Source of the DNA: an uncultured Gammaproteobacteria bacterium
Lineage (GTDB): Bacteria > Pseudomonadota > Gammaproteobacteria > PS1 > Pseudothioglobaceae
DNA length: 64,000 bases
Reading direction: 5' to 3'
NCBI GenBank assembly: GCA_913020715.1
Contig: CAJVZH010000007.1
Span: forward strand, 13,021-77,020
Every line of letters begins with the position of its first letter. The stretch's first letter is position 1. Below are positions 1-64,000 of the stretch, piece by piece. The notes beneath the pieces are model-generated. The model saw nothing but the letters and a program-made list of their open reading frames with translations. It was not told where the DNA came from and ran no database searches. A program made the position numbers and the translations under genes.

Positions 1-517
1 TGCTTGGATCGTAGCTGAGATTAATTGCCGTTGTTTTGTTTAGCCAATAATTGCCGCTCAATCCGAAATTGGCGCCGCTGACCGAAAGTGGAATCACAAG
101 CATTGCCATTAGTGAGCTATTGTCGTTGACATAATTGGAAAAGCCAAGACTAATACTTCCTTCTTTGACGGTTGTTACGGTGCCGTTTACTGCTTTAAGG
201 CTTATTTTAGAGGTTCGATAACCAACAACTAGATCAGAGCTATTTGTAAGCGACCAGTAGTAACCTAGGCCCATTCGTGAAACGCTTGCGTCTTGAGAGT
301 CTAAATCCGTTGAAAATTGGCCGCTAATAATAAAATTATTAAAAGTTCCAGAACCGCCTAGTCCAAGGTACATGCCACTTCCAGCGGTATTAACATTGGC
401 TACACCAAGGCCACTTTCAAGATAATTGTAACTCCTTTCAGATTGGGTAGATGGGCTTGCAGCAATCGATAAAGTTGTTGTTAATAATAGAGTTATTAGT
501 ACTGTTCTTTTAATCAT
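1..517 (-). CDS. Secreted outer-membrane beta-barrel-like protein (3' end runs off the window)
   Basis: Hand translation from ATG at 517 after SD GAGG: MIKRTVLITLLLTTTLSIAA (signal peptide), then alternating Gly/aromatic beta-strand patterns (YLESGLGV, RMGLGYYW, FGLSGNYW). Open to the window edge. Confidence 0.65.
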   Translation of the reverse strand, partial: MIKRTVLITLLLTTTLSIAASPSTQSERSYNYLESGLGVANVNTAGSGMYLGLGGSGTFNNFIISGQFSTDLDSQDASVSRMGLGYYWSLTNSSDLVVGYRTSKISLKAVNGTVTTVKEGSISLGFSNYVNDNSSLMAMLVIPLSVSGANFGLSGNYWLNKTTAINLSYDPS

Positions 518-677
518 AAACACCTCTTTTTGCCTGACTGACGATGCCAGTATACATAAAAAGGTTTCAAAATAGATCTTAAATAGCAATTAATGGTTCA
601 AAATAGTATTAAATAAATAGATTAAAAAGATCTATAGTTTGATATATAATCAAATTTCGTTGTTAGAAAGAGTGAAG

Positions 678-746
678 ATGAAAAGCGAAACAAAAATGTT
701 GATTGGGCTTGTAATAATAGTTGGAATTGTTTGGGTGTGGATTTAA
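678..746 (+). CDS. Candidate 22-aa single-pass membrane microprotein
   Basis: MKSETKMLIGLVIIVGIVWVWI*. Charged N-terminus plus a hydrophobic run; TATAAT at 645-650 and a purine-rich stretch upstream. Below the ORF-track cutoff. Confidence 0.45.
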   Translation: MKSETKMLIGLVIIVGIVWVWI

Positions 747-764
747 GAACCGCTCAACTAAAGA

Positions 765-2198
765 TTATTCCCAGCCGCTAATTACTTTAACCTCTAGAAA
801 CTCTTCAAGACCTAAAACACCGCCTTCACGGCCGATACCCGAGTGCTTGTAACCACCAAAAGGGGCATCCATCCCAAGATCGGCACCATTAATTTCAACC
901 ATTCCAGAGCGTAATCGTTTAGAAACACGCTTGGCTTTGTCGATATCTTGTGTTTGTATGTAGTTGGTTAAGCCAAAGCAAGTGTCGTTAGCAATCGAAA
1001 TTGCCTCTTCTTCGTTCTCGAATGGAATCATCGATAGTACCGGCCCAAAGATTTCCGTTTGAGCGATGGTCATTTGATTATTAACATCTGAGAAAATGGT
1101 GGGTTTGACAAAGTAACCTGTTTCAAAGCCGTCTGGCTTACCGACACCACCCGCGCTTAATGTTGCCTTTTCATCAACGCCTTGTTGAATAAGGTGTTGA
1201 ATTTTATCAAATTGCAGTTGAGAAATAACAGGCCCCATATGACTCCCTTGTTTTGTGGGAAGGTCAACCGATGTTTGTGCAGCAACAACCTGAGCTTTGG
1301 CCACGGATTGTTCGTAAACAGAGCGCTCAACCAGCATTCGTGTGGGTGCATTGCAAGATTGACCGGTATTGCTAAAACAATGCTTTACGCCACGTTCAAC
1401 GGCATTATCGTCGGCATCAGCAAAAATAATATTGGCCCCTTTGCCGCCCAACTCTAGGCCGATTCTCTTGAAATCATCGGCCGCATTATGCGAAATTAGT
1501 GCACCTGCTCTTGTGGATCCCGTGAAGGAGACCATGTTAACATCAGGATGGCAGCTCAGTTGAGATCCCACACCTGCTCCGTCACCATTGACAAGGTTAA
1601 AAACGCCTTTTGGCAAGCCCGCTTCATTAATCATTTCGGCAAAAACCATGGACGAGAGCGGCGCTATTTCAGAGGGTTTTAGCACCATTGTGCAGCCAGT
1701 AGCAATCGCAGGGATGACTTTTAAAGTAACTTGATTAATGGGCCAATTCCATGGTGTGATTAATGCGCAAACACCTTTTGGCTCATAAACGAGACGATTG
1801 TCTGGTGCGTGATCGCCCAAGGGTTTCTCAAATTCAAACGTTTTGAGTTTTTTAATAAAAGTCTTGATGTGCCCAGCGCCAGAACCGGTTTGTGCGGTGC
1901 TTGCAAAGTCGATTGGCGCACCCATTTCTAGGGAGATTGCTTCAGCCATATCGGACCATCGACGTTTGTAGACGCTGTAAAGCGCCTCTAGAACTTCAAT
2001 TCTATCTTCTTTTGAAGACACCCCCCAAGTTGTTAACGCGTTTTTAGCGGCATTGACTGCAAGGTTGGTATCGGCTTCTGAGCCCAGTGAAATGGTTGCG
2101 CAAACACTTTCATCTGCTGGATTGATAACGTCAAAGTTGTTGGTGCGGCTAGGCTTGACCCAGGTGCCATTGATATAGAATTGCGTTTGATTTAGCAT
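765..2198 (-). CDS. NAD-dependent aldehyde dehydrogenase
   Basis: ITPWNWP, FTGST, LELGGK, GQSCNAP catalytic Cys and EIFGPV motifs. Confidence 0.95.
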   Translation of the reverse strand: MLNQTQFYINGTWVKPSRTNNFDVINPADESVCATISLGSEADTNLAVNAAKNALTTWGVSSKEDRIEVLEALYSVYKRRWSDMAEAISLEMGAPIDFASTAQTGSGAGHIKTFIKKLKTFEFEKPLGDHAPDNRLVYEPKGVCALITPWNWPINQVTLKVIPAIATGCTMVLKPSEIAPLSSMVFAEMINEAGLPKGVFNLVNGDGAGVGSQLSCHPDVNMVSFTGSTRAGALISHNAADDFKRIGLELGGKGANIIFADADDNAVERGVKHCFSNTGQSCNAPTRMLVERSVYEQSVAKAQVVAAQTSVDLPTKQGSHMGPVISQLQFDKIQHLIQQGVDEKATLSAGGVGKPDGFETGYFVKPTIFSDVNNQMTIAQTEIFGPVLSMIPFENEEEAISIANDTCFGLTNYIQTQDIDKAKRVSKRLRSGMVEINGADLGMDAPFGGYKHSGIGREGGVLGLEEFLEVKVISGWE

Positions 2199-2232
2199 AA
2201 CTCCCCCGAGTAATCAAAAAAGGGGAATTATG

Positions 2233-3408
2233 CTATACGTTTGCTAAGCGGTCAACTGCTAATTTAATGTTGTCCATGCTCGTGGCAAAAGAAAAGCGTG
2301 CATAGCCTGGAGCGCCAAATGCTGAGCCTGGAACAAGGGCGATATTCAGCTCTTCCAGGCAATAAGTTGCAAATTCCACGTCATCGGCTAGACCAAGGCG
2401 CTCAATTAGGCCCTGCACTCTAGGGAATGAATAGAAGGCGCCACCGGATTCAGGGCATTCGATACCGTCGATGGCATTTAGGCCTGCAACAATATAGTCG
2501 TAGCGAGTTTTAAAGGTTTTAACCATTTCCTCGATAAACGACTGATCGCCATTAAGCGCTTCAAGCGCTGCAGCTTGCGCGACTGAGCTTGGATTGGAGG
2601 TGGACTGGCCTTGGATTTTTTTCATTGATTTAATGACTTCCTCAGGGCCTGCTGCGTAACCAATTCGCCAACCCGTCATGGCGTAGGCTTTAGAGACTCC
2701 ATTGAGAATCATGGTGCGATCTTTCAATGCTGGACACGCCATAACAATATTAACAAAATCTTTATCACCCCAGCGAATGTGCTCGTATATATCATCGGTC
2801 AAAACAATAATTTGTGGATGATTGATTAAAACTGCAGCTAAGGCCTCGAGTTCTGATTTTGAGTAAACTGCACCCGTTGGATTTGAAGGGCTGGTGAGTA
2901 CCACCAATTTTGTTTTGGCATTAATTGCTGTTTCGAGTTGTCCTGGTGTTATTTTGAATCCTTGCTCAAGGCCGGTTTCGATGATCACTGGTGTAGCATC
3001 TGCAAGAATAACGATATCTGGATACGACACCCAATAAGGCGCTGGAATAACAACCTCCTGGCCTTCGTCCAGTATTGCTTGGCAAAGATTGTAAAAGACT
3101 TGCTTACCACCAGAAGAGACCATTACCTCATTTAGGGAGTATCTTAAGTTGTTCTCTCTTTCAAATTTCTCGCAAATGGCTTTTTTGAGTTGCGGCGTGC
3201 CATCAACAGCGGTGTAGCGAGTTTCGCCAGCCTTAATAGCATTAATGCCCGCCTCTTTAATGTTAAGCGGTGTATCGAAGTCCGGCTCACCCGTACCCAT
3301 TGGCACAATTGGAATACCTTTCGCCTTTAACTCATTGGCCTTTGCGGTGACGGCAAGGGTGGCGGACGGCTTAATTTTTTGGACTCGATTTGAAAGGATG
3401 CTTGACAT
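2233..3408 (-). CDS. aspC: Class I PLP-dependent (aspartate) aminotransferase
   Basis: GEPDFDTP, SPSNPTG, DDIYEH and SKAYAMTGWRIGY (PLP Lys) motifs. Confidence 0.9.
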   Translation of the reverse strand: MSSILSNRVQKIKPSATLAVTAKANELKAKGIPIVPMGTGEPDFDTPLNIKEAGINAIKAGETRYTAVDGTPQLKKAICEKFERENNLRYSLNEVMVSSGGKQVFYNLCQAILDEGQEVVIPAPYWVSYPDIVILADATPVIIETGLEQGFKITPGQLETAINAKTKLVVLTSPSNPTGAVYSKSELEALAAVLINHPQIIVLTDDIYEHIRWGDKDFVNIVMACPALKDRTMILNGVSKAYAMTGWRIGYAAGPEEVIKSMKKIQGQSTSNPSSVAQAAALEALNGDQSFIEEMVKTFKTRYDYIVAGLNAIDGIECPESGGAFYSFPRVQGLIERLGLADDVEFATYCLEELNIALVPGSAFGAPGYARFSFATSMDNIKLAVDRLANV

Positions 3409-3460
3409 TTACGGTGGCGGTGAATTAGTTTAAAATTAAGTGCTTATTTTAAAGAAAAAA

Positions 3461-5458
3461 GTGTCAAAAGTGGTTAGAAAATTTAAGTTGAAATCTGCCT
3501 TTTCTCCGAAAGGAGATCAACCTCAGGCGATTAAGGCTTTGCTTGATGGAATCACTGCAGGCGCTAAATACCAAACATTGTTGGGTGTAACGGGCTCGGG
3601 CAAAACTTTTACTCTGGCAAATGTCATTGAGAAGACACAAAAACCAAGCCTCATCATGGCGCCCAATAAAACCCTTGCGGCACAACTCTACAGTGAGATG
3701 AAGGAGTTTTTCCCGAATAATGCGGTGGAGTATTTTGTCTCTTACTATGACTACTATCAGCCTGAAGCTTATGTGCCAGCATCGGATACTTACATTGAAA
3801 AAGATGCCTCTATTAACGAGCAAATTGAGCAAATGCGTCTGTCGGCGACAAAGGCGCTACTAGAGAGACGAGACGTTATTATTATCGCCAGTGTTTCGGC
3901 AATTTATGGACTTGGCGATCCAGACAGTTATATGAAGATGCTGCTGCACCTGACTGTGGGCGAGGTGACCAAGCAAAGAGAGATTCTTTCGCGACTTTCA
4001 GAAATGCAATACAACCGCAACGATGTCACATTGACTCGAGGACATTTTCGTGTCAAGGGTGAAATTATTGATATTTTCCCTGCGGATTCAGAAGAGCGCG
4101 CGTTAAGGGTCGAGATGTTTGATGATGAGGTGGAGGCTTTATCGTGGTTTGACCCACTGACAGGTGAAAAGATTAAATCACTGCAGCGAATAACGATTTA
4201 TCCTAAAACGCATTATGTTACGCCAAAATCAAAAATACTCAGTGTGCTTGATGACATCAAGGCGGAGCTTGTTATTAGAAAAAAAGAATTGTTGGCACAA
4301 AACAAATTGGTTGAAGAGCAGCGCCTTTCGCAGCGTGTTGTTCTTGATGTGGAGATGATGCGAGAGCTGGGTTATTGCACCGGTATTGAAAATTACTCAC
4401 GCTATCTATCAGGAAGAAAATCGGGCGAGCCACCACCGACTTTGCTGGATTATTTACCAAAAGACGCACTGGTGATATTGGACGAGTCGCACGTGACCGT
4501 CAGTCAAATTGGCGGCATGTACAATGGCGACAGGTCGCGAAAAACCACGCTGGTTGATTTTGGTTTTCGCCTTCCTTCGGCGCTCGATAATCGCCCTTTA
4601 CGGTTTGACGAATTCTCCGAACGCGTTAATCAGTGTATTTTGGTTTCGGCGACGCCTGCGAATTATGAGCTGGAAGTCTCTAGCTTTATTGCGGAACAAG
4701 TGGTGAGACCCACAGGGCTTCTCGATCCGGGGATTGATGTACGTCCCGTTGATACTCAAGTGGACGACTTGCTTTCTGAAATTCATAAAAGGGTGGCGCT
4801 TAAAGAGCGCGTTTTAGTGACCACACTGACCAAGCGTATGTCTGAGCAACTGAGTGATTACTTACACGAGCATCAAGTCAAAGTGCGTTACTTGCACTCT
4901 GATATTGACACCGTTGAACGCGTTGAAATTATTCGTGATTTACGACTTGGAGTGTTTGATGTTTTGGTGGGAATTAATCTTCTGCGAGAGGGTTTGGATA
5001 TACCTGAAGTTTCGTTGGTGGCAATATTGGATGCCGATAAAGAAGGATTCCTTCGCTCTGAACGATCACTGATTCAAACCATGGGCAGGGCGGCAAGACA
5101 CGTTAATGGTGCGGTTATTCTTTACGCTGCTCGTATTACAAACTCGATGCAAAGGGCGATGGACGTAACCAGCAAAAGGCGCGAGAAACAAACGCTTTAC
5201 AATGAAAAGCATGGAATAATTCCCACGGGCGTTGTTAAGCCAATTATAAATATCTTGGATACAGATTTGTCTGCTGATGAAATTGATGAACAGCTAGAGT
5301 CTGAGATTATTGAAGTACACTTGTCCCCCGTGCAGTTGGCAAAAGAGTTAAAGCGTCTTGAAAAACAAATGTATCAGTACGCCCAAGACTTAAAGTTTGA
5401 AGAGGCGGCAGATGTGCGTAATCATATTAAACGATTAAAAGATGGACAATTTAAGTAA
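3461..5458 (+). CDS. uvrB: Excinuclease ABC subunit B (start uncertain: 3440/3461/3470)
   Basis: GVTGSGKT Walker [11 protein letters not shown] beta-hairpin, DESH, and C-terminal UVR domain (FEEAADVRN). Confidence 0.98.
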
Positions 5459-6104
5459 AGACAATACAAACCCCACGCTCAATATAACCGAGATTTTTTA
5501 CTCACTGCAGGGCGAGGCAAAAGATGTGGGCATTCCTACGGTCTTTATTCGTTTAACGGGTTGTCCACTTCGTTGCAATTATTGCGATACAGCTTACGCC
5601 TTTAAAGGTAACAACCCCTTAACAATTGATGATGTTTTGGCTGAGGTGCGTCAATACAATACTCGCTATGTTTGTGTGACTGGTGGCGAGCCACTGGCGC
5701 AGAAGAGCTGCCTAAAATTGCTAGATACTCTGGCTGAAGATGGTTACAAGATTTCTCTTGAGACCAGCGGTAGTATTGACGTTGCACCTGTAAATCCTCA
5801 AGTGTCTATTGTGATGGATCTTAAAACACCTTCGTCGACAGAGTGCCATCAAAATCGCTATGAAAATATCCCCCTTTTAGGGGTCAAAGATCAGTTGAAA
5901 TTTGTTATTGCAAATCGAGATGACTTTGATTGGTGCTGTGATGTTTTAGAAAACAACACAACACCAGCTGGCGTGCTGTTTTCGCCGGTTTATGAGTCTT
6001 TAAAGCCCGCTCAATTGGCTGATTGGATTCTGGCAAAGCAACTTAACGTGCGACTGCAAGTGCAGCTGCACAAAATTCTTTGGGGTGAGGAGCAGGGCAA
6101 GTAA
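5442..6104 (+). CDS. queE: 7-carboxy-7-deazaguanine synthase (radical SAM)
   Basis: [23 protein letters not shown] (CxxxCxxC), TGGEP and QLHKILW. Confidence 0.95.
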
Positions 6105-6118
6105 TATTTGTTTTGTGT

Positions 6119-7666
6119 TTAAGTCTTTTGTCCAGATTCGATTAACACCTGTGCTTTGTCAATAGCAACGTGATACTGAGGGTCTTCTAAGACGTTAACT
6201 TCCACCAAATCTTTGGCCGTGTTTAGAAGTAGCCCACACTCGCTACTCAGGTGCATAAGGTGCAGTTTCTTGCCAACCTTTTGGTAGCGTTCGGCCAGTT
6301 TGTCAATCGCTTGAATGGCCGAGTGATCCATCACTCGTGAACCTTGAAAGTCAATAAAGACCTCTTTGGGGTCATTACTTGGGGAGAAGATGGCGTGAAA
6401 ATGCTCAATCGAGCCAAAAAATAGCACGCCTTTTAGCTTGTAAATTTTAGCGCCATTGTTATCTATCTCATCAGTTGCATGAATTTTACTTGCTGAGTCC
6501 CAGGCAAACGACAGGGCGGACATAATAACGCCGGCGATTACTGCAAGCGCCAAGTTGTCCGTCAATACCGTGATCACTGCAACCGAAATACCAACAATAA
6601 TATCTGGTAATGGAATTTTGCCAAATAAGCGGAACGAGCCCCATTCAAAGGTGCCGATAACCACCATCATCATCACACCAATTAATACTGCAACTGGAAT
6701 CATTTCAATGTATTCAGAAAGAAAGAGGATAAAAAACAGTAGCACGATAGCGGCAACAATGCCTGAGAGTCGACCCCGACCGCCAGATTTGATATTAATC
6801 AAACTTTGACCGACCATGGCGCAACCACCCATACCACCAAAGAGGCCCGTTACAGTGTTGGCTACGCCTTGACCGACACATTCTTTGTTTGGTCGACCTG
6901 TTGTTTCCGTAAGATCGTCAATCAAATTAAGTGTTAGCAAGCTTTCAATCAAACCAACAAGCGCCATCACAATTGCGTAAGGAAAAACAATTTGCAACAT
7001 CTCTAAGTTAAACGGCACATTAGGCATGTGGAATGGCGGAAAGGCGCCACCTATTGAAGCAATATCGCCAACCGTTCGTGTGTCTAAATCCAGTAGTAAT
7101 ACAGCAATCGTGCCAACTACGATAGCCGCTAAAGTTGAGGGCACTGCGCGAGTTAATTTTGGTAGGTAATGAATAACAACCATGGTGATCGCTATTATGA
7201 TGAGCATGATAGTGAGTGGTGTGCCACTAATCCACTCGTCCGCCACTTTGAATTGCTTGATTTGTGCGAGGAAAATCACCATAGCCAATCCATTAACAAA
7301 ACCAAGGAAAACTGGGTGCGGCACCAAGCGAATGAATTTACCCATTTTTAGCAGCCCAAAGCCTATCTGAATCACACCCATCATCACCACTGCGGCAAAT
7401 AGGTACTCAACACCATGCTGGGCAACCAGTGTGCCAATGACCACGGCAATGGCACCTGTTGCGCCTGAGATCATGCCCGGTCTACCACCAATAATAGAGG
7501 TGACAATGCCAATAGTAAAGGCAGCATATAGGCCGACCAAGGGGTTGACGCCCGCTAATAGGGCGAAAGCGACCGCTTCAGGGACTAATGCTAGAGCAAC
7601 CGTTAGGCCAGACAAAATATCATTCTTTGCGTTGCTAGGAACGCGCTTGTGTATCAGTTTAAACAT
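6119..7666 (-). CDS. SulP-family inorganic anion transporter with STAS domain
   Basis: GLTVALALVPEAVAF, GGRPGMISGATGA and GGMGGCAM signatures; C-terminal STAS (LFFGS, DHSAI). Confidence 0.93.
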   Translation of the reverse strand: MFKLIHKRVPSNAKNDILSGLTVALALVPEAVAFALLAGVNPLVGLYAAFTIGIVTSIIGGRPGMISGATGAIAVVIGTLVAQHGVEYLFAAVVMMGVIQIGFGLLKMGKFIRLVPHPVFLGFVNGLAMVIFLAQIKQFKVADEWISGTPLTIMLIIIAITMVVIHYLPKLTRAVPSTLAAIVVGTIAVLLLDLDTRTVGDIASIGGAFPPFHMPNVPFNLEMLQIVFPYAIVMALVGLIESLLTLNLIDDLTETTGRPNKECVGQGVANTVTGLFGGMGGCAMVGQSLINIKSGGRGRLSGIVAAIVLLFFILFLSEYIEMIPVAVLIGVMMMVVIGTFEWGSFRLFGKIPLPDIIVGISVAVITVLTDNLALAVIAGVIMSALSFAWDSASKIHATDEIDNNGAKIYKLKGVLFFGSIEHFHAIFSPSNDPKEVFIDFQGSRVMDHSAIQAIDKLAERYQKVGKKLHLMHLSSECGLLLNTAKDLVEVNVLEDPQYHVAIDKAQVLIESGQKT

Positions 7667-7690
7667 GGTATTTGTGGGTTTAGATGCTGT

Positions 7691-8791
7691 TTAGTTTTTC
7701 GCAGCAGGGATAACAGGAGTTGATGATTTAACATCACAGTTTTGTGCTCTATGACGTAGTGCATGGTCCATTAGTGTTAAGGCTAGCATGGCTTCAGCAA
7801 TTGGCGTTGCGCGCACACCAACACACGGATCGTGACGACCCTTGGTAATAACTTCGTCTACCTCACCGTTAACATCAATGCTATCAACTGGCAAACGCAA
7901 ACTCGACGTTGGTTTGAGTGCAATAGAAACCAGTAGATCTTGACCTGAGCTAATACCGCCCAGCGTGCCACCTGCATTGTTTGAGGTAAAGCCCTTAGGT
8001 GTCAGGGCATCGCGATGCTCTGAGCCTTTTTGTGTTATGGCGTTAAAACCAGCGCCGATTTCAATGCCTTTGACAGCATTAATGCTCATCATCGCGTGGG
8101 CGACGTCAGCCTCTAGGCGATCAAAAATTGGCTCACCAAGACCAACAGGCATGCCACTGGCGACAACATTAATACGCGCACCTATAGAGTCACCGGATTT
8201 TCTCAAGGCGTCCATATAAGCTTCTAATTCGTTGATTTTGCTGGCATCAGGGCAAAAGAACGGGTTGTTGTGCACTTCGTTCCAGTCAAAATTTTCAATT
8301 GCAATCGGGCCTAGTTGCGCCATATAGCCACGAATCTCGATGCCGTAATTCTCTTGTAAGTACTTTTTGGCAATACCACCAGCAGCCACTCGCATTGCGG
8401 TTTCGCGGGCTGACGAGCGACCACCACCACGGTAGTCTCTTATTCCATACTTTTGTTGATAAGTGTAGTCTGCATGACCGGGACGAAAAGAGTTAGCAAT
8501 ATTGCCATAGTCTTTTGAGCGTTGATCGGTGTTTTGGATCAGAAGAGCAATGGGCGTGCCTGTGGTAACCCCTTCAAACGTGCCCGATAGAATTTTAACT
8601 TTATCCTCTTCGCGGCGCTGTGTTGTGTGGCGCGAAGTACCCGGCTTTCTTAGGTCTAAATCGCCTTGTAAGTCGACTTCGGTTAAGCTCATCCCTGGTG
8701 GGCAGCCGTCAACAATGCCAATTAAGGCTTCACCGTGGCTTTCGCCTGCAGTTGTCAGGGTGAGTAATTTTCCGATTGAATTGCCAGACAT
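7691..8791 (-). CDS. aroC: Chorismate synthase
   Basis: GESHG, RPGHAD, RSSARET and GRHDPCV motifs. Confidence 0.98.
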
Positions 8792-8861
8792 GGGCTCGAT
8801 TTAGCTAATGATAATGGCATAATATTATACCTGTGCCATATTTGTTGTTCTGTTGGTTTTT

Positions 8862-8938
8862 TGGTGCCCTTGGCGAGATTCGAACTCACGACTTCTCCCT
8901 TAGGAGGGGAGCGCTCTATCCAGCTGAGCTACAAAGGC
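8862..8938 (-). tRNA. tRNA-Arg(CCT)
   Basis: Reverse complement folds into a cloverleaf: acceptor GCCTTTG/CAAGGGC, anticodon arm CTCCC-CTCCTAA-GGGAG, TTCGAAT loop, encoded CCA. Confidence 0.97.
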
Positions 8939-8972
8939 AGAATGAGTATTATTGCCACTTCCGGGTGCGAAT

Positions 8973-9596
8973 TCAAGTGATTATTTGCCTAATAATGGAA
9001 TCGGCGTTGTTGTAGTCGATCTTAATGGTTGCCATGGAGCCACCACTGAGAAGTTTAAGCGAGGGAAATGAAGTCATACCTAGCGATTGTGACAGGGCTA
9101 TTTCCTTTGTTAGAGTCTGTTGTACGTCGGGCGAATTTAAATCTTCGGCAAATTGTTTGGCACCTAATCCCAGTTTTTCGGCAATGGTGATCAATACATT
9201 GTTGTTCGAAGGGTTTTTTGCCTCAAGATAATAAGCGTGTTGAATCGCTTCAATATAGAGCGTCTCCACGCGGGGTTGTTGTTTTCTCGCACAAATAACC
9301 GCTCGACAAGCTGGATAAGTTGAGCGTTTTGGCTCGCAAAGACGCCAAAAATCAAAATTGAACTTTGTGCCGGGAACGATTTGCTGAATTTTCTCCCAAT
9401 TAGTTTGAATGTAGTTTTGCGTCTCTAACCCCATGATTAAATCACTATCTGGTGCAAGACCACCAAGCAAATAACGACAATTAACTTTGCCCTCGATAGC
9501 AAATACTACTTTTTCCCAGGTTGGCTTAAAAGCCCAACACCATGAACACATTGGGTCGTGGCTGTAGTAAAGTGTTGGTAATGATGAGTTTGGCAC
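8973..9596 (-). CDS. DsbA-family (thioredoxin-fold) protein
   Basis: HDPMCSWCWAF CxxC, STYPACRA and GMTSFPSL. GTG at 9596 chosen as start; the ORF-track start at 9641 overlaps the divergent promoter. Confidence 0.85.
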   Translation of the reverse strand: MPNSSLPTLYYSHDPMCSWCWAFKPTWEKVVFAIEGKVNCRYLLGGLAPDSDLIMGLETQNYIQTNWEKIQQIVPGTKFNFDFWRLCEPKRSTYPACRAVICARKQQPRVETLYIEAIQHAYYLEAKNPSNNNVLITIAEKLGLGAKQFAEDLNSPDVQQTLTKEIALSQSLGMTSFPSLKLLSGGSMATIKIDYNNADSIIRQIIT

Positions 9597-9652
9597 TAAG
9601 GCAAGTGAGAGGTGTATAATTGATTGAATCAATGATAACACAGAGGGTAAAG

Positions 9653-10240
9653 ATGAAAAATAAATTAATTATTTCACTATTGTGTCTATTGGCATCTCAC
9701 TCGACATTTGCTGGCATCACTTTTGAGTTTGTCACTGAGGAGCCAGCCCCAGCTCCAGCTCCCGTAATGAATGGGTTTTTTGATAATGCGAGAGTCTTAT
9801 TGATAGAGAAAGTTTATTCGAACTACGTCATTCGTGAGTCTTCTCAAGAGTGCTATATAACTGAGTATCAGCAATCCTCTACTCCTAGTGGAGAGCTTTC
9901 AACCAACGCTTTTTTAAGTGGTGTGGTTGGTGGTATGATTGGCAACCAAGTGGGTGATGGAGACGGTCAGAAAGCGGCAACTTTGATTGGATTTTTGTTA
10001 GGCGTAAAAGCCGCTCAAGATCAAGAGGCCCAAGCCAGTGGCGCTACACTATATTCTAGAGAAATATGCGAGCAACGCTACCCGCAAAGTGCGGTTAGTG
10101 GCGCGATGTTTTATCGCATAACCTATGTTTACCAAGATCAACTTTTCTCATACATATCTAAAGCTAAACCTTATACAGACATCATCAAGGTTCGAGTCAA
10201 TGTCGCTCCGATTGACGATTACATCGTAGGCATTAATTAA
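9653..10240 (+). CDS. Secreted glycine-zipper domain protein
   Basis: Signal peptide MKNKLIISLLCLLASHSTFA; GVVGGMIGNQVGDGDGQKAATLIGFLLG glycine zipper; SD AGAGGG before ATG 9653. Confidence 0.75.
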   Translation: MKNKLIISLLCLLASHSTFAGITFEFVTEEPAPAPAPVMNGFFDNARVLLIEKVYSNYVIRESSQECYITEYQQSSTPSGELSTNAFLSGVVGGMIGNQVGDGDGQKAATLIGFLLGVKAAQDQEAQASGATLYSREICEQRYPQSAVSGAMFYRITYVYQDQLFSYISKAKPYTDIIKVRVNVAPIDDYIVGIN

Positions 10241-10249
10241 ACAGACAAT

Positions 10250-10278
10250 AAACTCCTGAGTGCGAGCTTAGGAGTTTT
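10250..10278 (+). terminator. Intrinsic terminator-like hairpin
   Basis: AAACTCCTGAG / CTTAGGAGTTT 11-bp stem ending in T residues, 10 nt after the stop codon. Confidence 0.7.
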
Positions 10279-10376
10279 CACTAACAAGCTCTTTTTCGGT
10301 ATAATTTCGCCATTAATTTAGTGGGTGTAACGTCGCCCATTTGTCACCACGTTATCAAATATTTTATTGAGGATTT

Positions 10377-11075
10377 ATGAAAGACATTAAACTTGAAGAT
10401 CGCCTTATTTTTGCTCTTGACGTTCCGGAAATTGACCAAGCAAAAGATTTGGTTGCCGAGCTTGATGACAGTGTTAATTTTTATAAAATTGGCATGGAGT
10501 TGTTAATGACGGGCCAATATTTTGATCTTCTTAATTGGCTCATTCAACAAGACAAAAAAGTATTTGTTGATTTGAAATTCTTCGATGTACCCGAAACAGT
10601 GGGTAGAACGATCGCTCGCCTCAGTGATTATGGCGCAACTTTTGCCACCATTCACGGCAACCAAGCGTTAATGGAAAAAGCAGCGCAAACCAAGGGTGAT
10701 TTGAAGGTTTTAGCCGTAACAGCATTAACAAGCCTTGACAGAGGCGATCTTGACGACTTGGGTTTTGAGTGCAATGTGCAAGATCTTGTAATTTCACGTG
10801 CTAAGCGTGCTTTTGAAGCGGGCTGTGATGGTGTGGTTTCTTCGGGTCTTGAAGTGCCTTTTTTACGAGAGTTTGTTGACAACAAGCTGATTGCAGTGAC
10901 ACCAGGCATTAGGCCGGTAGCTAACGATGACGACCAGAAGCGTGTTGTTGATGTTGCTACGGCCTTTAGAAGTGGTTCGGATTATATTGTTGTTGGTCGT
11001 CCAATTAAGAATGCAGAAAACCGGTACCAGGCAGCTAGCAATATCCAAAAAATCATTCGCTCAGTTTTCGACTAA
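10377..11075 (+). CDS. pyrF: Orotidine-5'-phosphate decarboxylase
   Basis: FALD, YKIG, DLKFFDVPET, TPGIR and VVGRPI motifs. Confidence 0.97.
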   Translation: MKDIKLEDRLIFALDVPEIDQAKDLVAELDDSVNFYKIGMELLMTGQYFDLLNWLIQQDKKVFVDLKFFDVPETVGRTIARLSDYGATFATIHGNQALMEKAAQTKGDLKVLAVTALTSLDRGDLDDLGFECNVQDLVISRAKRAFEAGCDGVVSSGLEVPFLREFVDNKLIAVTPGIRPVANDDDQKRVVDVATAFRSGSDYIVVGRPIKNAENRYQAASNIQKIIRSVFD

Positions 11076-11096
11076 GTATATAATATCCGCCTTTAT

Positions 11097-11173
11097 AGTC
11101 GCGTAGCTCAGTTGGTTAGAGCACTACCTTGACATGGTAGGGGTCGGTGATTCGAATTCACTCGCGACTACCA
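11097..11173 (+). tRNA. tRNA-Val(GAC)
   Basis: Acceptor AGTCGCG/CGCGACT, anticodon arm CTACC-TTGACAT-GGTAG, TTCGAAT loop, CCA. Confidence 0.97.
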
Positions 11174-11240
11174 CTATTTTTCACTAAGGCTTAGGTAGCT
11201 AAGGTATAGTTAAATACTATTCTGTTAACCTTTTTCCTCT

Positions 11241-12662
11241 ATGTCCACAACAACCTTAAATCCCGAACTTAAGTCGCAATTGAAAGATATTGTTGGTAAT
11301 GCTTTTGTTGATGACCCGGTCCAAATGGCCGCTTACGTATGTGATGCTCTTGGTCACTATGAGGCAATAGCATCAATGATATTAAAACCAAAAAATACAA
11401 ATGAAGTTTCCAAGATTGTAAGGCTGTGTTCAGAAAATAATATATCTTTTGTTCCTCAAGGGGGAAATACAGGGTTAGTGGCGGGAGCTATACCGGGGCC
11501 GGAAAAAGCCGAACTTATCATTTCACTTGAGCGAATGGACGCAATCCATGAAATTGACTCGATAAACTCTACTATGACTGTTGATGCGGGCTGTATTCTC
11601 GAAAATATTCAAAACTCTGCTGACGCAATTGATAGATTATTTCCTTTAAGTCTAGCGGCTGAAGGTAGCTGCCAAATTGGAGGAAATTTGGCAACAAATG
11701 CTGGTGGAACAGCCGTTCTTAAATACGGCAATGCCAGAGATTTGGTTCTTGGTTTAGAGGTGGTGTTGCCAAATGGAGAGGTGTGGGATGGCCTTAGAGC
11801 TTTACGTAAAGACAATGCTGGCTATGATCTTAAACAATTGTTTCTGGGAAGTGAGGGGACTTTGGGGGTGATTACTAGGGCTGTACTTAAGCTCTTTCCT
11901 AAGCCTCGGTCTGTATGTACAGCACTTGTTGCATTTCCAGATATTGAAGCGACAACCTTGCTTTTAAATCTATTGCGTGAAAAAACAGGAGACATGTTGA
12001 ATGCATTTGAGTATATGGATAAACATTGCTTTGATCTTCTTGACGAGCATTCTGATCTTTCCAATCCATTTTCTCAGTCATTTTCGCATTATGCTTTAAT
12101 AGAGTTGAGTAGTAGTCACGATAGTGACCTAAACGCAGTATTGGAAGGTGTGCTGGTAGAGGCATTTGATTCATCAATTGTTTTGGACGCCTTAATTGGT
12201 GCATCATTGACTCAAAAGCAATATTTTTGGAAGATGCGAGAAACTATACCAACTGCTTATAAAAAGCTGGGTTTTGGTGTTATATTTGATATCTCCGTGC
12301 CAGTTTCAAGCGTGCCTTTGTTTATTCACCAAGCGAATGAATTTATGAAAAATAATGCCCCAACAGCTCGCACATTGACTTTTGGTCATATAGGCGATGG
12401 CAATATTCATTATAGTGCCATGCAGCCTAAAGAGGGAGATGTGGCAGCCTTTAGGTCGTTGAAAAAAGATTTAACTGTGGGTATAAATAATCTTGCTATA
12501 AATTTGAATGGTAGTTTTACAGCGGAGCATGGCGTTGGATTTGCCAAAGTTGATGAACTGTTGCGCTATCGATCAGAGACAGAGGTTCGACTAATGAAGC
12601 AAATAAAGTCAACTCTTGATCCTCAAAATATTTGCAATCCAGGCAAGGTGGTTTCTTGGTAA
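11241..12662 (+). CDS. FAD-binding oxidoreductase, D-2-hydroxyacid dehydrogenase (D2HGDH/GlcD-like) family
   Basis: VPQGGNTGLVAG, AEGSCQIGGNLATNAGG, FGHIGDGNIH, TAEHGVG and LDPQNICNPGK. Confidence 0.9.
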   Translation: MSTTTLNPELKSQLKDIVGNAFVDDPVQMAAYVCDALGHYEAIASMILKPKNTNEVSKIVRLCSENNISFVPQGGNTGLVAGAIPGPEKAELIISLERMDAIHEIDSINSTMTVDAGCILENIQNSADAIDRLFPLSLAAEGSCQIGGNLATNAGGTAVLKYGNARDLVLGLEVVLPNGEVWDGLRALRKDNAGYDLKQLFLGSEGTLGVITRAVLKLFPKPRSVCTALVAFPDIEATTLLLNLLREKTGDMLNAFEYMDKHCFDLLDEHSDLSNPFSQSFSHYALIELSSSHDSDLNAVLEGVLVEAFDSSIVLDALIGASLTQKQYFWKMRETIPTAYKKLGFGVIFDISVPVSSVPLFIHQANEFMKNNAPTARTLTFGHIGDGNIHYSAMQPKEGDVAAFRSLKKDLTVGINNLAINLNGSFTAEHGVGFAKVDELLRYRSETEVRLMKQIKSTLDPQNICNPGKVVSW

Positions 12663-12858
12663 TTTGCCCAATATACGTGGCTTAATAAGCTGGCGTCCGC
12701 CAATTTTGAGATGCCACTCAGGGCTTATGAAAGATGCAAATTACACCAACTTAGGCTGCCTCAATGGAATATCTCAAGAGCCAGCCTGGGGCTGCAAATG
12801 GACACGCTAGAAACAACCCATTTAACTCATGAATTCTTCATAGGTCAGTAACCAGTAT

Positions 12859-13623
12859 CTAGTATTTACCACTCAATAACTCACCTGCTTCAGGAACATA
12901 AGTGCTCAAATTAAGTGATTTTAACATCTGCCAAGTAGTACAAATAGAGGAGCTAGTAACTGGTATTTGTAATATTTTTTCAACTTTGGCCACTGCGGCT
13001 AATGAAGGCATTTGCACACAAGCTGAGAGCACCAACACATCAATACCTTCCGTATCGACTTTTTTGAAGTGCTCAAGCAGGTTGTTTGGATCTTGCGCGG
13101 CAACCTCCAGATTATCTGGGATTTCAAGTGCAAGATAATCTTTTACTTTTATACCCTCTGATTCAATGTAGTCAACAACAAGTCTTGCCAAAGAGTCCAT
13201 ATAGGGACAAACAAAAGAAATGGTTTTGGCGCCCAGAGCGTGCAAGCCATCAATCAATGCGCCGGCACTGGTTACCACGGGCGCTGCCGCGTTATTTTCT
13301 TCAGTTATTTTTTGTAAGTTGAGCTGCGCATTTCGGTGGTAACCATTGCCCATTGACATAATGGCTACTAAGCAGGCATAGCCAAGAACGTCCATTCTGG
13401 CGTCAGACAGTTCGAGTGCGCAGCGGCCAGAATCAGCATCCATTGCTTGAAGCTCTTCTTTGGTTACATTTTTCATTCGCATACGACTTGAATGGAATGA
13501 AAAGCGCTCGGGTGAAATCCCTTCTCGGGCTCTAAGCATTGCTGGTATTTCGGTTTCCATTGTGACATTTGAGCTGGGCACAATTTGTCCAACTCTAATT
13601 AAGTTATTTTTCATTTTGCTCAT
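12859..13623 (-). CDS. maiA: Maleate cis-trans isomerase (Asp/Glu racemase fold)
   Basis: GQIVPSSNVTMETE, YACLVA and LSACVQMPS catalytic Cys pair, typical of MaiA/NicE. Confidence 0.85.
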   Translation of the reverse strand: MSKMKNNLIRVGQIVPSSNVTMETEIPAMLRAREGISPERFSFHSSRMRMKNVTKEELQAMDADSGRCALELSDARMDVLGYACLVAIMSMGNGYHRNAQLNLQKITEENNAAAPVVTSAGALIDGLHALGAKTISFVCPYMDSLARLVVDYIESEGIKVKDYLALEIPDNLEVAAQDPNNLLEHFKKVDTEGIDVLVLSACVQMPSLAAVAKVEKILQIPVTSSSICTTWQMLKSLNLSTYVPEAGELLSGKY

Positions 13624-14531
13624 CCTTTTATAACGGGGTTACGAATAGTGCCAATGCCCTCTATACCTGCCTCAATAATATCACCTGGCCACATCCATTC
13701 TTGTGGATCGCGCCCTGCGCCCACCCCTGATGGCGTTCCGGTGGCAATAATATCCCCTGGCTCTAAACGCATGCCGCTGCTAATATCTGCAATTAATTCA
13801 GGTATTTTAAAAAGCATAAATTTGGTATTAGAGTTTTGTTTCATCTCTCCGTTTTTCTTTAACCAAAGGTTAAGGTTGTGAGGATCTTTGACTTCATCAG
13901 CGGTGACGATGATCGGCCCCATTGGTGCGAAGCTATCCTGCCCTTTGGAAACAATCCATTGGCCCGCCCGCCTACAATCTCTTGCAGAAACATCGTTAAT
14001 AATTGTGTAACCAAAGACATGATTGAGTGCGTCTTCTTTAGGAATTGAGGATCCACCACTGCCGATAATGACTGCTAACTCAACCTCCCAATCGAGCTGT
14101 TGAGTAAGTGAGTTTCGATGCACAATCGGGCTATTCCAAGAAGTTACAGTTGTGGGTGGCTTTGTAAAAATAACCGGTTCTTGTGGAAGTTCTGCTGAGG
14201 TGTCGAGACTTCTGGCAGACTCAGCAACATGCTCAGTGTAGTTTAATCCAATGCCAAAAATATTCTTTTGCGGCCTGGGAATTGGCGCCAAAAAACGGGT
14301 ATCTGAAACCGCTGAAGTTGTACCTGCTGGCCAGTTGCCTTGATATTGCTTAATCAATTCCCCAAGTCGGGTTTTCGCCGAAATACCAGCATCGATAAAT
14401 GATTGCATGGTTGCCGGCAAATACTCGCCGGCTATTTCAGCCAAAAGATTAACATCGATAACTATATTGTCATCAATATATCCTAATCTGGCTTGTTCGT
14501 CTATTTTGATTCTGTATGTTGCGAGCTTCAT
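13620..14531 (-). CDS. Fumarylacetoacetate-hydrolase-family protein
   Basis: GIGLNYTEH, LDWEVEL, NDVSARD, SKGQDSF and PGDIIATGTPSGVG. Confidence 0.92.
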   Translation of the reverse strand: MKLATYRIKIDEQARLGYIDDNIVIDVNLLAEIAGEYLPATMQSFIDAGISAKTRLGELIKQYQGNWPAGTTSAVSDTRFLAPIPRPQKNIFGIGLNYTEHVAESARSLDTSAELPQEPVIFTKPPTTVTSWNSPIVHRNSLTQQLDWEVELAVIIGSGGSSIPKEDALNHVFGYTIINDVSARDCRRAGQWIVSKGQDSFAPMGPIIVTADEVKDPHNLNLWLKKNGEMKQNSNTKFMLFKIPELIADISSGMRLEPGDIIATGTPSGVGAGRDPQEWMWPGDIIEAGIEGIGTIRNPVIKG

Positions 14532-14555
14532 AGTTGGGTCCTATAAATATAAAAA

Positions 14556-15674
14556 TTAAATAACCTGTTGGTGTCCATTATTTTGTTGATAAGGTTCTTC
14601 GAGATAAAATCCAAGTTTATCCATCACGGGAAAATCATTAAAAGAAAATAAACAGGCGTCATCAGAAGATGAGCTGTTTTTGTGCTCGTGCCAATGCCAA
14701 GAAGGCACACAGAATATGTCTTTTTCTTTCCAGTGAAACTCCTTGCCGTTGATAATCGATGTGCCAGAACCTTTAGCCACATTGTAGATAACATTACCTG
14801 TATGTCGGTGCGCTTTAGTGTGTTCTGCGGGACGCAGCATTTGCATGGAGGCGCTCATGGTTTGCATAATATAGCCTCCGTCCTTGGGGTTACTGTATCG
14901 CATTATAATGCCGTCAAAAGGGCATCCATCAGAGGCCTTAGCGTAATTTTGAAGTCCTTCATATGTTTCATCCCAACCAAACCGCATCAGAGGTGAGTAG
15001 GGTTTAGCCCATTTGTCATTAGCCGGGATTAAACCAGGAGAGCCGTAAATTAATGGAGAGTCATTAGTGGTGTATTTTGGCGTTTGAAAAATATCTTTAT
15101 GCACTGCGTAGTAATTAGCCTCCAATGCATTGGTAAGTGGGATGTCTAAGCCATCCTGCCAAATGGACGTTTTTCCTTCGTCATTTACACCGTGATCATG
15201 CCATGTGCCATTGGGTGTAATCACAAAATCGCGTGCACCAAACTCAATCTTATGGCCGTCAACTACTGTATATGCGCCAGCGCCTTCCATAATAAATCTC
15301 AGAGCGGAAGCGGCGTGTTTGTGCGCTGAGGTTTTTTCTCCGGGTTTCATAATTTGAATGCCACTAAACAGCCAACCACAAGCGGCACTCACCTCAGTGC
15401 GTTTTGGATTTTTTAGGTAGACCACCCTCCTGCCTGCTTTTTCGGGTGAAACCAGCTCAGAAGCCTTAACGACATAGGGACGAATGTCTTCAAATTTCCA
15501 TAAAACAGGTATAGAGTGTGCTGTGGGCTCCCAGGGCTCGATGTCATTGGCAACAGTCCATAGTGCACCGGTGTTGAATTGATTCAACTCTTTATAGTAA
15601 GATTTAAGTTGATCATCATCAGTGACAATGGCGCGGCCAATTTGGTTGTCTCTACCATCCGTTCTATTGCTCAT
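14556..15674 (-). CDS. Bicupin ring-cleavage dioxygenase, gentisate 1,2-dioxygenase family
   Basis: SGIQIMKPGE-x3-AHKH-x3-ALRFIMEG and TPNGTWHDH (HxH...H Fe ligands); second cupin AHRH...WHWHEH. Confidence 0.88.
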   Translation of the reverse strand: MSNRTDGRDNQIGRAIVTDDDQLKSYYKELNQFNTGALWTVANDIEPWEPTAHSIPVLWKFEDIRPYVVKASELVSPEKAGRRVVYLKNPKRTEVSAACGWLFSGIQIMKPGEKTSAHKHAASALRFIMEGAGAYTVVDGHKIEFGARDFVITPNGTWHDHGVNDEGKTSIWQDGLDIPLTNALEANYYAVHKDIFQTPKYTTNDSPLIYGSPGLIPANDKWAKPYSPLMRFGWDETYEGLQNYAKASDGCPFDGIIMRYSNPKDGGYIMQTMSASMQMLRPAEHTKAHRHTGNVIYNVAKGSGTSIINGKEFHWKEKDIFCVPSWHWHEHKNSSSSDDACLFSFNDFPVMDKLGFYLEEPYQQNNGHQQVI

Positions 15675-15710
15675 AAATATGCCTCGTTGGTTCCAAAGGT
15701 GGTTTCTTCT

Positions 15711-17324
15711 TTATTTTTTTAGCGAAAATCGTTGGATTTTCCCTGTCGCCGTTTTAGGAATGGATTCACAAAACACTATGGATCGAGGGTACTTGTAAGG
15801 CGCAATCAACTCTTTAACATGATTTTGCAGAATCTCAATAGTTTTGTTATTTTTCGCTTGATCCGATACAAGCACAATATGCGCTTGGACAATGCTACCT
15901 CGATCTTCATCATCGACACCAATAACAGCGCATTCATCTACGAACGGATGTTGCAGAAGTGCCGCCTCAACATCGGGAGCAGCAATGTTGTACCCCGATG
16001 AAATAATCATGTCATCATTGCGTGCAACAAAATGAAATGCGCCTGATTTGTCCATGGTAAAGCAATCGCCAGTCATATTCCAGCCATTTTTTACATAAGT
16101 TGTTTGGCGCTTATCTGCCAAATATCTACAACCCGTTGGACCCTTAATCGCAAGTTTTCCAATTGTGTTCGGAGGCGCTTCATTTCCGTCTTCATCAAGA
16201 ATAATTGCTTTATAGCCTGCGACTGGTTTTCCAGTACAAGAGGCTTGGTGATTGTCGGTTCGATTTGAAATAAAAATATGGAGCAATTCAGTTGCTCCAA
16301 TGCCATCAACCAGTGGTTTGCCAGTGGTATCAATCCAATCCTGATAAATGGAGGCGGGCAAAGTTTCGCCAGCAGAAACGGCTACACGCAACGTGGATAG
16401 GTCAGCACCTTCTTTTATTGCTGATAACATCACTTTATAGGCAGTAGGAGCAGTAAAACAAATGGTGGCTTTATATTTCTCAATCATGTCTATCAGCCCC
16501 TCAGGGGATGCTTGTTCGATTAGTGTTGCAGTCGCGCCAAAACGCAGTGGAAAGACCGCCAGACCCCCTAAACCAAAAGTGAAGGCAAGTGGTGGTGAAC
16601 CAATAAAAACATCTTTAGGGGTAACTTGTAGCACTTCTTTAGCATAAGTGTCGGCGATAGTCAGTAGGTCGCGATGAAAATGCATTGTTGCCTTGGGTTC
16701 ACCAGTAGTGCCTGAAGTAAAGCCTAAAAGGGCAACATCGTCACTACTAGTTTGGACAGCATTAAAATTAACGGACTTCTCCAACGCTAACTCGTCCAGC
16801 TCGGCCTCGTGGTTTGAAGTGCCATCAAAGCCCACTATTTGTTTAAGAAACGGGCTGTCGTTCGCACAATCATTTAATTCGTCCAACAGTCGGGTATCGC
16901 AAAGGGCAAAGTGAATTTGTGCCTTGTTTACAATTTTGCTTAATTCTCCAGATCGGAGCATGGGCATTGTATTAACAACAACCGCACCGACTTTTGTCGC
17001 TGCTAACCAGCAAGCGACCATTGCGGGGTTATTTGCGGATCGAATTAATACACGATTCCCCGACTCAATCTTATACTCCTCCAACAGAACGTTTGCTAGT
17101 CGATTGCTCCAGTCTGTCAACTCCTTATAAGTTCTTCTTCGGCCATTTCCTATTAAGGCAGTGTGGTCTCCAAAGCCGCTCTCAACCATCGTATCGGTTA
17201 GTTCATGGGCAATATTTAGTTGATCAGGGTAGTTGAAATTTTCTAATAATAGCTCTGGCCATTCAGAGGCTGGCGGTAAATTATCCCTCGAAAAAGTGTC
17301 GGTGTGTTGCGTCGGATTTAGCAT
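15711..17324 (-). CDS. Anthranilate (2-aminobenzoate)-CoA ligase, benzoate-CoA ligase family
   Basis: FTSGTTGEPK, SPPLAFTFGLGG, DGIGATELLHIF and TATGKIQRF. N-terminus (HTDTFSRDNLPP...YPDQLN) resembles AbmG-type ligases. Confidence 0.85.
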   Translation of the reverse strand: MLNPTQHTDTFSRDNLPPASEWPELLLENFNYPDQLNIAHELTDTMVESGFGDHTALIGNGRRRTYKELTDWSNRLANVLLEEYKIESGNRVLIRSANNPAMVACWLAATKVGAVVVNTMPMLRSGELSKIVNKAQIHFALCDTRLLDELNDCANDSPFLKQIVGFDGTSNHEAELDELALEKSVNFNAVQTSSDDVALLGFTSGTTGEPKATMHFHRDLLTIADTYAKEVLQVTPKDVFIGSPPLAFTFGLGGLAVFPLRFGATATLIEQASPEGLIDMIEKYKATICFTAPTAYKVMLSAIKEGADLSTLRVAVSAGETLPASIYQDWIDTTGKPLVDGIGATELLHIFISNRTDNHQASCTGKPVAGYKAIILDEDGNEAPPNTIGKLAIKGPTGCRYLADKRQTTYVKNGWNMTGDCFTMDKSGAFHFVARNDDMIISSGYNIAAPDVEAALLQHPFVDECAVIGVDDEDRGSIVQAHIVLVSDQAKNNKTIEILQNHVKELIAPYKYPRSIVFCESIPKTATGKIQRFSLKK

Positions 17325-17325
17325 C

Positions 17326-17805
17326 TTACTCTCCTTTCACCACTTTTAATTTTTCTTGTTTATCTGATTTGTTTTTCAGCAGTTGTTGAGAAATTCCCTC
17401 TAAAGACTCACTTAAGTAAATCGTCTCATTCTCGGGCAAGTGCTCTAGTAACTCGTTAATCCATTCTTTGTGAGCATTTGCTTGACGAGAAAATTCAAGT
17501 CGTCCTTTTTCGCTCAGGGCAACTTTAAGAATTCGTCGATCACCTATAACCGAACTTCTATCAACTAAGCCTTCAGAGCATAGGCGGTCTACAATGCCGG
17601 TTACATTGCCATTTGAAACTCTCAGTGCTCCAGAAAGTTGACTCATTTTTAAGCCCTCTGGATTTTGACTAAGTGCGGCCATCACATCAAAGCGAGGCAG
17701 GGTTGTGTTAAAGTTTGTGGCAAAGCGCTCTCGCATCTCGGCCTCAATTAAACGGGATGTTTTTAGTAAACGCAACCACAGACGTATAGGGTTTTTTTTA
17801 TCCAT
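17326..17805 (-). CDS. MarR-family transcriptional regulator of the abm-type locus
   Basis: IRLWLRLLK, TLPRFDVMAAL, VSNGNVTGIVDRL and DRR wing. Confidence 0.92.
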   Translation of the reverse strand: MDKKNPIRLWLRLLKTSRLIEAEMRERFATNFNTTLPRFDVMAALSQNPEGLKMSQLSGALRVSNGNVTGIVDRLCSEGLVDRSSVIGDRRILKVALSEKGRLEFSRQANAHKEWINELLEHLPENETIYLSESLEGISQQLLKNKSDKQEKLKVVKGE

Positions 17806-17847
17806 AACAAGTATCCTTTTGATAAGTTTTTTTAATTTTACTAATAG

Positions 17848-20145
17848 TTAGGCCCTTAAAATCACATCCGTTTCTTTTTTAGATACGGCTCGAGCTTGTT
17901 TACTGCCTTCGAGATAGGGCAATGGCGCTTGTAGGCAGGCGTCTCCAATAGAAATTCCTTCATTAATAACCCAATAAGGATTAAGTAGTTGTGCCCTTCC
18001 AATACAAACCAGGTCCGCTCTACCTGCTAAAAGAATAGAGTTTGCATGATCAGCTTTATAAATGTTGCCTACAGCCATTGTCGGCACATGAGCCTCGTTT
18101 CTGATCATGTCTGAGAATGGAGTCTGATACATTCGACCATAAACGGGTTTACATTCATTGGAAGTTTCGCCAGATGAAACATTAATAATATCGGCGCCTG
18201 CTTTTTTGAACATTTTAGCCACTTGAAGTCCGTCTTTTGGTAAGAGGCCGGCTTCGCCCAGCCAATCATGAGCAGAGATTCGGACCGATATCGGCATGTT
18301 TTTGGTTAGAGCATTGCGTATTGCCTGAAAAACTGCCAAGGGGTAGCGCATACGATTTTCAAGACTTGCGCCATAGCGGTCTTTCCTTTGGTTGGAAATC
18401 GGGGAAATAAAAGAAGAAAGCAAATAACCATGGCCAGCTTGAAGTTCAATCATATCAAAACCAGCCGATTCTGCCATCAGCGCAGCCTTAACAAACCCCT
18501 GGCAGACTTCATCCATCTCACTCTCGCTAATTTCTTGCGGTATTGCGTTGTCACTCGACCAAGTAATTGCTGATGCTGACACCAAAGGCCAATTGCCGGA
18601 TTCTAACGGTAAGTTTGAATTTTCCCAACCAACTTGACTTGATCCGCGTCGACCAGCATGGCCTATTTGACAGCAAACTTTTGCATAAGTTTGTTGGTGT
18701 ATAAAATCCACTATCCTGCCCCATTCTTTTTCGTGATTTGGCTGATAAAGTCCGGCACAGTTTGGGGTAATACGGCCAGATTCACAAACAGCGACCATCT
18801 CAGTGCATATCAAGCCAGCACCGCCTTTGGCTCGTTCAGTATAATGAGTAAAATGCCAATCATTAACACAGCCGTTTTGGGCTTTAAAGGTAGCTATAGC
18901 AGGGAATACAATACGGTTTATTAAGGTTAAGTTGCCCAAAGTAAAGGGCGTAAACATAGGGGATCGAGTTGGTTGATTTGAGTCGACAGCCGATTGTTTT
19001 TGAAACCAGTTTTCAGCACTATTTAGCCAAAGTGGGTCGCGTAAACGCAGGTTTTCATGACTAATGCGTTGCGACCTAGTAAGTAGCGAATAACTAAATT
19101 GAATTGGCTCAAAATCAATATAGCGCTCTATATTTTCAAACCATTCAAGACTGTTTCTTGCTGCCGATTGCAATCTTAGCACCTCCACCCTTCTTTCTTC
19201 TTGGTAGCGTTTAAATGCGAGCCCCATTGAGGGTTCTGAATGTAGGTAGTCTGCCAGCGCGATAGCGCTATCAAATGCTAGGCGAGTGCCGGACCCTATG
19301 GAGAAGTGAGCAGTTGCTGCGGAGTCTCCAATAAGAACAACATTTTTGTAATACCATTTTTCACATACAATTCTTGGGAAGTTCATCCATACAGCCGAGC
19401 CCCTCAAGTGTTCTGCGTTTGACTCAAGCGCATGGCTGCCCAGGTGTTTTTTGAAGATTTCTTCACAGACCTTAACTGATTCTTCTTTTGACATGCTTTC
19501 AAAACCAGTAGCCTCCCATGTCTCCTGAGAGCACTCAACAATAAAAGTAGCGGTATTGTTGTCGAACTGATAAACATGGCCCCAAAACCATCCATGTTCA
19601 GTTTGCTCAAAAATAAAAGTAAAGGCGCCGTCAAATTCTTGCTTTGTGCCCAGCCAAATAAATTTGCAAAGCCTAGTGTCAATATTTGGCTTAAATCTGT
19701 CGTTGTATTCACCCCTTGGTTGTGAGTTGATGCCATCAGTAGCAACAACCAGATCGTATTGGTGACGGTAATCTTCAGCCGAGGCGAAGGTTTTCTCAAA
19801 TTGAAGGACAACGCCAAGCTCTCGTGCACGTTGTTGGAGTATTATTAGCAATTTTTTTCTCCCAATCCCCGCAAAACCGTGGCCACTTGAAACGATTCTA
19901 TTGCCTTTAATGGTCACGGCAAGATCGTCCCAATAAGAGAAGTTATCTCGAATTTGGTTTGCGCTTATTGAATCATTTTTTTGAAGATTTTCTAAGGCGT
20001 CATCCGAAAGTACGACGCCCCAGCCAAAAGTGTCATTTGCCTTGTTTCTTTCTATGACAGTTACCTCGTGCAAGGGATTTCTGAGCTTCATAGAAATGGC
20101 AAAATAGAGACCAGCAGGGCCGCCTCCAAGACACACAATACGCAT
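17848..20145 (-). CDS. abmA: Bifunctional anthraniloyl/salicylyl-CoA 5-monooxygenase with OYE-like oxidoreductase domain (AbmA/SdgC family)
   Basis: N-terminal GGGPAGLY, TFGWGVV, GDSAATAHFSIGSGT and YSLLTRSQRISHENLRLRD; C-terminal old-yellow-enzyme TIM barrel (GHGYLLSSFISP, SLENRMR). Confidence 0.88.
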   Translation of the reverse strand: MRIVCLGGGPAGLYFAISMKLRNPLHEVTVIERNKANDTFGWGVVLSDDALENLQKNDSISANQIRDNFSYWDDLAVTIKGNRIVSSGHGFAGIGRKKLLIILQQRARELGVVLQFEKTFASAEDYRHQYDLVVATDGINSQPRGEYNDRFKPNIDTRLCKFIWLGTKQEFDGAFTFIFEQTEHGWFWGHVYQFDNNTATFIVECSQETWEATGFESMSKEESVKVCEEIFKKHLGSHALESNAEHLRGSAVWMNFPRIVCEKWYYKNVVLIGDSAATAHFSIGSGTRLAFDSAIALADYLHSEPSMGLAFKRYQEERRVEVLRLQSAARNSLEWFENIERYIDFEPIQFSYSLLTRSQRISHENLRLRDPLWLNSAENWFQKQSAVDSNQPTRSPMFTPFTLGNLTLINRIVFPAIATFKAQNGCVNDWHFTHYTERAKGGAGLICTEMVAVCESGRITPNCAGLYQPNHEKEWGRIVDFIHQQTYAKVCCQIGHAGRRGSSQVGWENSNLPLESGNWPLVSASAITWSSDNAIPQEISESEMDEVCQGFVKAALMAESAGFDMIELQAGHGYLLSSFISPISNQRKDRYGASLENRMRYPLAVFQAIRNALTKNMPISVRISAHDWLGEAGLLPKDGLQVAKMFKKAGADIINVSSGETSNECKPVYGRMYQTPFSDMIRNEAHVPTMAVGNIYKADHANSILLAGRADLVCIGRAQLLNPYWVINEGISIGDACLQAPLPYLEGSKQARAVSKKETDVILRA

Positions 20146-20199
20146 AATTTCACACTATTTTTTAAATTCTAATAAAACAATTATACATAAATGACAAAT

Positions 20200-20219
20200 A
20201 TATTTTAAGTATAAAATAT
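20200..20219. promoter_or_regulatory. Palindromic operator candidate ATATTTTA-AGTA-TAAAATAT in the divergent promoter region
   Basis: Perfect 8-bp inverted repeat with a 4-nt spacer between abmA and the thioesterase; the same motif recurs at 34138-34157. Confidence 0.6.
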
Positions 20220-20318
20220 TAATTATAAAGGCCGGATCAACATGTGTATAATCCATTATAAGTTGCACATTGTTGGCTTAAGATAGGCACTTATTTATAT
20301 TTTTGGAATTAAGTTATT

Positions 20319-20726
20319 GTGGCATTCTCTGTTAATCAAAAAGTCCTTTTTAGGCACTGCGATCCTGCAGGAATCGTCTTTTATCCCAGGTATTATGAGA
20401 TGATGAACGATTGTGTGGAGGAGTTTTTTGATAAAACGCTTGGCTTTCCATTTAATGAACTACACGAGATTGGTGGTGTTCCGACGGCCAAGATCGAAAC
20501 CAAGTTTACCGCGCCGAGTCGGCAAGGCGATATATTGGAAATAGTGCTAAGATGCCTTAGGCTTGGGAATAGCAGCTTGAGCATACGAATAACTGCACGT
20601 TGCGGGGAAGAATTGCGATTTCAATCTGACTCAACGTTGGTGTTTATTGATAGAAGTGGCAAGCCTCAATCTTGGCATGCAAAAGTGGCACAGCTATTGG
20701 CGAAGTGTGTAAAGGAAGATTGTTAG
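20319..20726 (+). CDS. 4-hydroxybenzoyl-CoA-type (hotdog-fold) thioesterase
   Basis: FRHCDPAGIVFYPRYYEM with catalytic Asp; FTAPSRQGD. Confidence 0.9.
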   Translation: MAFSVNQKVLFRHCDPAGIVFYPRYYEMMNDCVEEFFDKTLGFPFNELHEIGGVPTAKIETKFTAPSRQGDILEIVLRCLRLGNSSLSIRITARCGEELRFQSDSTLVFIDRSGKPQSWHAKVAQLLAKCVKEDC

Positions 20727-20806
20727 GGTCTTTTGTTGAGCATCTACGCAAAAGTTAAGCGCGTGATTATTGCGCATTTTTTCATACTTTATTAAGGAGT
20801 TTGGAC

Positions 20807-21085
20807 ATGGTTTCTTCGATTGTGCTAATGAAAATTGAGAAAAACAAGGTGGGTGAGGTTGCTGAAAAGTTAACTGATATTCAGGGGGTCAGTGAAGTGT
20901 TTTCGGTCGCTGGGCGTTGCGATTTGGTGTGCATGGTTCGAGTGGCTGATAATGAGCAATTAGCTGAAGCTGTTACTGAAAGAGTTCTGAAGGTTGAAGG
21001 GGTGCTTGAAACAGAAACTATGATTGCGTTTCGTGTTTTTTCTAAGCACGATTTAGAGGGTATGTTTTCGGTAGGCCTTAACTAG
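20807..21085 (+). CDS. Stand-alone Lrp/AsnC ligand-binding-domain protein (no HTH)
   Basis: 92 aa after SD AAGGAG; EVFSVAGRCDLVCMVRV...VLKVEGVLETETMIAF matches the Lrp C-terminal RAM domain. Confidence 0.8.
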   Translation: MVSSIVLMKIEKNKVGEVAEKLTDIQGVSEVFSVAGRCDLVCMVRVADNEQLAEAVTERVLKVEGVLETETMIAFRVFSKHDLEGMFSVGLN

Positions 21086-21111
21086 TATTGGTATATTGAA
21101 AGAGTTAAATT

Positions 21112-22134
21112 ATGGATATTAATCTTCCTATCTTTAAGGCAGCGGCCGTTCAAGATTCTCCTGTATTTTTGAATGTTGATGCCACGATCGACAAAGTGTG
21201 TGCAATTATTGCAAAAGCAAGCGCTAACGGCGCCGACTTAGTGGCTTTTCCAGAAGTTTTTGTTTCGGGATACCCTTATTGGAATTGGATTATGAGCCCT
21301 ATTGATGGAGGCAAATGGTACGAAAAACTTTACCGTAATTCCATTGACGTACCCGGCCCCGCTGTAGAAAGAATATATCAAGCAGCCAAAGAGCATAATG
21401 TTGTTGTAGTTATCGGTGTTAACGAACGAGGCTCTCGTAGTTTGGGTGTTATTTACAATACAGTCTTGGTGATAAGTGAGCAAGGCGAACTTATTGGCAA
21501 GCATAGAAAATTAGTGCCCACTTGGGCTGAAAAGCTCACTTGGACAGGTGGAGATGGCTCCTCCTTAAATGTACATGATACAAAGGTAGGTCCTTTGGGC
21601 GTATTGGCTTGTGGTGAAAATACAAATACATTGGCTCGTTTTGCTCTCTTGGCGCAAGGTGAGTTGGTGCATGTTTCAAATTATATTGCCTTGCCGACTG
21701 CACCAAAAGACTACGATATGGCTAGAGCAATTGAAATTAGGACGGCCGCACATGCTTTTGAAGGGAAGGTTTTCAATATTACATCCTGTTCCACTATTTC
21801 TGAATACATGATCGAGCAGATGGAGCAAGATTGCCCAAATGCCCGCCAACTATTAACTCGAAGTCGAGGCTCTTGGACTGGCGTTATTGGGCCAGACGGT
21901 CAAGTCATTGGCGAGCCGCTGATTGACAAAGAGGGCATTGTTTACGCGGACATTAATCTTTCAAAATGCATACAACCTAAACAAATGCATGACATTGTTG
22001 GGCATTATAATCGTTTTGATATATTCGACTTTAAAGTTAATAAGTCCCCCCAGGAGGCGGTCTCTTTCACAACAAAAAACATCAGTGAAAAAAGTGGTGA
22101 AAACGAAGATACTGAAGATGATAGTAGCCTCTAA
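21112..22134 (+). CDS. Nitrilase / carbon-nitrogen hydrolase family protein
   Basis: Catalytic triad FPE, HRKLVPTWAEK and LACGENTN. Confidence 0.92.
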   Translation: MDINLPIFKAAAVQDSPVFLNVDATIDKVCAIIAKASANGADLVAFPEVFVSGYPYWNWIMSPIDGGKWYEKLYRNSIDVPGPAVERIYQAAKEHNVVVVIGVNERGSRSLGVIYNTVLVISEQGELIGKHRKLVPTWAEKLTWTGGDGSSLNVHDTKVGPLGVLACGENTNTLARFALLAQGELVHVSNYIALPTAPKDYDMARAIEIRTAAHAFEGKVFNITSCSTISEYMIEQMEQDCPNARQLLTRSRGSWTGVIGPDGQVIGEPLIDKEGIVYADINLSKCIQPKQMHDIVGHYNRFDIFDFKVNKSPQEAVSFTTKNISEKSGENEDTEDDSSL

Positions 22135-22167
22135 ACCTAAGACAATGTATTAACCAAGGAATCAGTT

Positions 22168-23364
22168 ATGTCTGCCGAATACATTTGCAAAAAAAACCAT
22201 TTTTATCTACCAGATGACTTGATTTATCTCGATGGAAATTCACTTGGCCCGATGCCTCTTAAGGCTTTGGAGTACATGCCAAGTGTAATGCAAAATCAGT
22301 GGGGCGAAAAGCTTATTGGCGGCTGGAATGATGCCGGCTGGTATGACCAGCCCATAAGGGTTGGAGATCGCATCGCTCGGTTAGTTGGCGCGGACACAGG
22401 CTACATTGTAACGGGTGAAACGCTTTCGATAAAGGTCTACCAAGCGCTGGCTGCAGCCTTAGATATTAATAGTGACAGGCGAGTTATTCTATCTGATAAC
22501 GGCAACTTCCCTACTGATTTATATATTGCTGAAGGACTTATTAAAACCCTTGATAAGGGCCATCAGCTCGCATGCCCTAATCCTGAAGAGGTTGAGGATA
22601 GTATTGATGACTCGGTTGCAGTATTGATGCTTACTGAAGTCGATTATAAAACCTCCAGAAGGCATGACATGAAGCGCTTGACTGAAAAAGCTAGAGAGCA
22701 TGGGGTGATAACAATTTGGGACCTGGCCCACTCAGCAGGAGCTATACCGATTGATTTACAAGGTTGTGACATTGATTTTGCTATAGGTTGTACCTATAAG
22801 TACCTAAATGGTGGCCCCGGTTCTCCCGCTTTTATATATGTTGCGAAGCGGCATTCCAATATAGCCACGCCTGCGCTTTCGGGGTGGATGGGCCATCAAG
22901 CGCCTTTTTCCTTTGAACAAAGCTATCGGGCGCATGAGGGAACAAGTCGCATGCGTGTGGGCACTCCGCCTGTGCTTGCTCTATCCGTGCTTGAAGCCGC
23001 TTTAGATGTGTTTGATGGTGTTGATATGCACACCCTCTATCAGCGATCAAGAGTACTGTCGGAATTGTTTATCAAGGAGGTTATGGGCTCCTGCCCAAGT
23101 CTAATCTTAGCCAGTCCAGAAAAATCTGAATTGCGGGGCTCTCATGTTTCGTTCTATTTCGAGCATGCATTTTCTGCCATTCAAGCTTTGATTGATTTGG
23201 GCGTGGTAGGTGACTTTAGGGCTCCAAATGTGATGAGGTTTGGCATAACGCCTCTATATTTAGAAGAGGCAGACATCTCCCTTGCTGCGCAAAAAATTGC
23301 AAGTGTTGTTAATCAGGGTTTATGGAAAAAACAAATTTATCAAAAAAAAGGGGCGGTAACGTGA
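22168..23364 (+). CDS. kynU: Kynureninase
   Basis: [30 protein letters not shown] (PLP Lys), LSGWMGH and GDFRAP. Confidence 0.95.
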
Positions 23365-24197
23365 GTGAGTACTACAATCCAAAGGCAGATGGCGCACAAA
23401 TGTCTTTTGACGGGCGAATGTCTTACGGTGATTATCTAAATCTTGAGTACATCTTAAATGCACAAAAACCGCTTTCTGGCGCGCATGACGAAATGTTGTT
23501 TATTATTCAGCATCAGACTTCAGAGCTATGGATGAAGCTATGTGTTCACGAGCTTCTTTCTGCTCGTTTAGCTCTGCAAAACGACAACTTGCCGGAATCA
23601 TTTAAAATGCTCACTCGTGTAGCTCGAATAATGGAGCAACTTAATAACGCCTGGGATGTGCTTCGAACAATGACACCAAGCGAGTACACACAGTTTAGAG
23701 ACGACTTGGGTCAAAGTTCAGGATTCCAATCGCACCAATATAGACAAATTGAATTTATCTTGGGAAATAGAAATCGGTCGCTATTAAAGCCGCATGAACA
23801 CCAACCGAGAATACATGAGTTGCTACTTGAGGAATTAGACACGCCCAGCTTGTATGATGAAGTGATATTCTTGCTTAGGCGTCAAGGCTTGGAGATTGAA
23901 GATTGCGCCCTAAAAAGAAATTCTGATCAGCCTTATGAAAGTAATGCAAGCGTATTAAATGCCTGGAGACAGGTATATTTAGACCCGGAAAAGTATTGGT
24001 CTTGTTATGAACTGGGTGAAAAATGTGTTGATGTAGAGGATTATTTTCGGCGATGGCGCTTTAATCATTTAACAACCGTTCAGCGTATTATAGGTTTTAA
24101 ACGTGGTACAGGGGGCACCAGTGGGGTGCACTATTTAAAACGCATGCTTGATGTTGAATTATTCCCAGAGCTTTGGGATGTAAGAACTGAGTTGTAG
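23361..24197 (+). CDS. kynA: Tryptophan 2,3-dioxygenase
   Basis: [31 protein letters not shown] and [17 protein letters not shown] start overlaps the kynU TGA. Confidence 0.96.
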
Positions 24198-24300
24198 GAT
24201 TACTAAGCAAGTTCAAGATATTATTGAAATACTCATAAATGCTTGTACAATGAAATGCGCATAACCACCTCAAAATAGGCGGTGGTGACACGCGTCTTGC

Positions 24301-25122
24301 TTACATGCGGCTAGCAAACAAAAGCTTGCACAGGGGGCTCTCAGCATTGCGAAGTCCATCAATCACATTAAAATGGTGTTTATTTTTATCGATATAAACC
24401 TTATGTGAGATGTCAAAACCTAGCCACATATCCTTAAGAAGTTGGCTTTGACGCAAAAACTCAGGGCGTTCATTTTCGCCCACCCAGCAAACATGCTCAA
24501 TTCCTTTTCGTGGGGATAGTAAAACAGGGCTATGGCTTTGAGCGGTTTCAAAATCAATATTTAATTCTTTGTTCATTTTAGTATGCATGAGGGGCCTAAG
24601 ATCGTAGACACCAGAAATTGACACACACCTCTTAATTTTTTGCTTTGTTGAGATGGATAGATGGGAGTCTGTGCATATTAATCGACTAACAAGAAAACCA
24701 CCCGCAGAGTGGCCAGCAAGATATATCGGCCCATCAATTTCACCAGCAACAACATCAAGAGCTATAGTCGTCTCATCTATTATTTGCGGAATATTTGTGC
24801 CGGGACACAGAGTGTAAGAAATGATAGCCACTGCATATCCACTCTCTAAGCCGCCTTTTGCAAGGTGAGACCAATAACTTTTATCAAAATCAAGCCAGTA
24901 ACCACCATGCACAAAAAACATCAACCCCTTTGGTTTGTCTTTAGGTAGAAAAAGATCGTATTTATTTCTTGTTTTATCGCCATACGGGACGTTAAGCATG
25001 GCTTTGTTGTTTATAGCAACCTCTTCTCTAAATGCCCTGGATTCGTTTTCCCAGCTAGTGATATAGTCGGTTGCCCCCTCTATATAGATAGCATTTGCGA
25101 ATTCATCATCCCAGTTTTTCAA
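24301..25122 (-). CDS. Alpha/beta-hydrolase, probable kynurenine formamidase (arylformamidase)
   Basis: FVHGGYW, GHSAGG nucleophile elbow, SGVYDL and KHHFNVI; adjacent to kynA/kynU. TTG start. Confidence 0.75.
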   Translation of the reverse strand: MKNWDDEFANAIYIEGATDYITSWENESRAFREEVAINNKAMLNVPYGDKTRNKYDLFLPKDKPKGLMFFVHGGYWLDFDKSYWSHLAKGGLESGYAVAIISYTLCPGTNIPQIIDETTIALDVVAGEIDGPIYLAGHSAGGFLVSRLICTDSHLSISTKQKIKRCVSISGVYDLRPLMHTKMNKELNIDFETAQSHSPVLLSPRKGIEHVCWVGENERPEFLRQSQLLKDMWLGFDISHKVYIDKNKHHFNVIDGLRNAESPLCKLLFASRM

Positions 25123-25440
25123 ATAACTTCCATTTTTGTTTGAATGTTAGTGTTGGATCGGCTAATCTATATTATATACAGTAAGCTCCAAGCAGATGAT
25201 CACAAGGTTGTTCCGTATTGTGCGTCTCTGGATTGCCCAGTTAAGCACTCAAAAAGGAGAAACACATGCAACACCAAATATCTAAGCTTAGCGATAAAGG
25301 CTGGACAAACCTCACAGCTAGTAGGGCGATCTCATGATAATCGTTGAAGAGCTTAGGCTCTGCCCAAACTGCAAACAAGGCTCTATTAGAGATGCGATAG
25401 TCTCATATAACTCATCAAGCTTTGACGGTGAAGACATAAA

Positions 25441-26349
25441 TTAGGCCAGCGCCCTCAGCTGCTCAATCAGTTGTTTCCTAGTATTGGTTGGAAAATTAGA
25501 CAAAGCTTGTTGTTCGCTATTTTTTGCAATTTGCAGTAGTTTGGCAACTTTTTTTCTTCCAGCTTCTGTTGCGCTTACAGTGTGCTCATCGTAGTCCAGC
25601 CAGCCTAGCGACTGTAAACTTTCAGCCGCCTCTCTTGCCTCACGCTGGCCACTTAAAATGCGAAAATGCAGACGTGACATATCGACCTGATCTTGATCAT
25701 ACAAGTTAGCCAATATGCGCCAACCTGTAACGCTAAGACCTGCCTCTTCCACAGCTAGGTACAGAACATCTGCAAGTTGCTTGCGAGCTGCCGATAAATG
25801 ATAAAGTAGTAAATCATCGACTGCACTACCCAAACTATCTAGGTCATCACTGACTTGTGGCGGCGGTGCTAGCGCTTCCGCAGTGGCATAACTGCCACCA
25901 GAGAATACCAGTCCACGTTTAGGGCTAGTTGTAAAAGATTGCACTTCAGCGACAATTATCGCATGATCGCCTCCTTCATAAACCGCCCAAGCGCTACATT
26001 GGAATTGGCAAATTGCCCCCCTAAGCATATGACAACCCCCTAGACCAAATTCACTATCAATGCCAGAGAATTTGTCATTGCCCTGCTGGGAAAATTTGTT
26101 CGATAATTGAACCTGATCGGCGCTAAGTACATTGATGCAAAAATGCTTGGCTTCGATAAATGCCTTGGCGCCATGTGCATCGTGAGCCACTGACCAAAGC
26201 ACCAAAGCTGGCTCCAAAGATACTGAATTAAAGCTACTTGCAGTCATGCCAATAGGCTCGCCGTCAGCGTCACAAGTGGTAATGACTGTTACCCCGGTGG
26301 CGAATGTGGCTAGCGCATTTCTAAATTGATTTGTATCAAAATCTAACAT
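25441..26349 (-). CDS. hpaC: Flavin reductase (HpaC-like) fused to a C-terminal MarR-like domain
   Basis: FRNALATFATGVTVIT, GMTASSFNSVSLEP and GGDHAI, followed by about 140 aa of winged-helix-like sequence (LSVTGWRILANL). Confidence 0.8.
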   Translation of the reverse strand: MLDFDTNQFRNALATFATGVTVITTCDADGEPIGMTASSFNSVSLEPALVLWSVAHDAHGAKAFIEAKHFCINVLSADQVQLSNKFSQQGNDKFSGIDSEFGLGGCHMLRGAICQFQCSAWAVYEGGDHAIIVAEVQSFTTSPKRGLVFSGGSYATAEALAPPPQVSDDLDSLGSAVDDLLLYHLSAARKQLADVLYLAVEEAGLSVTGWRILANLYDQDQVDMSRLHFRILSGQREAREAAESLQSLGWLDYDEHTVSATEAGRKKVAKLLQIAKNSEQQALSNFPTNTRKQLIEQLRALA

Positions 26350-26358
26350 CCTGCGCTC

Positions 26359-27795
26359 CTAGTCCAACATTGTCTCAACTTTAGCAATCATTTCGTCTTT
26401 TGGGTAAATGTCGAAATAACCTGCTGCCATTATCGCTGGCGGGCCAAAGAAGAAACGCTCGTAAAGACACTGACGACCAGCAAAACCAGAAACCGCTGCA
26501 TCATGCGCTAAGCGAAAAAGCGCAACTCGGTCTTTGGCATCTAGGTTGGCTACTTGAAAGTATTGCTCTACATCGTCAGCAATTGCATTGCTAAAATCAA
26601 GCTCACAAGGCGTGGCCATTAAAGAGCTGGAACCCAATAATTGCACCAATTCAAGCAAGCGAGGGTAGTTGCGTGGCATCGTATTGCGTGCAGTGTCCAA
26701 AGGTCTCCGCAAGGGTACAAAATTCCCCCACTTATCTTCATGTGCTTGGTTTTCACCTGCAAACAACATAGCACGCTGTGATTCTGCAATCCACATAGCT
26801 TCAGCAATCATGCCTTTGGTTCCCATATCTTTGTCGCGGTTAGTAGATTTTGCCATAGCACATAACAAGCCAACGAAAAATTCAGCTTTGGCGAGCTTAC
26901 CACACACAACTTGATGCATCATATGCACCACAGCATTTGTTTCAGCGAAAGAGACATTACACTGCAGGGGGTCTCTGTACATAAAAACTCTTTCCCAAGG
27001 CACAAGTACATTGTCAAAAACAACAACAGCGTCCATTTCCTCAAACCGAGAGGACAAAGGCGCATCAAAGTTAGATTTGCCATGATCGTAAGGATCGCGA
27101 CAAATCATTTTCAGACCTTTTGTTGCGATAGGAATAGCAAAAGCGAAGGCAAAAGGTATGTTATCTGGACTTGCTTTAAGAAGTGTTGAAGGAAAAACCT
27201 CAATCTCATCGGCAGTGGGACCAAGCGTGGCAAGAAGTCTTGCTCCCTTAACGATTATGCCTGTGTCCGTTTCTTTAACCACATGAAGAGCAACTTCATC
27301 GGTGAACTTGCCTTGCTTGGCCAGATCAAAGTTCTTTTGCGGGTTGACCAAAGTGTGGGTAAGAACCTTGTCACCCTTTCTAATTTCATTGTAGAAGTTA
27401 ACCATATTTTCTGAAAAATTGGTCTCACCTTTACCCAGAAAAGCATTGGCTGCAGCGAATGACATAACTGATGCATTCTTGTAGTCAGGTGTACGGCCAA
27501 ACATACCGGCAGACCAGCTTGCCCATTCGTAAAATGAAGCGCCGCGTCGTTGAACATCCTTCTCTGACTTAGGTATTAAAAACGATGTGGCACAACGGTC
27601 ACCATCTTCATCCAAGTAAGTTATTTTGTCTTGATATTTAAGGTTGTGCTGGCGATCTAAAAACTCACCCAAAGTGTGTGCACCACGACACACTGCCGGA
27701 TGCTTTGTGACGTCCTCAATGCGGTCGCCATTGATCCAAATATCACGATCATCGCGTAAGCCATCCAAATACTCTTTGCCGGTGCGTATACCCAT
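26359..27795 (-). CDS. hpaB: 4-hydroxyphenylacetate 3-monooxygenase, oxygenase component
   Basis: RTGKEYLDGL, GMFGRTPDY, HTLVNPQ, GARLLATL, RFEEMDAVVVFDNV and LYERFFFG. Confidence 0.9.
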   Translation of the reverse strand: MGIRTGKEYLDGLRDDRDIWINGDRIEDVTKHPAVCRGAHTLGEFLDRQHNLKYQDKITYLDEDGDRCATSFLIPKSEKDVQRRGASFYEWASWSAGMFGRTPDYKNASVMSFAAANAFLGKGETNFSENMVNFYNEIRKGDKVLTHTLVNPQKNFDLAKQGKFTDEVALHVVKETDTGIIVKGARLLATLGPTADEIEVFPSTLLKASPDNIPFAFAFAIPIATKGLKMICRDPYDHGKSNFDAPLSSRFEEMDAVVVFDNVLVPWERVFMYRDPLQCNVSFAETNAVVHMMHQVVCGKLAKAEFFVGLLCAMAKSTNRDKDMGTKGMIAEAMWIAESQRAMLFAGENQAHEDKWGNFVPLRRPLDTARNTMPRNYPRLLELVQLLGSSSLMATPCELDFSNAIADDVEQYFQVANLDAKDRVALFRLAHDAAVSGFAGRQCLYERFFFGPPAIMAAGYFDIYPKDEMIAKVETMLD

Positions 27796-27917
27796 AGTTT
27801 CCTCCTATAAATGAGTGTGAATCAGTCCTTTTCAATCTTGTAAAAAGCGAATTATTCGCGAAAATCCTTCAATATCCATATTAGCTTAAAGATACTTTTA
27901 ATACATAAAATACAAAA

Positions 27918-28367
27918 TTAATTGGGGTCATTAATTTTTTGCACCAGCTCTTCAAGTAACTCGTACAACAATTCCATCTTCCCATAACCAAATGTATCAG
28001 TAATGTGTAAATAAAGAGCCTCGCTCTCCGGTGCGATAAGTTGAAATAGCTTGTTACCCCGCTCCGTCAAGATGATGATAGAACGGCGGCGATCTTTGGT
28101 CGAAACGCTGCGCAACACAAGACCACGTTTAGACAAATTTTGCACGATCCGTGTAAGACTTGGCATTAGTAAAAAGCAATTTTTAGAGATTTCTGTCATC
28201 TCCAATCCATCGGATTCGTTTAGTACGCGTAATACTCTCCATTGTTGCGGAGACAAATCGTGCGCTCGTAAGTGAGGAACAAAGGTTTTCATGACTGATT
28301 CACGAGCTTTCAGCAGTGCCATTGGCAGTGAATGATCAAAGGCGCGGATGTTATTTGAGGACTTCAT
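27918..28367 (-). CDS. hpaR: Homoprotocatechuate operon repressor (MarR family)
   Basis: SLPMALLKARESVM, LSPQQWRVLRVL and LLMPSLTRI. ATG 28367 chosen; the longer ORF-track start lies inside the upstream gene. Confidence 0.9.
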   Translation of the reverse strand: MKSSNNIRAFDHSLPMALLKARESVMKTFVPHLRAHDLSPQQWRVLRVLNESDGLEMTEISKNCFLLMPSLTRIVQNLSKRGLVLRSVSTKDRRRSIIILTERGNKLFQLIAPESEALYLHITDTFGYGKMELLYELLEELVQKINDPN

Positions 28368-29208
28368 CTTTGACTTCGTTGCATAATACACCGACCCCCT
28401 CAACTTCCACTTCGACAACATCACCCGGCGCAAGAAATCTCGGTGGATCAAAGCGTGCACCAGCACCATTAGGTGTACCAGTTGCAATCACATCGCCTGG
28501 TTTAAGCTCAAAGAAAGTTGACAAATAGTGAATCTGATAAGCGATTGGAAACATCATATTGGCGGTCGTGTCGTCCTGGCGCAACTCGCCATTGACACGC
28601 GTCTTAATGCGCATGTTTTCATATTGCTCAGGACCGAATTCATCGGCGCTCACTAACCACGGACCTATCGATCCCGAATGCACAAAGTTTTTGCCTTGGG
28701 TGACATTAAATTTGGCGTGTCTAACCCAGTCACGCAGCGTCCCTTCATTCATAATACTCAAGCCCGCAATATGTTGGTAAGCCTCTTCCTGTGGAATTCT
28801 TCGACCCCTCTTGCCGATAACAACAACGATTTCGCCTTCATAATCGAGCTTGTGAGATTCAGGCGGTCGAATCAGTGGTGCTCCGTGAGCTGTCAGTGAA
28901 TCAGGTGTGCGCATAAAGACACTTGGATATTTTGGTGGCTCACTACCATCTTTGTACTCTTCATTACGATTGGCATAGTTAACGCCAATGCAAATAATCT
29001 TTTCAGGATTCGTAATGGGCGGAAGTAGCTTAACTTCTTGTAATTGCAACCGAGAATCGTAGTCATCAAGGTTTAGGCTAGATATTTTGTCATCTGAAAT
29101 GGCTTGCTTTAGACTTGTGCTAATCGCAGCCAGGTCAACGACAACATCATTGTCAAGCAGGGCACCCCAAGAATACTGTTGATTATTATTAAAACTGACT
29201 AAACGCAT
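28351..29208 (-). CDS. hpaG: FAH-family isomerase/decarboxylase of the hpa pathway (HpaG-like, single domain)
   Basis: KIICIGVNY, LDYEGE, NEGTLRDW, TQGKNF and PGDVIATGTP; co-transcribed with hpaR. Confidence 0.8.
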   Translation of the reverse strand: MRLVSFNNNQQYSWGALLDNDVVVDLAAISTSLKQAISDDKISSLNLDDYDSRLQLQEVKLLPPITNPEKIICIGVNYANRNEEYKDGSEPPKYPSVFMRTPDSLTAHGAPLIRPPESHKLDYEGEIVVVIGKRGRRIPQEEAYQHIAGLSIMNEGTLRDWVRHAKFNVTQGKNFVHSGSIGPWLVSADEFGPEQYENMRIKTRVNGELRQDDTTANMMFPIAYQIHYLSTFFELKPGDVIATGTPNGAGARFDPPRFLAPGDVVEVEVEGVGVLCNEVKDEVLK

Positions 29209-29228
29209 TAAACTTCCTTAATGATTAA

Positions 29229-29283
29229 CGGTGATAAATTGACATAAGCACCTGATTGCCGGTGATAAATTGACATAAGCACC
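29229..29283. repeat. Exact 24-bp direct repeat x2 (CGGTGATAAATTGACATAAGCACC), 31-bp period
   Basis: Copies at 29229-29252 and 29260-29283, read directly. Confidence 0.95.
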
Positions 29284-29302
29284 ATTATAATGAATATATT
29301 AC

Positions 29303-29332
29303 TTGACAAGATATTATTTAACATGTTAAATT
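29303..29332 (+). promoter_or_regulatory. Sigma70 promoter of the hpaE operon overlapped by a perfect 16-bp palindrome (HpaR operator candidate)
   Basis: TTGACA at 29303-29308; TG-n-TAAATT at 29324-29332; ATTTAACATGTTAAAT at 29316-29331. Confidence 0.65.
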
Positions 29333-29359
29333 ATAAGGCCTTATTAGTGGGCAATCAAA

Positions 29360-30877
29360 ATGTCAGACTTACAACAAAACATACAGCAAGCTAACACTTA
29401 TTTGCAGCGCTTCAAAGACAATACCACGGGGCACTATATTAATGGTGAGTGGACTTTGGGCACAAGTGGCAAAACCTTTGCAAACATCTCGCCCGCAGAC
29501 CAACAACCTCTCGGTGAGATTGCAGAAGGCGGTGAAGTTGAAGTGAATCGCGCTTGCGAAGCTGCACAAGACGCATTCGTCGAGTGGCGAGACATGGCAG
29601 GTGCTGAACGCAAGAACATTCTCAACCGTTTAGCAGACAAATTGGTTGAGCGCGCTGATGAAATTGCCTTAGTTGAAAGTACTGATTGTGGCCAAGCAAT
29701 ACGCTTTATGAAGCAGGCCGCAGTTCGTGGTGCTGCAAATTTTCGTTTTTTTGCTGACAAGGCTGTGGAGGCAAAAGATGGTCAAGCACTATACCAAAGT
29801 GAACACACTAATCTCACAGTACGCAGTCCTATTGGTCCCGTTGGAGTAATTACACCGTGGAATACACCGTTTATGTTATCTACTTGGAAAATTGCACCAG
29901 CACTTGCTGCAGGTTGTACCATTGTTCACAAACCGGCAGAATTTAGCCCATTATCAGCAGCAATTTTGGCCGAAGTGAGCGCAGAGGCTGGTTTGCCTGC
30001 AGGCGTCTGGAATATGGTTAATGGTTTTGGCGAGGTTGTTGGAAAACGCCTGAGTGAACACCCGGCTATTAAAGCTGTGGCTTTCGTTGGCGAAACTTCC
30101 ACTGGTTCACGCATCATGGAGCAGGGTGCAGCGACATTAAAACGCATACATCTTGAGTTGGGTGGTAAGAACCCAGTTATTGTTTTCGATGATGCTAATT
30201 TTGAACGCGCGCTTGATGCGGTTGTCTTTATGATCTATAGCCTTAACGGTCAACGTTGTACTTCTAGCAGTCGTCTTTTGTTGCAAAGTGGCATCCGTGA
30301 ACGCTTTCTTGAGGCCCTAAAAAAGCGGGTCGAAAACCTAACAGTCGGCCATCCACTTGACCCGAATACCGAAGTCGGCCCACTTGTGCATACCGAGCAT
30401 TTCGACAAAGTATTAAGCTATATGGAGACTGCAAGATCTGAGGGCGCGATCATTGCAGTCGGCGGACAACGCTGCGAAGAGCTGGGTGTTGGTAATTATG
30501 TACAACCCACACTATTTACCGAGGCTAACAATCAAATGAAAGTTGCCCGTGAAGAAATCTTTGGGCCAGTACTTACAGAGATAGAGTTCGACACAGAAGA
30601 AAAGGCAATCCAAATTGCTAATGATACCGACTACGGTTTGGCGGCTTATGCATGGACCTCTGATCAAGCTCGATCCATGCGTTTAGCACACAAAATCGAA
30701 ACCGGTATGCTATGGATTAATTCTGAGAATAACCGAAACCTACCTTCACCTTTTGGCGGCGTGAAGAGCAGTGGCATTGGTCGCGATGGGGGTGACTACA
30801 GTTTTGAATTTTACATGGAAACAAAAAATGTTTGCTTTGCTCATGGCACCCACCGTGTACCAAAGTTGGGGGCTTAA
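29360..30877 (+). CDS. hpaE: 5-carboxymethyl-2-hydroxymuconate semialdehyde dehydrogenase
   Basis: AANFRFFAD, ITPWNTPFMLSTWKIAPALA, YSLNGQRCTSSSR and FGGVKSSGIGRDGG. Confidence 0.93.
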   Translation: MSDLQQNIQQANTYLQRFKDNTTGHYINGEWTLGTSGKTFANISPADQQPLGEIAEGGEVEVNRACEAAQDAFVEWRDMAGAERKNILNRLADKLVERADEIALVESTDCGQAIRFMKQAAVRGAANFRFFADKAVEAKDGQALYQSEHTNLTVRSPIGPVGVITPWNTPFMLSTWKIAPALAAGCTIVHKPAEFSPLSAAILAEVSAEAGLPAGVWNMVNGFGEVVGKRLSEHPAIKAVAFVGETSTGSRIMEQGAATLKRIHLELGGKNPVIVFDDANFERALDAVVFMIYSLNGQRCTSSSRLLLQSGIRERFLEALKKRVENLTVGHPLDPNTEVGPLVHTEHFDKVLSYMETARSEGAIIAVGGQRCEELGVGNYVQPTLFTEANNQMKVAREEIFGPVLTEIEFDTEEKAIQIANDTDYGLAAYAWTSDQARSMRLAHKIETGMLWINSENNRNLPSPFGGVKSSGIGRDGGDYSFEFYMETKNVCFAHGTHRVPKLGA

Positions 30878-30880
30878 TAG

Positions 30881-31195
30881 ATGAGCTTGTATCAGACGCA
30901 AAAATTGCTCTACATGCTTAATAAAAACCCAAAGTTGCAAGTGACTTTTCTTGCAGATCAAGACTCGGTCCTAAAGGACTACAAACTAAGCGACGAAGAG
31001 ATTGACGCGTTAAAAAAACCCGATATAGGCTTGCTGTATGTGCTTGGTGTTAATGGTCAAATCTTGATGCACTATGCAGCTATATGTGGCTTCGCATGGC
31101 CCGAATACATTCAAGCGATGCGAGACGGGCTCGAAGAGCACGGCAATGTGCGAAATGGTCTTTACGTTACTACCGACGGTAAGGGGGCGATATGA
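30881..31195 (+). CDS. LigA-like small (alpha) subunit of an extradiol dioxygenase
   Basis: MSLYQTQKLLYMLN...DYKLSDEEIDAL...LLYVLGVNGQILM pattern; overlaps the LigB-like gene via ATGA. Confidence 0.75.
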   Translation: MSLYQTQKLLYMLNKNPKLQVTFLADQDSVLKDYKLSDEEIDALKKPDIGLLYVLGVNGQILMHYAAICGFAWPEYIQAMRDGLEEHGNVRNGLYVTTDGKGAI

Positions 31196-32016
31196 GTTTA
31201 GTTTTTGCTGGAGTTTGTAGCCACGCACCAGGTATTACTGGGCGTAAACACATGGCAGATCCAGATGATAGAGAAAGCTTTTACAATGCTTTTGACGAAA
31301 TGCGAGAAGAACTTGAGGTCACTAAGCCAGATGCTCTAATCGTGGTGGCAGCCGAGCACTTTGCTAACTTTTTTATGAACAATATGCCGGCGTATTGCAT
31401 TGGTATGGGCGATGAATACGAGGGTCCAATCGAAGATCCAGAGTGGCTAGGAATCGCAAGAACTAACGTACCAGGAAACCCTGAATTGTCAAAACGTATT
31501 ATTCAGCGTGTTTTGCAGGATGTCGATGTCGCCTACTCACAAGAGTGGAAATTTGACCACGGTATTAGCGTACCGTTACACTTTCTTACTCCGCGCTATG
31601 ACCTGGATATTATTCCGGTCAATATTAACTGCCAAGGCCCGCCGCTGACACCATTGCATCGTGCTTGGGCTTTTGGAGAGGCGCTTAGAAAAGCTTGTGA
31701 TGAGGCGCCAGAGCGCATCGCTATCATCGGGACTGGCGGCATTTCACACTGGCCAGCAACACCCGATTCTGGAAAAATTAACGAAGATTGGGACCGAAAG
31801 TTTCTACGTCAATGGAGTGCTTGTGACAAAGAAGCGCTGCTTGGTTATGGCGACGAGGAAACGTGGCGCGATGGCGGTCAAGGTGGCTTTGAAATCCGCA
31901 CCTTTATAGCAATCTCCGCAGCGACTTCTGGTCGCACTGCAAAGGTACACTATTATCGCCCGATTCCTATTTTTGCCGTCGGTTGCACCATTGGTATCGT
32001 TGACTTGGAGGATTAA
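31192..32016 (+). CDS. LigB-family (class III) extradiol dioxygenase catalytic subunit, in the hpaD position
   Basis: SHAP, AEHFANFF, DHG, GGISHW and GGFEIRTF: Fe ligands His/His/Glu and catalytic His are retained. Confidence 0.88.
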   Translation: MSLVFAGVCSHAPGITGRKHMADPDDRESFYNAFDEMREELEVTKPDALIVVAAEHFANFFMNNMPAYCIGMGDEYEGPIEDPEWLGIARTNVPGNPELSKRIIQRVLQDVDVAYSQEWKFDHGISVPLHFLTPRYDLDIIPVNINCQGPPLTPLHRAWAFGEALRKACDEAPERIAIIGTGGISHWPATPDSGKINEDWDRKFLRQWSACDKEALLGYGDEETWRDGGQGGFEIRTFIAISAATSGRTAKVHYYRPIPIFAVGCTIGIVDLED

Positions 32017-32019
32017 AGA

Positions 32020-32400
32020 ATGGCGCACTTTGTTTTAGAATACTCAAGCAATATAGATTCAGAAAGTTTGAATTTGCAAGGTCTATTTGAAAAACTGCAC
32101 CAAAGTGCTGTTAATTGTGGCTTATTTCCACTAAAAGGCATTCGTAGTCGCGCTTACAGGGCTGAAGATTACCGCATGGCTGATGGCAATCCACAGCATG
32201 TCTTTGTGCATTTATCAGTGCTGGTTGGTACTGGGCGTAGCTTGCAAGAGAAGGAGTCAGCTGCCAAAGGTTTTTTCACTGTTTTCGAGGAACATTTTGC
32301 ACAGAGTTTTGAGCGGGGTAGTGTCGCTATGTCTTTCGAGATGCGTGAGCTTGAGCCCACTCTTAAGTATAACAAGAACAACATCCAAGATTATCTATGA
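32020..32400 (+). CDS. hpaF: 5-carboxymethyl-2-hydroxymuconate delta-isomerase
   Basis: MAHFVLEYSSN, GLFPLKGIRSRA, GRS and SFEMREL...KNNI. Confidence 0.9.
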   Translation: MAHFVLEYSSNIDSESLNLQGLFEKLHQSAVNCGLFPLKGIRSRAYRAEDYRMADGNPQHVFVHLSVLVGTGRSLQEKESAAKGFFTVFEEHFAQSFERGSVAMSFEMRELEPTLKYNKNNIQDYL

Positions 32401-33212
32401 AAACATTGACCGACGCCCAGATTTACTCAGCTGCTAAGGCGCTCTATGATGCAGAGCAGCAAGTGATTCAGACTGAGGCCTTTACTCAAACTTGTCCGAA
32501 TATGACGATGGATGATGCCTATGCAATCCAATCGAGTTGGGTTGAACTGAAAAAAGCTGCGGGTGACCCGCTAATAGGCTACAAAATTGGGCTGACATCA
32601 AAAGTTATGCAACGCGCGATGAAAATTGATATGCCGGACTACGGCGTGTTGTTGCAATCTATGCACTTTGAAGATGGTAGTAATATTCCAGTCAATCGAT
32701 TTACTGACCCCAGAATTGAAGTCGAATTAGCGTTTGTTTTAAAAGACCGCTTGTTCGGTGAAGATCTGACTATTGAGGATGTTTTGGCTGCAACTGACTA
32801 CGTCACTCCGGCCTTGGAATTAATATCTGCAAGAAGCTATCGAGTCCATCCGAAAAGTGGCTATACTCGAACAATTTTTGACACGATTGCTGATAATGCA
32901 GCGAATGCGGGCATTATTACGGGCGGCCAAAAAGTTAAGCCTAATGAGGTTGATTTGCGATGGTGTGGCGCCTTACTTAAAAAGAATTCCGAAATCGAAG
33001 AAACCGGTTTAGCTGCAGCTGTTTTGAATCATCCTGCCAATGGCGTTTGCTGGATTGCAAAACGCTTTGCAAAACATGATGTTGCACTTGAGCCTGGACA
33101 AATTCTTTTGGCGGGTTCATTTACCGCACCTATCCGGGTAGGCGAAGGCGACCATATTCATGCAGATTTTGGCAAACTTGGCAGCATTCACTGCCAATTT
33201 ACTGAGGAGTAG
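32397..33212 (+). CDS. hpaH: 2-oxo-hept-4-ene-1,7-dioate hydratase
   Basis: DDAYAIQ, GYKIGLTS, PRIEVELAF, DTIADNAANAG and LAGSFT. Confidence 0.92.
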   Translation: MKTLTDAQIYSAAKALYDAEQQVIQTEAFTQTCPNMTMDDAYAIQSSWVELKKAAGDPLIGYKIGLTSKVMQRAMKIDMPDYGVLLQSMHFEDGSNIPVNRFTDPRIEVELAFVLKDRLFGEDLTIEDVLAATDYVTPALELISARSYRVHPKSGYTRTIFDTIADNAANAGIITGGQKVKPNEVDLRWCGALLKKNSEIEETGLAAAVLNHPANGVCWIAKRFAKHDVALEPGQILLAGSFTAPIRVGEGDHIHADFGKLGSIHCQFTEE

Positions 33213-33215
33213 TTA

Positions 33216-34022
33216 GTGAAGATACCAAGAAATAACTTTAAGCACTCACTTGCCAAAGGAGAGCAGCAGTACGGTTGCTGGCTTGGTCTTTGCAGTGCAT
33301 TATCAGCAGAACTTTGTGCTAACACTGGCTATGACTGGATGTTAATCGATGGCGAGCACGCGCCTAACGACTTACAGACAATTCTGTCACAGTTGCAAGC
33401 AATTGAGTCGACACCAGCCCAAGCTGTCGTTCGCCTGCCAGATGGCAATCCAACTTTGATCAAGCAGTACTTAGATATCGGTGTTCAAAATTTACTCATA
33501 CCAATGGTTGAAAGTGCCGACCAAGCCCGTGAACTAGTGCGTGCAGTGTGCTATCCACCTAAAGGTATTCGCGGTGTTGGTACGGCCCTTGCGCGAGCCG
33601 CCCGCTGGAATTTGGTTGACAACTATTTTGCCGAAATTAATAATGAGTTTTGTTTGATTGTTCAGATCGAATCCGTTCAAGGGCTAAAAAATCTTGATGC
33701 GATTCTAGAAGTTGATGGTATCGATGCGATTTTTATCGGACCTGCAGATCTAGCAGCTAGCCTTGGTCATCTTGGCAATCCAGCACACTCACAGGTAAAA
33801 CAAGCTATTTACCACGCCTTTTCGAAGATTAAAGCTGCAGGCAAGCCCGCTGGATCTCTTGCTACAACCCAAGTAGTGGCAAAGGATTATGAAGCTAATG
33901 GCGCCCAATTTATCGCACTATCGGTTGACACACTGTTATTGGTTCACGCGGCCAAGAACTGTTTGAGTCATTTCAAGGGTGAAGAAGGCTCGGACGATAA
34001 CAGCAGTGACGGAGCCTATTAA
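33216..34022 (+). CDS. hpaI: 4-hydroxy-2-oxoheptanedioate aldolase
   Basis: YDWMLIDGEHAPND, PPKGIRGVG, QIES and FIGPADLAAS. Confidence 0.92.
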   Translation: MKIPRNNFKHSLAKGEQQYGCWLGLCSALSAELCANTGYDWMLIDGEHAPNDLQTILSQLQAIESTPAQAVVRLPDGNPTLIKQYLDIGVQNLLIPMVESADQARELVRAVCYPPKGIRGVGTALARAARWNLVDNYFAEINNEFCLIVQIESVQGLKNLDAILEVDGIDAIFIGPADLAASLGHLGNPAHSQVKQAIYHAFSKIKAAGKPAGSLATTQVVAKDYEANGAQFIALSVDTLLLVHAAKNCLSHFKGEEGSDDNSSDGAY

Positions 34023-34107
34023 ACCCAAAACCCTGTAGATGAAAAAAACCTGGTGATATCTTTCTCTACTCCTCCTGTGAGGCAATTAGTCATTCTCAAT
34101 GCAACTT

Positions 34108-34168
34108 CTATTTTAATCTTAAAATATTAATATATAAATATTTTAATCTTAAAATATTAATATGTTAA
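34108..34168. repeat. 25-bp direct repeat x2 (30-bp period) built from palindromic boxes upstream of dctP
   Basis: TATTTTAATCTTAAAATATTAATAT at 34109-34133 and 34139-34163; each contains (A)TATTTTA-ATCT-TAAAATAT. Confidence 0.9.
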
Positions 34169-34294
34169 ACGATTTTATGTACAATGAAATAGCTATGGAA
34201 TATATTTCGTGCCAAATTGACGTATAAATATACGTTGTTAGTATTAAATTTATTCTGTGGTTTTTATAAATAAAATAAAATAAAAGGAGAACAT

Positions 34295-35323
34295 ATGGTT
34301 ATTAAAAAACTACTTGCAGGTGGCGCTTTGGTGATATCTGGCGCACTGTTATCTGGTGTTTCTGTCGCAGCTGAAACCCTATTAATGTCATCTTGGTTGC
34401 CGCCCGGGCACCCAGTGGTGGCTGATATTATTAAGCCATGGATCAAGGCCGTAGAAGATGAAAGTAATGGTGAGCTTATTATTCGTCTTTTGCCTAAAGC
34501 CCTTGGCGCGCCCCCAGCTCATTACGACCTTGCTAAAGACGGCGTAGCTGATGTCACATATGGTGTGCATGGTTATCAACCTGGCCGCTTTAAACTCACT
34601 GCAGCCACAGAATTGCCATTCTTAGGTAACAGTGCAGAAGTCGTATCAGTTGCATACTGGCGCATATACAAGAAGCATTTAGAGTCTGTTAACGAGCATG
34701 AAGGTACAGTGCTATTAGGTTTGATGTCCCATGGACCAGGTGTAATTCATAACAACGTACGAGCCATTAACAATGTCGCCGATATGCAGGGCTTAAAGTT
34801 CCGCGTTGGTGGTGGTGTTGCAGGTAATGCCGCTAAGGCGTTAGGTGTAACGGCTATGTTGGCTTCAGCCACTAAGAACTATGAAATGTTGTCTAGCGGC
34901 GTTGCCGACGGCACTTTCTTGCCTACTGAGTCTATTAAGTCGTTTAAGTTAACTAAGTTGTTAAACCATGCCACTAAGGTGCCGGGTGGTTTGTACAACA
35001 CTAGTTTCTTCTTAACTATGAATCCAGCTAAGTTCAGCGGCTTAAGTGCTTCTAACCAGGCTGCGTTAATGCGTGCTTCTGGCGAAAACTTTGCCCGCAT
35101 TGCAGGTCAAGGTTGGGATAAACATGATGCTCTAGGCCAAGCGGCCATGGATGCTGCAGGTATTGCCACTGTAACTGCCGATGCTAGTTTCGTAGCCGAA
35201 ATCAAAGCTGCAACAGGCCACTTGGAATCCGATTGGGTTGCTACGGCTAATGGCTTAGGTGTTGATGGTGCTGCTGTTATGGCAGACCTTCGTGCAGAAA
35301 TTGCTAAAGTAGCTGCTGAGTAA
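34295..35323 (+). CDS. dctP: TRAP transporter substrate-binding protein
   Basis: Signal peptide; SSWLPPGHP, GLKFRVGGG and VPGGLYNTSFF; aromatic-acid-type DctP inferred from context. Confidence 0.9.
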   Translation: MVIKKLLAGGALVISGALLSGVSVAAETLLMSSWLPPGHPVVADIIKPWIKAVEDESNGELIIRLLPKALGAPPAHYDLAKDGVADVTYGVHGYQPGRFKLTAATELPFLGNSAEVVSVAYWRIYKKHLESVNEHEGTVLLGLMSHGPGVIHNNVRAINNVADMQGLKFRVGGGVAGNAAKALGVTAMLASATKNYEMLSSGVADGTFLPTESIKSFKLTKLLNHATKVPGGLYNTSFFLTMNPAKFSGLSASNQAALMRASGENFARIAGQGWDKHDALGQAAMDAAGIATVTADASFVAEIKAATGHLESDWVATANGLGVDGAAVMADLRAEIAKVAAE

Positions 35324-35339
35324 TGTCTCTCAGTAAGAC

Positions 35340-35370
35340 AGGGGGCCGGGTACTTGTATCCGGCCCTTTT
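35340..35370 (+). terminator. GC-rich hairpin with T4 tail between dctP and dctQ
   Basis: GGGCCGGGTA / TATCCGGCCC followed by TTTT. Confidence 0.7.
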
Positions 35371-35853
35371 ATGCAGTTTATACTGCAGCGTATATTGAGT
35401 GGTCTAGCGGCCGCTCTTTTGTTTTTTTTAATGTTGCTAACTTTGGTTGACGTGGTGAGCCGATACATCTTTAATGCGCCAATTAATGGAAGTTTTGAAA
35501 TTACCGAGCTGTTATTGGCGGCGATCATATTTTCGGCTTTGCCGTTAGTATCTGCCAAAGATGACCATATTACGGTGGACCTAATTGACGCCTTTGTGCC
35601 GCGCTTCATTGCCTGGTTAAGGGATGTTGCAATTGCCCTTGCAAGCTTTGTTATGCTGGCTGGTATTAGCTACAGAGTATGGCATAAAGCCTTAGAATCA
35701 GTGCATTATGGTGACCAAACAGCAATGCTGTATTTACCCACTGCACCGGTATTTTTTTATATTAGCATAGCCGTAGGCTTGAGTAGTGTCATTGCCTTAT
35801 TATTGGCTTGTCAATATGCTCGCGCTGGCTTAGCCTCATCTAATCAATCATAA
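35371..35853 (+). CDS. dctQ: TRAP transporter small permease
   Basis: Four TM segments; DVVSRYIFNAPINGSFEITE and DHITVDL. ATG 35371 chosen as start. Confidence 0.9.
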   Translation: MQFILQRILSGLAAALLFFLMLLTLVDVVSRYIFNAPINGSFEITELLLAAIIFSALPLVSAKDDHITVDLIDAFVPRFIAWLRDVAIALASFVMLAGISYRVWHKALESVHYGDQTAMLYLPTAPVFFYISIAVGLSSVIALLLACQYARAGLASSNQS

Positions 35854-35858
35854 CCACT

Positions 35859-37193
35859 ATGTATGAATCTTTAATTGCCTTCGCCGCCATGCTTACCTTG
35901 GTTGTTATGATACGAATGCCCATTGCCTTTGCTATGGGTTTGGTGGGTTTTATTGGTTTTGGTTTAATGACCAGTTTTTCTGGTTCGTTAGCCATGGTCA
36001 GTATTATCACCTACGACACAGGCCTCAATTATGGCTTATCCGTGGTGCCGCTGTTTATTCTTATGGGTAACTTTGTTAACCGCGCAGGCTTGTCAGACGA
36101 GCTATATACCGCTGCGAATGCATTTTTAGGTCATCGTCGTGGTGGCTTGGCTATGGCCACAGTGGTGGCTTGTGGTGGTTTTAGTGCCGTTTGTGGGTCA
36201 AGTTTAGCGACTGCTGCAACCATGTCTAAGGTGGCCATGCCGCCGATGAAAAAGTACGGCTATGATGAAGGTCTAGCCGCAGGCTCAATTGCCGCTGGCG
36301 GCACCTTGGGGATTTTGATTCCCCCTAGTGTGATTCTAATTATTTTTGGCATCATGACCGAAAGTGATATAGGCTTATTGTTTATTGCGGGTATTTTGCC
36401 TGGCTTGTTGGGAGTAATTTTATATCTAGTGGCAGTGCTGGTTACGGTCACTTTAAAGCCCGAAAAAGGCCCGCGTGGCGAACGCTTTAGCTGGCCTCAA
36501 CGTTTACAAGCCCTGTGGGGTGTGTTGGGCGTTTTATCTTTGTTCTTGTTGGTTATTGGTGGTATTTATAGTGGTATTTTTACCCCGACAGAAGCGGCTG
36601 GTATTGGCGCTTCAGGTGCCTTCTTTATTGCGTTAGTACGTCGCCGTTTAACCTGGCACTCTTTGTTCGATACTTTAATCGAAAGTTCCCGTACCACAGC
36701 GATGCTTTTTGTCATCCTTATTGGCGCAGAAATTTTCTCTAATTATGTCAATATTGCTGGTTTACCCGAACTATTGTCTGGTTGGGTAGTGTCCTTCGAC
36801 TTATCGGCTATTGCCGTCATTATCCTCATTATGTTGGTGTACGTGTTATTGGGCACGGTGCTAGAGAGCTTGTCCATGATCATGCTTACGGTGCCTGTGT
36901 TTTATCCTTTAGTTTTGGGTTTAGACTTGGGCGCCTACTCTGCCTCATTGATGGACCCAGAAATGACCCTCATTTGGTTTGGTATTATTGTTGTTGTGAT
37001 AACCGAAATTAGCCTTATCACCCCCCCAGTAGGTCTTAATGTGTTTGTCTTAAAGAGCATGTTGGACGACGTTAAATTAAGTACTATATTCCGTGGTGTA
37101 ACGCCTTTTTGGGTGGTCGATATCATACGCCTGATGGCCTTAATTATGTTGCCTGGGCTGGTGTTATGGCTACCCAAATTGATGGCCAATTAG
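35859..37193 (+). CDS. dctM: TRAP transporter large permease
   Basis: VPLFILMG, GSSLATAATM, GTLGILIPPS, FTPTEAA and ITPPVGLNVF. Confidence 0.95.
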   Translation: MYESLIAFAAMLTLVVMIRMPIAFAMGLVGFIGFGLMTSFSGSLAMVSIITYDTGLNYGLSVVPLFILMGNFVNRAGLSDELYTAANAFLGHRRGGLAMATVVACGGFSAVCGSSLATAATMSKVAMPPMKKYGYDEGLAAGSIAAGGTLGILIPPSVILIIFGIMTESDIGLLFIAGILPGLLGVILYLVAVLVTVTLKPEKGPRGERFSWPQRLQALWGVLGVLSLFLLVIGGIYSGIFTPTEAAGIGASGAFFIALVRRRLTWHSLFDTLIESSRTTAMLFVILIGAEIFSNYVNIAGLPELLSGWVVSFDLSAIAVIILIMLVYVLLGTVLESLSMIMLTVPVFYPLVLGLDLGAYSASLMDPEMTLIWFGIIVVVITEISLITPPVGLNVFVLKSMLDDVKLSTIFRGVTPFWVVDIIRLMALIMLPGLVLWLPKLMAN

Positions 37194-37379
37194 GTCCACC
37201 TAAGATCATGTCTAAGCCAAATCACTAGAAACAGTTTAGTTAGCATCCGCATATATAGAGAACTAGAATGAGCTATAATTATTGAGTGAGCAAACCTCCC
37301 CTAAATAACTCCTGCAATGAACTTATCATGGTGATATTGTCTGCTATTTTTTATGTTGTTTATAGTTTAGTGAGTTAAT

Positions 37380-37794
37380 TCCAACAGCCTATAAAAAATT
37401 GGGACTTGGGGTTATTTTCGATATTTCTGTACCAGTTTCAAGCGTGCCCTCTTTCATTAATAAGGCTATAGAATTTATTAATAAAATAACACCCGATGCC
37501 TTGACATTGGTTTTTGGTCATACAGGTGATGGCAATATTCATTATTGCGTTATGCAGCCTCAAGAGGGTGGCCTAGCAAAGTTTAAGTCATTGAAAAGCG
37601 CTCTAACACCGAGTGTAAATGATCTTGCTATTAGTTTTAATGATGGCTTTACAGCTGAGCATGGGGTTGCTCTGGCTAAAGCAGATGAGTTATTGCGTTA
37701 TCGAGCAGAGACAGAGATTAAAGTGATGCGACAGATAAAAATGACTCTTGACCCTCAAGGGATTTGCAATCCGGGAAAGGTTTTCTCTAAGTAG
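37380..37794 (+). pseudogene. 3' remnant of an FAD-linked oxidase, paralog of 11241-12662
   Basis: IPTAYKKLG...NPGKV aligns with the last ~135 aa of the 11241 gene (hand count about 90/133 identical). No FAD-binding N-terminus; in-frame stop upstream. Confidence 0.85.
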
Positions 37795-37847
37795 TGTATT
37801 CAAGAATTAGCTGGAAATATGCGATATTTGGTATACAATCGCCCTCC

Positions 37848-38876
37848 ATGAGAATAATTATTTCAGTATTTTTTTCGTTTCTTGCGAGTCTATCGACGTA
37901 CGCAGACTCTTCTTTGTACGAGAGGGGCAAGGCGTATTTTTATGGCGATGGTGTCGAGCAAAACTATTCCAAGGCATTACTGGCTTTTGAACAGGCCACT
38001 AAAAATAATGATCTTGATGCCATGACGGCACTCGGCGTTATGTATATTGAAGGTGTTGGTGTTGATCAAGACGATACGAGGGGTATTGAGTACCTCGCTA
38101 AAGCTGCAGATGAGGCACACCCAAAAGCGCAATATTATTTGGGTGCGATGTATTATTTGGGCATTGGTGTTGAGCGCGATCTAACAAAAGCTTTTGGCCT
38201 CATTCGCCTTTCGGCATTACAAAATTATTTGGATGCCCAGCACAATCTAGCTGAAATGTATGAGAAGGGCGAAGGTACTGAGAAAAATCCAGAAGAGGCT
38301 AAAAAATGGTACAACGACGCGGCAAAATCTGGAAATGAATCCGGTCAATATGTGCTTGGTTTTGAGTATCTTGAGCAGGGTGATTTTAAAAATGCCTTTA
38401 AGTGGTTTGAGCGCTCGGCCGAACAAGGCCACGTCGAGTCCCAGTATCAATTGGGCTTGCTTTATGAATACGGCAAAGGCGTGCAAAAAGGCTATGATAA
38501 TTCGGTGCAGTGGTACAAGCTTGCTGCCGCCTATGACCATATTGAAGCGGTTTATCGTTTGGGCTTGTTGTATGAGACCGGTTTGGGCCTCTCTCAAAAC
38601 TATGCTAAAGCCATGGAGTACTATCTCAGAGCGCTTGAGATGGGCCACTTAGATTCCTATGCTAAGCTGGCTAATTTGTACGAGTATGGCAAGGGCATCA
38701 CTCTTAGTAAAAGCAAAGCTTATGACTACTATATAGCTGCCGCACGAAAGGGGCATATTGGTTCACAGTTCAAAGTGGCGACCATGTATAAACAAGGCGT
38801 TGGCACCGAGAAAGATATAGAGAAGAGTGAATATTGGCTCGAGCAAATCGAGTTGAGGCGTCAACCGGCCCAGTAG
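37848..38876 (+). CDS. Secreted Sel1-repeat (TPR-like) protein
   Basis: Signal peptide MRIIISVFFSFLASLSTYA; repeated AQxxLGxxYxxGxGVxxDxxKAxxWYxxAA units. Confidence 0.92.
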   Translation: MRIIISVFFSFLASLSTYADSSLYERGKAYFYGDGVEQNYSKALLAFEQATKNNDLDAMTALGVMYIEGVGVDQDDTRGIEYLAKAADEAHPKAQYYLGAMYYLGIGVERDLTKAFGLIRLSALQNYLDAQHNLAEMYEKGEGTEKNPEEAKKWYNDAAKSGNESGQYVLGFEYLEQGDFKNAFKWFERSAEQGHVESQYQLGLLYEYGKGVQKGYDNSVQWYKLAAAYDHIEAVYRLGLLYETGLGLSQNYAKAMEYYLRALEMGHLDSYAKLANLYEYGKGITLSKSKAYDYYIAAARKGHIGSQFKVATMYKQGVGTEKDIEKSEYWLEQIELRRQPAQ

Positions 38877-39384
38877 TTTGCCTCCACTCATACTTCTGAA
38901 CTTTATCTGTAGCCGAAAAACTGCTTGTTTTTACAGTGCTTATCGCACATCATTCACCCGCATAACCTCGCTTTTTGGCTCCTTTTATAATTTTATTATG
39001 AGTTGATCAGGTTCATTGGTGATCTTGCTAATGTGGTTGATATTGTGCAGCAATCCAGATTGCTGTTGAGCTACTCAGAATAGCTCTATTAATGATTCAT
39101 TGTGACTTGTTAATGCGTTGTCATAGAAGGTATTTGAATTTAATAGTGTTGATATTGGTTGTTTATGGATAAGTTTAGTGTATTTTTTCTTCTTAAATTT
39201 AAGGATAATTGCAAAAAAACGTTATATTAAGTGACATTAGTTGCAGTTTTATCTTACATTCTTCTGCTATTTATTAAGCATTTTCTTTAGTTAATTTTAT
39301 AAAACGTTGCTGTGTGGGCGTTGAATTATATTCATTTAGTTTTTCGCTTAAATCACATAAATTTCTTTATAGTAAATTTTTAGT

Positions 39385-39412
39385 TTGACATTGCCAAATA
39401 TTTGGGTAAATT
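39385..39412 (+). promoter_or_regulatory. Sigma70-like promoter upstream of the ABC substrate-binding gene
   Basis: TTGACA at 39385-39390, 16-nt spacer, TAAATT at 39407-39412. Confidence 0.45.
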
Positions 39413-39612
39413 TGTAATCAGAGAGGCACTACCTAAATAGCTAATTTTTTTTGGCTGTTGTGAGCCGTGTTTTTCTGAACTTATTTTTATACTTGGGTTT
39501 AGTTCGTTCTTTTTACTGTCGATCGATTTGTTCTACTAAGAAGAAATGACTTTGCCATTAAAGATTTGATAAGTTGAGTATATATACTTTAAACTAAAAG
39601 GAGAGTAATATA

Positions 39613-40878
39613 ATGTACAAGAAAAGTAAAATTTCTGCAGCGATTTTAGCTTCTGCAGCAATGTTTTCGATGGGTGCTGCGCAAGCAGGCGACACCGTTA
39701 ACGTTGGTTTCTTAGGCGCCTTATCAGGCCCTGATGCTGGTTGGGGCCTTCCGGGTCTTACTGGTAACCAAATGTTTATTGATGAGCAGAATGCTTTGGG
39801 CGGACTTTTGGTCTGTGGTGAGCGTTACCCGCTAAAAATGATAACGTTTGATGACGAAGCAACTGGTTCTAAAGCCCTACAAGGCGCTCAAGAATTAGTG
39901 TTTGAGCATGATGTTAAGTTCATTAGTGCGATTGGTGGTAACCCTGCTAATGCGACACACCCGTTCTTAACGGAAGCAAAGGTTATTTACGCAAGTTTGA
40001 TTTCTACTGATATCAGACCGGACCGTCCTTACCTGATTGCAGGTGGTGACGTAACACCTCGTATTGACATGTTAAGACCTGGTTATCATAAGCGTAAGGA
40101 TCCTTCTCTATCTCGTTGGGCTGTGCTTTCACAGGACGACGCACTTGGTGTGTCTTCTCAGGCTTGGGAAGTAGGTTCTGCACTTGCTGAAGGTTGGGAC
40201 GTTGTTTATGATGAGCACTACTCACTAGAAACTGTTGACTTTGCTCCTGTTGTAACAGCGGTATTGGCAACTAACCCTGATGTTGTAAGTCTGAACTTGT
40301 CATACCCTGATTTCGTTGTTAGTATTATTGAGCAGTTATACGTTCAAGGCTACACAGGTGAAATCTCTGGTAACTACCTAGACTCTGAGTCAATTTTGAC
40401 TAAGGTTCCAGCGTCATTCATCGAAGGCCAAGTGGACAGCTTCCCGTTAATGGATGATCCTCATTGGGGCTTTGGCTCTAACCAGGCAAATTTCGCTGCT
40501 AACTGGACTGCTAGATTCGGACCGGGCGGCCCTGAAGATAAGAAGCGTGCTATGAACGGTATTGACTGGGATCACGTGATCATGCTTGAAGTGTGGGCTA
40601 AGGGTGTTCAGCACGCTTGTTCATTCGAAGCTGACGACGTAATGGCCTCACTTCACTCAATGGGTGAAATGGAGACATTGCTAGGTTCTGGTGCATTCGC
40701 AGGTGCTGATATGTTCGGTATCAACAACATGATTGCAACTCCAGTGCCAATTAACGAAAGCCGTAATGGTGTTAAGCGTGTACAAGAAGTAGTTGACTTT
40801 GCTGCGTGGTTCGCACCACATTCAGAGGAAATTATTGCTCACGTTCGTTCTAAAGGCTTAATGTACGACCAGCAATAA
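39613..40878 (+). CDS. ABC transporter substrate-binding protein, LivK/type-1 periplasmic-binding fold
   Basis: Signal peptide; VGFLGALSGPDAGWG, INxxGGL and FDDE; followed by LivH/M/G/F homologs. Confidence 0.88.
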   Translation: MYKKSKISAAILASAAMFSMGAAQAGDTVNVGFLGALSGPDAGWGLPGLTGNQMFIDEQNALGGLLVCGERYPLKMITFDDEATGSKALQGAQELVFEHDVKFISAIGGNPANATHPFLTEAKVIYASLISTDIRPDRPYLIAGGDVTPRIDMLRPGYHKRKDPSLSRWAVLSQDDALGVSSQAWEVGSALAEGWDVVYDEHYSLETVDFAPVVTAVLATNPDVVSLNLSYPDFVVSIIEQLYVQGYTGEISGNYLDSESILTKVPASFIEGQVDSFPLMDDPHWGFGSNQANFAANWTARFGPGGPEDKKRAMNGIDWDHVIMLEVWAKGVQHACSFEADDVMASLHSMGEMETLLGSGAFAGADMFGINNMIATPVPINESRNGVKRVQEVVDFAAWFAPHSEEIIAHVRSKGLMYDQQ

Positions 40879-41099
40879 AGTAACAAGCTAATAGAGCCCC
40901 TCGGCTTTATTGGTGTGGGTGTCGGCGGTGAACACACCGTCGGCGTTCCACAAAATGCGCCCTAGGGTGCGATGTGTGTAAAAATAACAACAACTGTTTC
41001 TTCTTTTTTACCACGTAAAGCGTTATTGATACACGGGGGTTATATGATGTATCCATTGCGCAAGCTAGACAAAAAGTAAAACGGTCGGGTTTTACTTTG

Positions 41100-41140
41100 G
41101 CGGAGTGGGGGAGTTAGTTGCCCCCAACCGCTTTTTTTTT
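41100..41140 (+). terminator. Intrinsic terminator between the binding-protein gene and the permease genes
   Basis: GCGG..TGGGGG / CCCCCA..CCGC stem followed by nine T residues. Confidence 0.75.
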
Positions 41141-41281
41141 GAAAGTCGATTTATTGCAAATTAAGTCGGGTTTCAAAAGAAAAGGCAAAAGATAAAGAAA
41201 GAAAAAGTGCAAAGAAAAGTAATAATATAAAAAGCAACAGTAAAACATATTTTTAATTAATAAGAGACAGAGGACAACAAT

Positions 41282-42151
41282 ATGGGATTAGACATACTTC
41301 CACAAACGATTGGCAATGCCTTAGTGCTTGGCTCCATCTATGCAATGGTGGCAGTGGGCCTTGCTATTGCGTTTGGCGTCATGCAAATGGCCAACTTTTC
41401 ACACGGCGAGTTATTTATGGTGGGCGCCTATTGCGTTTATGTTTTGTACACTCTTTTCGGTTGGCCTTTTGAGTTGGCAGTGATTGCTTCTTTTCCTATT
41501 GTTGCATTGATTGGCGTTATTTATGAACGGCTGATATTCAGGCCCACGAGGGGTAATGTGCTCGCCGGTTTTATGGCGACAGCTGGTGCTGGTTTTATTC
41601 TGCAAGTGCTTATCAGTGAGTGGTATGGTGTCGGACTACCAAAGTCTGTGCAGGTGCCGTATCCGGGCGGCTCTGACTTTTTAATGACGGCTATCAGTTG
41701 GCAGAGGCTGGCGATTATTCCTGTGACCATTGCGATGGTTTTTGGTTTGTGGTATTTCTTAACAAAAGTTAAAGATGGCAAGGCATTGAGAGCTTGTGCT
41801 CAAGATCCGGAGGCCTCTGTTTTGCAAGGCATTAAGCTGAACAAAATGACAGCCTTAGCAATGGCAATATCTGGCGGCTTTGCCGGTGTTGGTGGTGCGC
41901 TTATGGCGCCGATTGTATCGGTTAACCCTTACATGGGGCATGACTACGCAATTATTGCCTTTATTGTGGTGATTGTGGGCGGTATGTCGAGTATCCCGGG
42001 CGCGGTTTTGGCTGCTTTTATTCTCGGCTTTATCCACACTTTTGTTTCCACCTTCGCTGACTCAGTGTATGGAATGATGATTGGCGTATTATTTATGGCA
42101 ATCGTACTTATTGTTAAACCAACAGGATTATTAGGTAATGTTAAAGTCTAA
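41282..42151 (+). CDS. livH: Branched-chain-type ABC permease (LivH-like)
   Basis: GSIYAMVAVGLAIAFGVMQMANFSHGE, GKALRACAQD and VIVGGMSSIPG. Confidence 0.88.
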   Translation: MGLDILPQTIGNALVLGSIYAMVAVGLAIAFGVMQMANFSHGELFMVGAYCVYVLYTLFGWPFELAVIASFPIVALIGVIYERLIFRPTRGNVLAGFMATAGAGFILQVLISEWYGVGLPKSVQVPYPGGSDFLMTAISWQRLAIIPVTIAMVFGLWYFLTKVKDGKALRACAQDPEASVLQGIKLNKMTALAMAISGGFAGVGGALMAPIVSVNPYMGHDYAIIAFIVVIVGGMSSIPGAVLAAFILGFIHTFVSTFADSVYGMMIGVLFMAIVLIVKPTGLLGNVKV

Positions 42152-43160
42152 CTCTATGTTTATTAAACGCTGGTGGCCCGCGGCCACTATTATTATTGTT
42201 TTTGCCTTCGCACCTCAATTATTTGAAACTTTTTGGGGGAGAATGGGGATGTACAAACTGGTGTTGTTGCAAGTTTTTTTGGCCAATGTTGTATTGGCGC
42301 AAAGTTATCGCTTAATGACCACTACCGGTGATTGGACTCTGTGCCACTATATTTTGATGGGCATGGGTGCTTATACCACGGCAATTCTAGCTAAATTTTA
42401 TGGCGTACCATTTTATTTAACCATTCCAGTGGCGGCAATTTGTACGGTTGCTGTGAGTTTCTTGATAGCATTGCCGCTTTCAAGGACGATTGGATTTGCC
42501 TTCTTTATCGGCTCTTTTGCGCTAGGCGAGTTTGTTCGTTACATATGGGAAAAATTGCACTTCCCATTTGGAGGCTCTCGTGGACTTAGCAATATCCCAA
42601 GGCCTGAGTTAGGACAATCAGGTGACTGGTACTTTGTTGACTTTAGTAGTCGTATGGATATTAGTAATTTGTACTATGGAACATTAATTTTGGCAGTATT
42701 TGCCTTGGTTTTGCTTTATCGCCTTGATACCTCAAGATTTGGTAACGCCTGGAAGTCAATTTACTCAGATAGTGAATTGTGTGAGAGTATTGGTATTAAT
42801 GTCACCAGATATCGTATTCTAATTTTTTGTGTTGCGGGCTTCTTTGCCAGCCTTGCTGGCTCACTTCTGGCGTACCAATGGGGAGCGATCGATCCCGATA
42901 ACTTCGGCATGATTGAAATGGTCTATCTTATTATTTGGGTGGTCGTAGGGGGTGTAAAGACCTACTGGGGTCCACTAATTGGCGTAGCCTCAATGTCTTT
43001 AGTATTTGAATTAACTCGTCCATTTGATGAATTTCGCCCACTGATATTTGGTGTAATTCTTATTTCGTCCTTGGTATTTATGCCGGGCGGTCTAGAGGTG
43101 CTAATACCGCGTACAACGCGATTCTTCAAAAACTTAGTTGGCACAAAGGAGGTAAGCTAA
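42138..43160 (+). CDS. livM: Branched-chain-type ABC permease (LivM-like)
   Basis: GMGAYTTAIL, GGSRGLSNIPRP, SRFGNAW and VVVGGVKTYWGP. Confidence 0.85.
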   Translation: MLKSNSMFIKRWWPAATIIIVFAFAPQLFETFWGRMGMYKLVLLQVFLANVVLAQSYRLMTTTGDWTLCHYILMGMGAYTTAILAKFYGVPFYLTIPVAAICTVAVSFLIALPLSRTIGFAFFIGSFALGEFVRYIWEKLHFPFGGSRGLSNIPRPELGQSGDWYFVDFSSRMDISNLYYGTLILAVFALVLLYRLDTSRFGNAWKSIYSDSELCESIGINVTRYRILIFCVAGFFASLAGSLLAYQWGAIDPDNFGMIEMVYLIIWVVVGGVKTYWGPLIGVASMSLVFELTRPFDEFRPLIFGVILISSLVFMPGGLEVLIPRTTRFFKNLVGTKEVS

Positions 43161-43161
43161 G

Positions 43162-43929
43162 ATGTCATTTCTTTCAGTAAAAAAATTATCCAAACACTTT
43201 GGCGGCTTAATTGCCAACAATGAGATTGATTTAGAGGTTGAAAAGGGCGAAATTCGCGGAATCATTGGCCCCAATGGCGCGGGTAAAACAACTTTTTTCA
43301 ATGTTATTAGTGGCTTCTATCAGCCAACTTCGGGCTCCGTTACGTTTAAAGGGCAAAACATTTCTGGTAAGCATTCTAGTGAGATTTCGAAGCTTGGCGT
43401 TGTGCGCACCTTTCAACGTGCAGCCTTGTTTCCAGATTTTACTGTACTTGAGAACGTCGTGATTGCTCGACATCTTAGGGCAAATAATTCGCTGGTAAGT
43501 GCTATTTTTGGTAATCAAAAAAAGGCTGAAGAGGCAAATGTTAAGCGCTCGGCTGAAATTATTGAATTTCTAGGTCTGGGTGATGAAATTGAATCTTTGG
43601 CATCGAATTTGTCCCACGGCCATCAGCGCCAATTGGGTGTTGCAATGGCGCTCGCTACAGAGCCAGAATTACTAATGCTGGACGAGCCTGTTGCAGGCAT
43701 GAACTCTGGTGAAAAAGCGGTAATGGTTGGAATGGTAAAAAAGATTCGTGACGAGTGGGGTGTGACCGTTCTCTTAGTGGAGCATGATATGAGGACAGTA
43801 ATGAATCTTTGTGACAGGATAACCGTGATTGATTTTGGCGAGAAGCTCGCCGAAGGAACGCCGGATGAAATTAAAAATAACGATAAGGTAATTGAAGCCT
43901 ATCTAGGAGCTGATGACAGTGTTGCTTGA
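43162..43929 (+). CDS. livG: ABC ATP-binding protein (LivG-like)
   Basis: GPNGAGKTT, LSHGHQR, LMLDEPVAG and VIEAYLG. Confidence 0.92.
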   Translation: MSFLSVKKLSKHFGGLIANNEIDLEVEKGEIRGIIGPNGAGKTTFFNVISGFYQPTSGSVTFKGQNISGKHSSEISKLGVVRTFQRAALFPDFTVLENVVIARHLRANNSLVSAIFGNQKKAEEANVKRSAEIIEFLGLGDEIESLASNLSHGHQRQLGVAMALATEPELLMLDEPVAGMNSGEKAVMVGMVKKIRDEWGVTVLLVEHDMRTVMNLCDRITVIDFGEKLAEGTPDEIKNNDKVIEAYLGADDSVA

Positions 43930-44629
43930 ACTTAAAAATACTGCCGTACATTATGGCAAGGTAGAGGCTACTCGAGATATTTCGATTAAAGTCCCCGAGG
44001 GTGAAATTATTACACTAATTGGCGCTAATGGTGCCGGTAAGAGTACTACCCTTAGAATGATTTCTGGCTTGGTAAGGCCCTCGCAGGGTGAGGTGCTTTT
44101 CGAGGGAGAGTCCATTGCTCATTTAGACCCTGAAGACATTACTGACTTGGGAATTGCCCACGTGCCTGAAGGCCGTCATGTGTTTCCACAAATGACCGTT
44201 TTAGAGAATCTAGAAATGGGCGCTTATCTGGTCAAAAGCAAGCAAGAAATGAAGAATAACCTAGAATCGGTTTTTGAGCATTTCCCTCGCTTAAAAGAGA
44301 GAGTGAAGCAGTTTGCTGGCACCATGAGTGGTGGTGAACAACAGATGGTTGCTATGGCTAGAGGCTTGATGTCTAGCCCAAGACTGATTTTGATGGATGA
44401 GCCTTCGTTGGGCTTATCGCCGATTATGCAGCAAGAAATTGCTGTCATTATTAAGGAAATTCACGCCCAAGGGCGCACCATTATTTTGGTTGAGCAAAAC
44501 GCTCGCTTAGCACTTTCTTTAGCACAATATGGTTACGTACTGGAAACAGGCGAAATAGCACTTGAAGGCGATGCTAAAAAGTTGCGAGATGATGAAGGCG
44601 TGCAGCGTACGTATTTAGGAATGGATTAG
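43913..44629 (+). CDS. livF: ABC ATP-binding protein (LivF-like)
   Basis: GANGAGKST, VPEGRHVF, MSGGEQQM, DEPSLGL and VEQN. Confidence 0.93.
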   Translation: MTVLLELKNTAVHYGKVEATRDISIKVPEGEIITLIGANGAGKSTTLRMISGLVRPSQGEVLFEGESIAHLDPEDITDLGIAHVPEGRHVFPQMTVLENLEMGAYLVKSKQEMKNNLESVFEHFPRLKERVKQFAGTMSGGEQQMVAMARGLMSSPRLILMDEPSLGLSPIMQQEIAVIIKEIHAQGRTIILVEQNARLALSLAQYGYVLETGEIALEGDAKKLRDDEGVQRTYLGMD

Positions 44630-44747
44630 ATTTTATTTTAATTATTACCCCTTGTTTTCATACTTTGAGTTAAGTTGAAGGTCATACTGGATTCGCTATT
44701 GCAAAGGGCGTTATAATACGCTCTGTGTATAACGACATTCCTTTGTG

Positions 44748-45941
44748 ATGGACTATGATATCGTCATTATTGGCGGTGGCCCTGTGGGTCTGAGCTTTGC
44801 CTGCTCGATGATAAAATCAAAACTAAAAGTGCTTTTGGTGGAAAAAGCACCATTGAGTGCTGTCGCCAATCCACAGGCGGATGGGCGAGAAATTGCGCTA
44901 ACTCATCAATCTCGTAAAGTGCTCACTGAATTGGGTGTTTGGTCGCTTATCAACCAAGACGAGGTGAGCCCGTTAAAAGAGGCCAAAGTCTTTGATGGCG
45001 ATTCGCCATCGTTGTTAAGTTTTAACACCAACAAATCAGCCATTGACGCACTGGGCTATCTTGTGCCCAATCAACTTATTAGAAAAGCACTTTTTGAGCG
45101 CGCGGCACACGCTGATAATATTGACATTATCAATGAGATCAGTGTGGAAGATGCTAGTACAAGTATTGACAAAGCAATAATTGAACTTTCAGACGGTCGT
45201 AAAATTGAAGCCAAATTAATCGTTGCTGCGGATAGTCGATTTTCAGCGATTCGTCGCAAGATGGGCATCCCTTCATTAATGAGGGATTTTTCCAAGGTGA
45301 TGATTACCGCGCGTATGGCCCACGAAAAACCACACAATCACGTTGCTCTAGAGTGTTTTAATTACGGCCACACTTTGGCGTTGTTGCCAATGAATGGCGA
45401 TATTTCATCGGTGGTTTTAACTGTCCCAGCTAATAAGGCGACTGAGATGTTGAATCTTAGCGAAGACGATTTTAACGCGCTTGCGGCCAAAGGTTTTAAT
45501 AATAAATTGGGTGCGATGAAGCAAGTTGGTGAGCGTCATTCTTATCCGCTAGTTGGTGTTCATGCGCAACGTTTTAAAGCCAATCGTTTTGCTCTTATTG
45601 GTGATGCTGCTGTGGGTATGCATCCGGTGACAGCCCACGGCTTTAATTTGGGTTTGAGAGGGCAGAATATACTCGCTGAAAGTGTTTATGAGGCCTTGGA
45701 CAAAGGTGGCGATATTGGCGCAAGCACTGTGCTTACACGCTTTGAGAAAAAACAAATTAATTTAACTCGACTGATGTTTTTTGGCACCAACGGTATTGTT
45801 GCCCTATTTACTAACGATGACGCGATAGCTAAACAAGTGAGGCGATTTGTACTCAAGTTTGCCGATAAATTTCCACCAGTTAAAGCCTTGATTACGCAGC
45901 ATTTGACTGAGTCGAAAAAAAGCAATTTATTACCTTTTTAA
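44748..45941 (+). CDS. ubiM: Ubiquinone-biosynthesis flavin hydroxylase, UbiM type
   Basis: [24 protein letters not shown] and [18 protein letters not shown]. Confidence 0.85.
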
Positions 45942-45952
45942 ATGTAAATATT

Positions 45953-46591
45953 ATGACCGGTGATTTAACCCATCTAAGGCGTGAGTTTCGTCAAAGTGGC
46001 CTACGTAGAGATGAGCTCGATGAAAGCCCTATCGTGCAATTTTCTCAGTGGTTTTCGCAAGCTAAAGAAGCTGGTGTGGTCGAGCCAAGTGCGATGAGTT
46101 TGGCAACGGCGGATGATGATGATATCGGTGTCCGTACAGTGCTTTTAAAGTTTTTTGATGAAAAAGGCTTTGTCTTTTTTACCAATTATGAGTCCACAAA
46201 ATCGCAGCAGTTGGGTAAGCGAGCGCAAGCGGCCTTATTGTTTCCTTGGCTTGCGTTGGAGCGACAAGTGAAAATTATGGGTAAAGTGGAAAGAATATCA
46301 ACCTTGGAGTCCATTAAGTATTTTGCCTCTAGACCGAAAGAGTCACAGCTAGGCGCATGGGCCTCTCAACAATCTTCCAGTATTTCTTCAAGAGGCTTAC
46401 TGCTCAGTCAATTTGAGTCAATGAAGAATAAGTTTGCCAAAGGAGAGGTGCCGTTACCAGATTTTTGGGGTGGTTATCGTGTCATACCCGAGACAATTGA
46501 GTTTTGGCAAGGCAGAGAAAATCGCCTTCATGATCGTCTTATCTATAAAAGAGAAGACGGCGAATGGGTTGTTAGCCGATTGTCGCCCTGA
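45953..46591 (+). CDS. pdxH: Pyridoxamine 5'-phosphate oxidase
   Basis: [25 protein letters not shown] and [13 protein letters not shown]. Confidence 0.96.
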
Positions 46592-47384
46592 GTGACGAAA
46601 GAACTTCATCGGTTTTAGGCATCACGCCACGCCAGAAATAATACGCTTCTGCTGCTTGCTCAACAAGCATCCCCAAACCATCACTAATGCCGCTGGCACC
46701 GCTTTGTTCGGCCCAATTCATAAAAGGTGTTTGTTGACCGTACATTAGGTCGTAACAAAAAGCGCCTTCCGCAACGCCTGGCAATATTGCTGGCATTTCG
46801 CCCGATAAAGAGGCGCTGGTTGCGTTAATGACAATGTCAACCGGTTTGGCTTTGATTTGATCCATGCCAAAACCGCAAACTTTGCCGTATTTAGCAAAAT
46901 CCATAGCCAACTTTTCAGCTTTGGTCTTTGTTCTGTTGGCAAGTAATATTCTGACGGGTTTATGCTTAAGTAGAGGTAATAGAATACCCTGGGTAGCACC
47001 ACCGGCACCAAGTATAAGAATATCTTTGCCTTCTAGCGATAGGCCTAAGTTATTGCAGAGATCGTTAACAAGACCCTTGCCGTCCGTATTTTCACCGTAG
47101 AGCTCGCCATTTTCAATTTTAATGGTATTAACAGCGCCCGCTGTTTCGGCATTAAGAGTAAGGTGATTGGCGAGATTAAAAGCCTCAATTTTGAATGGTA
47201 CGGTTATATTAAAGCCTTGACCACCTGAAGAAATAAAATCAAGCACTCTCTCTTTGAATCCGTATTTTTCTGCAAGGATTTTTGTGTAACCGATGTCACA
47301 CCCAGTTTGCTGGGCAAACTGGGTGTGAATCGCTGGTGATAAGCTGTGTTCAATTGGGTTACCAAAGACAGCGTAGTTGTCCAT
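46572..47384 (-). CDS. aroE: Shikimate dehydrogenase
   Basis: [27 protein letters not shown] and [11 protein letters not shown]. Confidence 0.96.
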
Positions 47385-49546
47385 TATTGTGTTGTGTTGC
47401 TTGTTTGCTCAACCGGCTTGATGGTGGATTTTTCAGCGGGCTTGCTAGCTTGTTTCTCAACGGGCTTAGAGGTGACATTTTCGACAGGCTTTGTAACCGC
47501 TTTCTCGACTGGCTTACTGGTCGTTTTTTGCGACACCTTTGAGGCTTGACTCTCAACTGGTTTAGTAACTGTTTTTTCTACTGGTCTACTAGATTGTTTC
47601 AAAACTGGTTTGTTGGCCTGAGTATCGATCGGCTTATTTTGTTGATCTTCAAGCGGTTTTTTGTTTTGATTTTGAGTAGGTTTGTTGTTTTGCCTTGTGG
47701 TTGTTTTTTGCTGAGAATTACGACTTCTATTTTGATTGTCAGATTTTCCTTGAGCATTCTCTTTGCTTTGGGTACTGCGACCTTGAGCTTGACCTTGATT
47801 GCGATTGCGATTTTGATTGCGATTGCGATTTTGATTGCGATTGCGATTTTGATTGCTCTTGCGATTCTGTTGTCTTCCTTGTGTCTTCTTTTCTTCAGTT
47901 TTTTCTTTCGAGCCAAATAATTTAGCAAAAAACGAAATCTTCTTCTCGGGTTTTTTGGTTGTCGGATGGTTCGTTGTAATGACTGCTTTAGCTGGCTTTT
48001 CCACTAAGCCTAAGTCGAGAGAATCTTGTGGCTTTGAAATGCCCTGATAGCTCTTGTGTTGCGATCTTGTTACACCTTTTTGCTTGGTAATGTTGAACGC
48101 AGGGAAGTGCAGATACTGATTTGGCAGTAGCGTAATTCTAACGCCGTGCTTCGCTTCCATATCCAATATAAATTGTCTTTTTTCGTTCAGTATGTAAGTG
48201 ATCACTTCGACGGTTGACTGTACAGTAAATCCACCTGTTTGTTTGCCGCTGTTGCAAGTGTCTTCAAGCTGTCTGATGATCGTCAACGCCAGTGTTGGTA
48301 TTGTTGGTGTATGGCCACTACCATTACATTGCGAACAAGTTCTACTAATAGACTCATTGACGGAGCTTTCTAAGCGCTGGCGTGAGAGTTCTAGTAATCC
48401 AAATCTTGAGATGTTGCCGATTTGAACACGTGCACGATCATTGGCTGTAGCTTTTTCCATTGCTTTTTCAATCGCCTGTCTGTGCTCTGCGCTGGACATA
48501 TCAATGAAATCAATCACAATCAAGCCACCAATATCACGAAGCTGAATTTGAGCAGCAATTTCAGCCGCTGCATGGAGGTTTGTTTTGTAGGCGGTGTCTT
48601 CAATATTAGCACCCTTGGTTGCCCTTGCTGAGTTAATATCGATTGCAGTTAACGCCTCGGTGGGGTCAAAGACAATCGTTGCTCCCGACTTTAGAGAAAC
48701 TTCTCGAGTAAATACACTTTTAACTTGCGATTCAATACTCATGTGAGCAAACAATGTGTGCTCTGAAGAGTCGAATAGCTTAATTCGGTCAAGGTAGTGT
48801 GGCATGACAAAGCCAACAAACTCTCTAACGCTTTGATAGGTCTCTAGGTCATCAACAATAACGCTGTCTGTATCTTCTCTAAGATAGTCACGGATAGCCC
48901 TAATAGTGATATCGCTTTCTTGATAGATAAGGAAAGGATCGGACTGTTTCTTGGTGGCCGTTCTGATGGAGCGCCATAACTGAGTAAGGTGATTTACTTC
49001 CCATTGAAGTTCTTCCAGGCATTTGCCCGCACCTTCAGTTCTAATGATTAGTCCAGAGTGTTTGGCTAGCTGTATTTGAGGCATAATTTCTTTCAACGCC
49101 TGACGATCCGTGTTGCTAACCTGGCGAGAAATACCGGAGCTTTTTGGATTGTTTGGCGTCAAAATCATATAAGCACCAGCAAGGTTGATGTACGTACTTA
49201 AAGCCGCACCTTTGTTGCCGCGCTCTTCTTTTTCGACTTGAACAATAATCTCTTGACCTTCTTTAAGAACGTCGCTGATAGTGAGTTTATCGCCTTTTGG
49301 TGTGACACCGCTTGCGAAGAATTCTGAAACCTCTTTGAACGGCAAAAAGCCATGCTTTTCTTTGCCGTAATCTATAAACGCAGCCTCGAGAGATTGCTCT
49401 ACTCGAGAGATTTTTGCTTTATAGATATTACCTTTTGTTTTTTGATTGAGGCTGGTTTCAATGTTGAGATCAGTAAGCTTTTGATTTCTTACGATTGCAA
49501 CTCGGATCTCCTCTTTGTGTGTTGCATTGATGAGAATGTGATTCAT
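47384..49546 (-). CDS. rne: Ribonuclease E (short, repeat-rich C-terminal domain)
   Basis: KGNIYK, AAFIDYG, RGNKGAAL, AIDINSAR, IGGLIVIDFIDM and CSQCNGSG Zn-link; membrane helix ISFFAKLFG. Confidence 0.95.
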   Translation of the reverse strand: MNHILINATHKEEIRVAIVRNQKLTDLNIETSLNQKTKGNIYKAKISRVEQSLEAAFIDYGKEKHGFLPFKEVSEFFASGVTPKGDKLTISDVLKEGQEIIVQVEKEERGNKGAALSTYINLAGAYMILTPNNPKSSGISRQVSNTDRQALKEIMPQIQLAKHSGLIIRTEGAGKCLEELQWEVNHLTQLWRSIRTATKKQSDPFLIYQESDITIRAIRDYLREDTDSVIVDDLETYQSVREFVGFVMPHYLDRIKLFDSSEHTLFAHMSIESQVKSVFTREVSLKSGATIVFDPTEALTAIDINSARATKGANIEDTAYKTNLHAAAEIAAQIQLRDIGGLIVIDFIDMSSAEHRQAIEKAMEKATANDRARVQIGNISRFGLLELSRQRLESSVNESISRTCSQCNGSGHTPTIPTLALTIIRQLEDTCNSGKQTGGFTVQSTVEVITYILNEKRQFILDMEAKHGVRITLLPNQYLHFPAFNITKQKGVTRSQHKSYQGISKPQDSLDLGLVEKPAKAVITTNHPTTKKPEKKISFFAKLFGSKEKTEEKKTQGRQQNRKSNQNRNRNQNRNRNQNRNRNQGQAQGRSTQSKENAQGKSDNQNRSRNSQQKTTTRQNNKPTQNQNKKPLEDQQNKPIDTQANKPVLKQSSRPVEKTVTKPVESQASKVSQKTTSKPVEKAVTKPVENVTSKPVEKQASKPAEKSTIKPVEQTSNTTQ
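47396..47659 (-). repeat. Eleven imperfect octapeptide repeats (consensus KPVExxxx) at the RNase E C-terminus
   Basis: KPLEDQQN KPIDTQAN KPVLKQSS RPVEKTVT KPVESQAS KVSQKTTS KPVEKAVT KPVENVTS KPVEKQAS KPAEKSTI KPVEQTSN. Confidence 0.9.
47795..47856 (-). repeat. Perfect 18-bp tandem repeat x3 plus a partial copy, encoding (NRNRNQ)n in RNase E
   Basis: TTGATTGCGATTGCGATT at 47795, 47813 and 47831; partial copy at 47849. Confidence 0.95.
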
Positions 49547-49803
49547 GGTAAAGTCCTATAATATCAGGACTATCGAGCACGTACAAAGGCTCAATACGGG
49601 AGTATTGAATGGAAATAAAAGTGTGATTAATGTAAGTCATCAACTACTAAAAACTGTTCTGTATGTGGCGTCAAATAGCCCAAAAAATATACCCCTTGAT
49701 TGGTTTTGATTATTGTTATCAAGGTGTATCTAAAAAATTCTTGTGGGTCGAATTCAAATGTTCGACAGCTAAATTATACCATAATTCACAATAACAACTC
49801 ACT

Positions 49804-50523
49804 TTACTGATGTAAAGAGCGACCACCATCAATGTTGATTACTTCACCCGTGATGTAATTGGCGTTAGCAAGAAACAGTACGGCTTCAGCTATGTCTGCA
49901 GGTGACCCTTGTCTTTTAAGGGCGATGCGTTCGAGCATGATTTGTTTTTTATGGAGATCAAGTTCCGCTTTTTGTTCTGGCCAAAGTATAGAGCCTGGAG
50001 AAATACCACACACTCGTACGTCCGGTGCAAGCTCTTTGGCCAATGTTTTGGTGAGTGTTTTAATGGCTGTTTTTGAGATGTTGTAGATCGCGTAATTCTT
50101 TAATGGGCGCTCGGCATGAATGTCAACAATATTAATAATACATCCTTGGGTTCCTTTAAGTTTATTACTTAGTCCCTTAGAGAGTATAAAAGGCGCTCTG
50201 ACATTAATATTCATGATGTTGTCCCAGTCATTCGTAGTGCAGTTCTCAAGTGGTGTGGGGTAGAAAACTGAGGCATTGTTCACGAGCAAATCAATGTTTT
50301 CAACCGATTCTATAAGCTGATTTATTTCATTAATAGAGGCCAAGTTTGCATGAATTCTTTGCGCAGAGCTCTGACGTGTTTTGTTAAATTTTTCACAAAG
50401 AGTCTTTGCTTCTTGTTCGGATTCGTTGTAATGAATAATGACATTGAATTGGTTGTCGTGAAGTGTTTTTGCAATTTCGGCACCAATGCGTTGAGCGCCG
50501 CCAGTGATTAATGCTGTTTTCAT
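49804..50523 (-). CDS. folM: Pteridine reductase (FolM/PTR1-like SDR)
   Basis: LITGGAQRIG, IHYN, LVNNASVF, INIVDIH, YNISK and GISPGSILWP. Confidence 0.85.
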   Translation of the reverse strand: MKTALITGGAQRIGAEIAKTLHDNQFNVIIHYNESEQEAKTLCEKFNKTRQSSAQRIHANLASINEINQLIESVENIDLLVNNASVFYPTPLENCTTNDWDNIMNINVRAPFILSKGLSNKLKGTQGCIINIVDIHAERPLKNYAIYNISKTAIKTLTKTLAKELAPDVRVCGISPGSILWPEQKAELDLHKKQIMLERIALKRQGSPADIAEAVLFLANANYITGEVINIDGGRSLHQ

Positions 50524-50611
50524 TGTTTATGTAAATCCTTAAGGCACCACTGCATCAATTCTATTTTTTTTTCAATAAAACGGATTCTGGTGCGTATAAA
50601 ATATTTTTCTT

Positions 50612-51706
50612 ATGACACTTAAAGATATTATAGCGCAATCCATTCGTGATAATAATGGCACCATTGGTTTTGATGCTTTTATGGATTTGGCACTTTACAC
50701 TCCTGCGCTTGGCTATTATCGTCGGGGTGGGGTTATTTTTGGCGAGCAAGGAGATTTTATTACCGCGCCGGAAACCTCCGACTTGTTTGGCTATTGCTTA
50801 GCAAAACAGTGTGCGCCCGTTATTAACAGTGGCGGTAATATTCTTGAATTTGGTGCTGGTACAGGCATTCTTGCCGCACAAATACTTTTTGAGCTTGCTA
50901 GACTTGATTCGCTTCCTCAGAAATACTACATTCTTGAACTTAGTGGTCAGTTGCAACAAAAACAAAAAAAAACGATCTCACGAGTGTTGCCAGAGCTTGT
51001 TGGCCGTGTTCAGTGGATAAGTGAGCTGCCTAGTGATTTTTCCGGTGCGGTTATTGCTAATGAGGTGTTAGACGCGATGCCGGCCAAAAGAGTGCGTTAT
51101 CGTAAGGGCGTTTTTTTTGAGTTAGCTGTGGCGATTGAACAGGATTCGTTCCAATGGCGAGCCCAAGATAAGCCGTTTAACAGTCCTTTAACACCATTGC
51201 CAAGTGTTTGTACTGAAGGGTACACAACGGAGGTTAATCAACAAGCGCTGGCCTGGGTTGATTCACTTTACCAGACAATGAAGGACGGCCTTGTGTTGTT
51301 GATTGATTATGGAATGGCCCGCAGCGAGTACCATCACGAGCAGCGTAGTGAGGGCACGCTTAGGTGTTATTACCAACACAAGCCTAATGACGACCCATTC
51401 GAGAATATTGGTCAGCAAGATATTACTACTTCAGTCAACTTTTCTGATGTTGCGGAGCAAGCTTTAGAGAGTGGGTTCACAATTGCTGGTTATTGCACTC
51501 AAGCAATGTTCTTGATTTCACTAGGAATTGATCAGTACCTCTTAGATGAAAAAGATTTGGACAGGCGTAGCATTTTGGCTCAACAAGTTAAGCAGCTGGT
51601 TTTACCTAACGCAATGGGCGAAAGTTTTAAAGTGTTGGCGTTGACAAAAAAACAATCAGTAAAATTGGACGGGTTTAAAGAACAAAACTTAGTCAATAAG
51701 CTGTAA
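50612..51706 (+). CDS. SAM-dependent methyltransferase, MidA/NDUFAF7 family
   Basis: FMDLALY..LGYY, GDFITAPE, LEFGAGTG, ANEVLDAMP, IDYG and QDITTSVNF. Confidence 0.9.
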   Translation: MTLKDIIAQSIRDNNGTIGFDAFMDLALYTPALGYYRRGGVIFGEQGDFITAPETSDLFGYCLAKQCAPVINSGGNILEFGAGTGILAAQILFELARLDSLPQKYYILELSGQLQQKQKKTISRVLPELVGRVQWISELPSDFSGAVIANEVLDAMPAKRVRYRKGVFFELAVAIEQDSFQWRAQDKPFNSPLTPLPSVCTEGYTTEVNQQALAWVDSLYQTMKDGLVLLIDYGMARSEYHHEQRSEGTLRCYYQHKPNDDPFENIGQQDITTSVNFSDVAEQALESGFTIAGYCTQAMFLISLGIDQYLLDEKDLDRRSILAQQVKQLVLPNAMGESFKVLALTKKQSVKLDGFKEQNLVNKL

Positions 51707-51712
51707 TTATAA

Positions 51713-52507
51713 ATGGATATTTTTCAAACTACCGTTCTTGCTCTTATTCAGGGTCTTACTGAATTTTTGCCAATTTCATCTTCTGCGCACTTGCTTTTCC
51801 CGTCGAAGTTTTTCAATTGGCCAGATCAAGGGCTTGCATTTGATGTTGTCCTGCACTTGGGCACACTCAGTGCCATTGTTTATTATTACCGCTGCAGTTT
51901 GCGCTCAATGTCGAATGATTTTTGGCGCTCTTTTAAAATAAGACAATTAACCGCAGATGCTAAATTGGCCTGGGGCGTCCTACTTGGCACCATCCCTGTT
52001 GGCCTTGCAGGTTTGCTGTTTAAAGATTTTATTGAGCTAAACCTTAGATCAATTGAAGTGGTGGCATACGCAACCATTATCTTTGGCTTATTGCTGGGCT
52101 TTTCCGACTGGATTCACCGAAAAAAAGACAAATTTAGAGAAGTAATTAGTTGGTCGGATGTTGTTATTATTGGCGCCTTTCAAGTCATCGCCTTGGTGCC
52201 GGGCACCTCGAGATCCGGTATTACTATTACCGCGGCACTGCTGTTAGGTTTGTCGTATAAGCTGTCGTTGAAGTTCGCCTTTTTGCTTTCGATTCCCGTT
52301 ATTATTTTATCAACCCTGTTGATGACGCTAGATTTGGCTGCAAGCGCTAACACCATTGACTGGTTTAGTTTATTATTGGGTTTTGTGATTTCTGCCATTG
52401 CCGCTTACGCAACCATTTCGATGTTTATTCGTTTGGTCGATAGGATGGGGATGTTGCCATTTGTACTTTATAGATTATTATTAGGAGGTTTGTTATTTCT
52501 GCTTTAG
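51713..52507 (+). CDS. uppP: Undecaprenyl-diphosphate phosphatase
   Basis: QGLTEFLPISSSAH, HLGT, ALVPGTSRSG and FAFLLSIP. Confidence 0.97.
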   Translation: MDIFQTTVLALIQGLTEFLPISSSAHLLFPSKFFNWPDQGLAFDVVLHLGTLSAIVYYYRCSLRSMSNDFWRSFKIRQLTADAKLAWGVLLGTIPVGLAGLLFKDFIELNLRSIEVVAYATIIFGLLLGFSDWIHRKKDKFREVISWSDVVIIGAFQVIALVPGTSRSGITITAALLLGLSYKLSLKFAFLLSIPVIILSTLLMTLDLAASANTIDWFSLLLGFVISAIAAYATISMFIRLVDRMGMLPFVLYRLLLGGLLFLL

Positions 52508-55011
52508 ATCGACAAGAGATTTTTCGCCAGGACTATACGCCGAGTGCGTATCTTATTGAAAAAACCGAGCTCAGTTTTGATTTGGGACATGATGGTACGA
52601 CCGTCTCTTCGCGCATTGTTTTTTACCAAAACCCCGGTGCCAAAAATAAGACTACTGAGCTGTTTTTGGATGGCGTTTCACTGGAGCTTCTCTGTGTCAG
52701 TATTGATGGTGGTGCTGCAGATTACGAGCTGAAGGAGGACGGCCTTTTGTTGTCTAATCTGCCTGAACGCTTTGTTTTAGAAATTGACAATCGTATTCAC
52801 CCAGAGACCAACACCAGTCTTAACGGCCTTTATCAATCCAGTGGTAATTTCTGTACACAATGTGAAGCAGAGGGTTTTAGACAAATTACTTATTATTTAG
52901 ATAGGCCCGATGTGCTCAGCGTTTTTACTACGCGAATCACTGCCAATCGCAAGGAATATCCAGTACTCCTTAGTAACGGTAACCTGGTGGAGGAGTCCGA
53001 GGTGCACGCGTTATGGCACGATCCTGCGCCAAAGCCGTGTTATCTTTTTGCCCTAGTTGCAGGAAAGCTTGATTATTTGCAAGACTCCTATACAACCACG
53101 CAGGGGCGCGAGGTGGACTTAAGGATCTACGTTGAACCACACAATATGCACAAAACCAAATTCGCAATGGCCTCCTTGATCAATGCATTTAAGTGGGATG
53201 AGCGTCGCTTTGGTTTGTCCTATGATTTGAGTATATACATGATTGTTGCGGTTGATGATTTTAATATGGGGGCAATGGAAAACAAGGGCCTTAATATTTT
53301 CAATTCAGCTTGCGTATTGGCAAATGAAGAGACCACTACCGACAAGGACTTTATCAATATTGAATCCATCATTGGTCATGAGTATTTTCACAATTGGACG
53401 GGCAATCGAGTCACTTGTCGAGACTGGTTCCAACTCAGCTTGAAAGAAGGGTTGACGGTTTTTAGAGATCAAGAATTTACCTCCGATCTTCGTTCAAGAT
53501 CCATTCAAAGAATCGCCGATGTGGTTGCGCTCAAGACGTATCAATTTGCCGAAGATTCTGGCCCTATGGCGCATCCAGTGCGTCCCGAGTCCTATATTGA
53601 GATGAATAACTTCTACACTGCAACGGTTTATAACAAAGGCGCTGAAGTCATTCGCATGATTCACACCATTCTCGGTGAGGCTGGCTTTCAAAAAGGCATG
53701 AGCCTTTATTTCGAGCGACACGATGGCGATGCAGTTACTATTGATGATTTTGTTGCTAGTATGGCGGACGCTAATGAGTACGATTTTGACCACTTCTTGC
53801 AGTGGTATTCGCGTGCCGGCACGCCAGAAGTTGAAATAGTTGAAGAGTATGACGCACAGACGAAAATATATCGAGCGACTTTTATCCAAAACAATCAAGA
53901 GAGTGCGCTGTGTATTCCTAATGCTTTTGGTTTGTTGGACGATCAGGGTAATGAGTTGACATCCGATGTTGTTATGATTGATGAACTGCAGAAAACGCTA
54001 GAATTTAGTGACATCAACACCAAGCCTATTGCTTCATGGTTTAGAGGGTTCTCGGCACCTATCCGAGCCCATTCGAATGCCGCATTTGATGAGAAATTAT
54101 TCCTTTTTGTCAACGATTCTGACGCCTTTAATCGCTGGGATAATGCACAACAGTTATGGCTTGACTGTATTTTGTTGGCCGACCATGATAAGCAAGAAAA
54201 GCTCTTTAGCGCGCTTGCAGAACTGCTTGAAAGTGAAAGTGATTATGCTTTGCTTTCAGAAATGTTGAGCTTGCCAAGCGAAAACATATTGCATCAAAGC
54301 GTTCCTACAATTGATGTTGGTGAGCTGCATAGTAAGCGAGAAAACATCATTCAGGGGTTGCTCGGATTTTTAAAGCCGCTATTGCTTAGTACTTATCAAA
54401 AGCTAAACGACAGCGCTGCATTTCAACTTTCACCAGAATCCGTAGGCAAAAGGGCGTTAAAGAATTTATGTTTATCTTATCTTGTGCAAGGCGGGGAATT
54501 TGAGTTGGCTTTTGAGCAATTCAATCGCGCCAATTGCATGAGTGATAAACTCTGTGCATTTCAAGCACTCCTGTTGAGGGAGAATCCATATCGAGAAGAA
54601 GTAATCGAGAGTTTTTATTTTCAATATTGTGACGACGTGCAGGTAATGGATAAGTGGTTTGCCGTTCAAAGCCTGTCACCAATAACAACTGCTGTGCGAT
54701 TGAAGGCACTAATGAGGCATCCGCTTTTTGCGCTCACAAATCCCAATCGAGTGCGCTCAGTACTCAGTGCTTTTAGCCAAAACCATGTCCAGTTTCACAC
54801 CAATGAGGGTTACCAACTAATGGCCGACAGTGTTATTGAGTTGGACCGTATAAATCCGCAGATTGCTGCTAGATTGGTGAGTTCATTTAATCACTGGCGA
54901 CGCTATAGCCTGAATTATTCTAAGTTGCAGCGAAGCCAACTTGAGGGCATTTGTTCGTTGGAGGACTTGTCGAGCGATGTTTATGAAATTGTCAATAAAG
55001 CCTTGGCGTAG
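52495..55011 (+). CDS. pepN: Aminopeptidase N (probable non-canonical ATT start at 52495; first canonical in-frame start is TTG 52582)
   Basis: CTQCEAEGFR, GAMENKGLNIFN, HEYFHNWTGN, LKEGLT, NNFYTATVYNKG and NPNRVRS. The upstream in-frame segment reads EIFRQDYTPSAYLIEKTELSFDL, which is PepN-like. Confidence 0.93.
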   Translation: MSALDRQEIFRQDYTPSAYLIEKTELSFDLGHDGTTVSSRIVFYQNPGAKNKTTELFLDGVSLELLCVSIDGGAADYELKEDGLLLSNLPERFVLEIDNRIHPETNTSLNGLYQSSGNFCTQCEAEGFRQITYYLDRPDVLSVFTTRITANRKEYPVLLSNGNLVEESEVHALWHDPAPKPCYLFALVAGKLDYLQDSYTTTQGREVDLRIYVEPHNMHKTKFAMASLINAFKWDERRFGLSYDLSIYMIVAVDDFNMGAMENKGLNIFNSACVLANEETTTDKDFINIESIIGHEYFHNWTGNRVTCRDWFQLSLKEGLTVFRDQEFTSDLRSRSIQRIADVVALKTYQFAEDSGPMAHPVRPESYIEMNNFYTATVYNKGAEVIRMIHTILGEAGFQKGMSLYFERHDGDAVTIDDFVASMADANEYDFDHFLQWYSRAGTPEVEIVEEYDAQTKIYRATFIQNNQESALCIPNAFGLLDDQGNELTSDVVMIDELQKTLEFSDINTKPIASWFRGFSAPIRAHSNAAFDEKLFLFVNDSDAFNRWDNAQQLWLDCILLADHDKQEKLFSALAELLESESDYALLSEMLSLPSENILHQSVPTIDVGELHSKRENIIQGLLGFLKPLLLSTYQKLNDSAAFQLSPESVGKRALKNLCLSYLVQGGEFELAFEQFNRANCMSDKLCAFQALLLRENPYREEVIESFYFQYCDDVQVMDKWFAVQSLSPITTAVRLKALMRHPLFALTNPNRVRSVLSAFSQNHVQFHTNEGYQLMADSVIELDRINPQIAARLVSSFNHWRRYSLNYSKLQRSQLEGICSLEDLSSDVYEIVNKALA

Positions 55012-55016
55012 ACTGA

Positions 55017-55484
55017 ATGTCTGAGAGAGCCCATGCCTTGGCAAAATTGCTAATCGATGGCAACTTGACAATATCGGTTGCGGAATCGTGTACTGGCGGT
55101 GCTTTGGCAAGCGCTCTAACCAGTGTTTCAGGTGCATCCAGTTACTTTGATCGTGGCTATATTGCATACAGAAATGAGGCCAAAGTCGCCATGTTGAAGG
55201 TTGATTCTCAAATCATCAGTACCCAGGGCGCTGTCAGCGAGGACGTCGCAATTGCCATGGTTAAAGGGGTTGTTAGTCAATCAGGATCGGATGTTGCTGT
55301 GGCAATTACGGGTATTGCAGGCCCTACAGGCGGCACAATAGAAAAACCAATCGGCACTGTTTGTTTTGGTTTTTCCGTAAGGGGTAATTTGTCGACAAGT
55401 ACGCAATCTTTTCAAGGTGGTCGAGAGGAGATTGTTAATCAAAGCGTTGGCTTTGCCTTAAATCATCTTATTTCGTCGCTATGA
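55017..55484 (+). CDS. cinA: CinA/PncC-family (NMN deamidase) protein
   Basis: SVAESCTGG, GASSYF, GAVSEDVA, AITGIAGPTGG and GTVCF. Confidence 0.9.
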   Translation: MSERAHALAKLLIDGNLTISVAESCTGGALASALTSVSGASSYFDRGYIAYRNEAKVAMLKVDSQIISTQGAVSEDVAIAMVKGVVSQSGSDVAVAITGIAGPTGGTIEKPIGTVCFGFSVRGNLSTSTQSFQGGREEIVNQSVGFALNHLISSL

Positions 55485-56437
55485 TTCCTGCACACACAGT
55501 TTCGGTTGCGCCAATGATGGATTGGACAGATAGGCATTGTCGCTATTTTTATCGACTGCTGAGCACGAGGGTGCAGCTTTACACTGAAATGATTACCGCC
55601 AAAGCCATCCTTAATGGTGACAAACATCGTCTGCTTGACTATAACGCAGCCGAACATCCATTGGTGCTGCAACTGGGCGGTAGTGATGCGATTGAGATGT
55701 CGGAGTGTGCTGATATTGCACAAAAGTGGGGTTACGACGGCGTTAACATTAATGTGGGCTGTCCATCGGAGCGTGTTCTTTCGGGCAGTTTTGGTGCTTG
55801 TTTGATGAAAGAGCCGGTCTTGGTTGGTGCCTGTGTTGAAAAGATGATGGAGGAGTGTAATATTCCAGTGACGGTCAAGTGTCGAATTGGTGTTGATGAG
55901 ATGGAGAGTTATGCTCAGTTAAGTGATTTTATCAAGCGTATTGCCGACAGTGGTTGTCAGCAATTTATTGTTCACGCAAGAAAGGCGTGGTTGCAAGGCT
56001 TGAGTCCGAAGGAAAACCGCACAATTCCACCCCTAAATTATCCTTGGGTTTACCAGTTAAAACAAGATTTTCCAGCGCTCACTATTTGCATCAATGGCGG
56101 TGTTCAAAATGTCATGGAAGTTGAGCAACATTTGTCCCAAGTTGATGGTGTGATGTTGGGTAGGGTGGCCTATCAACAACCGTATTTATTGTCGGAAATT
56201 GACCATCAATTCTATAGCGAAAATAAATCAATAATAATTCGTGAGAATGTCTTAATTAAGTACATGAAATACATCCAAAATGAATGTGAAAAAGGCGTGC
56301 CGATAAGGTCGATGACAAGACATATTTTGGGCCTATATCACGGCGAAAAAAACGCCAAATTATTTCGTCGTTTACTTAGCGGAAAGACGGTTGAATTGAG
56401 CCACCTAGACGAATGGTTAAATATTGCTAAAAATTAG
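55481..56437 (+). CDS. dusA: tRNA-dihydrouridine synthase A
   Basis: VAPMMDWTDRHCR, QLGGS, NINVGCPSERV, VHARKAWLQGLSPKENR and GVMLGR. Confidence 0.95.
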   Translation: MIPAHTVSVAPMMDWTDRHCRYFYRLLSTRVQLYTEMITAKAILNGDKHRLLDYNAAEHPLVLQLGGSDAIEMSECADIAQKWGYDGVNINVGCPSERVLSGSFGACLMKEPVLVGACVEKMMEECNIPVTVKCRIGVDEMESYAQLSDFIKRIADSGCQQFIVHARKAWLQGLSPKENRTIPPLNYPWVYQLKQDFPALTICINGGVQNVMEVEQHLSQVDGVMLGRVAYQQPYLLSEIDHQFYSENKSIIIRENVLIKYMKYIQNECEKGVPIRSMTRHILGLYHGEKNAKLFRRLLSGKTVELSHLDEWLNIAKN

Positions 56438-56514
56438 TACAATAGGGTTCTATGAGATACAAGGACTAAGGTAAAATCCGTTAAAAACTCACTCATTCAT
56501 CTCAAAATTAAACC

Positions 56515-57735
56515 ATGTCCGGCGGAAACGATTTTATTGCAAGTATTGATATTGGTACAGACAAAATCGCCGTCTTGGTAGCCGAAAAAGAAGATGATGT
56601 TTTGCGCCTAATTGGTCACGGTATTGGCCCCTCTGCAGGGGTTAGAAAAGGCCATGTTTCTGCCATAGATTCTCTTTCACGCGCCATCTCAAAAACACTT
56701 GAAAAAGCCAACAAAAGTTTTAATGGTGAAATCGCCTTAGTGCGTGCAAATTTGTCTGACACACACCTCACTTGCTTCGATCGAAATGGACGCATCCCTA
56801 TCAATCAAATTGTGGCAAAAGAGGATGTTGACAAGGTGTTAGAGTCGGCACGAGCTATTACCACACCAACCAACAAAGAAGTGCTCCATGTGATCAATAA
56901 AAAGTTCACTTTAAATGAGACTCAAGTGATTGATAATCCCGTTGAAATGGAGGCCACTGTTTTAGAGTCTGAAGTGCACATTGTTACCGTTTCAAGCTCG
57001 AGCATGCGCAATATTGAAAACAGCCTTAAACAGAGTGATCTCAGTGTGGATAGTATTGTGCTGGATTCAATTGCAAGTTCGCAAGCCTTGCTGACACAAG
57101 AAGAGAAAGATGCCGGCGTTTGCTTGCTTGATTTTGGTGCGGGTGTGACCAATTTCTCAGTGTTTCGGCAGGGTGGTATTGTTTATAGTGGCGTTATTCC
57201 TGTTGGCGGTAATGACATTACCCAAGAAGTAGCATTTGCTTTTGACACCTCTTTTGAAGAGGCGCAGAGATTAAAAGAGCGATACGGTTGTGCTAAAGCT
57301 TCGATTATTAGAGGCGAACATCTTGTTGAATTTGTCCAAGCAACCAATAAGGAGCCACACCAGCTTTCTAATTTAACGCTGTCTGAGGTTGTTGAAGAGG
57401 CTTATGTGGATATTTTGTCTTTGGTTAAAAACGACTTAAAGCATCGAAGTTTGGAAAGCAGTATTAAAGCCGGATTTGTCCTGTGCGGTGGGGGTGCTGA
57501 AGTGGAGGGTTGTGAGGATTTGGTTAGGGGTTTTTTCTCGAGGCGAGTGAAAAAAGGCGTGGTACAGCGCTCGACGGTTTCGGGTTTGGAGTCGATTGTA
57601 GGCGATTATCGCTATAGCGGGGCTATTGGCCTCTTGTTGCATAAAGAAGATGTAGGGCAGCAGACGCTCGTAAAAGCAAAAGGCGAAGTTGGCATTATGG
57701 GTAAAATGAAAAATATATTGGTTGGCGAATTCTAG
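56515..57735 (+). CDS. ftsA: Cell division protein FtsA
   Basis: IDIGTDKI, GVRKG, EVHIVT, LLDFGAG, PVGGNDIT, AQRLKERYG, VLCGGGA and a C-terminal amphipathic tail. Confidence 0.92.
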   Translation: MSGGNDFIASIDIGTDKIAVLVAEKEDDVLRLIGHGIGPSAGVRKGHVSAIDSLSRAISKTLEKANKSFNGEIALVRANLSDTHLTCFDRNGRIPINQIVAKEDVDKVLESARAITTPTNKEVLHVINKKFTLNETQVIDNPVEMEATVLESEVHIVTVSSSSMRNIENSLKQSDLSVDSIVLDSIASSQALLTQEEKDAGVCLLDFGAGVTNFSVFRQGGIVYSGVIPVGGNDITQEVAFAFDTSFEEAQRLKERYGCAKASIIRGEHLVEFVQATNKEPHQLSNLTLSEVVEEAYVDILSLVKNDLKHRSLESSIKAGFVLCGGGAEVEGCEDLVRGFFSRRVKKGVVQRSTVSGLESIVGDYRYSGAIGLLLHKEDVGQQTLVKAKGEVGIMGKMKNILVGEF

Positions 57736-57738
57736 GTT

Positions 57739-58650
57739 ATGGTTAAGCAAAGAACGATTAAAAAAACAGTCAGGGCGCGCGGCGTCGGTATTCATAGCGG
57801 CAATATGGTTAATTTAACTCTGATTCCAGCGGACGTGAATCATGGCGTGGTTTTCAAAAGAATGGATGCAGGCGGTAAACAAGTGCATGCTCACAGTGCT
57901 TTTGTTAATGAGGTGGTTTTATCAACAGGCCTTGAAAATCAAGGCGTAAAAATTTCAACTGTTGAGCATTTAATGTCTGCGCTGTCGGCCTTAGGAATTG
58001 ATAATGTTTTAGTGGAATTGGACTCCTTTGAGGTGCCAATTATGGACGGCTCGTCAGCGCCATTTATTTTTTTAGTGCAATCAGCAGGCATTGAAGAGCA
58101 AGAGGAGCCTAAGCGTTTTATTGTTATTAAAGATACAGTCAGAGTTGAAAATGGTCAATCGTGGGCGCAAGTGGAGCCGCACAATGGTTTTAAAGTAACT
58201 CTAGAAATTGATTTTGAGCACAAGAGAGTCAAGGAAAGCGGTCAGAAATTGTCCATTGATTTTGCTGAGCAATCTTATCTAAAAGAGATATCTAGAGCAC
58301 GCACTTTTGGCTATTTGAAAGACGTAGAGATGATGCAAAAACAAAATCTTGCCTTGGGCGCAAGTGTTGACAACGCTATCGCTCTAACCGATGATGATAT
58401 TCTCAACGAAGACGGCATGCGCTATCACAATGAGTTTGTTAAGCATAAAATTCTAGATATTGTCGGCGACTTATTCCTTTTGGGTAGTAATCTTATTGGT
58501 CATTACGAAGGTTACAAGACAGGACATATGTTAAATGACCAATTGCTTTCAGCCATTCTGTCCCAACCTGGGGCGTACAGCGTTGAAACTTTTGATCAGC
58601 TATCATCGCCTATTAGTTATTACTCCGAGGACTGGCAAAACGACCTTTAA
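57739..58650 (+). CDS. lpxC: UDP-3-O-acyl-N-acetylglucosamine deacetylase
   Basis: [38 protein letters not shown] and HKILD. Confidence 0.97.
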
Positions 58651-58817
58651 ATTAACGAGTTTATGTCTTTTGTTTTTCCGCGTTTTATGTTGCCAGTTTT
58701 TGGTGCAAAAACAACCGTAATTCAGTCGTTTTCATTAAGCAAAAAGGCTAGTAACGAATGGCTTTAAGCACCGAGTCTTTGGGTATAATCAGAAAGTTTT
58801 AATTATTGATACCAACC

Positions 58818-60551
58818 ATGAAATTAAATGGTGCGCAAATACTGATTAATAGCCTAGAGAGTGAGGGTGTAGAGTACGTCTTCGGATACCCTGGTGGCGC
58901 GGTCTTGCATATTTACGATGCTCTTGAAACGCAAGATGTGGTCAAGCATATTTTAGTGAGACACGAACAAGGCGCAACTCACGCGGCAGATGGCTACGCC
59001 AGAACAAGTGGTAAGCCAGGTGTTGTCTTAGTAACTTCTGGTCCTGGTATTACTAATGCTGTAACCGGTATTGCAACAGCGCATATGGATTCTATCCCTA
59101 TGGTTGTTATTTCTGGCCAAGTGCCTTCGCCATTGATTGGCGGTGATGCCTTCCAAGAAGTTGATGCTGTCGGCATTACACGTTCTTGTGTGAAGCACAA
59201 TTTCCTAGTTAAAGACATTAGAGACATTGCAGATACAGTGAAACGAGCATTTCACATTGCGACTACTGGTCGTCCTGGGCCTGTGTTAATCGATATCCCT
59301 AAGGATATTACCATTGCGCAGATGGCGCCTGAGGTTTACCCTGAGGCGGTTGATATTCGCTCTTACAAGCCAACCATGAAGGCCAGCAATCGCCAAATCA
59401 AAAAAGCGGCACAATTGATTGCAAAATCAAAGCGACCAATCCTATATTCAGGGGGTGGTAGTGTTATTGGTAATGCCTCTAAAGAATTAAGAGAATTTAC
59501 ACGGCTATTAAACTTTCCGATTACGCAGACATTGATGGGCTTAGGTGCTTATCCAGGCACCGATGAATTGTCTGTTGGTATGTTGGGTATGCACGGTAAC
59601 TATGAGGCCAACATGGCTATGCATGGCTCAGACTGTGTTGTTGCCATTGGTGCGAGATTTGATGACCGAATCACAGGTAATCTTGAAAAATTCTGTCCGA
59701 CGGCAAAAATTATTCATATCGATATTGATCCATCATCTATTTCAAAGAATGTTGTTGCCGACGTCCCGATTGTTGGGCAAGTTGGGCAAGTGCTTTGTGC
59801 ATTAATAGATGAGCTGAAAGACGCTCAATTGGCTGATATTTCTCAATGGTGGGCGCAAATAAACGATTGGCGCAGTGTTGATTCGCTTGCTTACAAGAGA
59901 GCGGAGGGCGTCATCAAGCCGCAAACGGTTATTGAGGCTTTGTACGAGGTTACTAAAGGCGAGGCTATCGTAACGTCAGATGTGGGACAACACCAAATGT
60001 GGGCGGCGCAATATTACCAATTTGACGAACCTCGTCGCTGGATTAATTCGGGTGGCTTGGGCACAATGGGCTTTGGTTTACCAGCAGCAATGGGTGCAAA
60101 ATTGGCCGACCCAGATAGGGATGTTGCCTGCATTACTGGCGAGGGCAGTATTCAAATGATGCTGCAAGAGCTCTCGACAATGTTGCAATACGGTACGCCA
60201 GTTAAAATCGTTTGCCTAAATAATGGCTACTTGGGCATGGTTCGACAATGGCAAGAGTTTTTCTATGAAAAGCGTTATGCGATGTCTTATATGGATGCAT
60301 TACCTGATTTTGTTAAATTAACAGAGAGCTATGGCCATGTTGGTATTCGTGTTGAGAAAGAGGCGGATCTTAAGCCAGCTTTAATTGAAGCTTTTGCGCA
60401 AAAAGATAAAACTGTTTTCCTTGATATTCTTACCGATCCAACGGAAAATGTTTTTCCAATGATTCCAGCCGGTGGCGGCCATTCCGACATGCTATTGGCA
60501 GGGCGCGACGACATGGTATCAAAAAATGAAACAGACTTTAACGCGGTGTAG
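58818..60551 (+). CDS. ilvI: Acetolactate synthase large subunit
   Basis: FGYPGGAVL, RHEQGATHAADGYAR, GMLGMHG, SDVGQHQMW and GEGSIQM. Confidence 0.96.
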   Translation: MKLNGAQILINSLESEGVEYVFGYPGGAVLHIYDALETQDVVKHILVRHEQGATHAADGYARTSGKPGVVLVTSGPGITNAVTGIATAHMDSIPMVVISGQVPSPLIGGDAFQEVDAVGITRSCVKHNFLVKDIRDIADTVKRAFHIATTGRPGPVLIDIPKDITIAQMAPEVYPEAVDIRSYKPTMKASNRQIKKAAQLIAKSKRPILYSGGGSVIGNASKELREFTRLLNFPITQTLMGLGAYPGTDELSVGMLGMHGNYEANMAMHGSDCVVAIGARFDDRITGNLEKFCPTAKIIHIDIDPSSISKNVVADVPIVGQVGQVLCALIDELKDAQLADISQWWAQINDWRSVDSLAYKRAEGVIKPQTVIEALYEVTKGEAIVTSDVGQHQMWAAQYYQFDEPRRWINSGGLGTMGFGLPAAMGAKLADPDRDVACITGEGSIQMMLQELSTMLQYGTPVKIVCLNNGYLGMVRQWQEFFYEKRYAMSYMDALPDFVKLTESYGHVGIRVEKEADLKPALIEAFAQKDKTVFLDILTDPTENVFPMIPAGGGHSDMLLAGRDDMVSKNETDFNAV

Positions 60552-60553
60552 TT

Positions 60554-61039
60554 ATGAGACATATTATTTCAGTACTTTTAGAAAATGAAGCAGGCGCACT
60601 CTCTAGGGTGTCAGGGCTTTTTTCAGCACGAGGTTTCAATATTGAATCACTAACGGTTGCACAAACCAATGACCCTGGCTTGTCTCGCATGACGATTGTT
60701 AGCTTGGGCAGTGACCGAGTTATTGAACAAATTGTCAAGCAATTAAACAAATTGATTGACGTTGTCAAGGTGATTGATTTAACGGACCAAGATCACGTCG
60801 AGCGTGAGTTGATGCTTGTTAAAGTGTGTGTGAATAAAAAAGATGAGCTTGAAGTTAAGCAGTTGGTAGATATTTTTTCTTGCAAGATTGTAGATGTAAG
60901 CGATAGAACTTACACCATCGAGATTGCAGGTAAAACACGAAAACTTAACGCATTCTTAAATGCGCTTGATTTCGCAATAGTAATGGAGGTTTCTAGAACG
61001 GGTGTGACAGGAATTTCTCGAGGCAGAACAGTAATTTAA
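60554..61039 (+). CDS. ilvH: Acetolactate synthase small subunit
   Basis: LLENEAGALSRV..FSARGFNIESL, QLNKLIDV and ERELMLVKV. Confidence 0.96.
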   Translation: MRHIISVLLENEAGALSRVSGLFSARGFNIESLTVAQTNDPGLSRMTIVSLGSDRVIEQIVKQLNKLIDVVKVIDLTDQDHVERELMLVKVCVNKKDELEVKQLVDIFSCKIVDVSDRTYTIEIAGKTRKLNAFLNALDFAIVMEVSRTGVTGISRGRTVI

Positions 61040-62056
<1,017 letters not shown>

Positions 62057-62089
62057 TCTAATAATTAAAAACCGCTTATAATCTAGCGT

Positions 62090-62860
62090 ATGGAAAATAA
62101 CAAGGCTCAAGCCAAAAGAGGTGTTTATTTGCTGCCCAGCATTCTCACCACTTTCGGCTTGTTCTGCGGTTTTTATGCCGTTATAGCCTCCATTAAGGGG
62201 GATTTTGAAATTGCTGCAATGGCAATTTTCTTCGCCATGCTGTGGGATGCTCTAGACGGTCGGGTGGCTCGCATGACCAATACTCAAAGTGCTTTTGGTG
62301 CCGAGTACGATTCGATGGCCGATTTGATCTCGTTCGGTGTTGCTCCTGCTATTTTAGTGTATCAATGGGCTCTGTCGGGTATGGGTAAGATTGGCTGGAT
62401 GGCAGCTTTTGTTTATGCTGCTTGTGCCGCTCTTCGTTTGGCGCGCTTTAACACCCAGGTTGGTACGGCTGACAAGCGCTACTTTCAAGGTTTGCCGTCA
62501 CCTGCAGCTGCAGCCGTGTTGGCCGGCATGATAGGATTGTACGAATGGTTGCCTGGACAAGGCTACGAGCTTGGACTTAGCGGTACAAGTGAAAATGCTA
62601 TTGGCTGGATGATTGCGGTAGCATGCGGAATACTAATGGTCAGCAATGTTCGCTATCATAGCTTTAAAGAAGTGGATTTCAAGCGCAGAACGTCATTCAG
62701 GCTTGTGCTGATGGCGGCATTAATTATTCTTGTCATTGCTTACGAGCCACCTGTGGTTCTTTTTGCATTTTTCTTTCTTTATATGTTGTCTGGCCCCGTT
62801 CTTACTGTATTTGGCTTGCAATTAAAACGCCGCCAGAAAAAACGAAACAAGTCCCTTTAA
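62090..62860 (+). CDS. pssA: CDP-diacylglycerol--serine O-phosphatidyltransferase
   Basis: DALDGRVARMTNTQSAFGAEYDSMADLISFG, ALRLARFN and FQGLPSP. Confidence 0.93.
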   Translation: MENNKAQAKRGVYLLPSILTTFGLFCGFYAVIASIKGDFEIAAMAIFFAMLWDALDGRVARMTNTQSAFGAEYDSMADLISFGVAPAILVYQWALSGMGKIGWMAAFVYAACAALRLARFNTQVGTADKRYFQGLPSPAAAAVLAGMIGLYEWLPGQGYELGLSGTSENAIGWMIAVACGILMVSNVRYHSFKEVDFKRRTSFRLVLMAALIILVIAYEPPVVLFAFFFLYMLSGPVLTVFGLQLKRRQKKRNKSL

Positions 62861-62881
62861 GTTGCTTTATAATTCTGCTTT

Positions 62882-62956
62882 ATGGGAATAAATCACACTT
62901 TATTTACATTTCTTTCATTGGGCAGCCTCTTAGCGTTGTTACGATTACTGCCGTAA
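62882..62956 (+). CDS. Candidate leucine-sensing leader peptide upstream of leuA
   Basis: MGINHTLFTFLSLGSLLALLRLLP*: 9 of 24 codons are Leu, including 6 of the last 9. TATAAT lies 8 nt before the ATG; overlapping alternative hairpins follow. Confidence 0.6.
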   Translation: MGINHTLFTFLSLGSLLALLRLLP

Positions 62957-63035
62957 GGCAATAATATTCTGCATAGACGAAAGTCTACCAATCTAAAAAC
63001 TAAGCAACAAACCAAACAACGACAAGGAAAAGATA

Positions 63036-64000
63036 ATGTCCGAAAAACTAATAATATTTGATACAACACTTCGCGATGGCGAACAGTCTCCTGGCGCTTC
63101 AATGACTAAGGACGAGAAAGTCCGTATTGCGAAAATATTGGAAAAAATGCGTGTTGATGTCATCGAGGCCGGTTTTGCCATTGCCTCTCCGGGTGATTTT
63201 GATGCAGTAAAAGCGGTTGCCGAAGTAGTACAGGACTCTACCGTTTGCTCATTAGCTAGAGCGCTCGATAAAGATATTGACCGCGCGGGTGAGGCGATAA
63301 AGAATGCCAATTCCGGAAGAATTCACACTTTCATTGCAACGTCAGATATTCACATGCAGATGAAGTTGAAAATGACGCCAGACGAGGTTGTGGCGCAAGC
63401 GGTTCATTCAGTAAAGCGGGCAACTAAATACACAAACAATATTGAGTTTAGTCCAGAAGACGCAGGACGCTCAGACATTGATTTTTTGTGTCGTATTATT
63501 GAATCTGCAATTGATGCAGGTGCAACAACGATCAATATTCCAGACACCGTGGGTTATAACATTCCACACCAGTTTGGTGAGACGATGCGGCAATTAATTG
63601 AACGTATTCCCAATTCTGATAAAGCGATTTTCTCAGCGCACTGCCACAACGACTTGGGCTTGGCTGTATCAAACTCACTTTCAGCAGCGTTAAACGGCGC
63701 CAGGCAAATTGAGTGCACTATTAATGGTTTGGGTGAGCGCGCAGGAAACACTTCATTAGAAGAGGTGGTTATGGCGATTCGTACAAGACAAGATGTTTTC
63801 AATTTTGATACCAATATTAACGCGGAACATATTCTTGCAGCATCAAGATTGGTTTCGTCTATCACCGGTTTTGTTGTTCAGCCAAACAAGGCGATTGTTG
63901 GTGCCAATGCTTTTGCTCATGAGGCAGGAATTCACCAAGATGGTGTATTAAAACACCGTGAAACTTACGAAATTATGAGCGCTGAAGATGTCGGCTGGAA
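63036..64000 (+). CDS. leuA: 2-isopropylmalate synthase (runs off the window)
   Basis: Hand translation: [66 protein letters not shown] and HEAGIHQDG. Confidence 0.97.

What the first reader, a model, noticed from the sequence alone, without database searches (positions are those of the whole stretch)
21112..22134. Nitrilase-family enzyme with a CGENTN nucleophile motif as a possible maleamate amidohydrolase
Seen: the E-K-C triad is intact, but the Cys context is LACGENTN rather than the CWE(H/N) typical of true nitrilases. It is co-transcribed with kynU/kynA, and no nitrile source is evident in the locus. Established: the known maleamate amidase NicF is an isochorismatase-family enzyme. Inference: this could be a non-orthologous maleamate or maleamylpyruvate amidase.
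Basis: partly seen in the sequence, partly recalled or inferred. Interest (0 to 1): 0.55.

Follow-up and report, generated by a model that had tools for sequence, protein, structure and literature searches.

The report
Nitrilase ending an anthranilate breakdown route
This gene encodes a nitrilase-type enzyme that nearly always sits beside a ring-opening oxygenase and a hydrolase, and it probably frees the nitrogen in an apparently undescribed bacterial route for breaking down anthranilate from tryptophan, indole and the plant hormone auxin.

Summary
Observation confirmed: intact 340-aa gene, triad E48/K133/C167, motif LACGENTN. The motif argument fails. A proven nitrilase (6ZBY) has CAEH, CGENTN also occurs in unlinked relatives, and sequence and fold are branch-1 nitrilase, not amidase.

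The context is strong. In 80 genomes of three phyla the subfamily lies beside a gentisate-type dioxygenase (76), FAH hydrolase (72) and maleate isomerase (68). Three alternative upstream modules all point to 5-hydroxyanthranilate. The kynU/kynA link is incidental (2 and 4 of 80).

The gene is often lost while dioxygenase and FAH stay, so it probably acts last, on the C4 fragment, giving maleate plus ammonia (about 0.68). NicF is in none of 200 dioxygenase loci, whereas a second true nitrilase (Blr3397 type) sometimes fills the slot. I therefore rank cis-3-cyanoacrylate (0.38) slightly above maleamate (0.30). Nothing was assayed.

No searchable paper describes the route. This scan noted the module before on other DNA (Flavobacterium and others), and the nitrile idea came from there. 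New here: the partner dioxygenase is the crystallised 3BU7 type, and the module sits in iad auxin-degradation loci.

The parts
21112..22134 (+). Branch-1 nitrilase-clade C-N hydrolase (CGENTN subfamily); the finding
12859..13623 (-). Maleate cis-trans isomerase
   Evidence: E 7e-100 to PDB 4FQ7
13620..14531 (-). Fumarylacetoacetate-hydrolase-family acylpyruvate hydrolase (FAH)
   Evidence: beside the nitrilase in 72 of 80 loci
14556..15674 (-). Bicupin gentisate-type 1,2-dioxygenase, 67% identical to R. pomeroyi GDOsp (3BU7); proposed 5-hydroxyanthranilate 1,2-dioxygenase
   Evidence: E 1e-178 to 3BU7; keeps Q107, W172, D174
15711..17324 (-). Aryl-CoA ligase, probably anthranilate-CoA ligase
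   Evidence: best solved relative 4WV3 anthranilate-CoA ligase, E 1e-78; below TIGR02262 cut-off
17326..17805 (-). MarR-family regulator
17848..20145 (-). Salicylyl-CoA 5-hydroxylase / 2-aminobenzoyl-CoA monooxygenase-type flavoprotein (HYD)
   Evidence: PRK08255 equivalog above cut-off, 1148 vs 1078 bits
20146..20318 (.). AT-rich divergent intergenic region, likely promoters of both operons
   Evidence: consensus matches only
20319..20726 (+). Hotdog acyl-CoA thioesterase
   Evidence: 54 of 80 loci
20807..21085 (+). Stand-alone Lrp/AsnC ligand-binding domain protein
   Evidence: PF01037
22168..23364 (+). Kynureninase KynU
   Evidence: TIGR01814 above cut-off
23361..24197 (+). Tryptophan 2,3-dioxygenase KynA (in-frame GTG start inferred; the listed ORF starts at 23322)
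   Evidence: TIGR03036 above cut-off
24301..25122 (-). Alpha/beta-hydrolase, likely Afmid-type kynurenine formamidase (HGGYW, GHSAG motifs)
   Evidence: no cyclase-type KynB in the genome

Best explanation
The protein is a branch-1 nitrilase that performs the last, nitrogen-releasing step of a CoA-dependent anthranilate route. Inferred order: Trp -> kynurenine -> anthranilate (KynA, formamidase, KynU) -> anthraniloyl-CoA (ligase) -> 5-hydroxyanthraniloyl-CoA (HYD) -> 5-hydroxyanthranilate (thioesterase). The GDOsp-type dioxygenase opens the ring between C1 and C2 with the nitrogen still on C2. FAH removes pyruvate. The nitrilase hydrolyses the C4 nitrogen-bearing fragment through a Cys167 acyl-enzyme to maleate plus NH3, and the isomerase gives fumarate. 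This shared core has about 0.68. Within it I rank the nitrile, cis-3-cyanoacrylate, first: the cyclic imidate formed in the dioxygenase could eliminate the enolate and leave a nitrile. Shown here: gene identities, linkage, loss and replacement patterns. Inferred: every substrate and product.
For: (1) Best solved relatives are all nitrilases or cyanide (di)hydratases: E 1e-63 to 1e-40 against 1e-10 or weaker for amidases; the first 25 Foldseek hits of a pLDDT-82 model are the same group. (2) 80 genome loci, 29 genera, three phyla: dioxygenase 76, FAH 72, isomerase 68, HYD 55, thioesterase 54. (3) Entry modules are alternatives that converge on the 2-aminobenzoyl skeleton: among 56 long loci, ligase+HYD 24, IorAB+HYD 20, never both; kyn genes 3; indole oxygenase-like, cyclase and IorAB in Sphingobacterium. 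(4) The nitrilase is lost or broken while dioxygenase and FAH stay, which places it after FAH. (5) A different, NIT4-like CWEN nitrilase (E 1e-103 to 6I00) fills the same slot in 5 metagenome loci. In Achromobacter all 46 dioxygenase-positive genomes without CGENTN have it and 11 of 13 with CGENTN lack it. It is 70% identical to the gene that, by gene order, is blr3397 of the iad locus, a nitrilase in vitro (PMC4070871, PMC3537687) induced by auxin together with iorA, blr3412 and blr3414 (PMC3788728). (6) No isochorismatase-fold gene in 200 dioxygenase loci, while four nicotinate clusters carry NicF near their isomerase.
Against: No assay. I know of no dioxygenase that makes a nitrile by ring cleavage (own knowledge); the nearest precedent proposes an amide plus an amidase (aminohydroquinone, MnpC/MnpE; PMC5604080). 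The Achromobacter complementarity is one clade, so one independent contrast. In two rhizobial samples most dioxygenase-bearing genomes have neither nitrilase at my thresholds (19 of 25; about 41 of 65), and the NIT4-like gene also occurs without the dioxygenase. Four of five CGENTN-positive rhizobial genomes have no maleate isomerase. The R. pomeroyi dioxygenase is described as acting on gentisate. The identity of the replacing enzyme with Blr3397 rests on gene order and my memory of the sequence, not on a direct sequence comparison.
Confidence: 0.38

Rival explanations
1. One reading: same route, but ring cleavage gives the amide, FAH releases maleamate, and the protein is a nitrilase-derived maleamate amidohydrolase that replaces NicF.
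For: All linkage evidence; no NicF in the genome; amide-forming cleavage proposed for aminohydroquinone with an amidase gene in the cluster (PMC5604080); maleamate to maleate to fumarate is the known end of nicotinate catabolism (own knowledge); subfamily-specific pocket residues W138, K141, G168, Y191 could shift reaction type (PMC6930498).
Against: Branch-1 sequence and fold. When the gene is missing, NicF never appears in the locus (0 of 200) but another true nitrilase does. The Cys+1 residue varies among true nitrilases.
Confidence: 0.3
2. Nitrogen leaves before or during ring opening (gentisate route of Cain 1968, or deaminating cleavage), and the nitrilase is an accessory enzyme that feeds an outside nitrile such as indole-3-acetonitrile or 2-aminobenzonitrile into the route, or removes a side product.
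For: The partner dioxygenase is described as a gentisate dioxygenase; a 5-hydroxyanthranilate to gentisate route is reported for Nocardia opaca (PMC4539516); the nitrilase is often dispensable; Blr3397 has low activity on indole-3-acetonitrile.
Against: The gene stays with the lower genes (directly before the dioxygenase in 41 of 80 loci, directly before the isomerase in 28) whatever the entry module, including loci with no auxin genes such as this window. No deaminase candidate recurs in the loci.
Confidence: 0.17
3. The enzyme acts on the C7 ring-cleavage product (maleamylpyruvate or its nitrile) before FAH, giving maleylpyruvate.
For: It is most often adjacent to the dioxygenase; FAH-family maleylpyruvate hydrolases exist (6JVV).
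Against: FAH is retained intact in loci where the nitrilase is broken or gone, which suggests that FAH accepts the direct cleavage product.
Confidence: 0.08
4. It is the kynurenine formamidase of the kynU/kynA operon.
For: Same operon as kynU/kynA; no KynB cyclase in the genome.
Against: An Afmid-type hydrolase is adjacent; kyn genes accompany only 2-4 of 80 homologs, and in L033 and L060 an Afmid-like gene is there too.
Confidence: 0.02

Closest known systems
Branch-1 nitrilases: Synechocystis Nit6803 (3WUY), P. fluorescens EBC191 NitA (6ZBY), 8UXU, cyanide dihydratases
   Same: Fold, E-K-C-E catalytic set, GYP tyrosine (Y54), C-terminal GHY.R.D motif; 33-38% identity in structural alignments.
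   Different: Own clade with Gly after the Cys, Tyr191 at the Trp188 position, W138 and K141 in the PTxxEx loop; below the TIGR04048 cut-off; tied to a ring-cleavage cassette.
Blr3397 of Bradyrhizobium USDA110 (NIT4-like nitrilase)
   Same: Appears in the same gene context (iad locus; same slot in other cassettes) and seems interchangeable with the CGENTN enzyme.
   Different: Only about 33% identical, CWENYM motif, separate clade; travels with a flavin-reductase-like gene and an MFS transporter; natural substrate not reported in the papers I could read.
NicF maleamate amidohydrolase of nicotinate (nic) clusters
   Same: Would give the same product, maleate, for the same type of isomerase.
   Different: Isochorismatase fold; found near the isomerase in nic clusters and in none of 200 loci of this dioxygenase.
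Gentisate pathway with GDOsp of Ruegeria pomeroyi (SPOA0115, 3BU7)
   Same: The dioxygenase is the same type (67%), and its gene lies directly after a CGENTN nitrilase and before FAH and isomerase.
   Different: It was studied as a gentisate enzyme; the cassette suggests an amino-substituted natural substrate and has no maleylpyruvate isomerase among recurring genes.
Aromatoleum (Azoarcus) evansii 2-aminobenzoyl-CoA route
   Same: Aryl-CoA ligase plus flavin monooxygenase/reductase; 5-hydroxyanthraniloyl-CoA is a reported side product (PMC3534580).
   Different: That route reduces the ring and uses beta-oxidation (PMC4539516); here a thioesterase, dioxygenase, FAH, nitrilase and isomerase follow instead.
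iad auxin-degradation locus (Variovorax, Achromobacter, Bradyrhizobium)
   Same: Rhizobial iad-type loci carry iorBA, this dioxygenase, FAH, thioesterase and, in 22 of 65 sampled genomes, the CGENTN gene.
   Different: The published route stops at anthranilate and the main text does not mention nitrilase or gentisate (PMC9613470); the window has no iad genes.

Membership tests
Nitrilase superfamily | CN_hydrolase domain and E-K-C triad | tested here: met
   PF00795 E 1e-37; E48, K133, C167 invariant
Branch-1 true nitrilases | Closest sequence and structural relatives are nitrilases or cyanide (di)hydratases | tested here: met
Branch-1 true nitrilases | CWE(H/N) consensus at the nucleophile | tested here: not met
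   CGENTN; but the feature is not strict, since 6ZBY has CAEH and many relatives have CGE, CYE or CFE
Branch-1 true nitrilases | Hydrolysis of a nitrile to acid plus NH3 | not testable with these tools
   needs an enzyme assay
Nit6803 (nit1C) family, TIGR04048 | Score above 502.6 bits | tested here: not met
   252 bits
NicF maleamate amidohydrolase | Isochorismatase fold (PF00857) | tested here: not met
   only PF00795 matches; no PF00857 gene in the genome
NicF maleamate amidohydrolase (works like) | Linked to maleate isomerase | tested here: met
   68 of 80 loci; 13 of 13 Achromobacter genomes; but only 1 of 5 rhizobial genomes
NicF maleamate amidohydrolase (works like) | Hydrolyses maleamate | not testable with these tools
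   needs an enzyme assay
Nitrilase-fold amidases (aliphatic amidase, formamidase, omega-amidase, carbamylases) | Family score or nearest structure among amidases | tested here: not met
   38-44 bits against cut-offs above 400; PDB amidases E 1e-10 or weaker
Gentisate 1,2-dioxygenase class (partner gene) | Three-His site plus Q, W and D residues that bind the carboxylate and the 5-hydroxyl | tested here: met
   H118, H120, H159, Q107, W172, D174 invariant; role of D174 from PMC10306065. TIGR02272 score is below cut-off.

The most novel reading that the evidence does not exclude
A cupin dioxygenase opens 5-hydroxyanthranilate and turns the aromatic amine into a nitrile, so that a dedicated nitrilase (the CGENTN subfamily, or Blr3397 where it substitutes) has an endogenous catabolic substrate, cis-3-cyanoacrylate. 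This would be a new way for cells to make a nitrile and would complete tryptophan, indole and auxin breakdown in many bacteria.
Probability: 0.33. Interest if true: 0.82.

Novelty: new variant of a known kind. Interest (0 to 1): 0.58.

Why it matters
Natural substrates of most bacterial nitrilases are unknown (own knowledge), and the published iad auxin route ends at anthranilate. This cassette offers one testable answer to both. It is widespread (Bacteroidota, Pseudomonadota, Actinomycetota) and would add a fifth aerobic anthranilate route to the four reviewed in PMC4539516. The test is cheap, because the R. pomeroyi dioxygenase (3BU7) and Blr3397 have already been purified and 5-hydroxyanthranilate has been used as a test substrate. 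Either outcome is new: a nitrilase-derived maleamate amidase, or a nitrile-forming ring cleavage. The specific claim about the CGENTN motif carries little weight.

Tried and rejected
Literature: 'CGENTN' gave one irrelevant paper; maleamate plus nitrilase gave one irrelevant paper; anthraniloyl-CoA, nitrilase, maleate isomerase and isatin combinations gave none; iad plus gentisate plus nitrilase gave only a review. The GDOsp paper (PMC2492823) is not held, so its kinetics and substrate range were not read. The Caballeronia paper has no mention of the terms. The library lacks most subscription journals.

The first metagenome scan with the dioxygenase alone found nothing; it was repeated with an alignment. 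The first Achromobacter tree had ten rows on the wrong strand and was discarded; the corrected tree cut the complementarity to one event. Complementarity did not generalise to the rhizobial samples; these searches score only about 10 candidates per genome and may miss genes. The aldoxime dehydratase search was uninformative. The structure model is poor in loops 141-147 and 293-305, so no pocket or docking claim is made. No complex prediction was run. Rejected: the motif as a marker of function, kynurenine formamidase, and kyn linkage as evidence.

Full report
Observation. The gene is real and intact: 21112-22134 (+), 340 aa, Pfam CN_hydrolase. E48, K133, E140 and C167 are invariant, and the Cys context is LACGENTN. 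It is followed at 33 bp by kynureninase and then by tryptophan 2,3-dioxygenase. A 98% identical protein is labelled Candidatus Thioglobus. None of 36 congeners searched has an ortholog; nine have more distant nitrilases at about 40%. The 94.7% complete genome has no isochorismatase-fold gene and no KynB.

What the protein is. By sequence its solved relatives are nitrilases and cyanide (di)hydratases (E 1e-63 to 1e-40); amidases of the superfamily score 1e-10 or weaker. An AlphaFold model (pLDDT 82) gives the same order in Foldseek. The motif does not argue against nitrilase activity. EBC191 NitA has Ala after the Cys (PMC6930498). CGE variants are common among 50%-clusters. CGENTN itself occurs in plasmid-borne relatives at 43-53% identity that have no dioxygenase or isomerase nearby. 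The useful unit is the tight subfamily at about 58% identity or more, which forms one clade in a FastTree tree (27 rows, SH 94).

The window. Two divergent operons and one convergent gene. Leftward: flavin aryl-CoA hydroxylase (PRK08255 above cut-off), MarR, aryl-CoA ligase (best PDB hit anthranilate-CoA ligase), cupin dioxygenase, FAH hydrolase, maleate isomerase (E 7e-100 to 4FQ7). Rightward: thioesterase, Lrp domain, the nitrilase, kynU, kynA. An Afmid-like hydrolase converges on kynA. The dioxygenase is 67% identical to GDOsp of Ruegeria pomeroyi (3BU7, SPOA0115). In R. pomeroyi that gene lies directly after a CGENTN nitrilase and before FAH and isomerase. It keeps D174, which binds the 5-hydroxyl of gentisate (PMC10306065).

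Forward linkage. All 80 best genome loci (29 genera, three phyla) have LACGENTN. The dioxygenase is present in 76, FAH in 72, isomerase in 68, hydroxylase in 55, thioesterase in 54, kynA in 4 and kynU in 2. Among 56 long loci the CoA ester is supplied either by a ligase (24) or by IorAB (20 with the hydroxylase), never both. Sphingobacterium loci add a styrene-monooxygenase-like gene and a cyclase. Two loci have kynA, formamidase and kynU with no hydroxylase. These entries converge on a 2-aminobenzoyl skeleton, so nitrogen has to be released somewhere, and no deaminase candidate recurs. This step is inference.

Reverse linkage. Starting from the dioxygenase, 26 of 80 metagenome loci have CGENTN and 5 have a different nitrilase with CWENYM; of 28 long loci, 12 have CGENTN, 4 the other, 12 neither. 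In Achromobacter, 59 of 62 genomes have the dioxygenase and 13 have CGENTN, always in its cluster. In a sample of a rhizobial genus (unnamed by the tool; Bradyrhizobium by my inference), 65 of 201 have the dioxygenase and 22 have CGENTN directly upstream of it. The loci fetched are mostly iad-type; four hold broken remnants of the nitrilase and six lack it cleanly, with FAH intact. So the nitrilase needs the dioxygenase, but not the reverse. That fits a last step on the C4 fragment and disfavours maleamylpyruvate.

Amide or nitrile. The replacing enzyme is NIT4-like (E 1e-103 to 6I00) and lies in a separate clade. It occupies the same position in homologous cassettes (L150 against L058). All 46 Achromobacter genomes with the dioxygenase but no CGENTN have it, and 11 of 13 CGENTN genomes lack it. 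The CGENTN genomes form one clade, so this is a single contrast. In two rhizobial iad loci without CGENTN it sits just before the reductase and Rieske genes, at 70% identity. That gene order matches blr3397 to blr3415 as annotated in an auxin transcriptome, where blr3397 rises 3.6-fold, the dioxygenase blr3412 20.8-fold and iorA 30.7-fold (PMC3788728). Blr3397 is a nitrilase in vitro. NicF-like genes occur in none of 200 dioxygenase loci, although four nicotinate clusters show them near the isomerase. Against this: many rhizobial genomes have neither nitrilase, four of five CGENTN-positive ones lack the isomerase, and the nearest chemical precedent proposes an amide (PMC5604080).

Mechanism, most likely. 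Ring opening of 5-hydroxyanthranilate between C1 and C2 passes through a cyclic imidate. Attack by the iron-bound hydroxide gives an amide; loss of the N-H proton with release of the stabilised enolate gives a nitrile (own chemical reasoning, untested). FAH then removes pyruvate, and Cys167 hydrolyses the C4 fragment to maleate and ammonia. I give this core 0.68, split 0.38 nitrile and 0.30 amide; a C7 substrate 0.08; an accessory or feeder role with earlier deamination 0.17; formamidase 0.02.

Novelty. The review of aerobic anthranilate routes lists four, none with nitrogen retained through a 1,2-cleavage (PMC4539516). The iad paper ends at anthranilate. My searches found no paper on this enzyme group or route, within a library that lacks most subscription journals. 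The loss pattern, the replacement by a Blr3397-type nitrilase, the NicF exclusion and the link to 3BU7 were tested here. Verdict: a real, uncharacterised nitrilase subfamily in a probably undescribed route; new variant of a known kind; interest 0.58.

Noticed in passing
L169 (R. pomeroyi megaplasmid NC_006569, 111593-125953): The cassette has IorAB, thioesterase, an aldehyde dehydrogenase and a class III-type aminotransferase but no hydroxylase, which hints at an already 5-hydroxylated amine substrate such as serotonin or 5-hydroxykynuramine.
   Followed up: no
L033:5413-13071 and L060:5468-13847: Divergent kynA (about 41% to the window's, below the TIGR03036 cut-off), kynU, formamidase, permease, nitrilase, dioxygenase and FAH with no hydroxylase: a possible 5-hydroxytryptophan route.
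   Followed up: partly
L221-L238 (rhizobial iad-type loci): No aryl-CoA hydroxylase gene within the fetched 20 kb, so the source of the 5-hydroxyl is unexplained; nitrilase remnants in L223, L224, L225 and L227 show repeated decay.
   Followed up: partly
L007:5003-5611, L152:13048-13683, L194:2446-3063: A flavin-reductase-like gene (PF01613) recurs in 40 of 80 loci and travels with the Blr3397-type nitrilase; it is absent from the window's cluster and has no assigned role.
   Followed up: no
L209, L211, L212, L215, L217, L219, L220: In many Xanthobacteraceae-like genomes the dioxygenase is an orphan among housekeeping genes (beside carA or ribonuclease D-like genes), with no FAH or nitrilase nearby.
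   Followed up: partly
L179:1435-3743: In Pigmentiphaga the maleate isomerase sits apart from the cassette with a LysR gene and a NicF-like gene (43% to a nic-cluster NicF); in Achromobacter it sits with LysR only (L190, L191).
   Followed up: no
L015:7666-9873: A fused cytochrome P450-reductase gene lies between FAH and the nitrilase in one rhizobial cassette; it may supply the hydroxylated substrate.
   Followed up: no
window 25441-37193: A 4-hydroxyphenylacetate (hpa) cluster adjoins the finding, with a two-subunit LigAB-type dioxygenase in place of HpaD and a TRAP transporter; unexpected aromatic catabolism for a 1.55-Mb Thioglobus-like genome.
   Followed up: no
G000:C18:577-1758 and C20:3714-4457: The genome holds a second kynureninase-like gene (41%) and a second formamidase-like hydrolase (31%) elsewhere.
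   Followed up: no
window 20807-21085: A stand-alone Lrp ligand-binding domain without a DNA-binding helix precedes the nitrilase; it was seen in only one other locus (L098).
   Followed up: no
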